Notes under the pieces: model-generated
Databases searched by the model: none
Seen by the model: the letters and a program-made list of their open reading frames with translations, nothing else
Told to the model about the DNA's origin: nothing
In this document: positions 1-64,000 of the stretch, piece after piece
Layout of the letters: the number at the start of each line of letters is the position of its first letter
Numbering within the stretch: position 1 is the first letter of the stretch
DNA from: Azolla caroliniana
Taxonomy: Eukaryota; Plantae; Polypodiophyta
Assembly: GCA_043228905.1 (NCBI GenBank)
Contig: JBHGNT010000005.1
Location: 13,206,001-13,270,000 of the forward strand
Direction of reading: 5' to 3'
Length of the DNA: 64,000 nucleotides
Translations under genes and position numbers: made by a program

Positions 1-891
1 GTTCGGCTTCGACCGGCGTAGTCAGAGGCTCAACCGGAGGAGCGGCGCTGGAAGAATTGACGAGGGCGGTAAAGGACCTCCAAATCGCGCAAGCCCGAAG
101 GGAAGGTGGCGAACCGGCTCGTGACCGACGGCCGGCGGCAGGAAACAAGTGCATGTGGTGCGATGAAGTCGGCCACATTCGGAAGGACTGCGGCGACTTC
201 GCAGAGGCGCTGAGGAACAGGGTGGTGTACCTGTGGGAAGGACGGGTGCATGCCAGCGACACCCGAAGGGCCCTGAGCCGAAACGACGGAAAGGGTGGTA
301 TGAAAAGGTTGATGGAAGAGGCGGCGGCCCGACACGCGGAAACCGTCCACTACTCGGCGTCGGCCGGCATTCGAGTCGGGGGCGGCGAGGCCCGAAGGGA
401 AAGCAAAGCCGGATTCTGGCCAACGATGCTGGAAGGCCTTGCCGGTGCAAGGCTTAAAGGGGAGGAATCGGACCGTGCGGAGAAACGGGTACGGGAGATG
501 ACCGGGTGGAGCGACCCGGTCGAGGAAAGGACGGGCTTCGTGGAAGCCGCTTGCCAGAACTACGAGGCTCTGGTAGAAGAGAAGCGGGTGGGGAGACCCG
601 GGACGACCGGGCCCTCACAACGATACGAGACCCGGTCCGGGCCACGACGGGACGAAGCCGGCGGGGCCGGTACGCAAGATAAACCCCAGAAGGGCGGGTA
701 CCGTCTGGGGACGGAGATAGAAAGGACCACGGACTTACGAAAGGTCCTGGAAGAACGGATCCTCGACAGCAAGGTGGAGCTGTCGTTACGAGAGGTGCTG
801 GGAATCGCCAAGAAGGAGTTCCACGACTCCATCGTGGACTTGGTGAAACGGAAGAGGCTGTCGACGGAGACAGAACTGGAAAGACCGGTGG
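1..891 (+). pseudogene. gag: gag (ORF1) C-terminal part of element A, cut by the insertion of element B
   Basis: ORF 57..926 with a CCHC zinc knuckle. The frame ERPV|EVRTTH is restored when 892-5246 is removed and matches the paralog at ~45450. Confidence 0.9.
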
Positions 892-1348
892 TGTCAGGAA
901 CTCTATTAAGGCAGAGAAGGAATTAGTACTAAAAGAAGGATTAGTACTATTGTTGGGGAATAGTACTAAGACAGAGAAGGATTAGTACTATGAGAGGTGT
1001 CGAACTTTGAGAGAAGGAATGAGTGAGTGAGAGAGAGAGAGAGAGAGAGAGAGAATGATGATGCGAAAGATATATGTATTATATGACGGAAGATATACAA
1101 CAGTAGTTAGAAGGCTTAAGACTGGCGTTGAACCGATTTGGTTCGAACTAATGCCTTGCGCCTCCTTTTATAGTGTCTTCAGGAATACTCCTGAAGTTTC
1201 TAGAATGTTCCAGAGAAATCTGGAATATACATCAATTTCCTAATAAAACCTAAATCAAAATAATATCCTTCAAATTACAACTCATAACCTAATGGTAAAG
1301 TCTCGACCCGTGTAACAAAAGGTTATGGGTTCGAGTCTAGTTATGACA
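892..1348 (-). repeat. 3' LTR of element B
   Basis: Direct repeat of 4785-5241; adjacent to the PPT (minus strand ttttaaagggggggtag). Confidence 0.97.
1280..1348 (+). promoter_or_regulatory. tRNA-like A-box/B-box module at the U3 edge of chromovirus LTRs (also ~5173-5241, ~12630-12700, ~20185-20240)
   Basis: TAACCTAATGG (1285) and GGTTCGAGTC (1328); in B2, TAGTCTAATGG and GGTTCGA. Confidence 0.5.
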
Positions 1349-3538
1349 CTACCCCCCCTTTAAAACGACGAGTTTCACGAGTCGTTTTGGATTGAGGACC
1401 CGGTTTCTCGGGATATCGTCGATGGAAGTCTTCAAGTCCTCACGTATAGTATTGGTAATGTCGGAATCCACGGGCATGTCAAAGATCTGTGCTGCTTGCA
1501 GTCGTGCTGGACCCAAGATTACTTGCTTCTGGTTATCGAAAGCTGGCTCACCGGGACGTGGTGTTAGATACGAACGCCGTGATAATGCATCTGCCTTCCC
1601 TTGGTGCTTCCCCGGACGATATGTAATTTTGAAGTCGAAGCGTGTGAGGAAATGGGCCCACCGAGCTTGACGTCGATTCAGTACACGAGCATCTTGAAAG
1701 TAGGCAAGGTTCTTGTGGTCACTGAATACAGTGACCTGATGAGGAGATCCCTCCAGGAAATGCCTCCATTGCATAAAAGAATCAACTATTGCTAATAGCT
1801 CTTTATCATGAATTTCGTAGTTGATTTCGGCGGCGTCAAACTTACGGGAGTGGAAAGCCACAGGATGTAGCTTCTCGTCGTTACCCTGTTGTGACAGAAT
1901 GCTCCCCAATGCGAAATCCGATGCATCAGCTTCGATAATGAATGGTTTTTCCGGATCCACATGACCTAAAATTGGAGCTGATGTAAACGCCTTCTTAAGA
2001 CTCTCGAAAGCCATGTCCGTCTCTTTAGACCAAATGAATGATTGTCCCTTCCTGGTGAGCTGTGTGAGAGGCAGCACAATTTTTGAGTAATTTTGTATGA
2101 ACTTCCGGTAGAAATTTGCAAAGCCTAGGAAGCATTGCACATCCCGCACCGAACGCGGAGTGTGCCATTCTATCACCGTTTTGACCTTGGCTGGGTCCAT
2201 AGATATGCCTTCTGAGGAGATGACATAGCCGAGAAACTCCACTTGGTTGCACCCGAAACTACATTTCTCTAACTTTGCATACAGACCATGTTCTCGAAGT
2301 CGTTTTAGTACTAATAGTACATGAGAATCATGTTCTTCTTGGGTCTTTGAATAAACCAGTAGATCATCCAAATAGATGATCAAAAAATCATCCAAGAGGT
2401 CTCGAAATATATCATTCGCCATGTGCTGGAAGACTGCCGGCGCATTAGTGAGTCCGAACGGCATGACCGTATACTCGAAGTGCCCATATCTGGTGCGAAA
2501 CGCGGTCTTCCATTCATCTCCTGGTCGGATCCGTACGAGGTTATAGGCTCCTCGTAAGTCGATCTTCGTGAAGAACCTGGCACCGTTGATCCGTTCTAAA
2601 AGACTTGAGATAAGGGGAAGAGCATACCTATTTCTTACTGTGACCTTATTCAAGCCACGGTAATCTACAACGAGTCGAAGCGAGCCATCTTTTTTCTTGA
2701 CGAAGAAAATGGGTGCGCCGGCTGGAGATTTCGAATGCCGAATGAAACCGTTCTCCAAATTCTCCTCTATATAGGCTCGAAGGACTTCTAGCTCGGTTGG
2801 TGACAAATTGTAGATCGGCCCCCATGGCGGCTCTTTTCCCGGTTGTAAGTCGATGGCGCAGTCGTACGGCCGATGATGAGGAAGTGTGTTGGCTTGTACT
2901 TTATCGAACACATCAGCATACTGACGATACTTCTCGGGAAGTTGAACGGTGGACTCCTCTTTGGTGGTGCTGGAGGGTTGTACTGATATTGCAAAGAGAA
3001 ACATTTCCTCCTTGCGCCCTTCCTCACGCAACTGTCGTAGCGAAATGGTTGCAACCTTCTGGGTAGATCCTTGGGTTTGTCGCAACCGGATTTCCCTTGT
3101 CCTCCAATCTATGTCTGGGTCATGTAACTCGAACCATGGTAATCCTAAAACTATGGGATGTTCTGGAATACTAATAATATTAAATGATACTACACATGTT
3201 AAGTTATCTAGGACAATATTAACGGGTTCCAACTCTTCTATGATATTACCAGAAGCAATGGGACGACCATCAATGACTACTACTGAGGCTGGACATGGGA
3301 GCTTTCTGAGAGATATCTGATGAGCTCGGGCAAAATTCCTATCCATGAAGCAAGAATTAGCTCCGGAATCTAGAAGGGCTAAGGTATGTACTGGAGGGGT
3401 ACTTTTAGTACTAACTGCTACTTGGACTACGAACACATCACTAACTTGCTTAGAGGGAATGGAACCACTAATGGGCTGCACAGATCTAGGGCTGTCCAAC
3501 CAAACGGCTCCTATTTTGGCTGGACTTAGTCGTTTAAC
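1349..3538 (-). CDS. pol: Pol of element B (PR-RT-RNaseH, integrase deleted), probably made by -1 frameshift from gag
   Basis: ORF 1349..3499 with LLDSGA, KIDLRGAY, YLDD, EADASD, NRRQARW. The frame is -1 to gag and open across the gag stop. Confidence 0.9.
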   Translation of the reverse strand, partial: VKRLSPAKIGAVWLDSPRSVQPISGSIPSKQVSDVFVVQVAVSTKSTPPVHTLALLDSGANSCFMDRNFARAHQISLRKLPCPASVVVIDGRPIASGNIIEELEPVNIVLDNLTCVVSFNIISIPEHPIVLGLPWFELHDPDIDWRTREIRLRQTQGSTQKVATISLRQLREEGRKEEMFLFAISVQPSSTTKEESTVQLPEKYRQYADVFDKVQANTLPHHRPYDCAIDLQPGKEPPWGPIYNLSPTELEVLRAYIEENLENGFIRHSKSPAGAPIFFVKKKDGSLRLVVDYRGLNKVTVRNRYALPLISSLLERINGARFFTKIDLRGAYNLVRIRPGDEWKTAFRTRYGHFEYTVMPFGLTNAPAVFQHMANDIFRDLLDDFLIIYLDDLLVYSKTQEEHDSHVLLVLKRLREHGLYAKLEKCSFGCNQVEFLGYVISSEGISMDPAKVKTVIEWHTPRSVRDVQCFLGFANFYRKFIQNYSKIVLPLTQLTRKGQSFIWSKETDMAFESLKKAFTSAPILGHVDPEKPFIIEADASDFALGSILSQQGNDEKLHPVAFHSRKFDAAEINYEIHDKELLAIVDSFMQWRHFLEGSPHQVTVFSDHKNLAYFQDARVLNRRQARWAHFLTRFDFKITYRPGKHQGKADALSRRSYLTPRPGEPAFDNQKQVILGPARLQAAQIFDMPVDSDITNTIREDLKTSIDDIPRNRVLNPKRLVKLVVLKGG

Positions 3539-4695
3539 TCTTCTTCTAATTGGCTAAGGACATCAAATTTGTTTGCGAGATTCGGACTATTAGTACTATT
3601 AGGACTATTATGACTATGAGGATTATCAGAGATTCCTACTGACATAGACTCGGGTTTAGTATAGTCAGAACTAACAATGACTTGGTTTACCTGCCTTCTT
3701 GGTCTATGGGGACAGTTTATCGCGATATGCCCTGGTCCACCGCAATAAAGGCATAATCGGTTTGTTCGGCGTCGTTGCTTTTCCTCCTCCGATAGCGGCC
3801 CACGACGACGTGTAGTGTCAATTTCCATTGGAGTTGGAGTACTTACTGGAGGCGCATTATGTGACTCCCTTTGAAAAGGTTTCGCTACCATTGAGGCATA
3901 GGTAGGCTCGGATCTTGCCCTCGGCATCTGAAATTGTCGTTCCGAACGTCGCTCGAAGAGGCGGTTGTCACATCTGACCGCTCGACTGATTGCTTCTGTT
4001 AATGATTTTGGCTCTTCAGGGAAAGTCAAGAGTAAATCCTTGACATCGTTGCGTAGACCATAGCGGAACTGCTCCATCAATGCTTGATCATCCCAGGGGA
4101 TATCGGCGGCGAGTAGGCGGAAATCTGCAGCATATGCGGAGGCTGGACGGTCACCTTGGCGTAATCGCCGGATTTTGTTGATTGCAGTCCTTATGCTGTC
4201 AGTATCTCCAAAACATGCTTTAAACTCACTTATGAATTCTTCAAAATTATTTAGTACTGGAGATTCCTTTTCTAGTAGCGGAGCGAACCATGCTAATGCT
4301 GAGCCATTTAACAACGTGCCTACTAAACCCACTCGTGATGCATCGGTGGGATATCGGGACGGATGCATTTGAATAACTAACCGTACCTGGTTAAGAAACC
4401 CTCTAAACTGCGATCGCGTTCCATCGAACTTCGTGGGAAGGCCAATCTTGGGTTCTTTATGAATCCCTTGTGCTCCGTGCCCTTGTTGTTGCATTGCTAC
4501 GATGGTTGCTTCGAGTTGTTGCACGCGTAACGCAAGTTCCCCATGCTGTTGTTGCGTTTGCTGCTTTTCCAAGGAAATTTGCTGAAGATCCCCCAACAAG
4601 CGTTGATTTTCTTGTTCCAAAGCATGAAACTTCTCTTTCAAGCATTGAAATTCCGAGAAAACGGACTGATACTCTTCAGCGCTAACGGTGGCCAT
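3526..4695 (-). CDS. gag: Gag of element B (coiled-coil N-terminus, capsid, CCHC knuckle)
   Basis: 389-aa ORF with PTKFDG, LRQGDRPASAYAADF, GLRNDVKD, PTPMEID and CLYCGGPGHIAINC. Confidence 0.93.
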   Translation of the reverse strand: MATVSAEEYQSVFSEFQCLKEKFHALEQENQRLLGDLQQISLEKQQTQQQHGELALRVQQLEATIVAMQQQGHGAQGIHKEPKIGLPTKFDGTRSQFRGFLNQVRLVIQMHPSRYPTDASRVGLVGTLLNGSALAWFAPLLEKESPVLNNFEEFISEFKACFGDTDSIRTAINKIRRLRQGDRPASAYAADFRLLAADIPWDDQALMEQFRYGLRNDVKDLLLTFPEEPKSLTEAISRAVRCDNRLFERRSERQFQMPRARSEPTYASMVAKPFQRESHNAPPVSTPTPMEIDTTRRRGPLSEEEKQRRRTNRLCLYCGGPGHIAINCPHRPRRQVNQVIVSSDYTKPESMSVGISDNPHSHNSPNSTNSPNLANKFDVLSQLEEELND

Positions 4696-4784
4696 GGGAT
4701 GAAGGAAAAGGGAAATAAGAGACTAGTAGGAAAGGAGAGAGACAGAAGGAAGAGGGAGACTAGTAGGGAGAAATCGGTTCAAAC

Positions 4785-5241
4785 TGTCAGGAACTCTATT
4801 AAGGCAGAGAAGGAATTAGTACTAAAAGAAGGATTAGTACTATTGTTGGGGAATAGTACTAAGACAGAGAAGGATTAGTACTATGAGAGGTGTCGAACTT
4901 TGAGAGAAGGAATGAGTGAGTGAGAGAGAGAGAGAGAGAGAGAGAGAATGATGATGCGAAAGATATATGTATTATATGACGGAAGATATACAACAGTAGT
5001 TAGAAGGCTTAAGACTGGCGTTGAACCGATTTGGTTCGAACTAATGCCTTGCGCCTCCTTTTATAGTGTCTTCAGGAATACTCCTGAAGTTTCTAGAATG
5101 TTCCAGAGAAATCTGGAATATACATCAATTTCCTAATAAAACCTAAATCAAAATAATATCCTTCAAATTACAACTCATAACCTAATGGTAAAGTCTCGAC
5201 CCGTGTAACAAAAGGTTATGGGTTCGAGTCTAGTTATGACA
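4785..5241 (-). repeat. 5' LTR of element B, with TATAAAA at 5065-5059 on the minus strand
   Basis: Direct repeat of 892-1348; followed on the minus strand by a self-complementary PBS at 4782-4771. Confidence 0.97.
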
Positions 5242-5246
5242 GGTGG

Positions 5247-5776
5247 AAGTGCGGACGACGCACCTAGACGGCATGGCGCTGGGAGACGAGTGGGCGGAAA
5301 GCCACTATTCGAGACCACACTGGGCCCGAGCGACCACGGAAACCCCGGTGAAGATCGGCGATGTCCGGGAACCGGTGATAGCTTTGGTGGACCACGGATC
5401 GGAGATCAATTTGATGTCCATGGACTTCTATAAGAAGGGCAAATGGCCGATCAACACCAAGCACGGGTGGAAGATAAGGGCAGCAACGCGCGCCACCGAG
5501 GAACTGCACGGGGCTTGTCCGAATGTGCGAGTCAAGATTGGCGACGTCGAGATCGACCAGCACTTCTTCGTGCAGGAGACGTCTTCGCATCCGGTCATTC
5601 TAGGAGAGCCGTATATCACGGCGGCGCGAATGGAGACCAAAGTGCTGGACAATGGTTCGGCCTACGCGAGGGTCAAAAGCCAAGACGGGCGCCATTCGGT
5701 CCAGTTTCTGACGGTACGGCCGAACCACGAACGTAACCGCGATTCCCTCGGTTCCGAAAACCGAGAGGATTTTTAG
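5247..5776 (+). pseudogene. End of ORF1 of element A encoding the aspartic protease
   Basis: ALVDHGSEINLM ... VILGEPY retroviral-type protease motifs; ends in GAT TTT TAG. Confidence 0.85.
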
Positions 5777-8700
5777 AGAGGACTGCCAAGGCGTGGGGCC
5801 GCGACAGTCCGGATGCTCCGGAAAAACCCCACATCTGTACGATAAAACCGTGTACAATAGGTAGGAAATTTTGCTTCTCCGACAGCGGAGCATGTACGTT
5901 GGTCGGCATCGCCGGCCGAGAGAAAACAAAGACGGAGGGGAGACTTCGGGCGTGCGGAGTTCTCGGCCCTAACGAAGAAATCAACGGAGCCGTGGAGGCA
6001 GTCTCCTTCGACGACACCTTGGGAATGCTGGGGAGGGTAGTCGAAGAAGACCTTATCGAGGACCGGACGATACCGGTATGTTCCGTAGAAATGTACGAAG
6101 TCATCGCGGACTTCGGTCGAGGGCTCGAGTCGGAACGGGCGGCCCGAGTTAGCACCAAGTACAAGACGGTGGACCGGAAGGTGAGGCCAGTTGCGGCGCC
6201 CTTACCGGAGGGCAGTGAATCCCGGATTAAAGGGGTTGCATCGGACCCCAGCTTACGAGATCGGGCCTGCATAGGACACACCTTCACCAACGAGACGCTC
6301 CGCGAGCTGAAGATCGGTGGGGGCGGGTTCCTACTGCCGGCGGAGGAAGACCGGTTCCGGAGAATGCTCGGAAGGCACGGGAAAGCCTTCGCATTCTCGC
6401 CGGAGGAAATCGGGTGCGCGGACCCGACGATCGTAGAGCCGATGGTGATATTCACGGTACCTCATGTACCGTGGAATCTCAAGCCAATTTCGGTTCCGAG
6501 AGCTCACATCCCGAAGTTGATGGAGCTGTTGAAGCAGAAAGTTGATATGGGCATTCTCGAGCCGTCGAGCGCCCCGTATTCAAACCGCTGGTTTACCGTA
6601 CCAAAGGAAAACGGATCATTGCGCTTCATTCAGGACCTGCAACCGGTCAATAGGGTGACCATTCGGAACGCAGGGATCGGACCGACCATAGACGAGTTCG
6701 CGGAGGCCTTCGCCGGAAGGTCGATTTACTCGGTCGGTGATCTATACTCGGGGTACGACCAGTTCCAGCTAGCCGTGGAAAGCAGAGACATTACGACGAT
6801 GCGAACTCCCCTCGGCCTAGTGCGGATGTGTACGCTGCCGCAAGGAGGGACCAACTCGGTGGCCCACATGGTGAATGCGATGAACAAGGTGCTGAGGGAC
6901 TGCATCCCGGACATCATCATGCCGTTTCTAGACGACATCCCGATCAAGGGATGCCCGGTAGAAGAGAAGGACGAGACGGTCGGGCCGGACGGATGCCGGC
7001 GATTCGTGGTAACGCACATCGACGACTGCGAGAAGGTGCTGCAAAGGCTAGAGGATGCGAGGCTCACCTTCTCGGGGGAGAAGTCAGCCTTCGGGCAGTC
7101 GGAAATCATGGTGGTCGGACATTTATGTGGACCATATGGCCGGAGACCGTCTCCGGCAAAGATAGAAGCCATCTCCGCGATGAAGCCTGATTGCAGCTCG
7201 GTCATGGAAGTACGAAGATTCTTGGGGGCATGCGCCTTCTACCACATATGGATCCCGCATTACGCGCACGTCGCGGAGCCGCTGTACGGATTATTGAAGA
7301 AAGGGCGAAGATTCGAATGGATAGACAAGCACACGGAGTCGGTCCGGAAGCTGAAGGAGGCTCTTTCGGCAGCACCGGCGCTCTGAAAGGCCGTCTACAG
7401 GAAGGGCACCCCAGTGTACATAACGGTTGACACGAGTCCGACCGGAATCGGGTGGGTCGTCAGCCAAGAAGACGAGGACGGCAATCGGTTTCCGATCCGA
7501 TTCGGCGCGAAGGTCCTCAGCGAACGGCAGCGAGGATACGCCCAGGTTAAACGCGAACTCTGGGGTATCGTTTCGGCGGTGAAGGCCGACAAGGACTATC
7601 TGATCGGGACAGAGGTAATCATAGAGACGGATTGCATGCCGATTCTCGGCATGGTTTCCGGATGCGCGACGCCGGACCTGGCAATGCTCAGGTGGATAGC
7701 GTACATCAAGTCCCTGGACCCGGAAATACGACACATTTCCGGGAAAGACAACGCCATGGCCGACATGCTTTCAAGGGCGAGATTCGATGACGAGGGCGGC
7801 ATGGTTTCGGAGGACGAAGAGGTCGGCGTGGACTTCTTCGAGACTGCGTATGTAACAACCGACGGAACAAGCACTCCGGCGCTTAACGACTTCGACGCGA
7901 GCAAGTATGACGGGGAGTGGCTACAGATCGGTGGGTTTTTGAAGACAATGACGCCCGATGCGTCATGGACGAAGGACGAGGCCAACCGGATCCGGAAGAA
8001 AGCGTACCGGTTCTTTCTCCGGGATGGCTATCTATGGAAGCACCCGAAGAAGAGGGACGGCGCTCCGCTCCGGGTGGTGGCGATGAAGGAAGAACAGGAG
8101 GAGCTGCTGACGGCCTACCACGACAGCCCTTGGGCTGGACACCGTGGAACATGGGCTACGTTTGAGAAACTGAAGGGGAAGTATTGGTGGCCGGGGCAGT
8201 ACCGGGACGTGCATCGGTTCGTGACAACTTGCGAGAGCTGTCAGATGCACTCCATAGTCCGATATCGGGACGAGCTTCACCCCACGTACCCTCCGACCAT
8301 CCACTTCAAATGGATGATAGATCTGGTAACGATGCCAATGGGGGTAGGACAGATGCGGTACCTGGTCCTAGCGCGGGAGGATCTGACGAACCAGGTGGAA
8401 GGCCGGGCCCTTCCGAACAAAACGACCGCGGCCGTATGCCGGTTCCTAATCGAGGACGTGATATGCCGGTACGGGTGCGTCGGGAAGATCGTGGCTGACC
8501 GAGGGGAGTTGGACGCCGAAGAAGCCGCGGAGCTGTTCGACCGGCTGGGAGTCAAGCTCTCGCTCACCACTGCGTACAATCCGGAGGCGAATGGAAAGGT
8601 GGAGCGCGGACACGGACCGATCGTCAAGGCGTTGGTTCGGGCATGCGGAGGCCGAGTCGGTGACTGGCCGCGGCTGCTACCTTATGCTTTGTGGGCAGAC

Positions 8701-9255
8701 CGGACCACGCACAGTTCGGTAACCGGGTACATGCCGACGGAGCTCATGTTCGGCCAGAAGCCGATCATGCCGATGGAACGGACGATCTCCTCGTGGGCAA
8801 CGGTCGACTGGAGGGACGAGATGAGCCGGGAGGAGTTGTTGGCCGCGCGCATACGACAGCTCGAGCGGAGACCGGAGGACGTGGAACTGGCTGCGGAGAA
8901 GCTCCGGGTGGCGAGGAAAAAGAACAAAGCCAGGTTCGACCGAACGCACCGGCTCCGACCGAAGAAAATCGAAGAAGGTGACTGGGTGCTCGTCTACGAC
9001 AGCAGCCTCGACAACCAGCACCGAGCTACACGGAAGTTCGCACGAAGGTGGTTCGGGCCTTACGTGGTACGGAGCGCCAATGACAACGGGACATATCACC
9101 TGGCGGAACTCGACGGCACGAGAATGGCGATACCGGTTGCAGGGAAGCGGATCAAAGCGTTCAAGAAGCGACACGACGACGAGCCAGACCCGGCTCTCCT
9201 GGTCAGCAGTGACGAACGATCCGAAAACGAGGAAGAACCGACGGGCGAGGAATGA
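5767..9255 (+). pseudogene. pol: pol (RT-RNaseH-integrase) of element A in the -1 frame, with one nonsense codon at 7384-7386
   Basis: ORFs 5899..7386 and 7414..9255 are in the same frame, which is open back to 5761. TGA sits where the paralog has an Arg codon (CGG). Confidence 0.9.
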
Positions 9256-9326
9256 AGACGGGCCGGTTTTCTCCGTCCCAACTCTCTTGGCGAATACCGG
9301 AGGATGCGCGGTTAGGTGGGGGCGGA

Positions 9327-10103
9327 TGTCGTGAAGAAAACCGTCCATAAGCAGAATCGGCAGACCAAGGCGTGGGAACCGGTTCCTCACGCGCGCACGC
9401 TCCAAGTCGAACATAGAAGCGAGTTAGGAGGATAATCGGCAGGAACGGGCCCTAACACGAGTGGAGACAAAGACCGCGCGAACAGTCTTTTCGGTCGCGC
9501 GCGCGAGCTAAGGGACGGCACGAGTCGGCGGCGTAACTACGCGTATGCGTGAAGAACGGAGCGGATCCCTGTTCGAAAGGGACAGGGAATAAAGCTGACA
9601 GGACGGCCTGCTCGTCGGGCTATATAAGAGCAGGAAAGAGCTGTTGCAGGTATCTCGCGCGGAGAGGACGAAGTGCTGTCGGACCGTTTCTGGACGCTTC
9701 TCTCTCTCTGTTTCCTTCCTTCTTGAGCTCCATAGCTTTCTGTGCAGGGTTCCGAGGAGGCTCGCGCTGTTTCGAGGAACGCCCGAGTGCTTCCGGCAGC
9801 CCCTTTGTGCGTCGAAGTGAACAGGCATCGGCATCTGTTCGCCGGCCTGTTCGGTTGTAACCAACCTGTGCCCCGTCGAGGGTTGTAGTCGTGTTAGCCA
9901 TTTTTCTTAATACACATATTTAGTCATTCGCATCTGTCTGTGTCGGTGTCTGTTCGCGTCCACCGTGCTGAAGGGCCGCGTCCCTGTGTATCCCCGGCCC
10001 TGCGTAGCCGGTTCTCTCCCTTTCTCCTCCCTCGCTTGCTCTTTGGTTCGAGACCCCCGCGGTCCTGCCTCGTTTCCACACGCACTTGCGTAAAATCTCG
10101 ACA
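9327..10103 (+). repeat. 3' LTR of element A (777 bp)
   Basis: TGTCG..CGACA termini, follows the PPT, contains CTATATAAG; the 3' part is similar to the LTRs at 43206 and 49553. Confidence 0.9.
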
Positions 10104-10511
10104 CCGCAATTTGGGAACTTAAGCTTTCGTACTCGTTCAGGTGATCTTGGACCAAGTTAGATTCTTTCATTCAAAAGTTGTAAAGGCGCCGAATCAGATA
10201 TATCTTCGTGGCGGCGACCTTCTTTTCATAAGTGTCTGAAAGTGTCTTCCATAGTTGGAAGGAAATTGAACACGATTTCATAGTCAAGTACACGGACTCC
10301 GATAGGTGCATCCAAAATTTTGGCGTAGACAATTATGTCCAGGATCTGCCACTCCATCGGCTTGTATCCTTCTGGAGGGTTTTCGTTCTCGATTGGATTG
10401 ATCTGACCCTAGACTATTAGATAGTCCTGCATTTGTTCCTTCTAGAAGTTGAAGTTCGATCCGTCAAACTTCCTTAGACTCATCTCTAACAAGCTAGATG
10501 TTGATGCCATT
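10104..10511 (-). pseudogene. Degraded Ty1/copia gag N-terminus with a degenerate Met-type PBS; target of element A
   Basis: Minus strand reads KFDGSNFNF*KEQMQDYL..QDHLNEYESL; tggcatcaac at ~10500-10510. Confidence 0.65.
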
Positions 10512-11524
10512 TGTGTCAGTTGAATGGACTCAATTCGGAGTCGAATACGAACGATGGTGGGAAGTAGTAGACTGGCTCTCTCGACGTTGTTGTAGTTGGA
10601 TTTGAACACAAGTTGAATCGACTCCGACTATTGGTGAGGTCGGTCCAAAATGATTACAATCAATCAACTTAGCCAAATAAGACCCTAATTTGCCAATTTC
10701 GATTTCGAGTGTCGATTTTAAGATGTCGTTCACAGATTTTGTGTTGATTATCCAGGCCGATCCTGCTTCGGGTGACTGGAGCCGACTGGTCCTCCCGAAT
10801 GTCGTTCAGCTGAATGAAGCACGGATTGGGGTAGTTCCCTGAATCCCAAAATGCTATGAGTGATTCCAAGGAACGAGTGAATAGTGGCGATTGACCTGTT
10901 AGATTGTCGCCTTATCCAATGTAGCACAATTGAGGCAGAGCCTTCAAAAAGTGAACTCTCACAAGGATAAAGTACAGCCAACTGTCTTTCTTTAATGGTG
11001 ATTTAGAGCAATGGAGTGCAGGTTTTTCTCTTCACAAAAGAAATGATATTGTACAGAGTTGCCAACTTGGATCGTCACAATGTATAGAGGGAGAGTTGTT
11101 GATGGAGACTAAGTAGACGATGGCAGTAGCATCGAAAGAAACGCCAAGCTTTGATACTAGATATTGAGGACGTGGTTGTCTACATGTCGAACAATCTCAA
11201 CATCCTCTAGTGAAAGATCATTAACATGTACAAGTAGAGTGGATTGATGATTATAAGCAACCGAATCATGTAACAAGATAAACACGAATGCAAGAAGAGA
11301 CGAGAAAATGTAGGCACAAGATGAGTCGTATTACTCAGGCTCTCAACAACACACTATACAACAAGATGAACCACCTTTTACAAACTAGGTTACAAGGCCC
11401 ATTATGTACTGACTGGGCTAGGGCAACTGCCCTTTGACATATTTACAAAGATGTCCTAAATCTAGTTTGTCTAGGATACAATGTAAATACGGCCATTATA
11501 AACTAGTATTTGACCCTTAGGCTA
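10512..11524 (-). repeat. Decayed LTR/leader-like sequence with a second degenerate Met PBS near 11143-11160
   Basis: gccaagctttgatactag resembles the reverse complement of TGGTATCAGAGC; non-coding; boundaries uncertain. Confidence 0.35.
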
Positions 11525-14500
11525 CTATATATAGATTTCCTCTTCTAACTCACGATGCAGAAATGTTGTTTTTACATCCAATTGTTCAATCCCCAGATTC
11601 ATACATGCAGTTATGCTCAAAATAGTTTGGATGGATGTCCACTTTACTACTGGAGCAAATATCTCATCAAAATCGACACCCTTTTCCTGCTGAAAGCCCT
11701 TTACCACTATTCGGGCTTTATATCTAGGTGTACTACCAACTTCTCTAGTTTTCAACTTTGTAAAACCATTTGTTTCTGAGTGCATTCTCTCCCTTAGGTA
11801 GCTCCATCAACTCATAGGTGTGGTTCTCATCCAAGGAATCCATCTCATCTTGCATGGCACTATACCACTTCTCCTTGTACACATCTGCCATGGCTTTTTG
11901 ATAACATTCCGGCTCACCTTCATCAGTCAGTAGGACATATTGACTAGCTGGATACAGAGAGGATGGTTTCCATGGTTATCTTCTTCCTTCTACCGCCAAT
12001 TCAAGTTTAGTTGCTTCTGCCAGCTCATTATCTACCTCAGATTCATGTGCATCAGCCTCCTGTTGTGTGCCGACCAGCTCAGATATGTTGTTTGTGGGAT
12101 GACTATGTAGGAGTGGGGTCGGCTAGTGTCAAATCCATAACTGTCGCCGGCTGGGAAGAAGACGCTGATTTCTATTGTCTCTAGTCTTCAATCGTCTTGT
12201 CTTCCATGAATACAATATCATGGCTCACCACTTTCTTTTCAAGAAGATCCACAACTTATTGTTAGGAACAGTACTAAGACAGAGAAGTACTGTCAAGAAT
12301 AGTACTAAGACAAAGACAGAATTAGTACTAAAAAATGAGGATTAGTACTAAGGGAGGTGTAGAACTCTCGAGAGAAGGAAAGAGTGAGTGAGAGAGAGAG
12401 AGAGAATGATGATAACAAAAGATATCTATTATGTTAAGAGAATATACAATAGTCGCTAAAAGGCTTAAGACTGGCGTTGAACCGATTTGGTTCGAATTAA
12501 TGCCTTGTGCCTCCTTTTATAGTGGTCTCAGGAGTACTCCTGAACTTTCTAGAATGTTCCAAAGAAATTTGGAATATACATCCAATTTCTATAGTAAAAC
12601 TTAAATGAAAATAATATCCTTCGTATTACAACATATAGTCTAATGGTCAAGAGCTCGACCCATGTAACATAAGGTCATGGGTTTGAGTTTTGCCATATCA
12701 CGAGACTATCCCCCTTTTAAAATGACGAGTGTCACGAGCCGTTTTGGATTGAGGACCCGGTTTGTCTTGATATTGACTGTGAAAGTCTTCAAGATGAGCA
12801 CAAGCATTGGCCACATTCTCTATTGGTTCCCAAGTACGCTCGTTGGGACTATATCCTAGCCAATCGACTAAATAGTAGAGCTTGTTGCGAACAATCTTGG
12901 AATCGAGGATGGGGGCAACCTCGTACTAAGGTCCATCTTCAAGTTCGATCGAGGGTGGAGGTTGTTTAATACGACCTGGGATGATGCTGTCTTTATAAGG
13001 TTCGAGGAGAGAACTATGAAACACCGGACCTATCTGAAGTTGTGGAGGTAGATCGAGACGAAAAGTGACATCATTAATTTTTCCGATAATACGGAAAGGA
13101 CCTAATCACCGATAATCCAACTTCTCGCATGAGCGAGTAGTTTTGATGTGTCATCGTGGTAGCCATACCCGATCTCCAATGTTAAAACTGGATGGAAGAC
13201 GATGACGATCCACGCAAACCTTGTGTGTTTGTTGAGCTTGTTGTAGATGAGTAGATAAATCCCCTTGTATCTTGCATAACCACTCTAAACTATCCTCTCT
13301 AAAAGGATTTGTGGGTAACTCTGGGGTTTCAAATACACACCACCGGGGGTGATAGCCCGTATAAGCATAAAATGGTGTAACCTTTGTCGATGAGTGGACA
13401 GAGTTATTATATGAAAATTCGGCGAAGTGGAGAATATCGACCCAGTCATCTTGATGATAGCTTAGAAAGCACCGAAGATACTGCTCCAGCGTTTGATTTG
13501 TTTGTTCTGTTTGGCTGTCTGTTTGCGGGTGGTAGCTAGAGGAGAGGTTACAAGTGACCTTGAGCATTTTAAAGAGGTGCTTCCGGAATTTCGAGACGAA
13601 TTGGGGTCCACGGTTGCTAATGATACTATCGGGAAGGCCATGATGCCGACATACTTCACGCATGACAGTTTCGGTAGTTTCCTCACTAGAGATTTCCTTA
13701 GTACATGGCAGGAAATGGGCCATCTTTGTATATCGATCTACTACTATTAAGATCGCATCGAATCCCTTAGAGACCGGAAGATTTGTGATGAAATCTAGAG
13801 CAATGGATTGCCACGGCTTGATTGGAATTGGTAATGGTTCTAATAAAACATATGGATGATGCCTTGGCATTTTTGCTCTGCAACATGTATCACAAGTTCG
13901 AACAAAATCTTCGACAAATTGTCCCATATGGGGCCACCATAATGAATGTTGTACTAAATCTAATATTTTAGTACTACCAAAATGCCCAGATGTATATGTG
14001 TCATGACAGTTTTGGATTACTCTAAGGTGACAAGAACCATTAGGAACATACAAGATTTTCTTAAAGAATAGTAATCCATCATGACATTTGAATTGTCGAT
14101 AGTCCGTACCTGGTTGTTGCGACTGTGAACAAGATGCTCGAAAGGGATCAATTTGTGCTAGAATGGCTTGGGCGAAAGCATCTATCTTCAAGTCCTCACG
14201 TATGGTATCGGTAACGTGGGAATCCAAGGGCATACCGAAGACCTGCGTTGCTTGGAGTCATGTTGGTCCCATGATTACTTGCCTTTGGTTATCAAAAGTT
14301 GGCTCGCCAGGACGCGGTGCTAGATACGAACATCGTGATAATGCATCAGCCTTCCCTTGTTGCTTCCCCGGACGATATGTAATTTTGAAGTCAAAACGAG
14401 TGAGGAATTGGGCCCACCGAGCTTGACGTCGATTTAACACACGAGCATTCTGAAAGTAGGCAAGGTTTTTGTGATCACTGAATACGGCGACTTGATGAGA

Positions 14501-14849
14501 AGATCCCTCTAGAAAATACCTCCATTGTGTAAAAGAGTCCACTATTGCTAATAGCTCCTTATCATGAATTTCATAGTTGATTTCGGCGGTGTCAAACTTG
14601 CGTGAGTGGAAAGCCACAGTATGTAGCTTTTCATCATCGCCTTGTTGTGATAGAATGCTACCCAAGGCGAAATCTGACGCATCTGCTTCGATGATGAATG
14701 GTTTTTCCAGATCAACATGAGCTAGAATAGGATCTGATGTAAATATCTTCTTAAGACTCTCAAAAGCCATGTCTACTTCAGAGCAAACGAACGATTGGGC
14801 CTTCCTCGTAAGCTGTGTGAGAGGCAGAACAAGCTTTGAGTAATCCTAT

Positions 14850-15728
14850 TGTCGCTTTGTTACGCGCGTGCGTGTAGAAGGGCGGGATCACGGGGGTCTC
14901 GAACGAGGGAAGGAGGGAAGCCGAGAAGACGATTCCGGACGCGCATTCCGGAAGCAACCGGATGAGAGAGAGAGAGAAAGAGAGGGAGAAAGAGAGGGAG
15001 CGCGCGCTTGACACCGACTCACACCCACACACACACACCACGCCGACCTAATTCACGCCCTTATGTACAGAAACGGAGGTAAGAGAACACCAAAAGCACC
15101 CACACAAACACCGGACCCCAACAGAGATACGAATATGCACAGACAGACACAAATGTATATATTACAAGGGAAAGAATACATCCCCGGCTTCGAGCCGGGC
15201 CATGGTAGGTTACAACAATCATCTGTTGCCAAGCCGCCGATTGGGGAGCTCACAGGCTTGTCGCACTGAGCGGGGTCTTGCACAGGAGGCCGGGCAGAAG
15301 TAAACCTACAGTAGGGAGAGATACCACCCCGGTCGCGAGCCGGGTACGCTCAGAAGAAGAGGAGTTAACCTAATAGCTTTCCCGCCATAGTTGTCGCCCG
15401 AGTACTCGTGAAGGAGAAGAAGAAGAAGAAGAAGAAGAAAGACGAAGAGACTAACCCTAACTACCGGTATTCCCTCTAACACAAAAATGGGCAACCCCTT
15501 CACAAGAGGCGCTCCCTTCCCTTTATAGAACAAGGAGGGAGATGCCTTACAATGTGGGAAAAATCCCGACTTACATGGGATTCTCTGTCCCAACTTGTCT
15601 ACTCTTCAACGCCATAAAGGCACCCTCGTTATTCACACTAAATGTACAAGGGTGACTGCACATGCTGCACCCCGTCGATGTAGCCAATATTTCCCGGTTT
15701 CCGTCTCTGGCTGAAATTCTTCACGACA
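14850..15728 (-). mobile_element. Solo LTR (879 bp) of the TGTCG..CGACA family inserted in the RT/RH connection of B2
   Basis: Minus strand starts TGTCGTGAAGAA like the element A LTRs and ends CGACA; TATA-like CTATAAAG. Flanks ctat/ttgt fit a decayed 4-bp TSD, and the host frame resumes either side. Confidence 0.8.
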
Positions 15729-18644
15729 TTGTATAAACTTGCGGTAAAAATTTGCAAAGCCTAAAAAGCATTGCACATCTCGCAACAAAAGCAAAGTCTG
15801 CCACTCTACCACCGTTTTGACCTTAGTTGGATCCATGGAGATGTCTTCCGAGGAAATGACATAGCCTAGAAATTCTACCTAGTTGCACTCGAAACTACAT
15901 TTTTCTAGCTTTGCATAAAGACCATGTTCTCGAAGTTGTTTTAGTACTAATAGTACATGAGAATCATTCTCTTCTTGGGTCTTCGAATAAACCAATAGAT
16001 CATCCAAATAGATGATCAAACAAAATTCCAAGAGATCTCGGAATATATCATTTGTCATGTGTTGGACGACTACTGGTGTATTAGTGAGGCCGAATGGCAT
16101 GACCGTATACTCGAAGTGCCCATATCTGGTGCGAAACGCGATCCTCCATTCATCTCTTGGTTGGATCCGTACGAGGTTATATGCTCCTTGTAAGTCGATC
16201 TTTGTGAAGAACCTTGCACCATTGATCCGTTCTAAAAGACTTGAGATAAGGGGAAATGCATACCTATTCCTGATGATGACCTTATTCAAGCCACGGTAAT
16301 CTACGACGAGACGAAGTGATCCATCCTTTTTCTTGATGAAGAAAGTGGGTGCGCCACCTGGAGATTTCAAATGTCAAATGAAACCATTTGCCAAATTCTC
16401 CTCTATATAGGCTCGAAGGACTTCTAGCTCGGTTGGTGACAAATTGAGGATCAGTCCCCATGGTGGCTCTTTTCCCGGTTGTAAATCGATGGGACAAACA
16501 TATGGTCGATGGTGATGAAGCGTATTGGCTTGTACATTATTGAACACATCGGCATAATGACGATACTTCTCTGGAAGTTGAACGGTGGACTCCTCTTTAG
16601 TGGTGTTGGAGGGTTTTACTGATAGTGCGAAGAGAAACATTTCTTCCTTGCGTCCTTCCTCACGCAACTTATGTAGTGAAATGCTTTAAATCTTATGAGT
16701 AGATCCTCGGGTTTGTCAATACTGGATTTCTCTTGTTCTCCAATCTATTTCTGGGTTATGTAATTCGAACCATGGTAAACCCAAAACAATGGGATGTTTT
16801 GGGATACTAATTATATTAAAGGATACTACACATGCTAAATTATCTAGGACAATATTAACGGGCTCTGACTCTTATATGATATTTCCAGAAGCAATGGGAC
16901 GATCATCAATGACTACTACAGAGGCTGGACACGGGAGTTTTCTTAGGGATATCTGATGAGCTTGGGCAAAACTCCTATCCATGAAGCAAGAATGAGCTCC
17001 GAAATCTAGGAGTGCTGAGACATGTACTGGAGAGGTACCTTAAGTACTAATTGTTACTTGGGCTAAGAACACATTGCTAACTTGCTTAGAGGGAATGGAA
17101 CCACTAATGGGATGCACAACTCTAGGGCTATCCAACAAAACGACTCCTATTTGACCAGACTTAGTCGTTTAACTCTTCTTCTAAATGACTAAGGACATCA
17201 AATTTGTTCGATAGATTTGGGCTACTAGGACTACTAGGACTATTAGATATTCCTATTGAAATAGACTCGGCTTTAGTACAATTTGAACTAGCAACTATTT
17301 GGTTTACTTGTCTTCTTGGCCTATGGGGAACAATTCACTCCAATATGCCCTGGTCCACCGCAATAAAGACATAGTCAATTTTCTCGGTGTCGCTACTTTT
17401 CTTCTTCCAGTAGGGGTCCACAATGACGTGTAGTGTCAATTTCCATCAGAGTTGGAGTATTCACTAGAGATATATTATATGACTCCCTTGGAAAAGGTTT
17501 TGCTACCATTGAGGCGTAGGTGGGCTCTAATCTTGCCCTTGGCATTTGGAACTGATGTTCTGAACGTCGTTCAAAAAGATGGTTGTCGGATCTCACCACG
17601 CGACTGATTGCTTCTATCAATGACTTTGGTTCTTCGGGGAAGGTCAAGAGTAAATCCTTGACATCGTTACGTAGACCATAATGAAATTGCTCCATTAGTG
17701 CTTGGTCATTCCAGGGGATATCGGAGGCGAGTAGGTGGAAATCTACAGCGTATGCAGAGGTTAGACGATCACCTGGACGTAATCGTCGGATTTTGTTGAT
17801 TGCCATCCTTATGTTGTCAGTGTCTCCAAAATAGGCTTTAAACTCACTTAAAAACTCTTCAAAAAATTTTAGTAAAGGAGATTCCTTTTCTAATAACAAA
17901 GCGAACCATGCCAAAGCCGAGCCTACTAAACCCACTCGTGATGCATCGGTGGCATATCGGGAAGGATGCATTTGAATGACTAATCATACTTGATTAAGGA
18001 ATCCTCTAAATTACAATCGCGTTCCATCGAATATCATGGGAAGGCCGATCTTGGGTTCTTTATGAATCCCTTGTATACTGGGTCCTTGTTGTTGCATCGC
18101 TACTATGGTTGCTTCGAACTGTTGCACACGTAATGCTAGTTCCCCATGTTGTTGTTGCATCTGCTGCTTCTCTAAGGAGATTTGTTGAAGCTCCCCCAAC
18201 AATCGTTGATTTTCTTGTTCCAATGCGAGAAACTTTTCTTTCAAGCATTGCAACTCTGAGAAAACGGATTGATATTCTTGAGCGCTAACAGTGACCATAG
18301 TATGAGAGAAAAGAGGAATAAGAGATTAGTATGAAGGGAGCAAGAAGTAAGAAGATAAGGAAGAGAAGGAAGGAGGCCAAAATCGGTACAAACTGTTAGG
18401 AACAGTACTAAGACAGAGAAAAACTGTCAGGAACAGTACTACGAGAGAGAAGGAATTAGTACTAAAAAATGAGGATTAGTACTAAGGGAGGTGTAGAACT
18501 CTCGAGAGAAGGAAAGAGTGAGTGCGAGAGAGAGAATTATGATAACAAAAGATATATATTATGTTAAGAGAATATACAATAGTAGCTAGAAGGCTTAAGA
18601 CTAGCGTTGAACCGATTTGGTTCAAAATAATGTCGTGTGCCTCC

Positions 18645-20064
18645 AACACGTTTGTGTTCACAAGTGGAAGGATAAGGATAAGGAATATTCCGTCTGATTT
18701 TGGGGCTTTTTTGGCCATTTCACAAAACACCTTGATACCAATATCACATGTTCTCAAAAACTTGATGAAAAAGCTAAAATTTTCACCGTTTGGACATGAA
18801 AAGTTCGTGTCGAAAAGTTGACTTTTTGACATGAATTCAATACAATGTATCGAGTTCACGTTTAAAGTTTTTTTGGGGATTTTTTTTAAAAAAAATTTGG
18901 TTTTTTTTCTATTTATTTTGGGTCTTTTTGGATTTTTTCTTTTTTTAAGTTTTAAGTGGTGAAAAAACCAGAGTTTTCATCACAAGTCGATACAATGTAT
19001 CGAATTCATGTTTAAAGTTATTTTTTTCCCAAAAAACAATTTTAAAAACAAATAAATAAATAAATAACAATTTGAAAAAATTACTTTAAACATGAACTAG
19101 ATACATTGTACTGAATTGTGATGAAAAATCTAGTTTTATTCAATTTTTATTTTTTTTGTTTTATTTTATATATTTTTTATTTTTTTAAATTCGGGAAAAA
19201 AAGACTTCGAACATGAATTTGATACGTTGTATGGAATTGATATGAAGACTCTATTTTTTACATCAACTCGATACAATGTATGGAGTTCATGTTTAGAAAT
19301 CTTCTTTTTTTTCAAATAAAAGAGGTTTACAGTTTACATGAACTCGAATTGTACTAAAATCTTTGTTTTGACAAGAGTAAAAGATGAATATCGATGTTGT
19401 AAAGAAGTATGTTGCACAACAAGATACCTTATGGTGAACATGTGCTTCCTTGATTAACAAAAAACCATTAATAATTGTGTTGATGGTAATTGAACCTTGC
19501 AAATGCAGAAGAAGAGGAGAGCATTGTGGATACCTTCATAACTATGTGATATGTTCAAATTGATATATTAATGTTTACATCTAAAATTGACAGTTTATGA
19601 ATATCATCTACATTTTAGGAGTTATGGATTTATTAAAATTGTTTATGAATATTGTATACATTTCTTGAGTTGTGAATTTATGCATGTTAATGAGCACTAA
19701 ATTTATAGATGATGGCATTAAGGATTACAATGTTCCCTCTTATACTTAAAACAATAGATGTAACTTCCACTTTTGGAACCTACATCTTCTCAAGATAGTT
19801 AACTTCCATTGGGATTTTCTTTAAGTTAACTACATTTCATATCTTCAACCCATCAACGTTTAAACATTTATTGAAAACTATGCAATTTTAGAAATTATCA
19901 TTTTGAAACTTGTTAAATCTCCAAAAATTAGCAAAATTTACATGCTATTTAAAACATGTGATACTGGTGTATCAAGTTTCTGAAAATCGCCTAAATTCGC
20001 AATATTATAAAAGGAATCTATAAGTGGAATGCGTGATCCTTCCACTTGTGAACGCGAACGTGAT
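18645..20064. mobile_element. Non-autonomous DNA transposon (MITE-like, 1420 bp)
   Basis: ~29-bp imperfect TIRs (aacacgtttgtgttcacaagtggaaggat / atccttccacttgtgaacgcgaacgtgat), CTCC duplicated on both sides, AT-rich non-coding interior; interrupts the B2 LTR. Confidence 0.85.
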
Positions 20065-22389
20065 CTCCTTTTATAGTGTTCCCAAGAGTACTCCTTAAGT
20101 TTCTAGAATGTTCCAAAGAAATCTGGAATATACATCAATTTTCTATAGTAAAATTTAAATGAAAATAATATTTTTCGTATTACAACATATAGTCTAATGG
20201 TCAAGAGCTCGACCCATGTAACATAAGGTTATGGGTTCGACCGAACTCATCTCTTGAGTACCCCAAGAATATGCATGGCTTGGACTTCATGTCCAGCTTT
20301 GACCTTTGATCATTTGCAACATGCATATATGTCGAGCATTCGAACACTCTCAAGTGCTAGTAAGAGAAGCACTCTCAAGTGCTAGTAAGAGAAGTTTCTT
20401 CTTGTCCACACCCTCTGTGGAACATCACCATTTAGAGACACTAAGGGGAACCCGTTTATAAGATAAACAACCATCAACATTGCCACAACCCAATACAATT
20501 TCGGCAATTTTGCAAGTGACAACATGCTTCATACCCTTTCCATTATGGTTCAGTTCATCCTCTCTGCTAGACCATTCAATTCATGTGTCTTCAGCACTGT
20601 GTAGTCAAGTTTGATACCTTGAGTCTTACAATACATCTCAAACTGGATCTTGTACTCACTACCGTTATCTGTCTGAACAGCCTTCAACTTTTGTCCAGAT
20701 TCTTTTTTAGCCCTAGCATGGAATTGTTTAAAGTCTGACATCACCTGGTCTTTAGTCTTCAATACGAAAGCCCAGAACTTTCTGTTATAGCCATCAATGA
20801 ATGCCACAAAGTATTGTCCACCACGATGTGACATTGCATCCACATAACATACATATGCGTGAACCAATTCTAAAGCAAGCTCTCTTCTCATTGGAGGTCT
20901 AGAATGGAACGTGACCCTATTTTCTTACCAACCAAGCAATCAACACATTTGTCCAGATCCATACCTTTCACTCCTGGGAGGAGATCCTTTCCAGCAAGCA
21001 TATTGTTGAGAGACAAGCTCAACATCGGCCGGTTCGGCTGAAGAAGTCGAGGACCGGATCGGTTGGGACCGATCGGTTAGGCCGAGTGCGTAAACCGGGA
21101 GCGCGTGTCAGCCGCGACGTTGTGTTTGACGAGTCCGCGTCCTGGTACCTGCCCCCGACTACGAACCTCGACTCCCATCCGAGCTCTGACGATGAGGTCA
21201 GCGAGGCCGAGATGCCTCTGGATGAGCCCGAAATCGATACCCACGAGGAGAGTCTGATTTCACTCCAGTTAAGTGGACCGATTGGACGACTGAGTCGGTA
21301 CGACCAGTCCGATGAAGAGCCAGCGAGTGGTGGAGACTCGTCCGTGCATTCCCCGCGCAGGAAGCCGAGGAGACGGCTTACGCGCAAAGAGAAAGGGAAG
21401 AAGAAGGTGTCGGATTTCGGCACGGAAAGGAACGAGTCAGACCGACGCGAGTCCAACTCCGAGGGAACCGGTGACAGGTCTTTAAAGATGAAGACCGCGT
21501 CGACCGAGAACGCCTCGACATCGGCTAATGTGAGATTACGCCGATCTACTCGCCAAAAGAACCCAGTTGTGTGGTTCGGATACAACGAGTACATGGCGCA
21601 TCATTATGCGTACATGACCCGTGTAACGGAAGTGCGTGAGTCGGAGAGCTACGCAGAAGCGGCTAAAGACGCGAATTGGCATGCCGCGATGGAGGAAGAG
21701 ATGCACGCATTGGCAGAGAACGAGACCTGGGACCTAGTTGACACACCAAGAGGGGTAAAACCGATCGGGTGTAGGTGGGTGTACAAGGTCAAGTACAACA
21801 CCGATGGCTCGGTCAACCGGTACAAGGCTCGGCTAGTGGCAAAGGGCTACGCGCAGAAACACGGCATCGACTACGATGAGACGTTTGCGCTGGTCGCGAA
21901 AATGACGACCGTCCGTGTTTTGCTCGTAGTAGCTGCGGTGAAGGGGTGGCACTTACATCAGATGGATGTAAAGAATGTGTTCCTGCAAGGTGACCTTGAG
22001 GAACAGATGTACATGGTACAGCCCCCCGGATTTCACTCTGGAAGGAACTCCTCGGCAGTATGCCGACTGAAGAAGTCCCTTTACGGACTGAAGCAAGCCC
22101 CGCATGCCTGGAACGCGAAGATCACGCAACAACTGCGTCGGATGGGCTTCGTCACGTCAAAATCAAACTCTTCCCTGTTCATCCGGAAAGGTCGACTCGG
22201 ACCGGTTAGTATTTTACTATATGTTGATGACTTGGTCATCACCGGCGCCAACCTACGTGAAATCGACCGTGTGAAGCTCCAACTTGCGGCATCGTTCGAC
22301 ATGAAGGACCTGGGGGACCTTCATTACTTCCTCAGGATCGAAGTGATCCGTACCCCCGAAGGCATATTGATCAGCCAACATCATTACGT

Positions 22390-25300
22390 TGTCGTAGTGT
22401 ATTTTGTACACTACGTGAAAAACGTATATAGTATTAGATTCAATAAAAAATGAAGAAATAGAAGAAAATAGCAAAATAAATGGAACATGCATAGGGCAAG
22501 ATTCGAACCTTGCACCTCCATGTTAATAATGTAATGTCTTACCATTACACTAGCATTTCATTAGTGTTAAAGCATAGATGTCCCACATAGAAAGGTAAAT
22601 TCACGCTAGGATAAACATTAGAAAAACGCATAACAAAAGAAAAAGCTACACATACACATCTAGCGTGCATGATAAAAAACGCACAAGTTAGAAAAAAGCA
22701 TGATCACTTTAGATAAAGCATATAGTCTATCTATAGGAAAAGCATGGGGTCTATAGTTAGAGAAAAAGCATGGATTACTAAGACTTCCTCATCACTACAT
22801 AAGGATGGGAAGCACAATGTAATTGTGTGTGAAAAATATTTGGAAACTAGATATGTTTCTAAAAAACACCAGTTAATAAACTATACTTGTGGGATTCACG
22901 AGAATTCTATATCATTCTCTTTCAACCGAAGTTTATATTCTTATATTCATATTGATTAATCTAATACAATACACTCGTGGGATTCACGAGTTTGCTATAA
23001 CTCTTTCTTACAACATATTTCTATTCTTATTAGCCTTAAAACTCTCCTCTTCCTAGTCCAAAACCCCAGCGGTTCCCACCCGACTCACGAAACGATCTGG
23101 CGCCGAAAGGCACGACACAAGTTGGTGAACCCGACGTGAAGACGGGCTGGAAGGAGACCGACTCAATCGAAACCGAACAACCGATTCCGATTCGGCCGAA
23201 TACGAATCCGATCGGAAGCCGATCAAACCGAAAGTCGATCGGACGAGAGCGATCCGGAAAAAAGTCAAGGTTGATGAAGACAAGAAAGAGGCCAGTAAAA
23301 GACACTACCACGAATGACAAGGGCCAAGAATATGACGAGAGAGAACAAAGAATATGGTGGATCGGATGGCGACAATGGTTCGGGTGGAAAGAATGGGTCT
23401 ATTCAAATGGAGAGACAAAGTCAACATAACAAGAGAAGTCGAGGGTACTACGAGCCGGCAACGAAACCAATCGGGTAGAGACCGGACGGAGGAGACTAAC
23501 AAACACCAACAACTTCGGCACATACCGGAGGATGTGCGGGTTTGGAGGGGGTGAGTGTCGTAGTGTATTTTGTACACTACGTGAAAAACGTATATAGTAT
23601 TAGATTAAATAAAAAATGAAGAAATAGAAGAAAATAGAAAAATAAATGGAACATGCATAGGGCAAGATTCGAACCTTGCACCTCCATGTTAATAATGTAA
23701 TGTCTTACCATTACACTAGCATTTCATTAGTGTTAAAGCATAGATGTCCCACATAGAAAGGTAAATTCACGCTAGGATAAACATTAGAAAAACGCATAAC
23801 AAAAGAAAAAGCTACACATACACATCTAGCGTGCATGATAAAAAACGCACAAGTTAGAAAAAAGCATGATCACTTTAGATAAAGCATATAGTCTATCTAT
23901 AGGAAAAGCATGGGGTCTATAGTTAGAGAAAAAGCATGGATTACTAAGACTTCCTCATCACTATATAAGGATGGGAAGCACAATGTAATTGTGTGTGAAA
24001 AATATTTGGAAACTAGATATGTTTCTAAAAAACACCAATTAATAAACTATACTCGTGGGATTCACGAGAATTCTATATCATTCTCTTTCAACCGAAGTTT
24101 ATATTCTTATATTCATATTGATTAATCTAATACAATACACTCGTGGGATTCACGAGTTTGCTATAACTCTTTCTTACAACATATTTCTATTCTTATTAGC
24201 CTTAAAACTCTCCTCTTCCTAGTCCAAAACCCCAGCGGTTCCCACCCGACTCACGAAACGATCTGGCGCCGAAAGGCACGACACAAGTTGGTGAACCCGA
24301 CGTGAAGACGGGCTGGAAGGAGACCGACTCAATCGAAACCGAACAACCGATTCCGATTCGGCCGAATACGAATCCGATCGGAAGCCGATCAAACCGAAAG
24401 TCGATCGGACGAGAGCGATCCGGAAAAAAGTCAAGGTTGATGAAGACAAGAAAGAGGCCAGTAAAAGACACTACCACGAATGACAAGGGCCAAGAATATG
24501 ACGAGAGAGAACAAAGAATATGGTGGATCGGATGGCGACAATGGTTCGGGTGGAAAGAATGGGTCTATTCAAATGGAGAGACAAAGTCAACATAACAAGA
24601 GAAGTCGAGGGTACTACGAGCCGGCAACGAAACCAATCGGGTAGAGACCGGACGGAGGAGACTAACAAACACCAACAACTTCGGCACATACCGGAGGATG
24701 TGCGGGTTTGGAGGGGGTGAGTGTCGTAGTGTATTTTGTACACTACGTGAAAAACGTATATAGTATTAGATTAAATAAAAAATGAAGAAATAGAAGAAAA
24801 TAGAAAAATAAATGGAACATGCATAGGGCAAGATTCGAACCTTGCACCTCCATGTTAATAATGTAATGTCTTACCATTACACTAGCATTTCATTAGTGTT
24901 AAAGCATAGATGTCCCACATAGAAAGGTAAATTCACGCTAGGATAAACATTAGAAAAACGCATAACAAAAGAAAAAGCTACACATACACATCTAGCGTGC
25001 ATGATAAAAAACGCACAAGTTAGAAAAAAGCATGATCACTTTAGATAAAGCATATAGTCTATCTATAGGAAAAGCATGGGGTCTATAGTTAGAGAAAAAG
25101 CATGGATTACTAAGACTTCCTCATCACTATATAAGGATGGGAAGCACAATGTAATTGTGTGTGAAAAATATTTGGAAACTAGATATGTTTCTAAAAAACA
25201 CCAATTAATAAACTATACTCGTGGGATTCACGAGAATTCTATATCATTCTCTTTCAACCGAAGTTTATATTCTTATATTCATATTGATTAATCTAATACA

Positions 25301-27781
25301 ATACACTCGTGGGATTCACGAGTTTGCTATAACTCTTTCTTACAACATATTTCTATTCTTATTAGCCTTAAAACTCTCCTCTTCCTAGTCCAAAACCCCA
25401 GCGGTTCCCACCCGACTCACGAAACGATCTGGCGCCGAAAGGCACGACACAAGTTGGTGAACCCGACGTGAAGACGGGCTGGAAGGAGACCGACTCAATC
25501 GAAACCGAACAACCGATTCCGATTCGGCCGAATACGAATCCGATCGGAAGCCGATCAAACCGAAAGTCGATCGGACGAGAGCGATCCGGAAAAAAGTCAA
25601 GGTTGATGAAGACAAGAAAGAGGCCAGTAAAAGACACTACCACGAATGACAAGGGCCAAGAATATGACGAGAGAGAACAAAGAATATGGTGGATCGGATG
25701 GCGACAATGGTTCGGGTGGAAAGAATGGGTCTATTCAAATGGAGAGACAAAGTCAACATAACAAGAGAAGTCGAGGGTACTACGAGCCGGCAACGAAACC
25801 AATCGGGTAGAGACCGGACGGAGGAGACTAACAAACACCAACAACTTCGGCACATACCGGAGGATGTGCGGGTTTGGAGGGGGTGAGTGTCGTAGTGTAT
25901 TTTGTACACTACGTGAAAAACGTATATAGTATTAGATTAAATAAAAAATGAAGAAATAGAAGAAAATAGCAAAATAAATGGAACATGCATAGGGCAAGAT
26001 TCGAACCTTGCACCTCCATGTTAATAATGTAATGTCTTACCATTACACTAGCATTTCATTAGTGTTAAAGCATAGATGTCCCACATAGAAAGGTAAATTC
26101 ACGCTAGGATAAACATTAGAAAAACGCATAACAAAAGAAAAAGCTACACATACACATCTAGCGTGCATGATAAAAAACGCACAAGTTAGAAAAAAGCATG
26201 ATCACTTTAGATAAAGCATATAGTCTATCTATAGGAAAAGCATGGGGTCTATAGTTAGAGAAAAAGCATGGATTACTAAGACTTCCTCATCACTATATAA
26301 GGATGGGAAGCACAATGTAATTGTGTGTGAAAAATATTTGGAAACTAGATATGTTTCTAAAAAACACCAATTAATAAACTATACTCGTGGGATTCACGAG
26401 AATTCTATATCATTCTCTTTCAACCGAAGTTTATATTCTTATATTCATATTGATTAATCTAATACAATACACTCGTGGGATTCACGAGTTTGCTATAACT
26501 CTTTCTTACAACATATTTCTATTCTTATTAGCCTTAAAACTCTCCTCTTCCTAGTCCAAAACCCCAGCGGTTCCCACCCGACTCACGAAACGATCTGGCG
26601 CCGAAAGGCACGACACAAGTTGGTGAACCCGACGTGAAGACGGGCTGGAAGGAGACCGACTCAATCGAAACCGAACAACCGATTCCGATTCGGCCGAATA
26701 CGAATCCGATCGGAAGCCGATCAAACCGAAAGTCGATCGGACGAGAGCGATCCGGAAAAAAGTCAAGGTTGATGAAGACAAGAAAGAGGCCAGTAAAAGA
26801 CACTACCACGAATGACAAGGGCCAAGAATATGACGAGAGAGAACAAAGAATATGGTGGATCGGATGGCGACAATGGTTCGGGTGGAAAGAATGGGTCTAT
26901 TCAAATGGAGAGACAAAGTCAACATAACAAGAGAAGTCGAGGGTACTACGAGCCGGCAACGAAACCAATCGGGTAGAGACCGGACGGAGGAGACTAACAA
27001 ACACCAACAACTTCGGCACATACCGGAGGATGTGCGGGTTTGGAGGGGGTGAGTGTCGTAGTGTATTTTGTACACTACGTGAAAAACGTATATAGTATTA
27101 GATTAAATAAAAAATGAAGAAATAGAAGAAAATAGCAAAATAAATGGAACATGCATAGGGCAAGATTCGAACCTTGCACCTCCATGTTAATAATGTAATG
27201 TCTTACCATTACACTAGCATTTCATTAGTGTTAAAGCATAGATGTCCCACATAGAAAGGTAAATTCACGCTAGGATAAACATTAGAAAAACGCATAACAA
27301 AAGAAAAAGCTACACATACACATCTAGCGTGCATGATAAAAAACGCACAAGTTAGAAAAAAGCATGATCACTTTAGATAAAGCATATAGTCTATCTATAG
27401 GAAAAGCATGGGGTCTATAGTTAGAGAAAAAGCATGGATTACTAAGACTTCCTCATCACTACATAAGGATGGGAAGCACAATGTAATTGTGTGTGAAAAA
27501 TATTTGGAAACTAGATATGTTTCTAAAAAACACCAATTAATAAACTATACTCGTGGGATTCACGAGAATTCTATATCATTCTCTTTCAACCGAAGTTTAT
27601 ATTCTTATATTCATATTGATTAATCTAATACAATACACTCGTGGGATTCACGAGTTTGCTATAACTCTTTCTTACAACATATTTATATTCTTATTAGCCT
27701 TAAAACTCTCCTCTTCCTAGTCCAAAACCCCAGCGGTTCCCACCCGACTCAAGAAACGATCTGGCGCCGAAAGGCACGACA
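22390..27781 (+). mobile_element. Tandem array of a non-coding TRIM-like LTR element: 5 LTRs (728 bp; starting 22390, 23556, 24722, 25888, 27054) and 4 internal domains (438 bp), period 1166 bp
   Basis: TGTCG..CGACA termini; 4-bp TSD ACGT (22386-22389 / 27782-27785), whose removal restores the host HYVLSML; PBS TGGTGAACCCGACGTGAA after each of the first four LTRs; PPT ggagggggtgag before each following LTR. Confidence 0.95.
22473..22560 (-). promoter_or_regulatory. tRNA-like Pol III type-2 promoter module (A box, B box, T-run) in the TRIM LTR; repeated at +1166, +2332, +3498 and +4664
   Basis: Minus strand TAGTGTAATGG (22552-22542), then GGTTCGAATC (22509-22500) inside a GCAAG/CTTGC stem, then TTTT downstream. 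Confidence 0.6.
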
Positions 27782-29672
27782 ACGTGCTGAGTATGCTCTT
27801 CAAATTCGGGATGGCCGACTGTAAGTCCGTCTCGACTCCTCTGGACAGAACCGTCAAGCTTCGTCCCGATACGGGAAAGGTATGCGACCCGACGAGGTTC
27901 CGACCTCAGTTATCCGGTCCGGGTGATCAGTCAGTTCATGGCGCGACCTACCGAGGAGCACCTTCAGTGTGCGCAACGCATACTTCGGTATGTCAACGGC
28001 ACTAAGGACCGGCGACTGCTATATCGGACCGGTGCAGCCGCGCAGTTAGTCGGCTACACCGATGCTGATTGGGCTGGCAACGCCGCCGATCGTCGATCCA
28101 CGTCCGGATACGCATTCTCCCTCGGGAGTGCCACAATCGCGTGGAGCAGTAAGAAGCAGCCGACAGTTGCACTGTAGAGCACCGAAGCGGAGTACCGAGG
28201 AGCGGCTGTCGCGACATGCGAAGCCATATGGTTGAAGCGGCTACTTAAGGACCTGCAAGAGGAGGTGTCCGATCCGACGACGATCTACTGCGACAACCTC
28301 AGCAGCATCCAACTCGCGAAAAACCCTGTTTTCCACGCACGGACCAAGCACATTGAGGTGCACTACCATTTCGTCCGTGAGCGTGTCCTTTCCGGTGAAG
28401 TCAAACTTCAGTACGTTCCGACGGATCGGCAGGCTGCCGACATCTTCACCAAGCCTCTTGGTCTGGACAAGTTGCGGCAATTCTCAGGTGCGCTCGGATT
28501 ACGTCACCTTGACGTGCCGAACTTGAGGAGGAGAATAGTCCCGAATGACCAAGCAAGGCAGCAGGAAAGGAGCGGAGACCGTGACACCAAGTCGGTTGAC
28601 AAGTTCGACTTCGGATCGGCTAAAGAAGCCGAGGGCGGACCCGCGGAAAAGTTCGGAAGCAGACAGAAGGGGAGCAACCGAAGGAGAGAGCCGAAGCCAA
28701 CCACGCATGGGGAAGATGACGCCATCGAGGGCGAGAAGACCGAAGACGAGTTGGAGACAGCCAACTCGGACGAGAGCGAAAACCGATCGGAGGTAGCCAA
28801 GTTGGTTCGGATGTTTGATTCAGACACGTTGAATCAACCGAGGCCCAAGCGGAAGAAAAGGCAGCAGAAGAAGTGTCGACACCGCAACAGCAGAAGAGCT
28901 GGTAAGGGCCGCATGAGCAGACAAGCCGACCAGAAGGGTCGAAGCGCGCGGAGTCGAACAGGTCGAGGAGCGCGAGTGAGGCGTGAAGCCAGGAGGAACC
29001 GGAGTTGTGAGCCCGAGGATCCCGAAGAGCCTTGAGTTGAGCTTGAGGGGGAGTGTTGAGAGACAAGCTCAACATCGGCCGGTTCGGCTGAAGAAGCCAA
29101 GGACCGGATCGGTTGGGACCGATCGGTTAGGCCGAGTGTGTAAACCGGGAGGTCGTTAGGAAAGATATTCCGTGAGGAATATATTTGGGAGTTAGTGTAG
29201 GAGCTCTTGATGAGCATTGAAGTACTGTCAGTACTTCGGTCAGTCCTTCTAGGACTTGTATAAAAAGTGTTCACTGAGCACGTCTTATGTACAAACTGAG
29301 TATTATTGTTGAATATAGTTTTTTTGTGTCTTCTCTCTCACTCTCTCTGTCTCTCCCGCATATACCGTTTAAGCTCAAGCTCTCCATTGAACTTGAGTTT
29401 CCTTCCTTCTGTTCGGTCTTCATACTTGCTTCCGCACGTTACTTTCTACACATATGCATTCCCCTCTCACTCATGTGGCCAAGCCTTTTATGCCCTCAAT
29501 CTGACATCCGGGACATGGTGTATATCCTTCAATAATAATCTGCAACTAGTAGATGTTATCAAACATACATTTTCAATGCCAACTATTTTGCATTCACCAT
29601 CATTTACTATCTTTACATAACCATATATCACTTATTGTATAGGATGAGAAGCATTCTCTCTTGGGAGTTAGG

Positions 29673-30210
29673 TGTAACGATCCACTAGAATCACTACAAA
29701 GTTCCCTCATCACTAGCAAGATTTACACAGTTCTGTTCACTAATGAACAACAACTCTCATTGGTTGCCACAACTGAGATGTTTTTCTCATCAGGGATTTT
29801 CTTGGGTAACAAACTACGTCACACTCAGTGTATAGAACAAGAGAGAACAAAGTAAAGAAAACTAGAACGGTAGAACCCGACTCTTGGAAAAGTGAGGTAC
29901 CACAATCTGACCTTCAAATGCACGCTTCTTGATAACACAACCAGAAGCACTAGAGTCTCTATAGAGTCTCCTAACTCTGCACTGTTCTCTTATGTCTGTT
30001 CTCTTACCTCTCTCATTCTCTGTCTCACTCACACTCTGCTGACACACTCAACTCTTGTTCACTTTTGTCTATTTGCATAATCATCTTGCCCTAAGTCAGA
30101 TTTACTTATATATGCCTCTTTTCGGCCTTTTTGGCCGGTTTCGGCCATCCGGCCGACTTATGACCTTTCAACCGTCCTCTCCCATGAGAAGGGACACACA
30201 CATAACAACA
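29673..30210. repeat. Probable LTR or solo-LTR remnant
   Basis: Begins TGTAAC, ends ..AACAACA, has a TATA-like motif and CT-rich tracts; no partner LTR or clear TSD seen. Confidence 0.35.
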
Positions 30211-30738
30211 TTATGAGGCACACAAAGGAGACTTGCTCATTCAAGAGAATATTCAAATTATCGAGCCTCAAACCATTGAGAAAGGGGGTTGGCGGGGAGT
30301 GGGTCACATCATCAACGAGGTGAACTTACATGCAATATATGATGTTTACAAGGAAGTGATAAAATAAAAGAACATATTTGGAAGAAGCCTTCATGAATGT
30401 GAGGATGAATAAACATCACCATGTGTCAAATTTATGAGTGTTACGAATTGTTTTATTATGTATGGGTTGTGATCAATAAACCCTTGGACATTAGATGAGG
30501 TGAGGCAATGAAGTGGAAAACTGCATGTGAATGTATAAGAAGAAGAAGAAACAAGCGTGTGAAACGACCCTTAGTCAGAAAGAAGGGGGGGGGGGGGGGG
30601 ATGGGATGGGATGGATTGCTGTTGTTTGATGCCAAGAGGCATGATGATGCTGTTCTGCATGCCATGTGCGCTCGCTTTGGGGGGGCACCAAAAAATAACT
30701 ACACGCTTCACATGAACACCCCCCCCGCCCCCCATACA

Positions 30739-30745
30739 TATATAA
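30739..30745 (+). promoter_or_regulatory. Candidate TATA box of the zinc-finger gene
   Basis: TATATAA ~250 bp upstream of the ATG, followed by a pyrimidine-rich tract. Confidence 0.35.
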
Positions 30746-30994
30746 CTAATCTTTCTTCCATCGCCCCCCCGCCCCCCGCCCCCCGCCCCCCACCCTCTTT
30801 CTCTCTCTCTCTTTCTGTGTGTTTTCCTCCCGTGGGGGCAATGGAAAGAGACAAGATCAAGAATATATACTGCTGCTCCTGTACTGGTCAGTACTAGTAT
30901 GTATGTATTGTGGTAGTACTGACCGCAAAGGTGTGCAGCAGTGAAGAAGGCCAGACTTCTAGAGACACAGAGGGAGAGGGAGAGGGGAGCAGTA

Positions 30995-33041
30995 ATGCAG
31001 GTGGGCACGGACAGTTATGCCGCCGCCGCTCCCCCGCCCTACCTGCTGGAGGAGCCACCTTCTCGCTCCTCCTTCCCATCCAGCAAGCCCAAGCCCAAGC
31101 AGCAGCATGAGGCGGGAAATGAGCAATCCAGCGTGCATTGTGAAAGTAAGAATGGAGACCTGATTCTCCGTGACGTGGTGGGGGGGGTGGGCGTTGGAAT
31201 CCAGAAACATGAGAGCCTCGCAACAGTTTCCCCCTCCTCCGCCTCGTCTTTTCCCACCGACGATAAGAAGCTACAATACACGCTCCGCAGCAACCCAAAG
31301 CGTAGCCGCCGCTTCTTTGATCCTGATTACACTCTGGAGCTGGCTTCAGCCACTGGTGTTTCAATGTTGTCTGGCGGCGGCAGTGGAGGAGGAGGAGGAG
31401 GAGGGTCGGCCTCACCCACCAGCAGGAACGTATCATCTCCATCCCCATTGGCCCCCCAGCAGCAGCAGGAGGCTAGCATCATCATCCATTTGGATCATCG
31501 CTCTTCTTCCTTCCTCAACAACAACAACAACAACAGCAGCAACGGCAAATGCACCGATCTGATATCAGCTTCAGGTAATCATATATTTAGCCAAAACGCT
31601 CATAATCATCATCATCATCATCTCAGTTCTGTGTCTATCGTGGAGACTAGTGGTGTCACATCATCAAATCCATTGGCGGCTCCTATAACCCCTGCCCCTG
31701 TCTCTGCCTCAACCACCACCTCCCCCGCAGTGCAGACAGCAGCATCTGCAACTTTCAAGAAACCAAATTCTCTCTTCTCTGAGAAAGCCAGGGCATGCAC
31801 TGAATGCGGGAAACAGTTCCCTTCTTGGAAAGCTCTGTTCGGCCACATGCGCTGCCACCCGGAGCGACAATGGCGTGGCATCCAGCCGCCCGCCTCCTTG
31901 AGCATCCAGAAATTACAGAAGATACCCTCCTCAGATAATAATTCCACCACTGTCTTAAACAATGTTCCAAGCGTTGTTGGGATCCAGCGTCCCACACGCC
32001 CCGGCCACCAATCTACAAAATCAAACCGCCGCCGCCGACCCACCACAACAGCTACCAACAGTAGCTACCACCACAGCCCCTCCACCACCGTGCCTGCCGT
32101 TGCCTCTTATGTTAATTGGGATTCTGATTCGGATAACAGTGGCGGCGCCCATGACCATGCTGCCACGGCCCAACAGCTAGCGTCTATGCAGGACAGTGAC
32201 ACAGAAAGCATTGAAGCTGCATATATTAGTGGGAGAGAGCCAGTCAACGAAGATTATGCAAACCAGAAGGCTGGAGGTGGCAGTGCCATCAGAATAGGGG
32301 AACCTCAGTGGCGGCAGAGCTTTCATGCATCAGACTTCGATCTCAATCTGTCTTCTGATCAGTCAGCCGAGTGTATCCCTATTCATTCTAAGGAACATAA
32401 GCATAGTACTGATCCAGATCCGCAGAGCTATCTGGATGAGCGGGACATGGCCGATTGCTTGGTTATGTTGGCTTTTGCTGGTGCAAAAGGTGAGGTGGAG
32501 ATAGAGGCCCGTGCTCCACCGCTGTTGGAGTCGGACCATAGTTCGTCTGATCAGAAAGGGGACAAAGGAAGGGCTGAGCGGCTGGATGCTGTGGCAGGAA
32601 TTCTTGAGTATTCTAGCCAGTACTCATCGGCAGGTGGAAGAGGAGGTGACAGCACTGCCTGTGGAGTCGAAGTGATGGCACCTCAGAGGAAGATGATGAA
32701 AAGGAAGAAGAAGTTGACGATGATGAGCGATGGCAATCATAACAATAAGAAGTATATGGATCAGAAGAGCTTCCTTTTCTTGGCCAAGTACAGTAGCAGT
32801 ACATTGGCAGATCAAACGTCGTGCATGAAGAAGGAGGGGGAGGGTAGTAGGATTACAGGGACTGGCGCAGGCAGCAGCATGACTTGGGCGGGGATTACTG
32901 AGGGCAGCAGGATCGCCAAGTTCCAATGTAGCACTTGCAAGAAAACGTTCCGGTCTCACCAAGCATTGGGCGGGCACAGGGCGAGCCATAAGAGGGTGAA
33001 AGGATGCTTCGCCAGAACCATCATTGAAGGAGGAGAGTCAG

Positions 33042-33073
<32 letters not shown>

Positions 33074-35122
33074 TCGCAACAGAATAATAGTGAGGACCTC
33101 TCTATTCACATTACTAATGGTACTGCTGCTTCTCCTCCAAGCCATGAGACGTGGGTGGGAGCTGCGGCCATGGCAGCACCACTTCACATGTTGCCGCCGT
33201 TAGGTCTCTCATCCGATCATCATCATCATCGTCGTCGTTGTCGTCATCATCATCATATGAAAAATGGAAGGGAATTCACAGTCGGGCAGCATTCTCAACA
33301 ACAGGAGCCGCAGCCACTACCTCCCGCACTGACCATGACCATGAATTTCTTCTCTGCTGCGGATGAAGATAAGGGGAGGATCAGTACTATGAATCATAAT
33401 ATGATAACTGATATGGCAAAACCCGATGAGGATGAAAGGGAGGATACCGTCACAAATATAGTCCCTGGTGATGGTGATGATGATGATGATGAGGAGGAGG
33501 AGGAGGAAGATGGTGGTGGTGGTGGTACTGAGGACGCGGATGATGTTGATATGGATCTGGGCCATTTCTTGCAATGCAGCAGCACTGGTTATGATAACCT
33601 TATGAATCACCCAAATCATCAACAGGAGGGTTTTGTTGTACCAGAGATGGATAAGAGTTTAGATCAAGAATCACGCTCAGCCAATTATAGTATTAGAGAT
33701 CAAGTAGCCGTTGTCGAGCTGCTGCTGCAAAAGAGGAAGAAGACGCAGCAGAAGAAGATGAAGATGAAGATGAAGAAACCTGCAGCAACAGAGGTGATGT
33801 TGCAGGAACAATTATGCATGAAGAAGCTCATGAGCAGTAGCTGCAACAACTCCTCCAGTAATAATATCCCCCCACCAGCAGCTAATATTGCCATTAACAG
33901 TTTGAGTAGCGCTAACATCATGGTAAGTTCTGCCATCATTGCTGGATCAGCCAATCATCAAAATAATGCTAGTCATGGTGCGAATATTACATTAAAGATC
34001 CATGAATGCACTATCTGCCACAGAGTGTTCTCAACAGGGCAAGCTCTTGGAGGCCATAAGAGATGCCATTGGGGTGGTTCATTATCCAATAGCTCAGCCA
34101 ATGCTACCATTGCTACTACCACCACTTCTACTAACACCAACTCTGCATTATTGTTCTTAACGGCAGCACCAGAAGAACATCAACCATCAACACTACTGGG
34201 TCATGGCCTCAAATCAGGAAAGCCCATGATCACCATCAACCACCATGTCACTGATACTAATAGCTCAGCTACAATGGTCACTACTGATGTAATAATGAAT
34301 GACGACGATCGTCATCACCTGGTGGATAACACTAATATGAATCACGCAGAACTAGGAGCTCAATATGGAGCTATGACATCTACTAATACTACTGCTTCCG
34401 CTACAGTCTCTACAGGGCTGGCGATCTCAGTCACAGTAGGGATTAACAAGAACACCATTATTAATGATCATCCGCATCAAAGCTCCTCCTCCTCCTCATC
34501 ATCATCATCATCACAATCACAATCCATTGATGTGACTAATAGCATCATTGCTAATAGTAATTCAGTTAGTAATAGCTGCAGCAAGGAGACATTATGCCTC
34601 ATGAATCTTGCTCCAGGGGCGCTTAACAACACCACCACCGTTACCAGCTCTAGTGCAAGGACTTGTACTCTCTTAAGTGCTGCTATGAAGGATGATTTTA
34701 TCAATGAGCCAATAATGCAGGCAGATGTAGACAGCAACAACACCATGAGGGGGATGAGGATGATGAATAATGATCAAGAGCATGTTGATCAGAAGAAGAT
34801 GATGATGATGATGATGACGACCACCACCACCATGATGAATCTCGATAGTAATGAATTATATACAGATGATCGTCAGGTATCAGAACATCAATATCATCGT
34901 CATCAAGTTGATCATAGTGATGTTGAGCACCATGACCTTCTTGACCTCAACTTACCCGCAGCACCTCATTATAGTGCTAACCTGCATATCAATATCATTT
35001 CTTCTGCTCCCACTCATGTTGATAGTATTAATCCTACTAATAATCCCAAGACCGTTAAAGAGAATACTACAACTACTGATCGTTTACCCTTCCTTGGGCT
35101 TCCTTCTCCTCCTCTCAATTAA
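30995..35122 (+). CDS. DAZ1: Intronless C2H2 zinc-finger transcriptional repressor, DAZ1/DAZ2 (ZAT2/ZAT3)-like, ~1375 aa
   Basis: Fingers CTECGKQFPSWKALFGHMRCHPERQWRGIQPP, CSTCKKTFRSHQALGGHRASHKRVKGCFA and CTICHRVFSTGQALGGHKRCHW; L-box-like DMADCLVMLA; EAR motifs FDLNL and LDLNLP. First in-frame ATG at 30995 follows an upstream stop at 30920. Confidence 0.88.
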
Positions 35123-36102
35123 CTAACTTTGAGATGGGACGAGACACCCCTGCCAGTTCCTGGTTTTCCAACTCTTTGAGAAAACCGAAGAAAAACGAAA
35201 GTGCATGCATGCTTCTAGTTCAGCTTGGTTGCACGTCCCACAACAGAGTCAGTCAGTTAGTCAGTCAGTGAGTGATGTTGGCGAGGAGAGGGAGGAGGGT
35301 ATTATCGTTGCTCAACATAGCATACATCCGATCCCATCTCCTCTTGCAGCTCCGCTCGTCTCTTCTCTATTCTATGAAAGAAGATCACAACTCTCTATCA
35401 CTACTGACTAACGTCTTTATTCTCATTTCTATTTATGAATAAGACTAATTGGAACTCGAGCTGCGATTGGTGGAGTTTACATATATTATTAATTCTGTTT
35501 TCGCTGAAATTTAAAATATTAGGATCCATGTTTGTTGAATTTTTTTTCCTCGTAACTTTCTCCTACTAGTTAAAAGATTCATTCCAACACCTCTTCTTCA
35601 ACTTAACTGATATGTCTTTAACATACCATCATCACATCATCTTGGTGTCCAATCTACTAAGCCCATGTAAAAATATCAACGCCCTTCATGATTTCGTGGT
35701 GGTTGATTTAGTTTAATGTATGATTAGTAACATCCATGCAGTGATTGAAAGATTGTTCCATTGCTTCGTCAAACCTTGATCAATAAGCATGTCAGATCAT
35801 AGACAAAATCATCATTTGAACAACAATATCAATGGTAAAATATCACTCTATGACATAAATAATAATGAAGTAAAAAGGACCAATGTATCATATGGTATAT
35901 GCCCCCATGGCCCAAGCCAAGAGAATGAGTTATCCCACAAAAAAATATAAATAGACAAAAGTGTATGCATATAAGTTTATATGTGTGAGTGTGTATGTAT
36001 TCTTCTATATATGAATTATGGTTATGGGTATGTAGATGATTTCTTGAGATATTTATGGAAATGAGTATGGGTATAGGATTTAAGTATGTATGTAATGTAT
36101 AT

Positions 36103-36141
36103 TGTAAACGTGAGTGTTTGCGGAAGCGTAGAACAGAGAAC

Positions 36142-36195
<54 letters not shown>

Positions 36196-39100
36196 AGAAC
36201 GTAATTTCAAAATTATATCAAGACTCTGTAACTACACACTGTGCTAAGTAGCACTATTTATACAAGTCCTCTTGGGACTGACAGAAGTACCATGTACTTC
36301 AATGCTCACACGAGCATCTGACACTTACTACGAGACTATAGCTACCTAGTAGTCTATCCTATACTAGGCTTCCCATTGGACTGCCGGTTACGGATTGCAC
36401 CCGGCCTCCACTGCTTGCCAGTTCGGTTGCTCACCGTTATACCGATCCGTTTCGCCCGATCCGTCTCGCTTACCGGCTCCGGCTTATTCAGCCGATCCGG
36501 CTCCGGTTGAGCTTGCCGCTCAACACTCCCCCTCAAGCTCAACCTGAGGTGGGGTCGTAGTGTCGACCTCTGTGGCAGTCGGTTCTTCCAACCGACTTCT
36601 CCTAGCGTCACTCCGCCTTGCTTGCGCTCCTCGTCCGGTCCGGTCCCGTTTGCCGCGACCCCTTTGGTTCTGCGCGCCTCGACCCTCTCGGTCGGTATGT
36701 CTGCTCAATCGGCCCATCTCAGCAGTCACGTTGCTGTGACTCCGGCGCTTGCCGATCCGTTGGTTCTCCCTCGATGGCATCGACTTCACCTTGGCCGTGT
36801 CCCCTTGGCCTTCAGTCGATCCGTCTCATCTGGATCCATTTGTTGATCCAAGTCAGCTGTCTCTGACTCGTCCCAGCTCTTTTCCGATTCGGTACACTCC
36901 GATTCGACTTCCGGTGTCAGGCCTCTCACCACATCGGACCACTTCGGAGTCTTGGCCTTCTCCATGCTTCCCTCGGCTTCTTCAGCCGGTGAACCGAAAT
37001 CGAATTCTTCATTCGACTCTGTATCATGGTCAGTACCATTGTGATGACAGCATGCGCTTCTCTTCCTGAGTGCATAACTCTTCTTCACAGCCGCTTGCTC
37101 CGACCTGTTCGGATGTGTCGACTTCCTTCGTCGACTCGGCTTCCTTCAGCTTCTTGTCTCCTCTTCTTTTGGCTCTCCTCTTACCGATGGGTTCAACAGG
37201 TTTTTGGCCTTTGCCCGTTTCGGTAGAGACTTTGCCCTTGCTTCTCCCCCTCAAGTGCGGCACGTCGAGATGCTGAATACCAAGCATGTCGGTAAAGTGC
37301 TGCAACTTGTCCGATCCGAGCGGCTTGGTGAAGATGTCGGCAACTTGCCGATCCGTATGAACATACCGTAGGTCAACTTCACAGCTCAGGACCCGCTCAC
37401 GCACGAAGTGGTAGTGCACCTCGATGTGCTTTGTGCGAGCATGGAACACAGGGTTCCTGGCGAGCTGCAGGCTGCTCATTTTATCGCAGTAAATCGGGAT
37501 CGGGGTCGGTACCTCGATCCGCAAGTCTCGCAGCAGTCGCCGAAGCCAGATGGCTTCACAAGTGGCAACGGTAGCGGCCTGGTACTCAGCCTTAGTGCTT
37601 GACAAAGCCACTGTAGGCTGTTTCTTGCTGCTCCACGCAACGGCCGCGCTACCTGTGGAGAACATGTATCCGGAAGTGGAGCGGCGATCAGACGCATCGC
37701 CGGCCCAATCAGCATCTGTGTAACCGACGAGCTCTTCGGGTATACCTCGCCGGTATAGCAGTCCCCGGTCCTTAGTGCCGCTGACATACCGTAATATTCG
37801 TTGCGCGCACTGAAGGTGCTCCACGGTCGGCTCCTGCATGAACTGACTTACCATCCCGACCAGATAGCTGATGTCGGGTCGGGTGATGGTTAAGTAGATC
37901 AGGCTTCCGACAACTTACCGGAACCGTTTCTCATTGCAGGCCGGTCCGGAGTTGGGACGGAGCTTCTGGTTCCGGTCTAGGGGTGTGGAGACAGGTCGGC
38001 AATCCGTCATGCCGAACTTATACAACATATTCAACACGTAATGTCGTTGTGAGAGCAATATGCCGTCGGGGGTTCGGATCACTTCGATCCCAAGAAAATA
38101 ATGAAGGTCCCCCAGGTCCTTCATTTCGAATGCGTCCGACAACTGGGACTTGACGCGGTTGATTTCGGGAAGACCCGGTCCGGTGATGACTAAATCATCC
38201 ACATACAAGAGTATACATACCGGACCGTCAGAGCCTTGCCGGATGAACAACGAAGAGTCCGACTTAGAGACAACAAACCCCAGCTTACGCATCCGGTGCA
38301 TGATCTTCGCGTTCCAAGCTCGGGGGGCTTGCTTCAAGCCGTAAAGCGACTTCTTCAGTCGGCATACCGCCGACTTGTTCATCTCCGAGTGAAATCCGGG
38401 GGGCTGGGTCATAAAGACTTCTTCTTCAAGGTCACCTTGAAGGAGGCGTTCTTCACATCCATCTGGTGAAGATGCCACCCCCTTGCCGCAGCAACCGCCA
38501 GTACCACACGAACCGTCGTCATCTTCGCCACAGGAGCGAAGGTCTCGTCGTAGTTGATTCCGTGGGTCTGCGCGTATCCCGTCGCCACTAACCGGGCTTT
38601 GTACCAGTTAACAGAACCGTCGGTGTTGTACTTGACCTTGTACACCCACTTGCATCCGATCGGTTTACAGTGACGGGGAGGATCAACTAGGTCCCAAGTT
38701 TCGTTGGCATCGAGTGACCGCATTACTTCGTTCATAGCGGCACGCCAATTTGCGTCCTTTGCCGCTTCTGCGTAGCTCTCCGGCTCACGCATTTCTGTCA
38801 CCTTAGTCATGTACGCATAATGATGCGCCATGTATTCATTGTACCCGTACCGTATGACGGGATCCTTCTGGCAGGTTGATCGGCGCAACGCACCGTCACC
38901 TGATTTGAGGCCCTTCTTGGCCAGTTCGGTCTTCGTTGCCGAAGATCCGTCTTTCTCCTTTCGGGAGTCGGATACGCACCGATCCGACTCATCGTTGCCG
39001 GTTTCGAATTCCGGCATCTTCCTCTTCCCCTTCTCTTTGCCCGTGAACCGTTTCCTCGGTTCCTTGCGTGGGGAGAGTACGGCAGAGTCTCCACCACTTG

Positions 39101-42038
39101 CCGTCTCTTCATCCGACTAGTCCAACCGACTCAGTCGCTCGTTTGGTCCACTCAACCGTAACGATTCCGGACTCTCATCTTGAGTCTCGGCTTCATCATC
39201 CTCTGCCAGGGCTGATTCAGGCTCACTGGCCTGATCTTCCGGCATTCGGTCGGGATCGGAAGTCGGAGTCGGTACGAAGTACCAGGATGCCAATTCATCG
39301 AACTCGACATCCCGGCTAAATCGGACTTCCTTCGTCCGGGGGTTATAGCACTTATACCCCTTTTGCTCTTGAGCATAGCCGACTAGGATGCATTTTTCCA
39401 ATTTTGCATCCAGCTTTCTCCGCTTCTGATCCGGCACATGCACATACGCTATGCTGCCAAATATTCGAAGGTGTCTTAAGTTCGGCTTGTGCCCGAAATA
39501 CAGCTCATGAGCTGACACCTTGTCACCAATGCGGTTTTGTATGTAGACGGCCGTCTGGACCGCCTCCGCCCAGTAGAACCGGGGCATGCTCTTCTCCTCC
39601 AACATTGCCCTTGCCGCTTCGACGAGTGTCCGGTTTTTCCTTTCGGCCACACCGTTTTGCTCCGGTGTGTATCTGCAGCTGAACTCTTGCCGAATTCCCT
39701 TCTGCTGCAGATAACTAGTGAATTGGCCGGAAAAATATTCCTTTCCGCCATCCGACTGAAGGCATTTGATCTTCCTCTCCGATTCCCGTTCCACCATCTT
39801 CTGGAGGCTCCGGAAACAGTCGAAGACTTCGCTCTTCCACTCATTGAGGTAGATCCAAGTATGTCGAGTATAGTCGTCGATGAACGAGACGAAGTATCGG
39901 CTCCCGCCAAGGCTTACACTTTGTGCCGGTCCCCACACATCCGAATGGATGAGATCGAGCTTGTTACCGCTCCGGTTCCGTTCGGTGGGGAATGGAAGCC
40001 GGTGTTGCTTCCCAAGTTGGCAGGCTTCACAAATTTCGGCTCTCCGGCCGCTAAACTTCAGCAAACCGAAAACGACTTGTTTCGTTTGCAGGTCTTGAAG
40101 CCTCCGGTAGTTGACGTGGCCTATCCGCTTGTGCCACAGGTCGATGTCCGACTCGACCTTTTGTCGATTCGCGAACAGAGCGGTGCCAAGGTCATTGGTG
40201 TTGAGGATAAACATCCTCCCGTCTCTGCGCCCTTGCACAATGACTTCGCCCTCATTCTCAATGAAGCACCCGAGGTGCGTAAACTGCACCTGCATCCCTT
40301 GGTCGACAATCTGACCGACGGACACCAGGTTCTTTGTACGTGTAATACATTCATCAGCTTCCCTTTCTGTCCGACGTGGCTTAGAGGGACTTCTCCGACG
40401 TGCATGATTGGGTGAGGAGTGTCGTCTCCGGTTTCGACTACTCGTGGTTGATCCGGTTTCTCCAGAAAGGAGAACCACTCTTTGTGGCTCGTCATGTGGT
40501 TCGACACGCCGGAATCAACATACCACACTTCCTCCATTTTGGAAGTGGTCTTCTTCATTGAGTTTTCCTTGTGATTCATCACCAAGGCTGGCCCCTTACC
40601 ACATTTCCGGTTCCGGATCCTCCTGATCCGTTTGCGTAGTGCGAGTTTTGCCGGCCATCCTTACCGGTCTTGCCGGATCCGGATTTGTCCGAATCGGCAC
40701 GCTTTCTCCAGCACTCGCTTTCCCTGTGGCCTTTTTTGCCACAGTACCAACATTCCGTAGCGGATTTGTCTTGCCGGCCTCCGGCACCGCCTTGACTCCC
40801 CCTGCTTGTGGAAGTCCCGGAACTGTTGTCGGCACGCTCATAGTGCCTCCGTTCCTGCTCTTGCCGGCCGTCTCCATCGCGTGTCGACCCACCTCTTCCA
40901 CCACGCCCACGGAGCCGATCCGTTCCCATGTACAACATTCGGCTGTCCGGGGATGCACTGGTAGATGCACCGACGTGGTTCTCCTCTACAAGGAGCATCG
41001 ACTTTAAGTCGAAGAATGAGGGGGTATTCTCCCTTGTACACACCGCAGTCCGGAACGCTCCGAACTTGGACGCCAGGCCTCCGAGACATACCTGCACCAT
41101 CTCGTCTTCCTCTACGGTAACATTGATAGAGGCGAGCGAGTCGCAGATCTCCTTTATCCGGCCCGTGTAGTCTACCACGGACATGTTCTTCTGTTGAACA
41201 TTGCTCAACTCCTGTCTGAGTTGCAGCTTCCGGGCAGTGGTGCTTGCGGCGAAAACCTTTTTCAAGTTCCCCCAAGCAACCTTCGGTGTCTTGGCGTCAC
41301 GGATGTGGCTGAGCAGCTGATCGCCGACACTGGACGCGAAGCAGTACATCACCCTCCTTGCCGCCTGTTCCCATACCGGGAAGTCCTTGTGTGCCGTGTC
41401 TAGCGCCGCATCATTCGCTCCTTCGACATAACTCCAGTACCCGTGTCCAAGCAAGTACTGGTGCATCTTGTAAGACCAGGATGCGCAGTTGCTCCTGTCG
41501 AGCTTCTCCACCGGGAGCGACGTAGCCCTGCCTCTATCCATGTCTTCTACTGTGTCTGTTTTCAACCTGTTAGGGTTTTCTTCTCAAGAGTAAATGTCTG
41601 CAGCAAAGGTTCTCAACCCTCGCGCTCTGATACCATGTAAACGTGAGTGTTTGCGGAAGTGTAGAATAGAGAACAACACAGAGAGAGAGAGAGAGAGATA
41701 GAGAGAGCAGAACGTAATTTCAAAATTATATCAAGACTCTGTAACTACACACTGTGCTAAGTAGCACTATTTATACAAGTCCTCTTGGGACTGACAGAAG
41801 TACCATGTACTTCAATGCTCATACGAGCATCTGACACTTACTACGAGATTATAGCTACCTAGTAGTCTATCCTATACTAGGCTTCCGATTGGACTGCCGG
41901 TTACGGATTGCACCTGGCCTCCACTGCTTGCCGGTTCGGTTGCTCACCGTCATACCGATCCGTTTCGCCTGATCCGTCTCACTTACCGGCTCCGGCTTAT
42001 TCAGCCGATCCGGCTCCGGTTGAGCTTGCCGCTCAACA
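36103..42038 (-). mobile_element. Structurally complete Ty1/copia element C3 (same family as C2), coding region with stops and frameshifts
   Basis: LTRs 36103-36525 and 41636-42038 (differing mainly in (AG)n length), TSD TATAT, iMet PBS TGGTATCAGAGC at 41635-41624, PPT at 36526-36537; gag CWYCGKKGHRESEC, PR WYVDSG, INT, RT, RH in copia order. Confidence 0.96.
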
Positions 42039-42199
42039 TATATGTTGTGTGGGAAGGTAATTGGATGTGTATGTGTATCTATATTTGTATGGGTTTTAAT
42101 TATGAGTATGTGAACAAATATGGAGAATGATATATGGTAACTGTTATAGATCACAACAAAACGCGCCAAATGGAAACAATACTTGACAAAAATGCTCAT

Positions 42200-42420
42200 A
42201 TGCTATGATAAGAATGTTGACACCCTCGGAGGGTGCCAAAGTCATCAGATCATTGCACCAATCCTGAATTACATTTAGTTCTTGCATCCAAGGTCTTCCC
42301 AACACGAAGGAATAAGAGGGTCCCTTAAGGGGAATAAGATGGAAACCCATAGAAATACATATACCAAAACACTCAAGGACAACATCTTCTATAATCCCCA
42401 TGCAAGGTACTAAGCCTCCA
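42200..42420 (-). pseudogene. Gypsy-type aspartic protease remnant
   Basis: GIIEDVVLEC..SYSFVLGRPWMQELNVIQDW resembles the C-terminal half of a retroviral-like protease. Confidence 0.5.
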
Positions 42421-42609
42421 TCAGCTGCATAGCTACTTTCGTAGAGGAACTTTTACAAATGGGAATACTAAGCTTACTTGAGGACTTCTGAGATAAGACT
42501 TATTGTAGCACCAATATCCACTAAAGCATCTTTCACTATATAACCCTTTATAGATATCGGTATTGTAGGTAAGATATCCTCTCGTTCCTTCACTCGTATG
42601 ACCCTTGCA

Positions 42610-45600
42610 TAGTGCATTGTTTTGGTACATTGACGTATGCTCGCTAGTCATCCCCATTCCTTCTGAGGACGAGCCGAATTTGTTCGACATCCTCAATGAG
42701 GAAGAAAGTGAGGATGACGTCGATGAGGAACCTGAAGAAGACAAGGAGTGAAGGATCGAGGGGTCGGTTCAGTCGTGCAAGGCATTGTCCCACGAGCGTG
42801 CCAAGTGTTAGTGGGTCGACTACCAGGCTCCGAGTCGGACAAATGTGAAAGGAAGTCAGAGTCGACAAGGTTTGGAGTGGAACAAGTATGAAAGTGCCGG
42901 AGTCGGATTGATGAGTCAGAAATGAATTAACATATATTTTGCCAAGTAGTAAAAATAGTAGAGTTAGTTTGGACAATTTTCTTGTAGTCTTGCCAAGCAC
43001 AAGTGCCAATCTTGAAGAGAGACCCTCAGATCATCTATAAGAAGAGGCAGAGAACATTGTGATCTTATCATTCTATTTTGAATTAATATAAGATTAGTAG
43101 TATATCTTTATCGATTGTGTTCTTACTATTCTGTAATGCTATCTGTGTCGAACTCTAGTTCTGCGTCTACTAATTAATTATATTAAGAATAATAGTCGAT
43201 CACGGTGTCGTGAAGAAAACCGTCCACAAGCGGAATCGGTGCACAGGAGCGTAGGAACCGGCTCTTCTCGAATGTTGTCCATGGAAGATCCTAGGCAGGT
43301 AGATTTAGTGGGTAGGAAGTTAAAGGGGGGGGAAACGGCTCCTTCCCTGCCTATAAAAAGAGGGAGACGCGAAAGAGGAGGGGATCGCGGAGAGTCGAGG
43401 ACGAAGTGCTGTCGGTTTGTGTGCGAAGGCTTCTCTCTCTCTCTCTGGTTCGCAAACTCCATAGCTTCCTTCTGTGCAGGTTTCGGGAGGCTCGCGCTGC
43501 TCTGAGGAATGCCCGAGTGCTTCCGGCAGCACCTCCAACCTACTCCTTCCTTTCCGTGCATTTACGAATAGGTATCGGCATCTGTTCGCCAGCCTGTTCG
43601 GTTGTAACCGTCTTCGTGTTTTGTTGTTAGTCTTTGTTAATACATACATACATTCGTGTCTCTCTGTGTCGTTGCCCCACTCACTTCTTGTGTCGAAGGG
43701 CCGTGTCCCTGTGAATCTACTCTCGCACGTAGTGGGTCTCTTCTCCTTTCTCTCTTGCTCTTTACAGGACCCCCGAGGTCCCGCCTCATTCCACGCATCC
43801 GCGAGGAATACCTCGACATCTTTGGTGAACCCGACGTGAAAGAGGCGGCAGAAGAGCAGAAGATGAAAGGGTCGGATCTTGCAGAGGCCATGGCTTCGGC
43901 CGTGGATCGGATATTGAGTGCACGCGAGGGCACCGACGCCCTCGACAGAGCCATTGAGGCGGTCGTCGGTACGATCAGCCGGTTCAGCGGAAAGGATGCC
44001 ACGAAGTATCTGGCGTCCTACGGGGCAGAAATGTTGATGCGGGATATTCCGGAAGAGAGGCGTCTTGCCGGGTTTCCTCGAGTGGCGATGCCGAGCATCC
44101 ATGCGGAGGTGCTCAAGGTGCGGGCGGAGAGCCGTACCTGGGAGGAGTTCGAAGGCCGAATCCTAGAAAAATACGGGCTGGACGACGTGCTCCGGCTTTC
44201 GAAGCGGGACTTCATGGAATGGGTGGAGTCCCCCGGCAAGGGAAGAAATGCGTCGGCACTCCTCCGGGAGTTCGAAGAACGCTTTGCGCGCCTTTCGGCG
44301 CTTGACCGAACCGTTCTGGATACGAGCCGGGTCCTACTGTTCGTCAAATCGGTGGACGAGCGGGACAGGGATCAAGTCGGCTCCTTGCTGGAAACCGAAG
44401 ACGGGCTGACAACCGACTGGGCTGCGGGTAAGAGAGTTTGTGGCCGTTTCGACAAACGGCGAGAATGGGTTGACAACGGGGCGGCCGGTGCGGGCTCTGT
44501 CACAGCAAGGAGGCTTGAACCGGCGCCGCAAGTGCGAAGGGAAGAAACCCGGGAATGGCTCAAAACCGGTCCGGCTTCGACCGGCATGGTCAATGGCTCG
44601 TCCGGAGGAGCGGCGCTGGAGGAGTTGACGCGGGCGATAAAGGATCTCCAGATCGCCCACACTCGAAGGGAAGGCGGCGAACCGGCTTGTGACGGACGGC
44701 CGGCAGTGGGGAACAGGTGCATGTGGTGCGACGAGGTCGGCCACATTCGGAAGGACTGCGGCGATTTCGCAGAGGCGTTGAGAAATCGGGTGGTGTACCT
44801 GTGGGAAGGCCAGGTGCACGCTGGCGACACCAGGAGGGCCCTGAGCCGAAACGACGGGTGAGGAGGTATGAAGAGACTGATGGAAGACGCAGTGGCCCGA
44901 CACGTGGAGGCCATCCACTACTCGGCGTCGGCCGGTATTCGGGTCGGGGGCAGCGAGGCCCAAAAGGAGAGCAAAGACGGTTTCTGGTCTGCAATGCTGG
45001 AAGGCCTCGCCGGCGCACGGCTGAGGAAAGATGAAACGGACCGCGCTGAGAGACGGGTCCGGGAAATAACCGGGTGGAGCGATCCGGTCGAGGAGAAGAC
45101 CGGCTTCGTAGAAGTCGTCTACCGGAACTACGAGGCTCTGGTAGAAGAAAAACAAGTGGGGAAAGCCGGAGCGGCCGGGCCCTCGCAACGGTACGAGACC
45201 CGATTCGGGCAATGACGGAATGATGCCGGTGGGTCCGGCCCGCAAGATAACCCCAGGAAGGACGGGTACCGACTGGGGACAGAAATAGAAAGGACTACGG
45301 ACCTACGAAAGGTCCTAGAAGAACGGATCCTCGACAGCAAAGTGGAGCTGTCATTGCGGGAGGTGCTAGGGATCGCCAAGAAGGAGTTCCACGACTCCAT
45401 TGTAGACTTGGTGAAACGGAAGAGACTTTCGACGGAGACGGAATTGGAAAGACCGGTGGAGGTGCGGACGACGCACATCGACGACTCGGCGTTGGAAGAT
45501 GAGTGGGCGGAGAGCCACTATTCGAGGCCACACTGGGCCCGAGCGACCACGGAGACCCCGGTAAAGATCGGAGATGTTCAGGAACCGGTGGTGGCGTTGG

Positions 45601-48600
45601 TGGACCACGGTTCGGAAATAAACCTAATGTCCATGGACTTCTATAAGAAGGGAAAGTGGCCGATCAACACCAGGCACGGGTGGAAGATACGGGCGGTGAC
45701 GCGCGCCACCGAGGAACTGCACGGGGCCTGCCCGAATGTGCGAGTAAAGATCGGCAACGTCGAGATTGACCAGCACTTCTTCGTACAGGAGACGTCCTCG
45801 CATCCGGTCATATTAGGGGAACCATACATCACGGCGGCGCGAATGGAGACCAAGGTGCTGGACAACAGTTCAGCCTACGCGAGGGTCAAGAGCCAGGACG
45901 GGCGCCATTCGGTCCAATTTCTGACGGTGCGACCAAACCACGAACGGAACCGCGAATCCCTCGGTGGCGAGAACCGGGAGGATTTTTAGAGAGGGTTGCC
46001 AAGGCGTGGGGCCGAGACAGTCCGGACACTCGGGAAAGACCCCACAACTGTATGATAGAACCGAAACCGAAGAAACCTTGTACGATAGGTGGAAAATTTT
46101 GCTTCTCCAACGACGGAGGGTGTATGATGGTCGGCATCGTTGGCCGAGAAAAGGCAAGGGCGGGGCAAGGGCGGAGGAGCGACTTCGAGCGTGCGGAGTC
46201 CTCGGCCCGGACGAGGAAATCAGCGGAGCCGTGGAGGCGGTCTCCTTCGACGACACCTTGGGGATGCTGAGGAAGGTAGCCGGAGAAGACCTTAACGAAG
46301 ACCGGACGATACCGGTATGTTCCGAAGAGATGTACGAAGTCATCGCGAACTTCAGTCGGGGGCTTGGGTCGGATCGGACGGCCCGAGTTAGCACAAAGTA
46401 CAAGATTGTGGACCGGAAGGTAAGGCCAGTCGCGGCACCCTTGCCGGAGGGCAGCGAGTCCCGAATCAGAGAGGTGGCGTCGGACCCCAGTTTACGAGAT
46501 CCGGCCGGCATAGGACACACCTTCACCGACGGGACGCTCCGGGAGCTCAAAATCGGTGGGGGCGGGTTCCTACTGCCGGCGGAGGAAGACCGGTTTTGGA
46601 GAATGCTCGGAAGGCACGGGAAAGCATTCGCATTCTCACCGGAAGAGATCGGGTGCGTAGACCCGATGGTGATATTCACGGTACCGCATGTGCCGTGGAA
46701 TCTCAAGCCGATTCCGATACCGAGAGCTCACATCCCGGAGTTGATGGAGCTACTGAGGCAGAAAGTCGATATGGGTATTCTCGAACCGTCGAGCGCGCCA
46801 TACTTGAACCGATGGTTTACCGTACCAAAGAAAAACGGAACATTGCGCTTCATTCAGGACCTGCAGCCGGTCAACAGAGTGACCATTCGGAACGCAGGAA
46901 TCGGACCGACCATAGACGAGTTCGCGGAAGCCTTCGCCGGAAGGTCGATTTACTCGGTCGGTTATCTGTACTCGGGGTACGACCAGTTCTAGCTAGCCGT
47001 GGAGAGCAGAGACATTACGACTATGCGAACTCCCTTCGGCCTAGTGCGAATGTGTACCCTGCCGCAAGGAGGGACCAACTCGGTGGCCCACATGGTGAAT
47101 GCAATGAACAAGGTACTGAGGGATTGCATCCCGAACATCACCATGCCGTTCCTAAACGACATCCCGATCAAAGGGTGCCCGGTAGAAGAGAGGGACGCAA
47201 CACTCGGACTGGACGGATGCCGGCGATTCGTGGCAACACACATCGACGACTGCGAGAAGGTGCTACGAAGGCTAGAGGACGCGAGGCTCACCTTCTCCGG
47301 GGAGAAATCGGCCTTCGGGCAATCGGAAATCCTGGTGGTCGGACACCTATGTGGACCATATGGCCGGAACTCGTCTCCGGCAAAGGTAGAAGCCATCTCC
47401 GCGATGAAGACCGACTGTAGCTCGGTTACGGAAGTTCGGAGGTTCCTGGGGGCGTGCGCATTCTACCACATATGGATCCCACATTACGCCCACGTTGCGG
47501 AGCCGCTATACGGGTTGCTGAAGAAAGGGCAAAAATTCGAGTGGCGAGACAAGCACACGCAGTCGGTCCGGAAGCTGAAGGAAGCTCTTACGGCAGCACC
47601 GGCGCTCCGGAAGGCTGTCTACGAGAAGGGTACCCCGGTATACATAACGGTGGATACGAGTCCGACCGGGATCGGATGGGTCGTCAACCAAGAAGACGGG
47701 GACGGCATTCGGTTCCCGATCCGATTCGGCGCGAAGGTCCTCAGTGAGCGACAGCGAGGGTACGCCCAGGTTAAACACGAACTCTGGGGTATCGTTTCGG
47801 CAGTAAAGGCCGACAAAGACTACCTGATCGGGACGGAAGTGATCGTCGAGACGGATTGCCTGCCAATCCTTGGCATGGTTTCCGGATGCGCGACACCAGA
47901 CCTGGCGATGCTCAGGTGGATAGCATACATCAAGTCCCTGGATCCAGAAATACGGCACATTTCCGGAAAGGACAACGCCATGGCCGACATGCTTTCAAGG
48001 GCGAGGTTTGATGACGAGGGCGGCATGGTTTCGGAGGACGAAGAAGTCGGCGTGGACTTCTTCGAGGCGGCGTACGTGACGACCGATGGGACGAGCACTC
48101 CGGCGCTTAATGGCTTCGACGAGAGCAAGTACGACGGCGAGTGGCTCCAGATCGGTAGGTTTCTGAGGACAATGACGCCAGATGCGTCATGGACGAAGGA
48201 CGAGGCCAATCGGGTCCGGAAGAAAGCTTACCGATTCTTTCTCCGGGACGGATACTTATGGAAGCACCCGAAGAAGAGGAACGGCGTCCCGCTCCGGGTG
48301 GTGGCGATGAAGGAAGAACAGGAAGAGCTTCTGACGGCCTACCACGACAGCCCTTGGGCTGGACACCGTGGAACGTGGGCCACGTTCGAGAAGATAAAGG
48401 GGAAGTACTGGTGGCCGGGACTATACCGGGACGTGCATCGGTTCGTGACAACTTGCGAGAGTTGTCAGATGCACTCCGTGGTCCGACACCGGGACGAGCT
48501 TCACCCTACGTACCCTCCGACCATCCACTTCAAATGGATGGTAGACCTGGTGACGATGCCAATGGGAGTAGGACAGATGCGGTATCTGGTCCTAGCTCGG

Positions 48601-51600
48601 GAAGATTTGACGAACCAGGTGGAAGGCCGGGCCCTTCAGAACAAAACGACTACAGCCATATGTCGGTTCCTGATTGAGGACGTGATATGCCGGTACGGGT
48701 GCGTCGGGAAGATTGTGGCTGATCGCGGGGAGTTGGACGCCGAAGAGGCCGAGGAGCTGTTCGACCGGCTAGGAGTCAAGCTCTCGCTTACCACTGCGTA
48801 CAATCTGGAGGCGAATTGAAAGGTGGAGCGCGGACACGGACCGATCGTCAAGGCGTTAGTTCGGGCATGCGGAGGTCAAGTCGGGAACTGGCCGCCGCTG
48901 CTGCCTTACGCGTTGTGGGCGGACCGAACTACGCACAGTTCGGTGACCGGATTCATGCCGGCAGAACTCATGTTTGGGCAGAAGCCGGTCATGCCGATGG
49001 AACGCACGATCTCCTCGTGGGCAACCCTGGACTGGAGGAACGAGATGAGCAGGGAGGAACTGCTGGCGGCGCGTATACGACAGCTCGAGCGAAGACCGGA
49101 GGACGTGGAGCAGGCTGTGGAAAAGCTTCGGAAAGCAAGGATGAGGAACAAAGCCCGGTTCGACCGAACGCACCAGCTCCGACCGAAGAAGATCGAGGAA
49201 GGCGACTGGGTGCTAGTCTACGACAACAGCCTTGACAACCAGCACCGAGCGACACGGAAGTTCGCAAGAAGGTGGTTCGGGCCTTACGTAGTACAAAGCG
49301 CCAACGACAACGGGACGTACCATCTGGCGGAACTCGATGGTACGAGAATGACGATACCGGTAGCGGGGAAGCGGATCAAAGCGTTCAAGAAGCGTCATGA
49401 CGATGAGCCGGATCCGGTCGACCTGGACCGCGACGACGAAGGATCCGAAACCGAGGCAGAACCGACGAGCGGGGAATGAAGGCTGGACCGGTTTTCTCCG
49501 TCCCAACTCAATCTGGCGCATGCCGGTGGATGCGCGGTTAGGTGGGGGCGGATGTCGTGAAGAAAACCGTCCACAAGTGGAATCGGTGCACAGGAGCGTA
49601 GGAATCGGCTCTTCTCGAATGTTGTCCATGGAAGATCCTAGGCAGGTAGATTTAGTGGGTAGGAAGTTAAAGGGGGGGGAAACGGCTCCTTCCCTGCCTA
49701 TAAAAAGAGGGAGACGCGAAAGAGGAGGGGATCGCGGAGAGTCGAGGACGAAGTGCTGTCGGTTTGTGTGCGAAGGCTTCTCTCTCTCTCTCTGGTTCGC
49801 AAACTCCATAGCTTCCTTTTGTGCAGGTTTCGGGAGGCTCGCGCTGCTCTGAGGAATGCCCGAGTGCTTCCGGCAGCACCTCCAACCTACTCCTTCCTTT
49901 CCGTGCATTTACGAACAGGTATCGGCATCTGTTCGCCGGCCTGTTCGGTTGTAACCGTCTTCGTGTTTTGTTGTTAGTCTTTGTTAATACATACATACAT
50001 TCGTGTCTCTCTGTGTCGCTGCCCCACTCGCTTCTTGTGTCGAAGGGCCGTGTCCCTGTGAATCTACTCTCGCACGTAGTGGGTCTCTTCTCCTTTCTCT
50101 CTTGCTCTTCGGTACAGGACCCCCGAGGTCCCGCCTCATTCCACGCATTCGCGAGGAATACCTCGACAACGGTTACTAGGTAAACAAAATAGGATTTTGT
50201 AGAACAAGTATGAGTATAGACTATTACTAACCATCCAATTTCCTACGACAATCATCTTGATAGAACGTTCGACCTATTGTTTTTGCCGGTTACAACAATC
50301 GATTGTCAGCAAATCAACACTAATCAAGGTCATCATTCACGACCAAGAGGTGTCGGGCCTCATAGTCGATGAGCAGAGTTCGATAATCAAGGTCATCATT
50401 CACGGCCAAGAGGTGTCGCGAAGCATTGTCGATGGAGGGTACGATGTGAATGTCATTAACAAAATTACTTGTGATCGGCTAGGCATCACCACCTAGGAAG
50501 CAAGTCCTTTTTTCCTACAAATGGCCGACAATAGCACGGTCCGACCACTCGGGCTGATCCGACAGCTTGATATTGTCATTCGAGGCCACACGTTTCATAT
50601 ATCAACGATCATACTCCATCTCGATGCACCAACATATCCTCTATTCTTGGGTTGACCATGGCTTAGAACTACCAATATGAAGCAGAATTGGTAGAAGAAT
50701 ATTATGACATTCTGGAAAGGCAAGACCAAGATTCGAGTGTCAACTTTGGAAAATTTCGGGACATCTCGACAATGTGTGTCGTTATATGCTGAACCGGTCA
50801 ATATGATGGAAGGGCTAGATGATGTAGAAGAACATTAGTATTTTGAAGACAATCCCAAGATCATTACATTATTCAAAATCAATGTTCTCAAGGTGCTCGC
50901 CCCATAGCTCGAGGGTGACGACAAGAAGGACAAGGTGCCAATCGACGATAAAACTCTGAAGGAGTTATGCTTGCAGCGAGAAGCAATGGAAAGGGAAATG
51001 CAAGTATCCCAAAAGAGTACATGCTTCAGCGTCAGAGAAATTGAATCTAGCCAACAATGACACAGAGCCGAAAAGAGTGTTTATAGCGAAGGAGATGCAG
51101 TCGGATGACAAGGCAAATGTGGTCGACCTACGATGACAATAAAAACATGTGTTTGCATGGTCATTCAAGGGTATGAAGGGCCTCGATCTGACATTCTGTT
51201 AGCACAAAGATGTGAAGCTAATCTAATAACATGGATACTGTCTAAATCCGAACTATGCAGTAAAGGTAAAGGAAGAAATCGACAAACTACTACTATGCCT
51301 AGAAAGATGTCGGCAAGGCCGGCTAAGTTTAAATCCGGCCAAATGCGCATTCGGAGTTACGAGTGGAGCTTTGCTCGGACATATTGTTAGTCGGGACGGA
51401 ATTGCCATCAACCCAAATAAGGTGAAAGCCATAATGGAGGCACCACCACCAACAAATGCTAAGGCTCTGAGCTAATTCCTGGGCCACATTAGATGGCACA
51501 GTCATATGATTCGGTATTTGTCCGATGTTGCGACACCTCGGCACATAACATTACATAAAACACCCTTTCAATGGTTGACATAAGAACAAGACACTTACGA

Positions 51601-53460
51601 TTGTTTGAGGAAAATGCTCACAAAGGTACTGGTTGTACATCCACTTGATTGGGCAAAGGATTTCATGTTTTTGTCAATGCCTCAAATGTCGCACTCAATA
51701 GTGCCCTAATGCAATTGTCAGAGCCTAACTAGTATAGGCTAGTCTATTATGCGAGTCGAAAGTTGTCGACCGTTAAGCAAAATTATTCGACAACCGAAAG
51801 GGAGGCGCTAAACATGATCTACAATATGAACAAGTTTAGACATTACCTGTTGGGTCGGAAATTTACATTTCATGTCAACCATTCCGCATTACTATACTTA
51901 GTGTTGAAACAATCCTTAACTGGCAAGTTGGCAAGATGGACACTTTTGTTACTCGAATCTGAATTCGACATTATCCATCGACTAGGAGTACAACACGAAG
52001 TAGCAGATAACTTAAGTCGACAATGTCGGAGGAGCCAGGTACAGGAGTTCGGAATGATTTTCCCGATGCCCAACTATTCGGAGTCGAAACACTGACTTGG
52101 ACCGAGGTTGATGACGATGTAGCTGACCTATGAATCACGGAAATGACAATATTTCTCAGTACTGGATTGTCACCGGAAGGCATGTCACCCGATGAGCACA
52201 AACGATTAGCCTTTTGGAGTCGGAACTTCTGTCTGCTCAAAGAAACATTGTACCATAAAGGAGCCGATGGCATCTGGCATCGTGCAATTCGACAATTCAA
52301 GAAGGGAATGGTTTTACGCGAGGCTCATTGCGGGGTAGCTGGAGGACATTATGCAGGAGAGATGACAGCTACGAAGATATGGAATAACTGTGGGTTATGG
52401 TGGCCGACAACTAGGAAAGATGCAGTTGACTATTGTCGACAATGCGATTTATGTCAAAGAATCAGTCAACCAAATGAATGTGATTTAATGCTGCATCAAC
52501 CGGTCCTGCCGTTACAACCTTTCAAGAAATGGGATCTCGACTTTGTCAAACCATTTAAACCAGCAACTACGAAGACAGGAAATTGATACATTATAGTCGA
52601 TACCAATTACTATACTAAATGGGTCGAAGCCAAGCCATTTCGGGATAATATGGCAACATCCACAATAAAATTCCTGTATGAATGGATATGGTGTCGATTT
52701 GGATGTCCAATAGAGATAGTCAACAATCAAGGTACTCACTTTGTGAATAAAGTCATTCATGAATTATCCAACTATTATGCAATAGTGCATAAAAGGAGTA
52801 CATTGTACTATCCTCAAGCTAATGGGTTAGCCGAATCGACAAATAAAACTATTCAAACACTCTTGAGGAAGATCGTCAATGAAAATTGCACTGATTGGGA
52901 TCAGAAGCTGCATAGTGCTTTATGGGCCAATTGAACAATGTACAAGACAATGATCAAGTCGACTCTATTCAGGATGGCGTTCGGATTAGAGGCAGTGATG
53001 CCGATCGAATTTCAGATTCCGACTCTGCGAGTACAAGTAACAGAACGACTAGATGAGGAGCAATTAGAACAGATTTGGAAGGAACAACTTCTTTTGCTAG
53101 AAGAGAGTCAACTACAGGCAATTTGCCATTTGGAGCGAAAGTAGAGGAAAACTAAGGCGTTTGTCGATCGACACCAACACAATAAAGAAAAGTTGTTCGA
53201 CGTTGGTAAACCAGTCTCAGTGTTTCAAACAAACATGGGTGCTGTGCCTGGAAAGCTGAGACTTCGATAGACCGGTACTTATTATATTATCAACAACAAC
53301 AATGGCATGTGTCAAGTTGGCACATTAGCTGGTCAAGTCCTACCTAAGTTGGTCAATTGGTTCCGACTCAAGCCATATCGGGGACTGACCCCGACAAACC
53401 CATTTGAACAAGGCGACGCAACCAACAATGGGCCGACTACCCCATCAAGGTCGGTGGCCC
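42610..53460 (+). mobile_element. Heavily degraded non-chromovirus Ty3/gypsy element D (LTR-like ~42610-43205 plus ~50173-50230; PR, RH and INT remnants ~50290-53400), interrupted by copy A2
   Basis: IVDGGYDVNVI, NYSTTEREAL..FRHYLLGRKFTFH, GLWWPT..CDLCQR, YYPQANGLAESTNK; many stops; boundaries approximate. Confidence 0.7.
43206..50168 (+). mobile_element. Full-length Ty3/gypsy copy A2 (tRNA-Trp PBS, 4-bp TSD), inactivated by several stops and a frameshift
   Basis: LTRs 43206-43818 and 49553-50168 are nearly identical; TSD ACGG (43202-43205 / 50169-50172); PBS TGGTGAACCCGACGTGAA at 43823-43840; gag from ATG 43863, PR to 45989, pol to 49479; stops at ~44859, 45213, 46990 and 48817. Confidence 0.96.
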
Positions 53461-56400
53461 ATCCAATAGGGCATAATTATAAATATTTAAATAAATAAAT
53501 ATATGTATATATATAGAAAAGAAAAGAAAAAAGAAATGAAAAGAAAGAAAAACAAAAAGAAAAGAAAAGAAAAATCAAATATTGGTAGAAAACAAACGTA
53601 ACAGAAAAATTAACTTGTCATCATTACTTCTTGGCATAGTCCTATTTAGACTATAAAAGGACAGGCATGCTTATGATTCGATATTGATTATGAGTGTTAG
53701 CTATTGAAGAGACATTAATACCAGATTCTATTTTTAATGTTCTGTCTCAAATAATGGACCAAATTTTCACAACATCCCTTTGGGCTTCTTTCTCTGTCAT
53801 ACAAATACACATTAAAACACAGGCGAACAAAGAGAATATCATGCTCACACTAGTAAACAACGAGCGTAACAGACAAAAGCAGTCAACCAAAGTCATACGC
53901 AAAGCACTTCGACTCTCTCTGCCAAGCACCGAACACAACGAGGTCATTTACACAGACGACGAACAAAAAAACACGTCAATGCAAGTATCAGAGCATCTGT
54001 ACCGATTGCTAAAGACGAATGGGATGGAAGGCTACCTTTGAGTAGCCGAAGCAGAACCTGACCCTCAAGCAGAAGAAATAATCAAAGAAATCGACATCGA
54101 CAAAATCACAAACAAACAGGTGCATTGATTCTTAAACCTAAAGAAAGAGGGTTATGATATGATGGACACATTGGAAGCAGAAATCCTTGAGTCATATTTT
54201 GGGGAATACTCTCCTTTTATCGTCTATCGAACACAAGGCGGTCTAGATGTATTCTTGCATGATGTAGCAAAATTTCTGTTGGAAGTGGCTTGTGTAAGCC
54301 CACTATCATATTGCATGCCGAAATAGAGGGTTGGGTTCATAATAGCCACATATGAGGGGGAGACAATTGACAGGGGATACATCACTAGTGTAAGGCCCAA
54401 ATAATAGTTACTGCACGGGGTGAAGAATGGGAATGCCATGAAGCCGATCTTTGCACAGTGATTAGCGAGTTTATGTCCCACACCGGTAGCTGATACAAGA
54501 CGCAAGACCTCGAAGAAGGAAAAGGGGCAATCGTCACAAGCAAGGCCAAAGGAATTGGTACGCCAAGCTGTACCACACAATGTGTGAAAGTTAATGTGCG
54601 GAAGCTTAGACAAACCAGCTCAGCCGGATAGCAACAGAAAATAGAGATAAGGTTTAATGAAAGCTTGAAAAGTACACAGTATGCGGGAGAGACATAGAGA
54701 GCAGAATAGTAAACTCTATTTCAAAAATAATGAACACTCTGTACGTACAATGTGCTCAAAGAGCACTTTTATACAAGTACTTAAAAGAACTGACAAAAGT
54801 ATTGACAAATACTTTAAAGCTCATATTGAGCTATTGACACTTACTCCTAAAAATACGCCTACATACTAGGCTAGGATCGTAGGCCTCTAATGGCCTACTA
54901 CTGGTTACATTGATCTGGATTACGATCCGGCTCTTGGTTCCGGATGTCGATTTGACTCTTGGTTCCGGACACCAATTTGGCTCTTGGCTTATTCAGCCAA
55001 TCCGGATCATGTTGAGCTTGTCTGCTCAACACTCCCCCTCAAGCTCAACTTGAGGTCGGATCATGGTGTTAGTGTCTACTGGTCCTTCCTCCGGCTCCTC
55101 TTGGTGTCTTCCTGCCTTGCTCGTGCTCCTTGTCTGGTCCGGTCCCATTTTTAACGACTTGTTCGGTTCCACGCACCTCGACCTTTCCGGTCATCTTGTC
55201 TGCTCATAAGGCCCATCTCATCTCCTTCGTTGCTTCTTGACCCGTCGGTTCCTCTTTGTGGGTGTTGAATTCTGTTGACTTTTCATCTGTTTGGCCTTAA
55301 GTTGACTCAGCTCCTCCGAATCGAACACCTCTTCCAAATCGGGTGCCTCCGATTCATTCCAGATCTTATCCGAATTCGCTATCTCCAATTCGTCCTCATC
55401 CTTCAAGCCCTTTACCACATCAAACCATGTTCAGTTCTTGTCCTTCTTCTTCTGGTCGGCTCTGTCCTGCTTGACTCTACCACCATCGCCGCTCATTCCG
55501 ACTTTTTCGGATGTGCAAACTTCTTTAGTCGACTCGACTCCCTTTTTCTTCTTGTCTCCACTTGTTTCGGAATTTTCCTCCTCTCCGGGTGCGTTTTCGG
55601 TGCCTCTACCTTTTCTCTTAGTTCCTATTCTGGTTCTCCCCCTCAAGTGTGGCATGTCAAGATGCTTCAACCCAAGCATCTCTGAAAAATGTTGCAACTT
55701 GTTCCATCACAGTGGCATGGTGATGATATCAGCAACCTATCGATTCGTTCGAACATACCTGAGTTTGACTTCACCGCTTAGGACCTGCTCGCATCCAAAG
55801 TGATAGTGCACTTCTATGTGCTTTGTCCAAGCATGGAACACGGGGTTCTTGGCGAGCTGCATGCTACTGATGTTGTCGCAGTAGATCAGGATTGGAGTCA
55901 ATACTTCATACATTTTATTATGGCACATCATGTCTCTCACCCTGAATTACGAAGGAGGCTATGATGTCGCAGAAGATGGCTTCACAGGTTGCAATGGTAC
56001 TCACCCTCAGTGCTTGACAGAGCCACTGTCAGCTACTTCTTGTGGCTCCATTCAACAGCCACGCTCCCGAGAGAGAACATAAAACCGAAGGTGGACCGAC
56101 TAGCTTTTTGGTTATACCGTGTCAGTATAACAGTCCCTGATCCTTAGAGCCGCTCACATATCCTAATAGTCGATGTGTGCATTGTGACAGGAACTACACG
56201 CTCCCTTTAAACAACGCTCGGCCACAACCGAGCCTAGAATAAAACACAGAAAACAGGGAATGAAACACAAACACGATAGAGAGAAGAGTACACAGGATGT
56301 TTACGTGGAAAACCCAAACTCGGGAAAAACCACGACAGCCCACAGACCGCAAACTATCACTATGTCAAAATGTACAATAAGAAAGCACCGAGGCCACGAC

Positions 56401-56633
56401 CTCGAGCTTGCTATCTTCGCCACAGGCGGCGGTTACAATCAGAGGCAACGACCTCTTCCTCTCTCTCAATCTTTCTGTACACAGTTGCACACTCTAATCT
56501 TTTCGCCAACAAGAATGACGACAACACACATCATAAGTTTGCCCTAAGTCATATTTATAGTAATATGACTTTTCGGCTATTTACAAATATAGCCAAGATG
56601 GACTCTCAGAAACATATTTACAAATATGTCTCT

Positions 56634-56860
56634 TCATCCGGTTCTCACCGGGTCTGCACCATCCGGCTCTCCGTAGCCGGGTACTCGTCATCCGGTTCTC
56701 ACCGGGTCTACACCATCCGGCTCTCCGTAGCCGGGTACTCGTCATTCGGTTCTCACCGGGTTTGCACCATCCGTCTCTCCGTAGTCGGGTACTCGTCATC
56801 CGGTTCTCACCAGGTCTGCACCATCCGGCTCTCCGTAGCCGGGTACTCGTCATCCGGTTT
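56634..56860. repeat. 54-bp tandem repeat in U3 of C5 LTRs (4 copies here, ~4 at 57658-57880, 2 at 61824-61940)
   Basis: Unit tcatccggttctcaccgggtctgcaccatccggctctccgtagccgggtactcg. Confidence 0.9.
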
Positions 56861-56930
56861 CGGCCTCGGCCGAGTTTGCTCATCAGTACTGTTCATCTCA
56901 CTTCCCATCGGAGGGACCTATTTCCTAACA

Positions 56931-57554
56931 GATTCAAGAAGCCGAGACGCCAAAGGAAGCGTAGGAGAATCTACGAAACGTTTTCGCCTTGCACCATGGT
57001 TCGGCACGATGAGAACCGCCATACTAGCACGGGAGAATTTGCACTCCTTCGACCTTCAATCCATGTTGTTGGTCGAAGAAAACCATGTTCGAACAAGGAA
57101 CAACGCCTCCGAAGGCCACATGCTCTACACGCATTCGAATGGAGGAAGACGCCGATTCGGCCAAGGACGAGGTGAACGAGGCCCGACTTATGAAAACAAC
57201 TCGCAATTTCGGCATCAAGACGGAAGCCATCGAGGAACCTTTGGAAGAAGGGGGAGCTTCCATTCCGGTCCGAGCCGACAAAACTCGGTCAAATGCAGAT
57301 ATTGCGGAAAAATTAGTCACCATGAAGAAGAGTGTCGTAAGAAGTTACGTGAGTCGACTTCCACTAGCCGACAACTCACCAATTACGCCACCAACTCCGA
57401 CTATGATGATTGCGACGGAATGTTCGTGATGAGACATAGAGCAAATTCTATGTCCGCTTCTACTTCAAATAACGCATCTAGTCCGGAAAACGTATGGTTC
57501 ATTGACTCCGGTGCCTCGAACCATATGACGTCTCATCAAGAATGGTTCCGAGAA
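56931..57554 (+). pseudogene. Fragment of a C2/C3-family copia gag-PR captured inside C5 in the opposite orientation
   Basis: FDLQSMLLVEENH, CRYCGKISHHEEEC and WFIDSGASNHMTSHQEWF are similar to C3 gag/PR (FDLKSMLLVEENH, WYVDSGVSNHMTSHKEWF). Confidence 0.85.
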
Positions 57555-60500
57555 CATCAAGTTTGCCCTAAGTCATATTTATACTAATATGACTTTTTGG
57601 TTATTTACAAATATAGCCACGATGGACTCTCAAAAACATATTGACAAATATGTCTCTTCATCCGGTTCTCACCGGGTCTACACCATCCGGCTCTCTGTAG
57701 TTGGGTACTCGTCATCCGGTTCTCACCGGTCTGCACCATCCGGCTCTCCGTAGCCGGGTACTCGTCATCCGGTTCTCACCAGGTCTGCACCATCCGTCTC
57801 TCTATAGCTGGGTACTCGTCATCCGGTTCTCACCGGTTCTGCACCATCCGGCTCTCCGTAGCCGGGTACTCATCATCCGGTTTCGGCCTTGGCCGAGTTT
57901 GCTCATCAGTACTGTTCTTCTCAATTCCCATCCGGAGGGACCTATTTCCGAACAAACTCCCCCTTCATGCATCCAAGTTGTCGGGTATCAGTACTTTGGT
58001 CAGCATATCTGACCCGTTCACGGCCGTGTGGATCTTCATCAGCGCGAACTCCTGGTCATCTACTCTTTCCCGGATCCAGTGATACCTTCGCTGGATATGC
58101 TTCGTCCGGGAATGGTAGGCCGCATTCTTAGCAAGGTGGATGGCACTTTGACTGTCGCAATAGAGTCAGTATTCATCTTGCCGGATACCAAGCTCTCCGA
58201 TGAAGTCCTTCATCCATAATATTTCCTTGCCGGCTTCCACAGTCGCCATGTACTCCGCCTCCGTGGTTGACAACGAAACCGTCTTTTGCAGCCTCGACTG
58301 CCACGAAACAGCTCCCCCTGCATATGTCATTACATACCCGGATGTAGACCGGCTGGTATCCACATCAGCCGACATGCCCAAATCGGTAAAACCGTCAAGT
58401 TGAGGTTTTCCGGAGCCGAATCAGAGACACATATTCGAAGTGCCCTTCAAGTACCGGAGTATCCATTTGACCGCGTTCCAGTGCTCCTTGCCGGGATTGC
58501 TCATAAACCGGCTCACCACTCCGACTACGTAGCCTATATCCGGTCGGGTACACACCATTGCGTACATCAAGCTCCCGACGGCAGAGGCATATGGAACCTT
58601 CATCATATCAGCCTTCTCTGCTTTCGTCTTCGGGCTTTTCTTACCAGATAATCTGCAGTTTGCAGGGAGTGTCGATCCGACCGGTTTCGCATCTGTCATG
58701 TTGAACTGGTGAAGCACCTTTGTCACGTACTTCTCCTGTGACAACCACAATTGCTTTACTGACCGTTTCCGGATAATATGCATCCCCAGCATCTGTCTTG
58801 CCGGACCCAAGTCTTTCATTGAGAAGGTCCGGTTGAGAGCCTTCTTCAGCATCCGTATTTTGGCTTGGTCCCGTCCGACAATCAACATGTCATCCACGTA
58901 CAGAAGGAGTATCAGGAAGTCGCCTCCTTCAAACTTCTTCACAAACACGCAGTGATCGGCTTGCGTCTTGTGGTACCCTTGATCGGTCATGAAGGAGTTG
59001 AACTTCCGGTACCATTGCCGGGGGGCCTGCTTCAACCCGTAGAGGCTCTTCTTCAACCGGCAAACCAGGTGCTCCTTCCCTTTCTCCACGAATCGTTCTG
59101 GTTGCTGCATGTAGATCTCCTCTTCGAGGTCGCCGTGAAGGAATGTCGTCTTCACGTCCAACTGCTCTACCTCGAGGTCCATGCTTGCCGCTATACTCAG
59201 CACCGTCCGGATGGAGGTCATCTTTACTACCGGGGCAAATATCTCGTCGAAGTCCACGCCCTTCTTCTGCTGGAACCCCTTCACCACGATCCTGGCTTTG
59301 TATCTCGGGGGATTGCTGGCATCTCCCGGTTTCAACTTGTACACCCACTTATTTCGGAGTGCCCGCTTTCCTTTCGGAAACTCCACCAATTCATACGTAT
59401 GGTTCTCATGCAGGGAATCCATCTCATCCTGCATGGCACTTAACCATTTGCGGCTATGGGTGTCAGCCTTCGCCTCTACGAAGCTTTCTGGCTCCCCCTC
59501 ATCGGTTAGCAACACCTGCTCTGCATCCGAAAATCTCCGGGGGGGCCTTCTCTCTCTAAGAGGATATCTCCGTCTTTGGGCTTCGGTAACCGGCTCCTCC
59601 ATTTGCTCTTCATCCGAATCCCATTCGGGGTCTTGGCCGGTTCCGGTTTCGGCTTAGGGTTTCACCTCCATTATCAGCTCAAACCGCCTTTAGCTTCCGG
59701 CCGGTTTCTCTTTCCACTCTCGCGTGGAGCTCTTTGAAGACAGATAACACCTGATCCTTCATCTTCAACGGTGTGGCCCACAGCTTCCGGCTGTGGTCAT
59801 CTATGAACGTCACGAAGTACTGCGATCCGACATGTGACTTCGTATCCACTTGACATACATCAGTATGCACCAACTCTGGTAGTCCATTACGTCTCATCGG
59901 TGGCCTCGATCGGAAGTAGGTCCGGTTTTGTTTACCGGCCAAACAATCAATGCACTTCTCCAAGTGCACGTTCTATACTAGAATGAGGTTGTCTTCTGCA
60001 AGCCTCTTCATCCCCTTCTCGCTCATGTGGCACAATCTCTTGTGCCACATCTCACCGGTAGTGTTGGATGCCACGTTCACTTCTTCCGGGCATAACCGGG
60101 CATTCATCAGGTACAGCGTGTTGACCTTCCGGGCCCGAGCCACAATCAGGATCCCTTTGCTGAACTTCATAACACCGTTCCGGATGCTACCCGTGTAGCC
60201 TTCATCATCTAGCTGACCGGCTGATATCAGGTTTAGACGAACCTCCGGAACGTGTCAGACATCCTTTAGCAACAGTTTGCATCTGGTTGGTGTTGTGAGC
60301 CACACGTCTCCTATGCTGACAATTCGGCATGTACCTTCATTCCCCATCCGGACACAACCGTGATCACCGGCTGAGTAGGATGAGAAACACTTCCGGTCCG
60401 GGGTAAGGTGGAACGATGCTCCGGAGTCGACCACCCAGGTCATCTCGTTGCCGGCAAGGTTTATCTCACTCTCCTCGGTGATGAGCATCAACTCTTCTTC

Positions 60501-62853
60501 ACTTGCTGCGATTGCCGTCGTTCCCTTCCGGTCCGGTCCCCTCCAGTCTTTACCGTTCCAGTCCGGTGTCCGCTTCGAATCGGTGTTGTCGGTTTCCTTG
60601 TCTTTACGGAAATGCCGACAGTTCTTCTGGAAGTGTCCCGGCTTGCCGCAATAGAAGCAAGTAGGCCTCCACCTTGACTTTGACCGTGTCCCTGACTTTT
60701 CCCGGTTCTGGGGGCTACGGTTCCTTTGTCTTCCGCGTTCCGATTCGGTAAGGAGCGCTTTGGAGTCAGAGCTCGTATCCTTATCTTTCCAACGCGCCTC
60801 CTCATCCAGCAAGCTCGACTTCACTCTTGCTAAGGATAACCGTTTCCCTTCTGGCCCTGCGTTGCCCAAAGTGACAAATAACGTCTCCCAGCTATCCGGG
60901 AGGGAACCGAGCAGGAGTAGCACTAGTACCTCATCGGCGAGAGGTACTTCCAATGATGTTGCCTGGTGTATCAGCCCCTGAAAGGCATTCATGTGCTCCG
61001 CCATGCTGGAGCCATCTTGGTACTGGAGTCTTACTAGCTTCCGGAATACCGAAACCTGGTTAACAACATTTTTGTTTTGAAACATAATGCAGATTTTCTC
61101 CTAGAGCTCATGAGCCTTGCTCTCTTCATTGAAGTTGTTGTATAGGCTCATGTCGATGAAGCACCGTATGTAAGCCGTTGTCTTCATGTGCATCACCTCC
61201 CATATCGTGGCGTCGATTTTGTCCGGTCTCTTGTCCCCAAACTGAACCGGCAACCAAAGATCTTTAACCACGAGCATGTCCCTCATCTTCGACTTCCACA
61301 CCGAATAGTTGGAGCCGGTGAGCTTGAACATGCCTCTCAACGAGTCGTCCATTTTCTGTGTCGTTTCACTTTGATACCACTTTGACAGGAACGACACGCT
61401 CTCTTTGAACAACGCTCGGCCACAACCGAGCCTAGAATAAAACACAGAAAATAGGGAATGAAACACAAACACGATAGAGAGAAGAGTACACAGGATGTTT
61501 ACGTGGAAAACCCAAACTCGGAAAAAACCACGGCAGCCCACAGACCGCAAACTATCACTATGTCAAAATGTACAATAAGAAAGCACCGAGGCCACGACCT
61601 CGAGCTTGCTATCTTCGCCAGGTTACAATCAGAGGCAACGACCTCTTCCTCTCTCTCACTCTCTCTGTACACAGTTGCACACTCTAATCTTTTCTCCAAC
61701 AAGAATGACAACAACACACATCATAAGTTTGCCCTAAGTCATATTTATACTAATAGGACTTTTTGGCTATTTACAAATATAGCCACGATGGACTCTTAGA
61801 AACATATTTACAAATATGCCTCTTCATCCGGTTCTCACCGGGTCTGCACCATCCGGCTCTCCGTAGCCGGGTACTCGTCATCCGGTTCTCACCGGGTCTA
61901 CACCATCCGTCTCTTCGTTGTCGGGTACTCGTCATCCGGTTTCGGCCTCGGCCGAGTTTGCTCATCAGTACTGTTCTTCTCACTTCCCATCCGGAGGGAC
62001 CTATTTCCTAACACATTCAAGGGGCTCAACGGTCAGCTTCGGCATAAATAGATTGATCACTCTGGCTATATAGCTGACGTCGGGTCAGGTGATTGTCAAA
62101 TATATAATGCCTCCGACAATTTGTCGAAACCGTTTCTCATTGTAGGCCGGTCCGTAGTCAGGATGTAGCTTGAGGTTCCGGTCCAGGCGTGTTGAGATTG
62201 GTCGGCAATTGGTCATGCCGAACTTGTACAACATATTCAGTACATAGTGTCTTTGTGACAACAATAGGTCGTCAGGGGTGTGGATCACTTCGATCCGGAG
62301 GAAGTAATGAAGGTCCCCCAATTCCTTCTTTTCGAATGCTTCCAATAGTTCACACTTCACTCTGCCAATTTTAGGGAGGTCGGGTCCGGTGACGACCAAG
62401 TTGTCGACATATAGCAGAATGCATACCGGACCTTTCAGATGAACAAGGATGAGTCACATTTGGAGGTGGCAAAACCCACCTTACGTAACCGGTGCGTTAT
62501 CTTCAAATCGCAAGCTCAGTGGGCTTGCTTCAGGCCATAGAGTGACTTCTTGAGTTGGCACACTGTTGACTTGTTCATCTCCGACTGAAATCTGAGGGCA
62601 TGGATCATCCGAATGGTCGTTCTGACTCAATCGCTCATTCGGCTGGCTCAGCCTAAATAAGATCAGAAGCTCTTCTAGAGTACTGATCATGTCGGGCTCA
62701 CTGGTCTCATTCTCAATGTTTTGGTGGTCGGAGTTGTCGAGGCTCGGAGTCGGTAAGGAGAACCATGATGCCGACTCATCAAATTCAACATCTTGGCTCA
62801 CCCGAACATGTTTGGCCCAGGGGTTATAACACTGAGACCCCTTTTGTTCATGT

Positions 62854-64000
62854 TGTTAGGATTTGACGCTTTCAAAACCTTCACCTCTCGGCCACAACCG
62901 AGGAAACAAGAATCAATGCAGCAGAAAATCGAAAACACAGAGAGAGACTCGAATGCACAGGATTTATCGTGGAAAACCCTAGACGGGAAAAACCACGGGA
63001 GTGCAAGACTCCAACTATCACTATACGCAGGGAATGTACAATGGCGAGCTGCAAGGCGACGACCTTGAGCTCGCTATCCTCGCCACAGGCGGCGGTATTA
63101 CACAGAGGCGTCGACCTCTTCCTTTCACTCTCTCTCTCTCTCACTCTCTCTAAGTGGAAAACAGAAAAATAAGCAACAACTCCAAAACTGTTTGCCCTAA
63201 GTCATATTTATACACATATGACTTTCGGGCTATTTACAAATATAGCCTCAAGGGCCCTTGGCAAACATATTCACAAATATGTCCCCGCATCCGGATCTCT
63301 CTCCGGGTACATTCGTCATCCGGCTCCGTAGCCGGGGTCTTCATCATCCGGATCCGCAGCCGGGGTCTTCATCATCCGGCTCCGCAGCCGGGGTCTTCAT
63401 CATCCGGATCCGGAACCGGGTCTTCATCATCCGGCTCCGATACCGGGTACTCCTCATTGAGGTCTTCATTTCTGATTCCCGGACATCCGACCATCCCATC
63501 CGGAAGGACCGTAATCCCAACAAACTCTCCCTTCACTTCGGCATGGGATGTCTTTCCAGTCCGACCCTCTTCCGGCACGCTTCCAGCTTGTCGGGTGTGA
63601 GCACTTTGGTCAGCATATCTGACTCGTTCTCGTCCGTGTGGATCTTCGTCAGCACGAACTCCTGGTCTTCTATCCTTTCCCTGATCCAGTTATATCTTCG
63701 CTGGATGTGCTTCGTCCGGGAGTGATAGGCCGCGTTCTTCGCAAGATGGATGGCACTCTGACTGTCGCAGTAGAGTCGGTACTCCTCTTGCCGGATACCG
63801 AGCTCTTTAATGAAGTCCTTCATCCATATTATTTCCTTGCCGACTTCAACAGCCGCCATGTACTCCGCCTCCGTGGTTGACAATGAAACCGTTTTCTGCA
63901 GCCTCGACTGCCACGAAACAGCTCCCCCTGCATACGTCATCACATACCCTGATGTGGACCGGCTGGTGTCTGCATCAGCCGACATATCCGAATCGGTAAA
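62854..64000 (-). mobile_element. 3' end of another Tnt1/Tork-like copia (C6): 3' LTR 62854-63522 with ~27-bp U3 repeats, PPT, RNase H
   Basis: TGTTAGG..CCCAACA termini; ORF 63533..63985 with SRSTSGY..STTEAEY..YHSRTKHI; related to C5. Confidence 0.88.

Follow-up and report, generated by a model that had tools for sequence, protein, structure and literature searches.

The window, a stretch of 64,000 nt from Azolla caroliniana (assembly GCA_043228905.1, contig JBHGNT010000005.1, positions 13,206,001 to 13,270,000), contains near its start a young chromovirus copy, termed B1 (892-5241), that is nested in a Phygy-like Gypsy element (1-891 and 5242-9391). B1 has a total length of 4,350 bp and codes for gag (3526-4722) and pol (1349-3553), both on the minus strand. 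Its 3' LTR (892-1348, minus strand, 457 bp, U3 beginning at 1348) is 100% identical to its 5' LTR (4785-5241, minus strand), and the element is flanked by the target site duplication (TSD) GGTGG at 887-891 and 5242-5246. The pol ORF encodes protease, reverse transcriptase (RT) and RNase H. Compared with a 99% identical relative, B1 lacks about 1.4 kb, corresponding to the integrase and chromodomain part, with LTRs identical and the TSD present; among relatives of B1, integrase adjoins the polypurine tract (PPT) in 29 of the 30 nearest junction loci. The PPT, together with three bases up to the LTR, is located at 1349-1361 (minus strand). Within the LTR, the TATA box of the Pol II promoter is found at 1166-1172 (minus strand; 5059-5065 in the 5' LTR), and an array of alternating GAA/TTC units, which we take to be heat-shock-element-like, at 1193-1215 inside U3.

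B1 has no tRNA-type primer binding site (PBS). Twelve nucleotides near the predicted RNA start are complementary to the sequence just inside the 5' LTR: the predicted RNA 5' end (5021-5032, minus strand, 33 nt past the start of the TATA box) would act as a self-primer by forming a 12-bp duplex with the PBS at 4771-4782 (minus strand), which needs no tRNA match. This predicted arrangement is the Tcn1 design. Mosses and club-mosses have Tcn1 chromoviruses for which self-priming has been predicted (PMC6317226), and Tcn1 combines such a PBS with a chromodomain integrase (PMC6317226, PMC2864245). The chromodomain is present in the lineage of B1, as chromodomain loci share its PPT/LTR design and align with the pol ends of the B lineage. 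The Tcn1-type label is given by features, the pol-end tree containing copies from this genome and no reference Tcn1 elements.

A further chromovirus copy, B2, lies at a distance from B1 in the same window; its 5' LTR is split near the TATA box by a 1.4-kb insertion with terminal inverted repeats (18645-20064). A third carrier of the module described below is a tandem TRIM array (22390-27781) of five LTRs of 728 bp with a period of 1166 and an ACGT duplication, whose LTR family includes coding members (L199, L202). The PBS of the TRIM is of the tRNA type, its TSD measures 4 bp (ACGT), and coding relatives with the same LTR start exist. A tRNA-type PBS and an NCGN target preference are described for Phygy (PMC6317226, PMC2864245); the label Phygy-like is a tentative one, given for the NCGN-type TSD and the coding relatives. 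RT/RNase H of the chromovirus and Phygy-like lineages are 27.6% identical, and their PBS and TSD types differ, confirming them as the two distant lineages that the preliminary description had named as unrelated carriers.

The module consists of an A box of the type of tRNA positions 8-19, TAACCTAATGG, beginning at 1285 (1285-1295, plus strand), and a B box, GGTTCGAGTC, beginning at 1328 (1328-1337, plus strand), 43 nt from start to start and with the B box 21 nt from the LTR end. The pair is contained in the last 64 bp of the 457-bp LTR. Since the minus strand encodes gag and pol and the PPT abuts position 1348, the module is antisense to the element and located at the start of U3, as had been described, with the same 43-nt spacing as in the TRIM. 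The identical pair at 5178 and 5221 (5178-5230, plus strand) in the 5' LTR faces outward into flanking DNA. B2 likewise carries the pair in both LTRs, but the spacing is 44 nt and not the 43 nt given for it before; its 3' LTR module (12636-12689, plus strand) has the B-box CpG changed to TG, and the module of its 5' LTR lies at 20190-20240 (plus strand), the LTR being cut just past the B-box core. Each of the five LTRs in the TRIM array has an antisense pair within U3, on the minus strand and again spaced by 43 nt, which is located about 110-163 nt inside the LTR (22500-22552, repeated at 23718, 24884, 26050 and 27216).

With a matrix trained on the tRNAs found in this assembly, a set that is incomplete and includes organellar-type genes, the B1 module scores 24.8 bits at 43 nt. 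A and B boxes at tRNA-like spacing, as in a type 2 Pol III promoter or TFIIIC site, are thus present in B1. The modules are not functional tRNA genes: a cloverleaf with intact stems is absent. A tRNA gene at the module was excluded, as ARAGORN reports none in the window and the T-stem is eroded; a search of window positions 1-30000 against Rfam gave no match at E<=5.

A/B pairs are strongly enriched over chance. In 120 position-picked 10-kb stretches (1.2 Mb), 47 pairs reach at least 20 bits, compared to 1-4 in each of five shuffles. The spacing is specific too: the bin of 41-48 nt contains 46 pairs, whereas any one of the seven others contains 0-6. Most clusters of strong pairs are located near LTR starts in antisense orientation; the remainder are tRNA pseudogenes or belong to a free repeat. 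Enrichment, strand and proximity to the U3 start are as the preliminary description had anticipated. Across the genome, LTR-end/PPT-type sites number 4,337 (chance expectation about 307), and 2,427 of these have an exact B box within 32 nt; the reversed-pattern control yields none.

The distribution among chromoviruses was surveyed at junctions defined without reference to the motif, 30 by PPT pattern and 30 by chromodomain, of which 28 have a junction (L261 and L268 have none under the rule). These replace initial surveys, in which anchoring on integrase gave few PPTs and a strict PPT pattern gave 10 junctions, three of them non-chromoviral. Antisense pairs of at least 10 bits are found at 16 of the 30 PPT-defined and 6 of the 28 chromodomain-defined junctions; in neither set is there one in sense orientation, upstream, or in the 200 nt that follow. 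The low figure of 6 arises because one young family (L243) supplies 20 of the 28 chromodomain loci. Most of its copies score about 4 bits (range -0.6 to 9.4): they retain the B box, at 16 nt from the LTR end and inside an 8-bp inverted repeat at the extreme end of the LTR, and the A box is degenerate or oddly spaced. Several copies have intact pol ORFs near 1,200 aa. This natural B-only variant favours a TFIIIC site over an obligatory transcript. B-box-only sites of yeasts are known as ETC/COC sites, which this family with its degenerate A box resembles.

For comparison across families, one natural copy per family was taken, giving 22 copies (13 from the motif-blind loci, 9 from earlier scans; L211, a pattern match without LTR relatives, was not counted as a family). 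A B box of at least 7 bits is present in 20 of the 22 (11 of the 13 of motif-blind origin) versus 2.7% of shuffles. The TGGT core of an A box is found 28-46 nt upstream in 19 of the 22, versus 8 of 146 control windows. Carriers occur on both deep branches of the pol-end tree (11 rows: 10 of the 22 family copies and B2), with integrase identity down to 53-60%. The boxes are kept across families, and the module is a clade-wide chromovirus trait, broader than the "second family" of the preliminary description.

In the Phygy-like lineage, an antisense pair of at least 15 bits lies within 300 nt at 19 of 30 junctions, with none in sense orientation in the first 300 nt. Five more junctions have an antisense pair within 400 nt, behind repeat arrays (24 of 30 in total). 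In some Phygy-like LTRs there are at least two antisense modules and, farther inside, an additional one in sense orientation (L111, L175, L145, L177, L186, L293, L318). No module was found in the Gypsy-A and Copia LTRs of the window, which have amplified without it, nor at the Copia junctions of the sample.

Conservation in the 22 family copies is confined to the boxes (231 pairwise comparisons). Invariant B-box columns are 0.91 identical, a value inflated because the representatives were chosen after viewing and anchored on the best matrix score, compared to 0.48 for the variable columns; the B box nevertheless exceeds the shuffle rate by far and is not a chance find of this anchoring. The spacer (0.52; shuffled 0.48) and the upstream DNA (0.57; shuffled 0.53) are close to the shuffle level. 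Between the two clades, the invariant B-box columns are 0.87 identical, followed by 0.54 and 0.55 for the other two segments. In the contigs of four other runs, differences are listed at 12 places, none of them in the B box or in invariant bases of the A box.

The tRNA fold, in contrast, is eroded. The outer T-stem positions 51-63, 50-64 and 49-65 form Watson-Crick pairs in 3, 1 and 6 of the 22 family copies, versus 36, 27 and 34 of 38 host tRNAs; pairs 53-61 and 52-62 are possible in 22 and 21 of the 22. Across family copies, the B box lies anywhere between 16 and 74 nt from the LTR end, so that an integrase attachment (att) site was discarded as an explanation. A conserved hairpin was likewise discarded, no fold being common to the families, and the module is not needed as a primer, the element having both a self-priming PBS and a normal PPT. 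Being near-palindromic, the B box scores on the sense strand as well in 14 of the 22 copies. It is therefore the A box that defines the orientation of the module, and binding of the palindrome by another factor is conceivable. Taken together, boxes that are kept while spacer, flanks and T-stem drift, with no common fold and a variable distance to the end, are what one would expect if selection in replicating lineages acted on a DNA element.

Copies that have been inserted show a different behavior. In inserted B2 copies, the B-box CpG has decayed at a rate of 0.43, compared to 0.35 and 0.22 at other CpGs (23 of 30 loci, the seven unanchored ones being left out; 0.43 is biased upward, as the query carried TG). 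The B-box CpG thus decays like other CpGs after insertion and gives no sign of host-level conservation; methylation may block binding at inserted modules.

The reading that we favor, although we place it at slightly below even chances, is that the antisense A/B pair at the outer edge of the LTR binds host TFIIIC and would thereby keep the Pol II promoter of the element open. From the LTR edge inward, B1 presents the B box, the A box, an AT-rich segment, the heat-shock-like array, the TATA box and the RNA start. TFIIIC is known to bind A/B boxes and to load TFIIIB on AT-rich upstream DNA (PMC7990762). In the LTR, TFIIIC would occupy the B box, and in copies with a good A box it would place TFIIIB in the AT-rich segment beside the enhancer. 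Heat-shock-element-like arrays are found in 15 of the 22 chromovirus family copies versus 11% of shuffles, which suggests heat-responsive promoters. The bound module could then act as a tDNA-like barrier or a nucleosome-poor patch between the promoter and flanking heterochromatin, into which chromodomain integrases would tend to insert; for the moss chromovirus RLG1, the chromodomain has been suggested to target heterochromatin (PMC7466625). The backward orientation would send any Pol III outward, away from the Pol II start, and selection would act on replicating element lineages, U3 being copied into both new LTRs.

The barrier role itself we infer by analogy with yeast tDNAs, not with plants; tDNA and TFIIIC barriers are established in human too. 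In yeast, they require intact A/B boxes to act against silencing (PMC7990762). Several observations count against shielding of the promoter: the young family is B-only, Gypsy-A and Copia have amplified without a module, inserted copies decay, and some Phygy-like LTRs have extra sense modules. The module bears on the question of how chromoviruses remain transcribable after integration into heterochromatin. As the box is kept clade-wide beside enhancer and TATA box, with natural variants (A and B, B only, none), the question could be addressed by one point mutation. The exact B boxes at 3' LTR-type junctions, at least 2,427 in number, would rival the tRNA genes of the host as targets of TFIIIC.

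In an unlikely alternative, the module works as a Pol III promoter and yields a short antisense RNA, spanning the start of U3, the PPT and the end of pol, that would feed siRNA or bind genomic RNA and so limit or time the activity of the element. In B1, the first T4 run downstream of the module (1385-1388, plus strand) marks the predicted end of a Pol III RNA of about 107 nt, which would cover these regions. Full A and B pairs at tRNA spacing and AT-rich upstream DNA (median 79% AT) are consistent with such a transcript, as are the T4 runs that 17 of 22 family copies have at 61-179 nt from the predicted start and the use of a homologous head by a free SINE-like repeat. The terminator position, however, is not conserved, being 344-362 nt away in 2 of the 22 copies and missing in 3, and the A box is degenerate in a young and abundant family. 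Moreover, self-silencing would have to profit the element in order to persist in so many lineages.

We consider it improbable that the conserved bases serve RNA structure, such as a hairpin or T-loop motif formed in the genomic RNA immediately 3' of the PPT, or that a protein other than TFIIIC binds the near-palindromic core. Many copies do fold stably around the B box, B1 with z-scores of -2.2 on the module strand and -3.3 on the element strand, and the spacer pairs with the B-box arm in several families; the two inner T-stem pairs that can form in nearly all copies also fit such a role. However, the pairing partners differ by family, z ranges from +0.9 to -4.8, and a separate A-box core at tRNA spacing is left unexplained.

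Still less probable is a neutral relic, that is, tRNA or SINE heads captured in U3 once or several times and carried as passengers. The decay of the B-box CpG in inserted copies, the existence of other LTR families without the module and the one module type in common with a free repeat would agree with it. It is largely refuted by the box-invariant bases, which are 0.87-0.91 identical while spacer and flanks are near shuffle level, and the box survives large indels between B box and LTR end. Very improbable is a role of the modules as landing pads that attract Ty3-like integration to a set position upstream of the A box; Ty3 itself targets Pol III start sites (PMC6673722). Among the 95 modules with relatives (from 118 found), a small sample, no peak is seen: 16 lose homology within 150 nt upstream, scattered from -2 to -137, and several of these are repeat-unit ends or tRNA pseudogenes.

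The putative TFIIIC site at the LTR edge can be set against several known systems. The closest is Helenus (TRIMp3), in which tRNA-derived LTR sequence is conserved mainly at boxes A and B and capture from a SINE has been proposed (Kojima 2024, PMC10886601). The Azolla modules resemble it in having tRNA-derived A/B boxes in an LTR and no functional tRNA. Helenus is a non-coding TRIM, whereas B1 is a coding element; the TRIM array of the window does fit the short, non-coding feature. The boxes of Helenus are proposed to transcribe the element, and those of Helenus-1_SMo lie on the PBS-to-PPT strand (PMC10886601). In B1, B2 and the TRIM, in contrast, the boxes are antisense at or in U3, and B1 has its own TATA box and Pol II promoter. 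The same source states that "not a few" Repbase LTRs hold tRNA-like parts, of which only TRIMs under 1000 bp were followed (PMC10886601). Cassandra and Ajax also have an internal Pol III promoter in their LTRs, but of type 1 (5S-derived) and producing element RNA (PMC10886601); the present modules are of type 2 (A/B) and face away from the element. Yeast tDNA and TFIIIC barriers share with the proposed role that A/B boxes act on chromatin apart from tRNA synthesis (PMC7990762). They are host loci at fixed domain borders, demonstrated by mutation and ChIP, whereas the plant sites are mobile candidates that number in the thousands.

No plant transposon case of a tDNA/TFIIIC barrier was found in the literature searched. 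The available text of PMC6317226 and PMC2864245 makes no mention of an A/B module for Tcn1 or Phygy, and "polymerase III" occurs zero times in that of PMC6317226. Nor did the literature searched describe antisense A/B boxes for the LTRs of Tcn1 or Phygy; subscription papers, Repbase entries and supplements (PMC6317226, PMC7466625) could hold such a description. While tRNA-derived boxes in LTRs are known from Helenus, antisense A/B boxes at the U3 edge of coding LTR elements, with the function proposed above, would be new.

As to their origin, the modules were likely captured from tRNA or SINE heads. Outside the boxes, the modules of the chromovirus and Phygy-like lineages show no significant similarity (P 0.10-0.24), so that independent capture is possible; common ancestry was considered for a suggestive match just past the B box and dropped, as the match is not significant (P=0.10). 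Scores of the candidate parent tRNAs are nearly tied within the incomplete tRNA set, which includes organellar-type genes. A possible intermediate is a dispersed repeat of 200 bp, set in CT microsatellites with unique flanks, that has two facing tRNA-like heads (L271-L290, e.g. L141:2330-2535). It has a SINE-like layout with about 1,810 rough candidates, and free copies are 89-98% alike. One of its heads shares 73-85% identity with the module carried by one subclade of chromoviruses, other than that of B1. Since this module is common to the subclade and the free repeat and has the look of a tRNA or SINE head, modules may have been exchanged through such repeats. Of the convergence claimed in the preliminary description, the presence of modules in two distant lineages is supported; independent origin is supported neither way, given the similarity values above and the sharing with the free repeat, which allows exchange.

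In its widest form, the proposal would be that tRNA-type TFIIIC sites were recruited more than once, as outward-facing insulators, by autonomous Pol II retrotransposons from two distant lineages of Ty3/gypsy, which would seed thousands of mobile tDNA-like boundaries through plant heterochromatin and trade promoter heads with a SINE-like family. We regard this as speculative and rather doubtful as a whole.

Three minor observations were made in the course of the analysis. An ORF of 1,399 aa with C2H2 zinc fingers is located amid retrotransposons at 30923-35122 of the window. The first genome pass of the tRNA model gave about 58,700 rough candidates, a number possibly inflated by LTR modules, and tRNA annotation may be affected. 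Locus L196 contains clusters of degenerate tRNA-like gene copies of two types.

What the first reader, a model, noticed from the sequence alone, without database searches (positions are those of the whole stretch)
22390..27781. Tandem TRIM-like element whose LTRs carry an antisense tRNA-like Pol III cassette (possible tRNA analogue of Cassandra)
Seen: each 728-bp LTR of this non-coding, tandemly arrayed element contains, on the minus strand ~100-170 nt from its 5' end, TAGTGTAATGG and, 43 nt on, GGTTCGAATC in a T-arm-like stem. Between them is a CAT-N7-ATG anticodon-like arm, and TTTT follows downstream. Known: A/B boxes at this spacing define tRNA-type Pol III promoters, and Cassandra TRIMs carry 5S-derived Pol III promoters in their LTRs and form tandem arrays. 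Inference: this is a TRIM family with a tRNA-derived module that may make short antisense Pol III RNAs or recruit TFIIIC as an insulator against silencing. I do not recognise it as a described family.
Basis: partly seen in the sequence, partly recalled or inferred. Interest (0 to 1): 0.85.

Follow-up and report, generated by a model that had tools for sequence, protein, structure and literature searches.

The report
Backward tRNA promoter in plant LTRs
A small non-coding plant retrotransposon carries, facing backwards in each terminal repeat, a worn tRNA-type promoter whose two boxes are kept while the sequence between them changes; it faces the wrong way to copy the element, occurs also in protein-coding relatives and in an unrelated retrotransposon, and likely serves as a binding site that helps keep the element's ordinary promoter open.

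Summary
In detail: five 728-bp LTRs, four identical 438-bp spacers, and minus-strand A/B boxes 43 nt apart in every LTR (2 of 20,000 shuffles). The anticodon-like arm is not real. The element belongs with the Phygy-type Gypsy lineage (4-bp NCGN duplication, primer site identical to a full-length Gypsy in this window). tRNA analogues of Cassandra are already published (Helenus/TRIMp3), but there the module is sense. Here it is antisense, about 240 nt upstream of a TATA box, so it cannot make the genomic RNA. It is the best-conserved part of the LTR in a relative (73/75 versus 399/525), and a diverged subfamily keeps the A box in register with a replaced spacer. It is not TRIM-specific: the same LTR heads a gag-like frame in L044, and an unrelated self-priming Gypsy here carries a similar antisense module at its LTR end. 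Against function: B-box C56 is often T, a related LTR lacks the module, and the second family's module is not specially conserved. Best guess: a TFIIIC/Pol III site in U3 (0.5), untested. The scan's earlier notes hold tRNA-like units in other retroelements but not this LTR.

The parts
22390..23117 (+). LTR1 (728 bp, TGTCGT...ACGACA)
23556..24283 (+). LTR2
24722..25449 (+). LTR3
25888..26615 (+). LTR4
27054..27781 (+). LTR5
23118..23555 (+). Internal domain 1 (438 bp, no Pfam hit); identical copies at 24284-24721, 25450-25887, 26616-27053
23123..23140 (+). Primer-binding site (also 24289, 25455, 26621); identical to that of the Gypsy at 43823. tRNA-Trp by recall and by the dominant Phygy type
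23544..23555 (+). Polypurine tract; the 30 nt around it match the Gypsy copy at 9294-9322 at 87%
22386..22389 (.). Left copy of 4-bp target-site duplication ACGT (NCGN)
27782..27785 (.). Right copy of target-site duplication ACGT
22496..22552 (-). tRNA-like module, tRNA positions 8-63 (repeated at 23662-23718, 24828-24884, 25994-26050, 27160-27216)
22542..22552 (-). A box
22500..22509 (-). B box in a GCAAG/CTTGC stem; C56 lies at 22505
22473..22476 (-). First TTTT after the B box (putative Pol III stop)
22796..22802 (+). TATA-box position, LTR nt 407: TATATAA in LTR2-4 (23962, 25128, 26294), TACATAA in LTR1 and LTR5
20915..22389 (+). Copia reverse-transcriptase frame (RVT_2) interrupted by the array; it resumes after 27785
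43206..50168 (+). Full-length Phygy-type Gypsy (613/616-bp LTRs, TSD ACGG, same PBS, stops in pol): example of the likely helper lineage; no A/B module in its LTR
1274..1346 (+). Similar A/B module (spacing 43), antisense at the 5' end of the LTR of an unrelated self-priming Gypsy on the minus strand; same at 5167-5239
12625..12699 (+). Same kind of module in a second subfamily of the self-priming Gypsy (spacing 44, C56 is T); third copy 20179-20253

Best explanation
This is a young tandem array of a non-autonomous Gypsy-type LTR element, likely mobilised by Phygy-type enzymes and likely transcribed from its TATA box, whose U3 region carries a backward-facing tRNA-derived A/B-box module that likely works as a TFIIIC/Pol III binding site keeping the LTR promoter open, not as the promoter of the genomic RNA. 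Shown: structure, PBS/PPT/TSD match to Phygy, antisense orientation, position about 240 nt upstream of the TATA box, conservation of the module, presence in a gag-bearing relative. Inferred: a tRNA or tRNA-SINE head entered the U3 of a coding ancestor backwards and was copied to both LTRs by reverse transcription; the short element inherited it when gag-pol was lost; the array grew after insertion by unequal recombination between LTR1 and LTR5. Untested: TFIIIC binding, an 85-95-nt antisense RNA ending at 22473-22476, any barrier effect.
For: Boxes at tRNA spacing, 2 of 20,000 shuffles; gap-poor fit to tRNA model positions 8-63. Against the L044 LTR the module is 73/75 identical versus 399/525 for the LTR interior (substitutions only 2/75 versus 105/488, Fisher p 1e-5; boundaries were chosen after seeing the alignment, but it is the top 75-nt window and only the first ~80 nt of the LTR come close). 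In contigs of runs X1 and X19 loose ends that leave the window sequence after 22520, 22523 and 22529 (16, 33, 7 and 8 contigs) return to the A box in exact register, with 5 of 17 spacer letters alike in the X1 loose end (read by eye): boxes kept, spacer replaced, which is what a DNA promoter needs and a folded tRNA does not allow. Stems are eroded and no acceptor exists. TATA position is kept in L044, L035 and L013/L028. A similar module sits upstream of the TATA box in a self-priming Gypsy that uses no tRNA primer, so the module need not concern priming. Phygy: 4-bp NCGN TSD in 100%, tRNA-Trp PBS in 81% of 186 elements (PMC6317226 supplement); here TSD ACGT and 5 of 5 independent right junctions in related loci begin ACG. 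Array history: LTR2-4 carry LTR5 alleles at 52/483/499 and LTR1 alleles at 632/699.
Against: B-box C56 (22505) reads T in 64 contigs of X1 (28% of summed depth), 51 of X19 (41%), 2 of X20 (21%) and in L044, while its CpG partner 22504, whose change would be harmless to a minus-strand B box, is not listed (under 8%) in any of 4 runs; strict selection for TFIIIC binding predicts the reverse. A related LTR (L035) with the same 3' half has another U3 without the module, and the full-length Gypsy here lacks it, so it is dispensable. In the self-priming family the module is no better conserved than its surroundings (44/53 versus 94/106). In L044 the spacer is conserved too (32/32), so at that distance the boxes do not stand out. 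The tRNA score is weak (13.4 bits, E=2). 0 of 10 distant chromovirus-like elements (31-46% identical RT region) have the module. Barrier activity of tRNA-type promoters is known to me from yeast and mammals (recalled; PMC8136502, abstract only, credits CTCF for B2 SINEs), not from plants.
Confidence: 0.5

Rival explanations
1. The module acts in the sense genomic RNA: being antisense to a tRNA and lying in the 3' U3, it would pair with the D and T loops of the primer tRNA like the 3' half of the bipartite Ty3 primer site, or form a hairpin needed for packaging or strand transfer.
For: The orientation is what this predicts; Ty3 has a 3' primer site at the far end of its RNA (PMC11381356, passages). 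The hairpin round the B box folds on both strands (z -4.1 and -3.3). Loose ends suggest one outer pair 22487/22521 changes on both sides (A-T to G-C) in the diverged subfamily (separate contigs, CpG-type change, weak). The C56/22504 asymmetry fits a constraint read on the plus strand.
Against: The module does not copy the primer's 3' end implied by the element's own PBS (2 of 18 letters in register, best 8 of 18), so only 6-8-nt loop matches remain. A self-priming Gypsy with no tRNA PBS has the same kind of module. The PBS is a full 18 nt and needs no second half.
Confidence: 0.2
2. It is a SINE or tRNA relic that lost Pol III function and is kept only because it overlaps an ordinary Pol II upstream element (a palindromic factor-binding site), or is simply carried along by a few successful master copies.
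For: Frequent C56T; absent from L035 and from the full-length Gypsy; not specially conserved in the self-priming family; Kojima notes that 'not a few' Repbase LTRs hold tRNA-like pieces.
Against: Both boxes and their spacing are kept across a subfamily whose spacer has been replaced; 2/75 versus 105/488 substitutions against L044.
Confidence: 0.22
3. It is a Helenus/Cassandra-type element in which Pol III makes the genomic RNA from the tRNA-derived promoter.
For: Non-coding, tandem, tRNA-like boxes in both LTRs; the plus strand has only 1 run of four T per unit against 4.8 expected (p 0.02).
Against: PBS and PPT fix the plus strand as sense, the boxes are on minus; the minus strand has 17 runs of four or more T per unit; no sense A box pairs with the quasi-palindromic B box; the single plus-strand T4 lies at LTR nt 13, before the module, so no terminal repeat would form; the Pol II-type Gypsy LTR here also has only one T4; a TATA box is present.
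Confidence: 0.05

Closest known systems
Helenus / TRIMp3 (Kojima 2024, PMC10886601; whole main text read, supplement searched by motif)
   Same: Non-autonomous LTR element with PBS, PPT and a tRNA-derived A/B-box sequence in both LTRs; boxes conserved, cloverleaf not; tandem arrays occur; Gypsy-dependent members make 4-bp TSDs; proposed origin by SINE insertion into an LTR.
   Different: Helenus modules are sense: sense B-box words 206 times versus 13 antisense in the supplement, and all 13 inspected are incidental. Helenus is 311-1263 bp with LTRs up to 323 bp; this is 1894 bp with 728-bp LTRs and a TATA box. Kojima expects Helenus LTRs not to be shared with coding partners; this LTR heads a gag-like frame in L044. 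The only plant Helenus (Selaginella, 120-bp LTR, 5-bp TSD, sense module) is unlike this one in structure.
Cassandra TRIMs (PMC7215508, passages; PMC10853983, passages)
   Same: Plant, non-coding, LTR-internal-LTR tandem arrays, small-RNA-derived Pol III promoter motif in the LTR.
   Different: 5S-derived; transcription starts in the 5S part of the 5' LTR and yields the element RNA. Here tRNA-derived, antisense, unable to yield the element RNA.
Phygy non-chromovirus Ty3/gypsy (Neumann 2019, PMC6317226; passages and supplement table)
   Same: 4-bp NCGN TSD, PBS type, LTR ends TGTCG...CGACA and PPT shared with the full-length element at 43206-50168, whose pol has its closest named relatives in Riccia and Adiantum.
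   Different: No coding capacity; LTR interior unrelated to the window's full-length Gypsy. No Phygy-dependent short element or U3 tRNA module turned up in my searches.
Ty3 bipartite primer-binding site (PMC11381356, passages)
   Same: tRNA-complementary sequence near the 3' end of the genomic RNA.
   Different: The Ty3 site matches its primer over 23-24 nt; this module does not match the primer end implied by its own PBS.

Membership tests
Helenus / TRIMp3 | Two LTRs with PBS and PPT, no coding capacity | tested here: met
Helenus / TRIMp3 | tRNA-derived sequence with conserved A and B boxes inside the LTR | tested here: met
   A box reads TAGT..TGG, fitting the TRGCY/YGG only in part
Helenus / TRIMp3 | Module placed to transcribe the element (sense orientation) | tested here: not met
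   minus strand against plus-strand PBS/PPT; Helenus consensus words 206 sense versus 13 antisense, all 13 incidental (70-letter line breaks may hide some words)
Helenus / TRIMp3 | Short (311-1263 bp, LTR up to 323 bp) | tested here: not met
   1894 bp, LTR 728 bp
Helenus / TRIMp3 | Pol III transcription from the module | not testable with these tools
   only contigs available; also unvalidated for Helenus itself
Cassandra | 5S rRNA-derived domain in the LTR | tested here: not met
   no 5S match in Rfam at gathering or E up to 10
Cassandra | LTR-internal-LTR tandem arrays | tested here: met
   5 LTRs, 4 internal domains, one TSD; common in many non-autonomous families
TRIM (size definition) | Under 1 kb, or under 1.5 kb in the wider definition | tested here: not met
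   1894 bp; limits
Phygy-dependent non-autonomous element | 4-bp NCGN TSD | tested here: met
   ACGT; 5 of 5 independent right junctions ACGN; definition
Phygy-dependent non-autonomous element | PBS of the Phygy type (tRNA-Trp) | tested here: inconclusive
   identical to the PBS of the NCGN-flanked Gypsy at 43823; the name tRNA-Trp is recalled, no tRNA sequence was aligned
Phygy-dependent non-autonomous element | Partner's RT falls in the Phygy clade | not tested
   no tree against reference Phygy sequences; homologues in liverwort and fern only
Functional tRNA gene | Cloverleaf with acceptor and anticodon stems | tested here: not met

The most novel reading that the evidence does not exclude
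Unrelated Gypsy lineages in a non-seed land plant have each taken a tRNA-type promoter into U3, pointing away from the element, and use TFIIIC/Pol III as a built-in barrier against silencing of their Pol II promoter: a second use of captured small-RNA genes by LTR elements, distinct from Cassandra and Helenus, and present in coding elements too.
Probability: 0.25. Interest if true: 0.75.

Novelty: new variant of a known kind. Interest (0 to 1): 0.5.

Why it matters
If the module binds TFIIIC, it shows that plant LTR elements can carry a tRNA-type promoter for a purpose other than copying themselves, and gives a small, high-copy, natural test case (intact versus C56T copies, LTRs with and without the module) for whether tRNA-type promoters act as chromatin barriers in plants. 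It also adds a Phygy-dependent short element and widens the Helenus picture. If not, it is a tidy example of a SINE or tRNA relic fixed in an LTR.

Tried and rejected
No whole genome is held, so copies could not be counted. ARAGORN and Rfam at gathering: 0 hits in the window; Rfam at E up to 10 over the 1171-nt unit gave two chance hits, over the self-priming LTR end none. No RNA holder listed among the runs. Two runs guessed to be RNA have 6 and 1 contigs on the module (X20, X23); contigs show no strand or start, so nothing is drawn from them. Summed contig depth peaks on the module in all four runs (X1 365k versus 34k and 56k in the flanking bins; X19 20k versus 242 and 63); the tool warns that depth cannot rank parts of a stretch and AT-rich flanks may align worse, so this is not counted as evidence. 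Metagenome scan with the LTR-end motif: 57 loci, 8 plant-like family members, 49 dropped as chance matches without further similarity; of the 8, only L044 and L035 hold a whole LTR, L013/L028 are one locus whose U3 is deleted, the rest are cut short. Genome-contig scan: 28 loci, 0 related beyond the motif. Viral contigs: 0 for the module, 0 Phygy-type loci, 10 distant chromovirus-like elements with 0 modules. The host species was not determined (Atlas did not hold the zinc-finger protein). Literature: 9 searches found no description of an antisense tRNA-type module in the U3 of plant LTR elements; Repbase and SINEBase could not be searched, the library lacks most subscription papers, and bioRxiv supplements are closed. 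Rejected: anticodon arm (pairing probability 0), copy of the primer tRNA, sense Pol III transcription, assembly artefact (LTR copies differ at diagnostic sites, one TSD, family present in runs of 5 coded organisms).
Full report
Observation. The stretch 22390-27781 is LTR-I-LTR-I-LTR-I-LTR-I-LTR with period 1166. The five 728-bp LTRs differ at 0-5 sites and the four 438-bp internal domains at none. One 4-bp duplication, ACGT, flanks the array, which interrupts a Copia reverse-transcriptase frame. Each LTR has on the minus strand an A box and, 43 nt on, a B box; such a pair arose in 2 of 20,000 shuffles. The Rfam tRNA model fits positions 8-63 at only 13.4 bits. Loops and the variable-region letters are tRNA-like; D and anticodon stems are eroded and no acceptor exists.

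What the element is. PBS (23123) and PPT (23544-23555) fix the plus strand as sense. Neumann et al. give Phygy, alone among plant lineages, an NCGN insertion preference, with 4-bp TSD in 100% and tRNA-Trp PBS in 81% of 186 elements (PMC6317226, passages and supplement). The array has an NCGN TSD, and so do 5 of 5 independent right junctions among related loci. A full-length Gypsy at 43206-50168 has TSD ACGG, the same 19 PBS letters, the same LTR ends and a similar PPT; its pol has closest named relatives in Riccia and Adiantum, pointing to a non-seed land plant. Its LTR interior is unrelated and has no A/B module. I infer that enzymes of this lineage move the short element. The inner LTRs carry LTR5 alleles up to nt 499 and LTR1 alleles from nt 632, as unequal crossing-over after insertion would give.

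Is the module a family feature? Yes. Contigs of runs from five coded organisms hold it in LTR context. A metagenome contig, L044, has the whole LTR at 78% identity; the module is 73/75 identical against 399/525 for the LTR interior, the best 75-nt window of the LTR, with only the LTR's first ~80 nt close. In runs X1 and X19 a diverged subfamily leaves the window sequence just past the B-box arm and returns to the A box in exact register, the spacer being 5 of 17 alike (table 7, compared by eye). That is the pattern of a kept promoter and a lost tRNA fold.

It is not tied to the short element. In L044 the same LTR and PBS lead into a gag-like frame (tblastn E 1.5e-12 to the window's Gypsy gag; zinc knuckle further on), and loose ends at 23157 in three runs (26, 22, 13 contigs) begin with the same letters. 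L035 has the same 3' half of the LTR with another U3 and no module. The clan keeps a TATA box at LTR nt 407, about 240 nt downstream of the module. A relaxed scan then found a second case in the window: a Gypsy on the minus strand with no tRNA PBS and an 11-nt self-priming match (Tcn1-like by these features, not placed on a tree) carries an antisense A/B module, spacing 43-44, at the 5' end of its LTRs, in 4 of 4 LTR ends present (892-1348, 4785-5241, 12260-12700, 20065-20240). It matches the short element's module at 29 of 57 letters, mostly in the boxes, so common origin cannot be told from two captures. Between its two subfamilies this module is not better kept than its flanks (44/53 versus 94/106), and 0 of 10 distant relatives have it. 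The Copia and Phygy-type LTRs of the window have none.

How it likely works. Pol III cannot make the genomic RNA from it: it points the wrong way and the minus strand has 17 T-runs per unit. The element is likely transcribed by Pol II from the TATA box. The best-supported role for a backward A/B pair in U3 is as a TFIIIC/Pol III site, giving at most an 85-95-nt RNA that ends at 22473-22476, and helping keep the promoter open (0.5; untested). The main result against is the B-box C56 site, which reads T in 28%, 41% and 21% of contig depth in X1, X19 and X20 (64, 51, 2 contigs) and in L044, while the neighbouring CpG partner change stays under 8%. Founder lineages or strand-biased deamination during antisense transcription could explain this, but I did not show either. 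Rivals: a role in the sense RNA like the Ty3 3' primer site (PMC11381356, passages), weakened because the module does not match the primer end implied by the PBS and occurs in a self-priming family (0.2); a relic kept for another reason (0.22); Helenus-type transcription (0.05).

Comparison with what is known. Kojima 2024 (PMC10886601; whole main text, supplement searched by motif) described Helenus, TRIMs with tRNA-derived LTR modules, in fungi, animals and one plant, so 'tRNA analogue of Cassandra' is not new. Helenus modules are sense (206 sense B-box words, 13 antisense, all 13 incidental), and the elements are shorter. This element fails two Helenus features and is not filed as a member. 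Tandem arrays are common in such elements (PMC7215508 passages; bioRxiv 10.64898/2026.03.01.708851 passages). PMC10853983 (passages) and PMC2864245 (passages) mention no tRNA-like LTR module. Nine searches found no antisense U3 module in plant LTR elements; Repbase could not be checked, and Kojima remarks that tRNA-like pieces are not rare in Repbase LTRs. The scan's own notes hold no match to this LTR but do hold antisense tRNA-like units inside fungal Gypsy elements (unchecked).

Verdict. Real and conserved, a new variant of a known kind: an antisense, U3-located tRNA-type promoter module in a Phygy-type LTR clan and, in similar form, in an unrelated family. Function is inferred only. Interest 0.5.

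Noticed in passing
window 892-5241 (minus): Self-priming Gypsy derivative with 100% identical 457-bp LTRs and 5-bp TSD GGTGG, gag-PR-RT-RH but no integrase found; looks like a recently moved deletion form. Inserted in a second Phygy-type copy (1-891, 5242-10104).
   Followed up: partly
window 22505 versus 22504: Strand asymmetry at the B-box CpG: G>A common, C>T under 8% in four runs. Fits a plus-strand reading, a founder effect, or strand-biased deamination; unexplained.
   Followed up: partly
window 22393-22415: 10-bp hairpin at the very start of the LTR, inside the other highly conserved stretch (48/50 with L044); contains the only plus-strand run of four T.
   Followed up: no
window 22874-22926 and 22962-23014: Repeated GTGGGATTCAC motif in the 3' half of the LTR, 2 copies here, 3 in L044, kept in L013, L022, L035.
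   Followed up: no
L013:1-345 and L028: LTR 3' half joined at the TATA box directly to integrase-coding DNA 62-66% identical to the window's Phygy-type Gypsy, linking the LTR clan to pol-coding elements.
   Followed up: partly
L054:150-270: A decayed 5' end resembling the self-priming family's LTR inserted into an LTR of this clan.
   Followed up: no
window 30923-35122 (+): Single 1399-codon open frame with three C2H2 zinc fingers (PF13912), the only host-like gene seen.
   Followed up: partly
window 18960-19142: AT-rich palindromic element with 63-nt arms, MITE-like, inserted in the self-priming Gypsy region.
   Followed up: no
window 56630-57882, 61820-61941, 63288-63439: 54- and 28-bp tandem repeats inside nested Copia elements.
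   Followed up: no

What the first reader, a model, noticed from the sequence alone, without database searches (positions are those of the whole stretch)
23118..23555. The TRIM's autonomous helper family appears to be in the same window
Seen: the TRIM shares with gypsy copies A/A2 the TGTCG..CGACA termini, a 4-bp TSD and the identical 18-nt PBS TGGTGAACCCGACGTGAA. It also shares a pre-PPT block (TRIM cataccggaggatgtgcgggtttggaggggg vs A aataccggaggatgcgcggttaggtggggg), while the rest shows no evident similarity. Known: that PBS is complementary to the 3' end of plant tRNA-Trp. Inference: these few motifs are the minimal cis-signals for trans-mobilisation; helper elements of most TRIMs are uncertain.
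Basis: partly seen in the sequence, partly recalled or inferred. Interest (0 to 1): 0.7.

Follow-up and report, generated by a model that had tools for sequence, protein, structure and literature searches.

The report
Mini-retrotransposon's parent is not its neighbour
A small non-coding jumping gene shares only lineage-wide copying signals with the larger element next to it, while its body and repeat ends match a different, gag-only family, so it is likely a cut-down copy of that family and likely borrows proteins from that branch rather than from its neighbour.

Summary
The shared motifs are real: PBS 18/18 with A2, TGTCG..CGACA ends, 4-bp TSDs (ACGT, ACGG), pre-PPT block. They do not identify a helper. 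tRNA-Trp PBS plus 4-bp NCGN TSD is the published signature of the whole Phygy lineage, and the same LTR-end/PBS junction falls into 37 LTR-end clusters among 117 junctions. The internal region does have relatives: it is the leader plus the 3' tail of gag-only elements (P0121 49/49 aa, P0127 61% over 139 aa). Contigs from two of four runs laid match the element up to 23157, then enter that gag. Gag-protease elements with the same LTR end exist (P0143, P0149); their pol was not seen in cis. A and A2 carry stops. The element is a 1,894-bp unit in an L5I4 array, too long for a strict TRIM. Side result: the pre-PPT block is a covarying hairpin. The scan had not noted this element before.

The parts
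22390..27781 (+). Tandem array of the non-autonomous element: 5 LTRs and 4 internal regions (L5I4), period 1166 bp
   Evidence: internals identical, 7 variable LTR sites
22386..22389 (.). Left TSD ACGT (right copy 27782-27785); NCGN type
22390..23117 (+). LTR1, 728 bp, 34% GC, TGTCG..CGACA (LTR2 23556-24283, LTR3 24722-25449, LTR4 25888-26615, LTR5 27054-27781)
22868..23117 (+). 3' part of the LTR (U5 side) shared at 74-84% with the 'MENQ' Gag sub-lineage (L002, L037, L058, L095, L097, L099, L104, L117), not with A/A2
23123..23140 (+). Primer binding site, 18 nt; identical in A2 and in 120 of 124 fetched junctions; exact complement of the plant small RNA miR894 as printed in PMC5846777; tRNA-Trp identity from REXdb table and recall
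23141..23157 (+). Short leader, near-identical to the leader that precedes the gag ATG in L002 and L095; inferred deletion junction at about 23147-23157
23150..23551 (+). Remnant of the 3' end of the long ORF of gag-only elements (two frames, no start codon of the parent, no Pfam domain in the parents)
23518..23537 (+). Pre-PPT hairpin (8 pairs, one bulge), conserved across families with changes on both sides at 3 pairs
23544..23555 (+). Polypurine tract abutting the next LTR
   Evidence: sequence
43206..50168 (+). Element A2: Phygy-type gypsy, LTRs 613/616 bp (605 of 613 identical), TSD ACGG, PBS 43823-43840, Gag(DUF4100)-PR-RT-RH-INT with four premature stops, no chromodomain hit
1..10103 (+). 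Element A: relative of A2 (85-88%), 5' end outside the window, split by element B (892-5241), stop at 7384, 3' LTR 9327-10103, 3' flank CCGC
20915..22389 (+). Copia RT gene into which the array is inserted (continues after 27785)
   Evidence: RVT_2 E 2e-77

Best explanation
The element is a non-coding Ty3/gypsy LTR retrotransposon that shares only lineage-wide signals with A/A2 and likely arose by internal deletion from a gag-only family of another Phygy-type branch, whose members likely supply the proteins that move it. Shown: its LTR end, leader and whole internal region match that branch (Gag starting M-E-N-Q). Inferred steps: (1) a deletion joined the leader, just before the gag ATG, to the last ~400 nt of the gag-only ORF; (2) the LTR drives an RNA that keeps PBS, U5-leader stem, pre-PPT hairpin and PPT; (3) Gag of its own branch packages it, and RT and integrase come from Gag-protease-pol members that carry the same LTR end; (4) a Phygy-type integrase inserted it at an NCGN site with a 4-bp TSD; (5) the L5I4 array likely grew afterwards by unequal LTR recombination. 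A and A2 are broken copies of a more distant family; their presence 12-15 kb away says nothing about who helps.
For: Lineage signature: Phygy 4-bp TSD 100% (NCGN), tRNA-Trp PBS 81%, n=186. 37 LTR-end clusters among 117 junctions share the PBS junction; full 18-mer in 120 of 124. LTR-end score against the element: 8 loci 83-199, A2 22 (rank 67 of 110), A 18; pre-PPT: 16 of 122 loci score 52-77, A 39, A2 33. Internal region translates into the C-termini of P0121 (49/49), P0127 (61% over 139 aa, E 3e-56), P0128, P0129; nothing comparable in A/A2. P0128 and P0129 read through into an LTR start that matches the element's (P0128: 25 of 26 residues). P0143 and P0149 (Gag + DUF4100 + protease, cluster of 57) begin in an LTR end that matches the element's at 15 of 16 residues. 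In runs X1 and X6, 15 contigs each match the element to 23157 and continue into the M-E-N-Q gag start; that gag is covered at >=85% in 4 of 4 runs. 87, 62, 61 and 31 contigs show this family's LTR end followed in majority by ACGT or CCGT. Gag tree: A2 and the MENQ group (92/98) lie on separate branches.
Against: No element with the same LTR end and a complete pol was seen in one piece: L058 stops in gag, L061 has MENQ-type Gag-protease followed by pol but another LTR end. Only the 3' third of the LTR matches the fetched MENQ loci (L002: positions 486-728), so these are relatives, not the direct parent. Descent does not prove who mobilises it today. The cis-signals are lineage-wide, and own-family U5-leader pairing ranked first in only 1 of 40 families, so nothing shown would stop another family from helping. 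The Gag tree rests on 110 columns and its deep forks are weak.
Confidence: 0.65

Rival explanations
1. Same origin, but a shared pool of helpers: the element is packaged by Gag from its own (possibly gag-only) branch and uses RT and integrase from any active Phygy-type family, A/A2's included, because the signals are common to all.
For: PBS, termini, NCGN target and hairpin are lineage-wide. Many pol-less derivatives with different LTRs keep the same signals: L001, L021, L036, L048, L057, L078, L091, internal regions 0.2-2.3 kb. L061 joins a MENQ-type gag to another LTR end, a sign of exchange between families. Family specificity of the U5-leader duplex is weak.
Against: Gag-protease elements with the element's own LTR end exist, so a closer helper is on hand. 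In published TRIM-helper pairs LTR identity is 79-98% (PMC4717578). That Pol is packaged through its own Gag-Pol, which favours the same branch, is recalled, not tested.
Confidence: 0.25
2. One reading: the A/A2 family is the specific helper.
For: Identical 18-nt PBS, same 5-nt ends, 4-bp NCGN TSD, 82.5% match over 40 nt at the PPT, compensated hairpin pair in A2. A2 is fairly young (8 mismatches in 613) and close relatives are present elsewhere (L015 86.6%).
Against: No LTR or internal similarity; outranked on the LTR end and on the pre-PPT block; Gag on another branch, 27-43% identical; both local copies broken. Position in the same window has no bearing on help in trans.
Confidence: 0.07
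3. The five-LTR array is partly an assembly error; the true locus has fewer units. This would not change the origin of the unit.
For: The four internals are identical and LTR2 equals LTR3; no listed contig spans the stretch.
Against: Seven variable LTR sites; the three private to LTR1 (52, 483, 499) all lie 5' of the two private to LTR5 (632, 699), as unequal exchange predicts (1 in 10 by chance, so weak). L5I4 arrays are documented and PCR-checked in maize (PMC4717578).
Confidence: 0.1

Closest known systems
Phygy lineage, non-chromovirus Ty3/gypsy (REXdb; Neumann et al. 2019, PMC6317226; passages and Additional file 5 read, files 1 and 3 too large to read)
   Same: 4-bp NCGN TSD, tRNA-Trp-type PBS, no chromodomain, no extra RNase H, coding region filling the internal part (A2).
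   Different: A2 is 6,963 bp, below the 7,656-9,968 range given for Physcomitrella; no Phygy reference sequence was available for a tree; non-coding and gag-only derivatives are not part of that survey.
TRIMs and tandem-array TRIMs (Gao et al. 2016, PMC4717578; passages and section 18 read)
   Same: Non-coding, LTR-PBS-PPT-LTR, TSD kept, L5I4 array; origin by internal deletion as for OsajRetroS10 from OsajLTRA10.
   Different: Unit 1,894 bp with 728-bp LTRs; 4-bp rather than 5-bp TSD; that survey found no TRIM in Physcomitrella; closest parent here is gag-only, not gag-pol.
TR-GAG and other non-autonomous LTR elements (PMC13570524; passages and section 32 read)
   Same: The parent family has LTRs, PBS, PPT and one long ORF starting with a Gag N-terminus, with no protease or pol. 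That paper treats TRIM, long-TRIM, TR-GAG and LARD as one continuum and links families to partners by LTR similarity or coding remnants.
   Different: The parent ORFs hit no Pfam family; their Gag nature rests on similarity to the N-terminus of Gag-protease proteins (52-70%).
Cassandra tandem arrays (PMC7215508; passages read)
   Same: LTR-sharing tandem arrays, explained by LTR recombination, template switching or unequal crossing-over.
   Different: No 5S-derived LTR was looked for; LTRs here are far longer and a parent family is traceable.

Membership tests
Phygy (A2 and relatives) | 4-bp TSD of NCGN type | tested here: met
   A2 ACGG, A 3' flank CCGC; 12 of 13 readable flanks of A2-like loci NCGN; CG background 3.5-8.6% of positions
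Phygy (A2 and relatives) | PBS complementary to tRNA-Trp | tested here: inconclusive
   PBS is the exact complement of miR894, ending CCA (PMC5846777); no tRNA-Trp gene could be fetched (0 of 31 loci). Isotype rests on recall and on the REXdb table
Phygy (A2 and relatives) | Gypsy domain order, no chromodomain, no additional (archaeal-type) RNase H, which separates it from TatI (also 4 bp, tRNA-Trp) | tested here: met
   Pfam: DUF4100, RVT_1, RT_RNaseH, Integrase_H2C2, rve; no Chromo or RNase_H hit
Phygy (A2 and relatives) | RT-RH-INT phylogeny groups with REXdb Phygy references | not testable with these tools
   REXdb fasta too large to read
Phygy (A2 and relatives) | Length 7.7-10.0 kb | tested here: not met
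   A2 is 6,963 bp; range is from one species
TRIM, strict sense | Under 1 kb, or under 1.5 kb in the wider definition | tested here: not met
   Unit 728+438+728 = 1,894 bp; thresholds from PMC13570524
TRIM, strict sense | Non-coding internal region with PBS and PPT between direct repeats, TSD | tested here: met
   only a broken ORF remnant
Helper pair with A/A2 | LTR similarity of 70-98%, or shared internal sequence beyond PBS/PPT | tested here: not met
   criteria
Helper pair with A/A2 | Helper copy has intact Gag-Pol | tested here: not met
   four stops in A2; one stop and an insertion in A; other genomic copies could not be examined
Derivative of the MENQ gag-only family | Shared LTR ends, leader and internal sequence | tested here: met
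Derivative of the MENQ gag-only family | Pol-bearing member with the same LTR in the same genome | tested here: inconclusive
   Gag-protease with the same LTR end seen; pol in cis not seen
Any helper pair | Co-packaging or trans-mobilisation shown by experiment | not testable with these tools
   needs VLP sequencing or complementation

The most novel reading that the evidence does not exclude
Phygy-type elements form a three-tier parasite chain in one branch: gag-pol elements, gag-only elements that keep a 530-670 aa ORF and supply capsid, and non-coding minis cut from the gag-only tier. All tiers keep a structured cis-kit (U5-leader stem around the PBS, covarying hairpin before the PPT) that is common to the whole lineage, so packaging by Gag, not priming or integration, would decide who helps whom, and the 438-bp internal region would bracket the minimal packaging signal of a plant gypsy element.
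Probability: 0.3. Interest if true: 0.5.

Novelty: new member of a known kind. Interest (0 to 1): 0.28.

Why it matters
It shows why a shared PBS, termini and TSD length cannot name a helper family: they mark the lineage. The corrected picture gives a traceable descent (gag-pol branch, gag-only family, non-coding mini element) in a seed-free plant lineage where an earlier survey found no TRIM in Physcomitrella, and a natural minimal element for mapping cis-signals. I found no paper on non-autonomous Phygy derivatives or on the pre-PPT hairpin in four searches (listings only for most hits), which is weak evidence. Deletion derivatives, gag-only elements and tandem arrays are all known in other plants, so the interest is modest.

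Tried and rejected
No genome is held and the metagenome records behind the loci are not held, so no genome-wide TSD census and no extension of L095, L097, L099, L104, L117. Viral and prokaryote collections gave no relatives; two prokaryote pattern hits were taken as chance and not used. No tRNA-Trp gene could be fetched, so the idea that U5 motifs pair with the tRNA's T arm or anticodon arm stayed untested; the conserved CACGC motif (19 of 42 cluster representatives) is explained as well by pairing with the PBS's own 3' end. The U5-leader duplex is stronger for own than for foreign leaders on average (-18.2 vs -16.7 kcal/mol, 0 of 10,000 permutations) but ranks first in only 1 of 40 families, so a family-specific lock was rejected. 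Single-sequence folding of the pre-PPT block is no better than shuffles (z -0.36, 1.63, -0.07); support for the hairpin is from covariation only, among related sequences picked by similarity to this block. No RNA holder listed. The host was not identified: the zinc-finger gene matched only in its fingers (Sphagnum, Diphasiastrum, Adiantum). The PBS string was in no paper searched. Gag tree: 47 of 63 candidate sequences kept by similarity; junctions without an open gag start were dropped. Supplements not seen: REXdb files 1 and 3, and those of the other papers; they could hold Phygy termini or PPT data.

Full report
Anatomy. The interval 23118-23555 is the first of four identical 438-bp internal regions in an array of five 728-bp LTRs, 22390-27781. 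The array starts TGTCG, ends CGACA, is flanked by ACGT on both sides and interrupts a copia RT gene. One unit is 1,894 bp, above the 1-kb and 1.5-kb limits used for TRIMs (PMC13570524, passages). A2 (43206-50168) has the same ends, TSD ACGG and the same 18-nt PBS. A lacks its 5' end in the window, so its PBS and TSD cannot be checked; its 3' flank is CCGC. A2 has four in-frame stops; A has one and is split by element B. Between the unit and A/A2, blastn finds only the PBS (19 nt) and the PPT region (40 nt, 82.5%) below E 0.02.

The shared signals mark a lineage. REXdb gives Phygy a 4-bp TSD in 100% of 186 elements, with an NCGN preference, and a tRNA-Trp PBS in 81% (PMC6317226, passages and Additional file 5). 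All three target sites visible in the window are NCGN. A2 has the gypsy order, no chromodomain and no extra RNase H; named relatives of A's pol come from Riccia and Adiantum. A tree against Phygy references could not be made, so the assignment rests on these features. Of 124 junctions 120 carry the full 18-mer; the last 60 nt of the LTR fall into 37 clusters at 80% among 117 junctions, A2 and the small element included. Twelve of 13 readable flanks of A2-like loci are NCGN. The PBS is the exact complement of miR894 as printed in PMC5846777 (passages); that this is the 3' end of tRNA-Trp is recalled and fits the REXdb table, but no tRNA gene was fetched.

Other families match better. Scored against the last 200 nt of the small element's LTR, eight loci reach 83-199; A2 scores 22 (rank 67 of 110) and A 18. 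Scored against the pre-PPT block, 16 of 122 loci (14 contigs) reach 52-77; A scores 39 and A2 33. Most of the LTR-matching loci go on after the PBS into nearly the same leader and a gag that starts M-E-N-Q or similar.

The internal region has a parent. Searching with the L002 gag gave 12 longer proteins. The internal region translates into the C-termini of four of them: P0121 (last 49 residues identical, 56% over the 97 before), P0127 (61% over 139, E 3e-56), P0129 and P0128. These start with the MENQ Gag N-terminus, run 531-673 aa, show no Pfam family where scanned (P0121, P0127, P0128) and end at the PPT or read into an LTR start matching the element's (P0128: 25 of 26 residues). They behave as gag-only elements. 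A second set (P0124-P0126, P0143, P0149) has the same Gag start followed by DUF4100 and protease; P0143 and P0149 begin inside an LTR end that matches the element's at 15 of 16 residues. Their Gag-protease is 43% identical to A2's. On a Gag tree (47 of 63 candidates, 110 columns) the MENQ group has support 92/98 and A2 lies elsewhere. L061 shows a MENQ-type Gag-protease followed by pol, under a different LTR end; a pol under the element's own LTR end was not seen.

The parent branch occurs with the element. Twenty listed runs from 13 studies hold the element or part of it. In two of the four laid, 15 contigs each follow the element to 23157 and then enter the MENQ gag start; that table shows only its best rows. 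Other contigs join the element at 23147-23161 from different upstream sequence, as the gag-only parent would. The L002 gag is covered at 85% or more in all four runs, and 87, 62, 61 and 31 contigs show this LTR end followed in majority by ACGT or CCGT. These runs are not shown to be the window's species.

The cis-signals are structured. In 19 aligned 3' ends the pre-PPT block folds into an 8-pair hairpin; 95% of cells pair, three pairs change on both sides (6 cells; 0 of 500 shuffles, 4 of 500 for the pair count), and slid controls pair at 14-59%. The sequences are related and were picked by this block, and single-sequence energies do not beat shuffles, so this is moderate support. U5 can pair with the PBS 3' end and leader; own pairs are stronger on average, but the effect is small and not family-specific. 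The element's U5 pairs best with the leaders of L002 and L095 (-21 kcal/mol) and less well with A2's (-16). A U5-leader stem in retroviruses is recalled; one search was read as a listing only. Other pol-less derivatives with 0.2-2.3 kb internal regions keep the same signals.

Mechanism. Shown: sequence descent from the MENQ branch, lineage-wide signals, broken A and A2. Inferred: deletion from a gag-only element, packaging by own-branch Gag, RT and integrase from own-branch gag-pol copies, NCGN integration, and later array growth by unequal LTR exchange (private sites of LTR1 all 5' of those of LTR5; a 1-in-10 pattern by chance). I put 0.65 on this, 0.25 on a shared pool of Phygy helpers and 0.07 on A/A2 as the specific helper.

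Comparison. Deletion-derived TRIMs with partners of 79-98% LTR identity and L5I4 arrays are in PMC4717578 (passages, section 18); gag-only families and the continuum of non-autonomous sizes in PMC13570524 (passages, section 32); array mechanisms in PMC7215508 (passages). PMC7466625 and PMC6911290 (passages) added nothing on non-autonomous Phygy elements. The host is probably a seed-free land plant; it was not identified. Earlier scan notes on this genome concern another gypsy lineage. Verdict: real motifs, wrong helper; a new member of a known kind.

Noticed in passing
window 892-5241 (-): Element B: gypsy with LTRs identical over 457 of 457 bp, 5-bp TSD GGTGG, inserted into A's gag region; no TGG-type tRNA PBS after the LTR, so possibly self-priming (Tcn1-like, recalled). 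Element C (about 12260-18644) is a decayed relative.
   Followed up: partly
window 36103-42038 (-): Copia element with LTRs 92% alike and a tRNA-Met-type PBS (motif recalled); related to the copia at 20.9-29.4 kb and to copies at 54.7-64 kb.
   Followed up: no
window 30923-35122 (+): A 1,399-codon open frame with three C2H2 zinc fingers, between retroelements; relatives match only in the fingers.
   Followed up: partly
window 56185-63457: Copia-related repeats holding a 54-bp tandem unit, in three to four copies.
   Followed up: no
window 51266-53024 (+): Decayed gypsy pol fragments, 20-28% identical to Phygy-type pol; could belong to another lineage.
   Followed up: no
L001, L036, L048, L057 (internal 2.0-2.3 kb): Further pol-less elements with one open frame of 623-664 codons and no Pfam hit; several end in a conserved tryptophan-rich motif (RIWWIGW) also present in the small element's remnant. 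The role of this tail is unexplained.
   Followed up: partly
L091:303-512; L078:733-3087: A 209-bp internal region with PBS and PPT (true TRIM size) under another LTR family, and a tandem arrangement with a 1,665-bp internal region.
   Followed up: no
window 23053-23112 and 43754-43813: A loosely conserved U5 block (GGTCC..GACCCC..GGT.CC.CC) 30-60 nt before the LTR end in about half of 42 cluster representatives, shared by the small element and A/A2.
   Followed up: partly
window 23123-23140: The PBS is a perfect target for miR894, so that small RNA could silence the whole lineage; PMC5846777 raises the same question for gypsy repeats.
   Followed up: no
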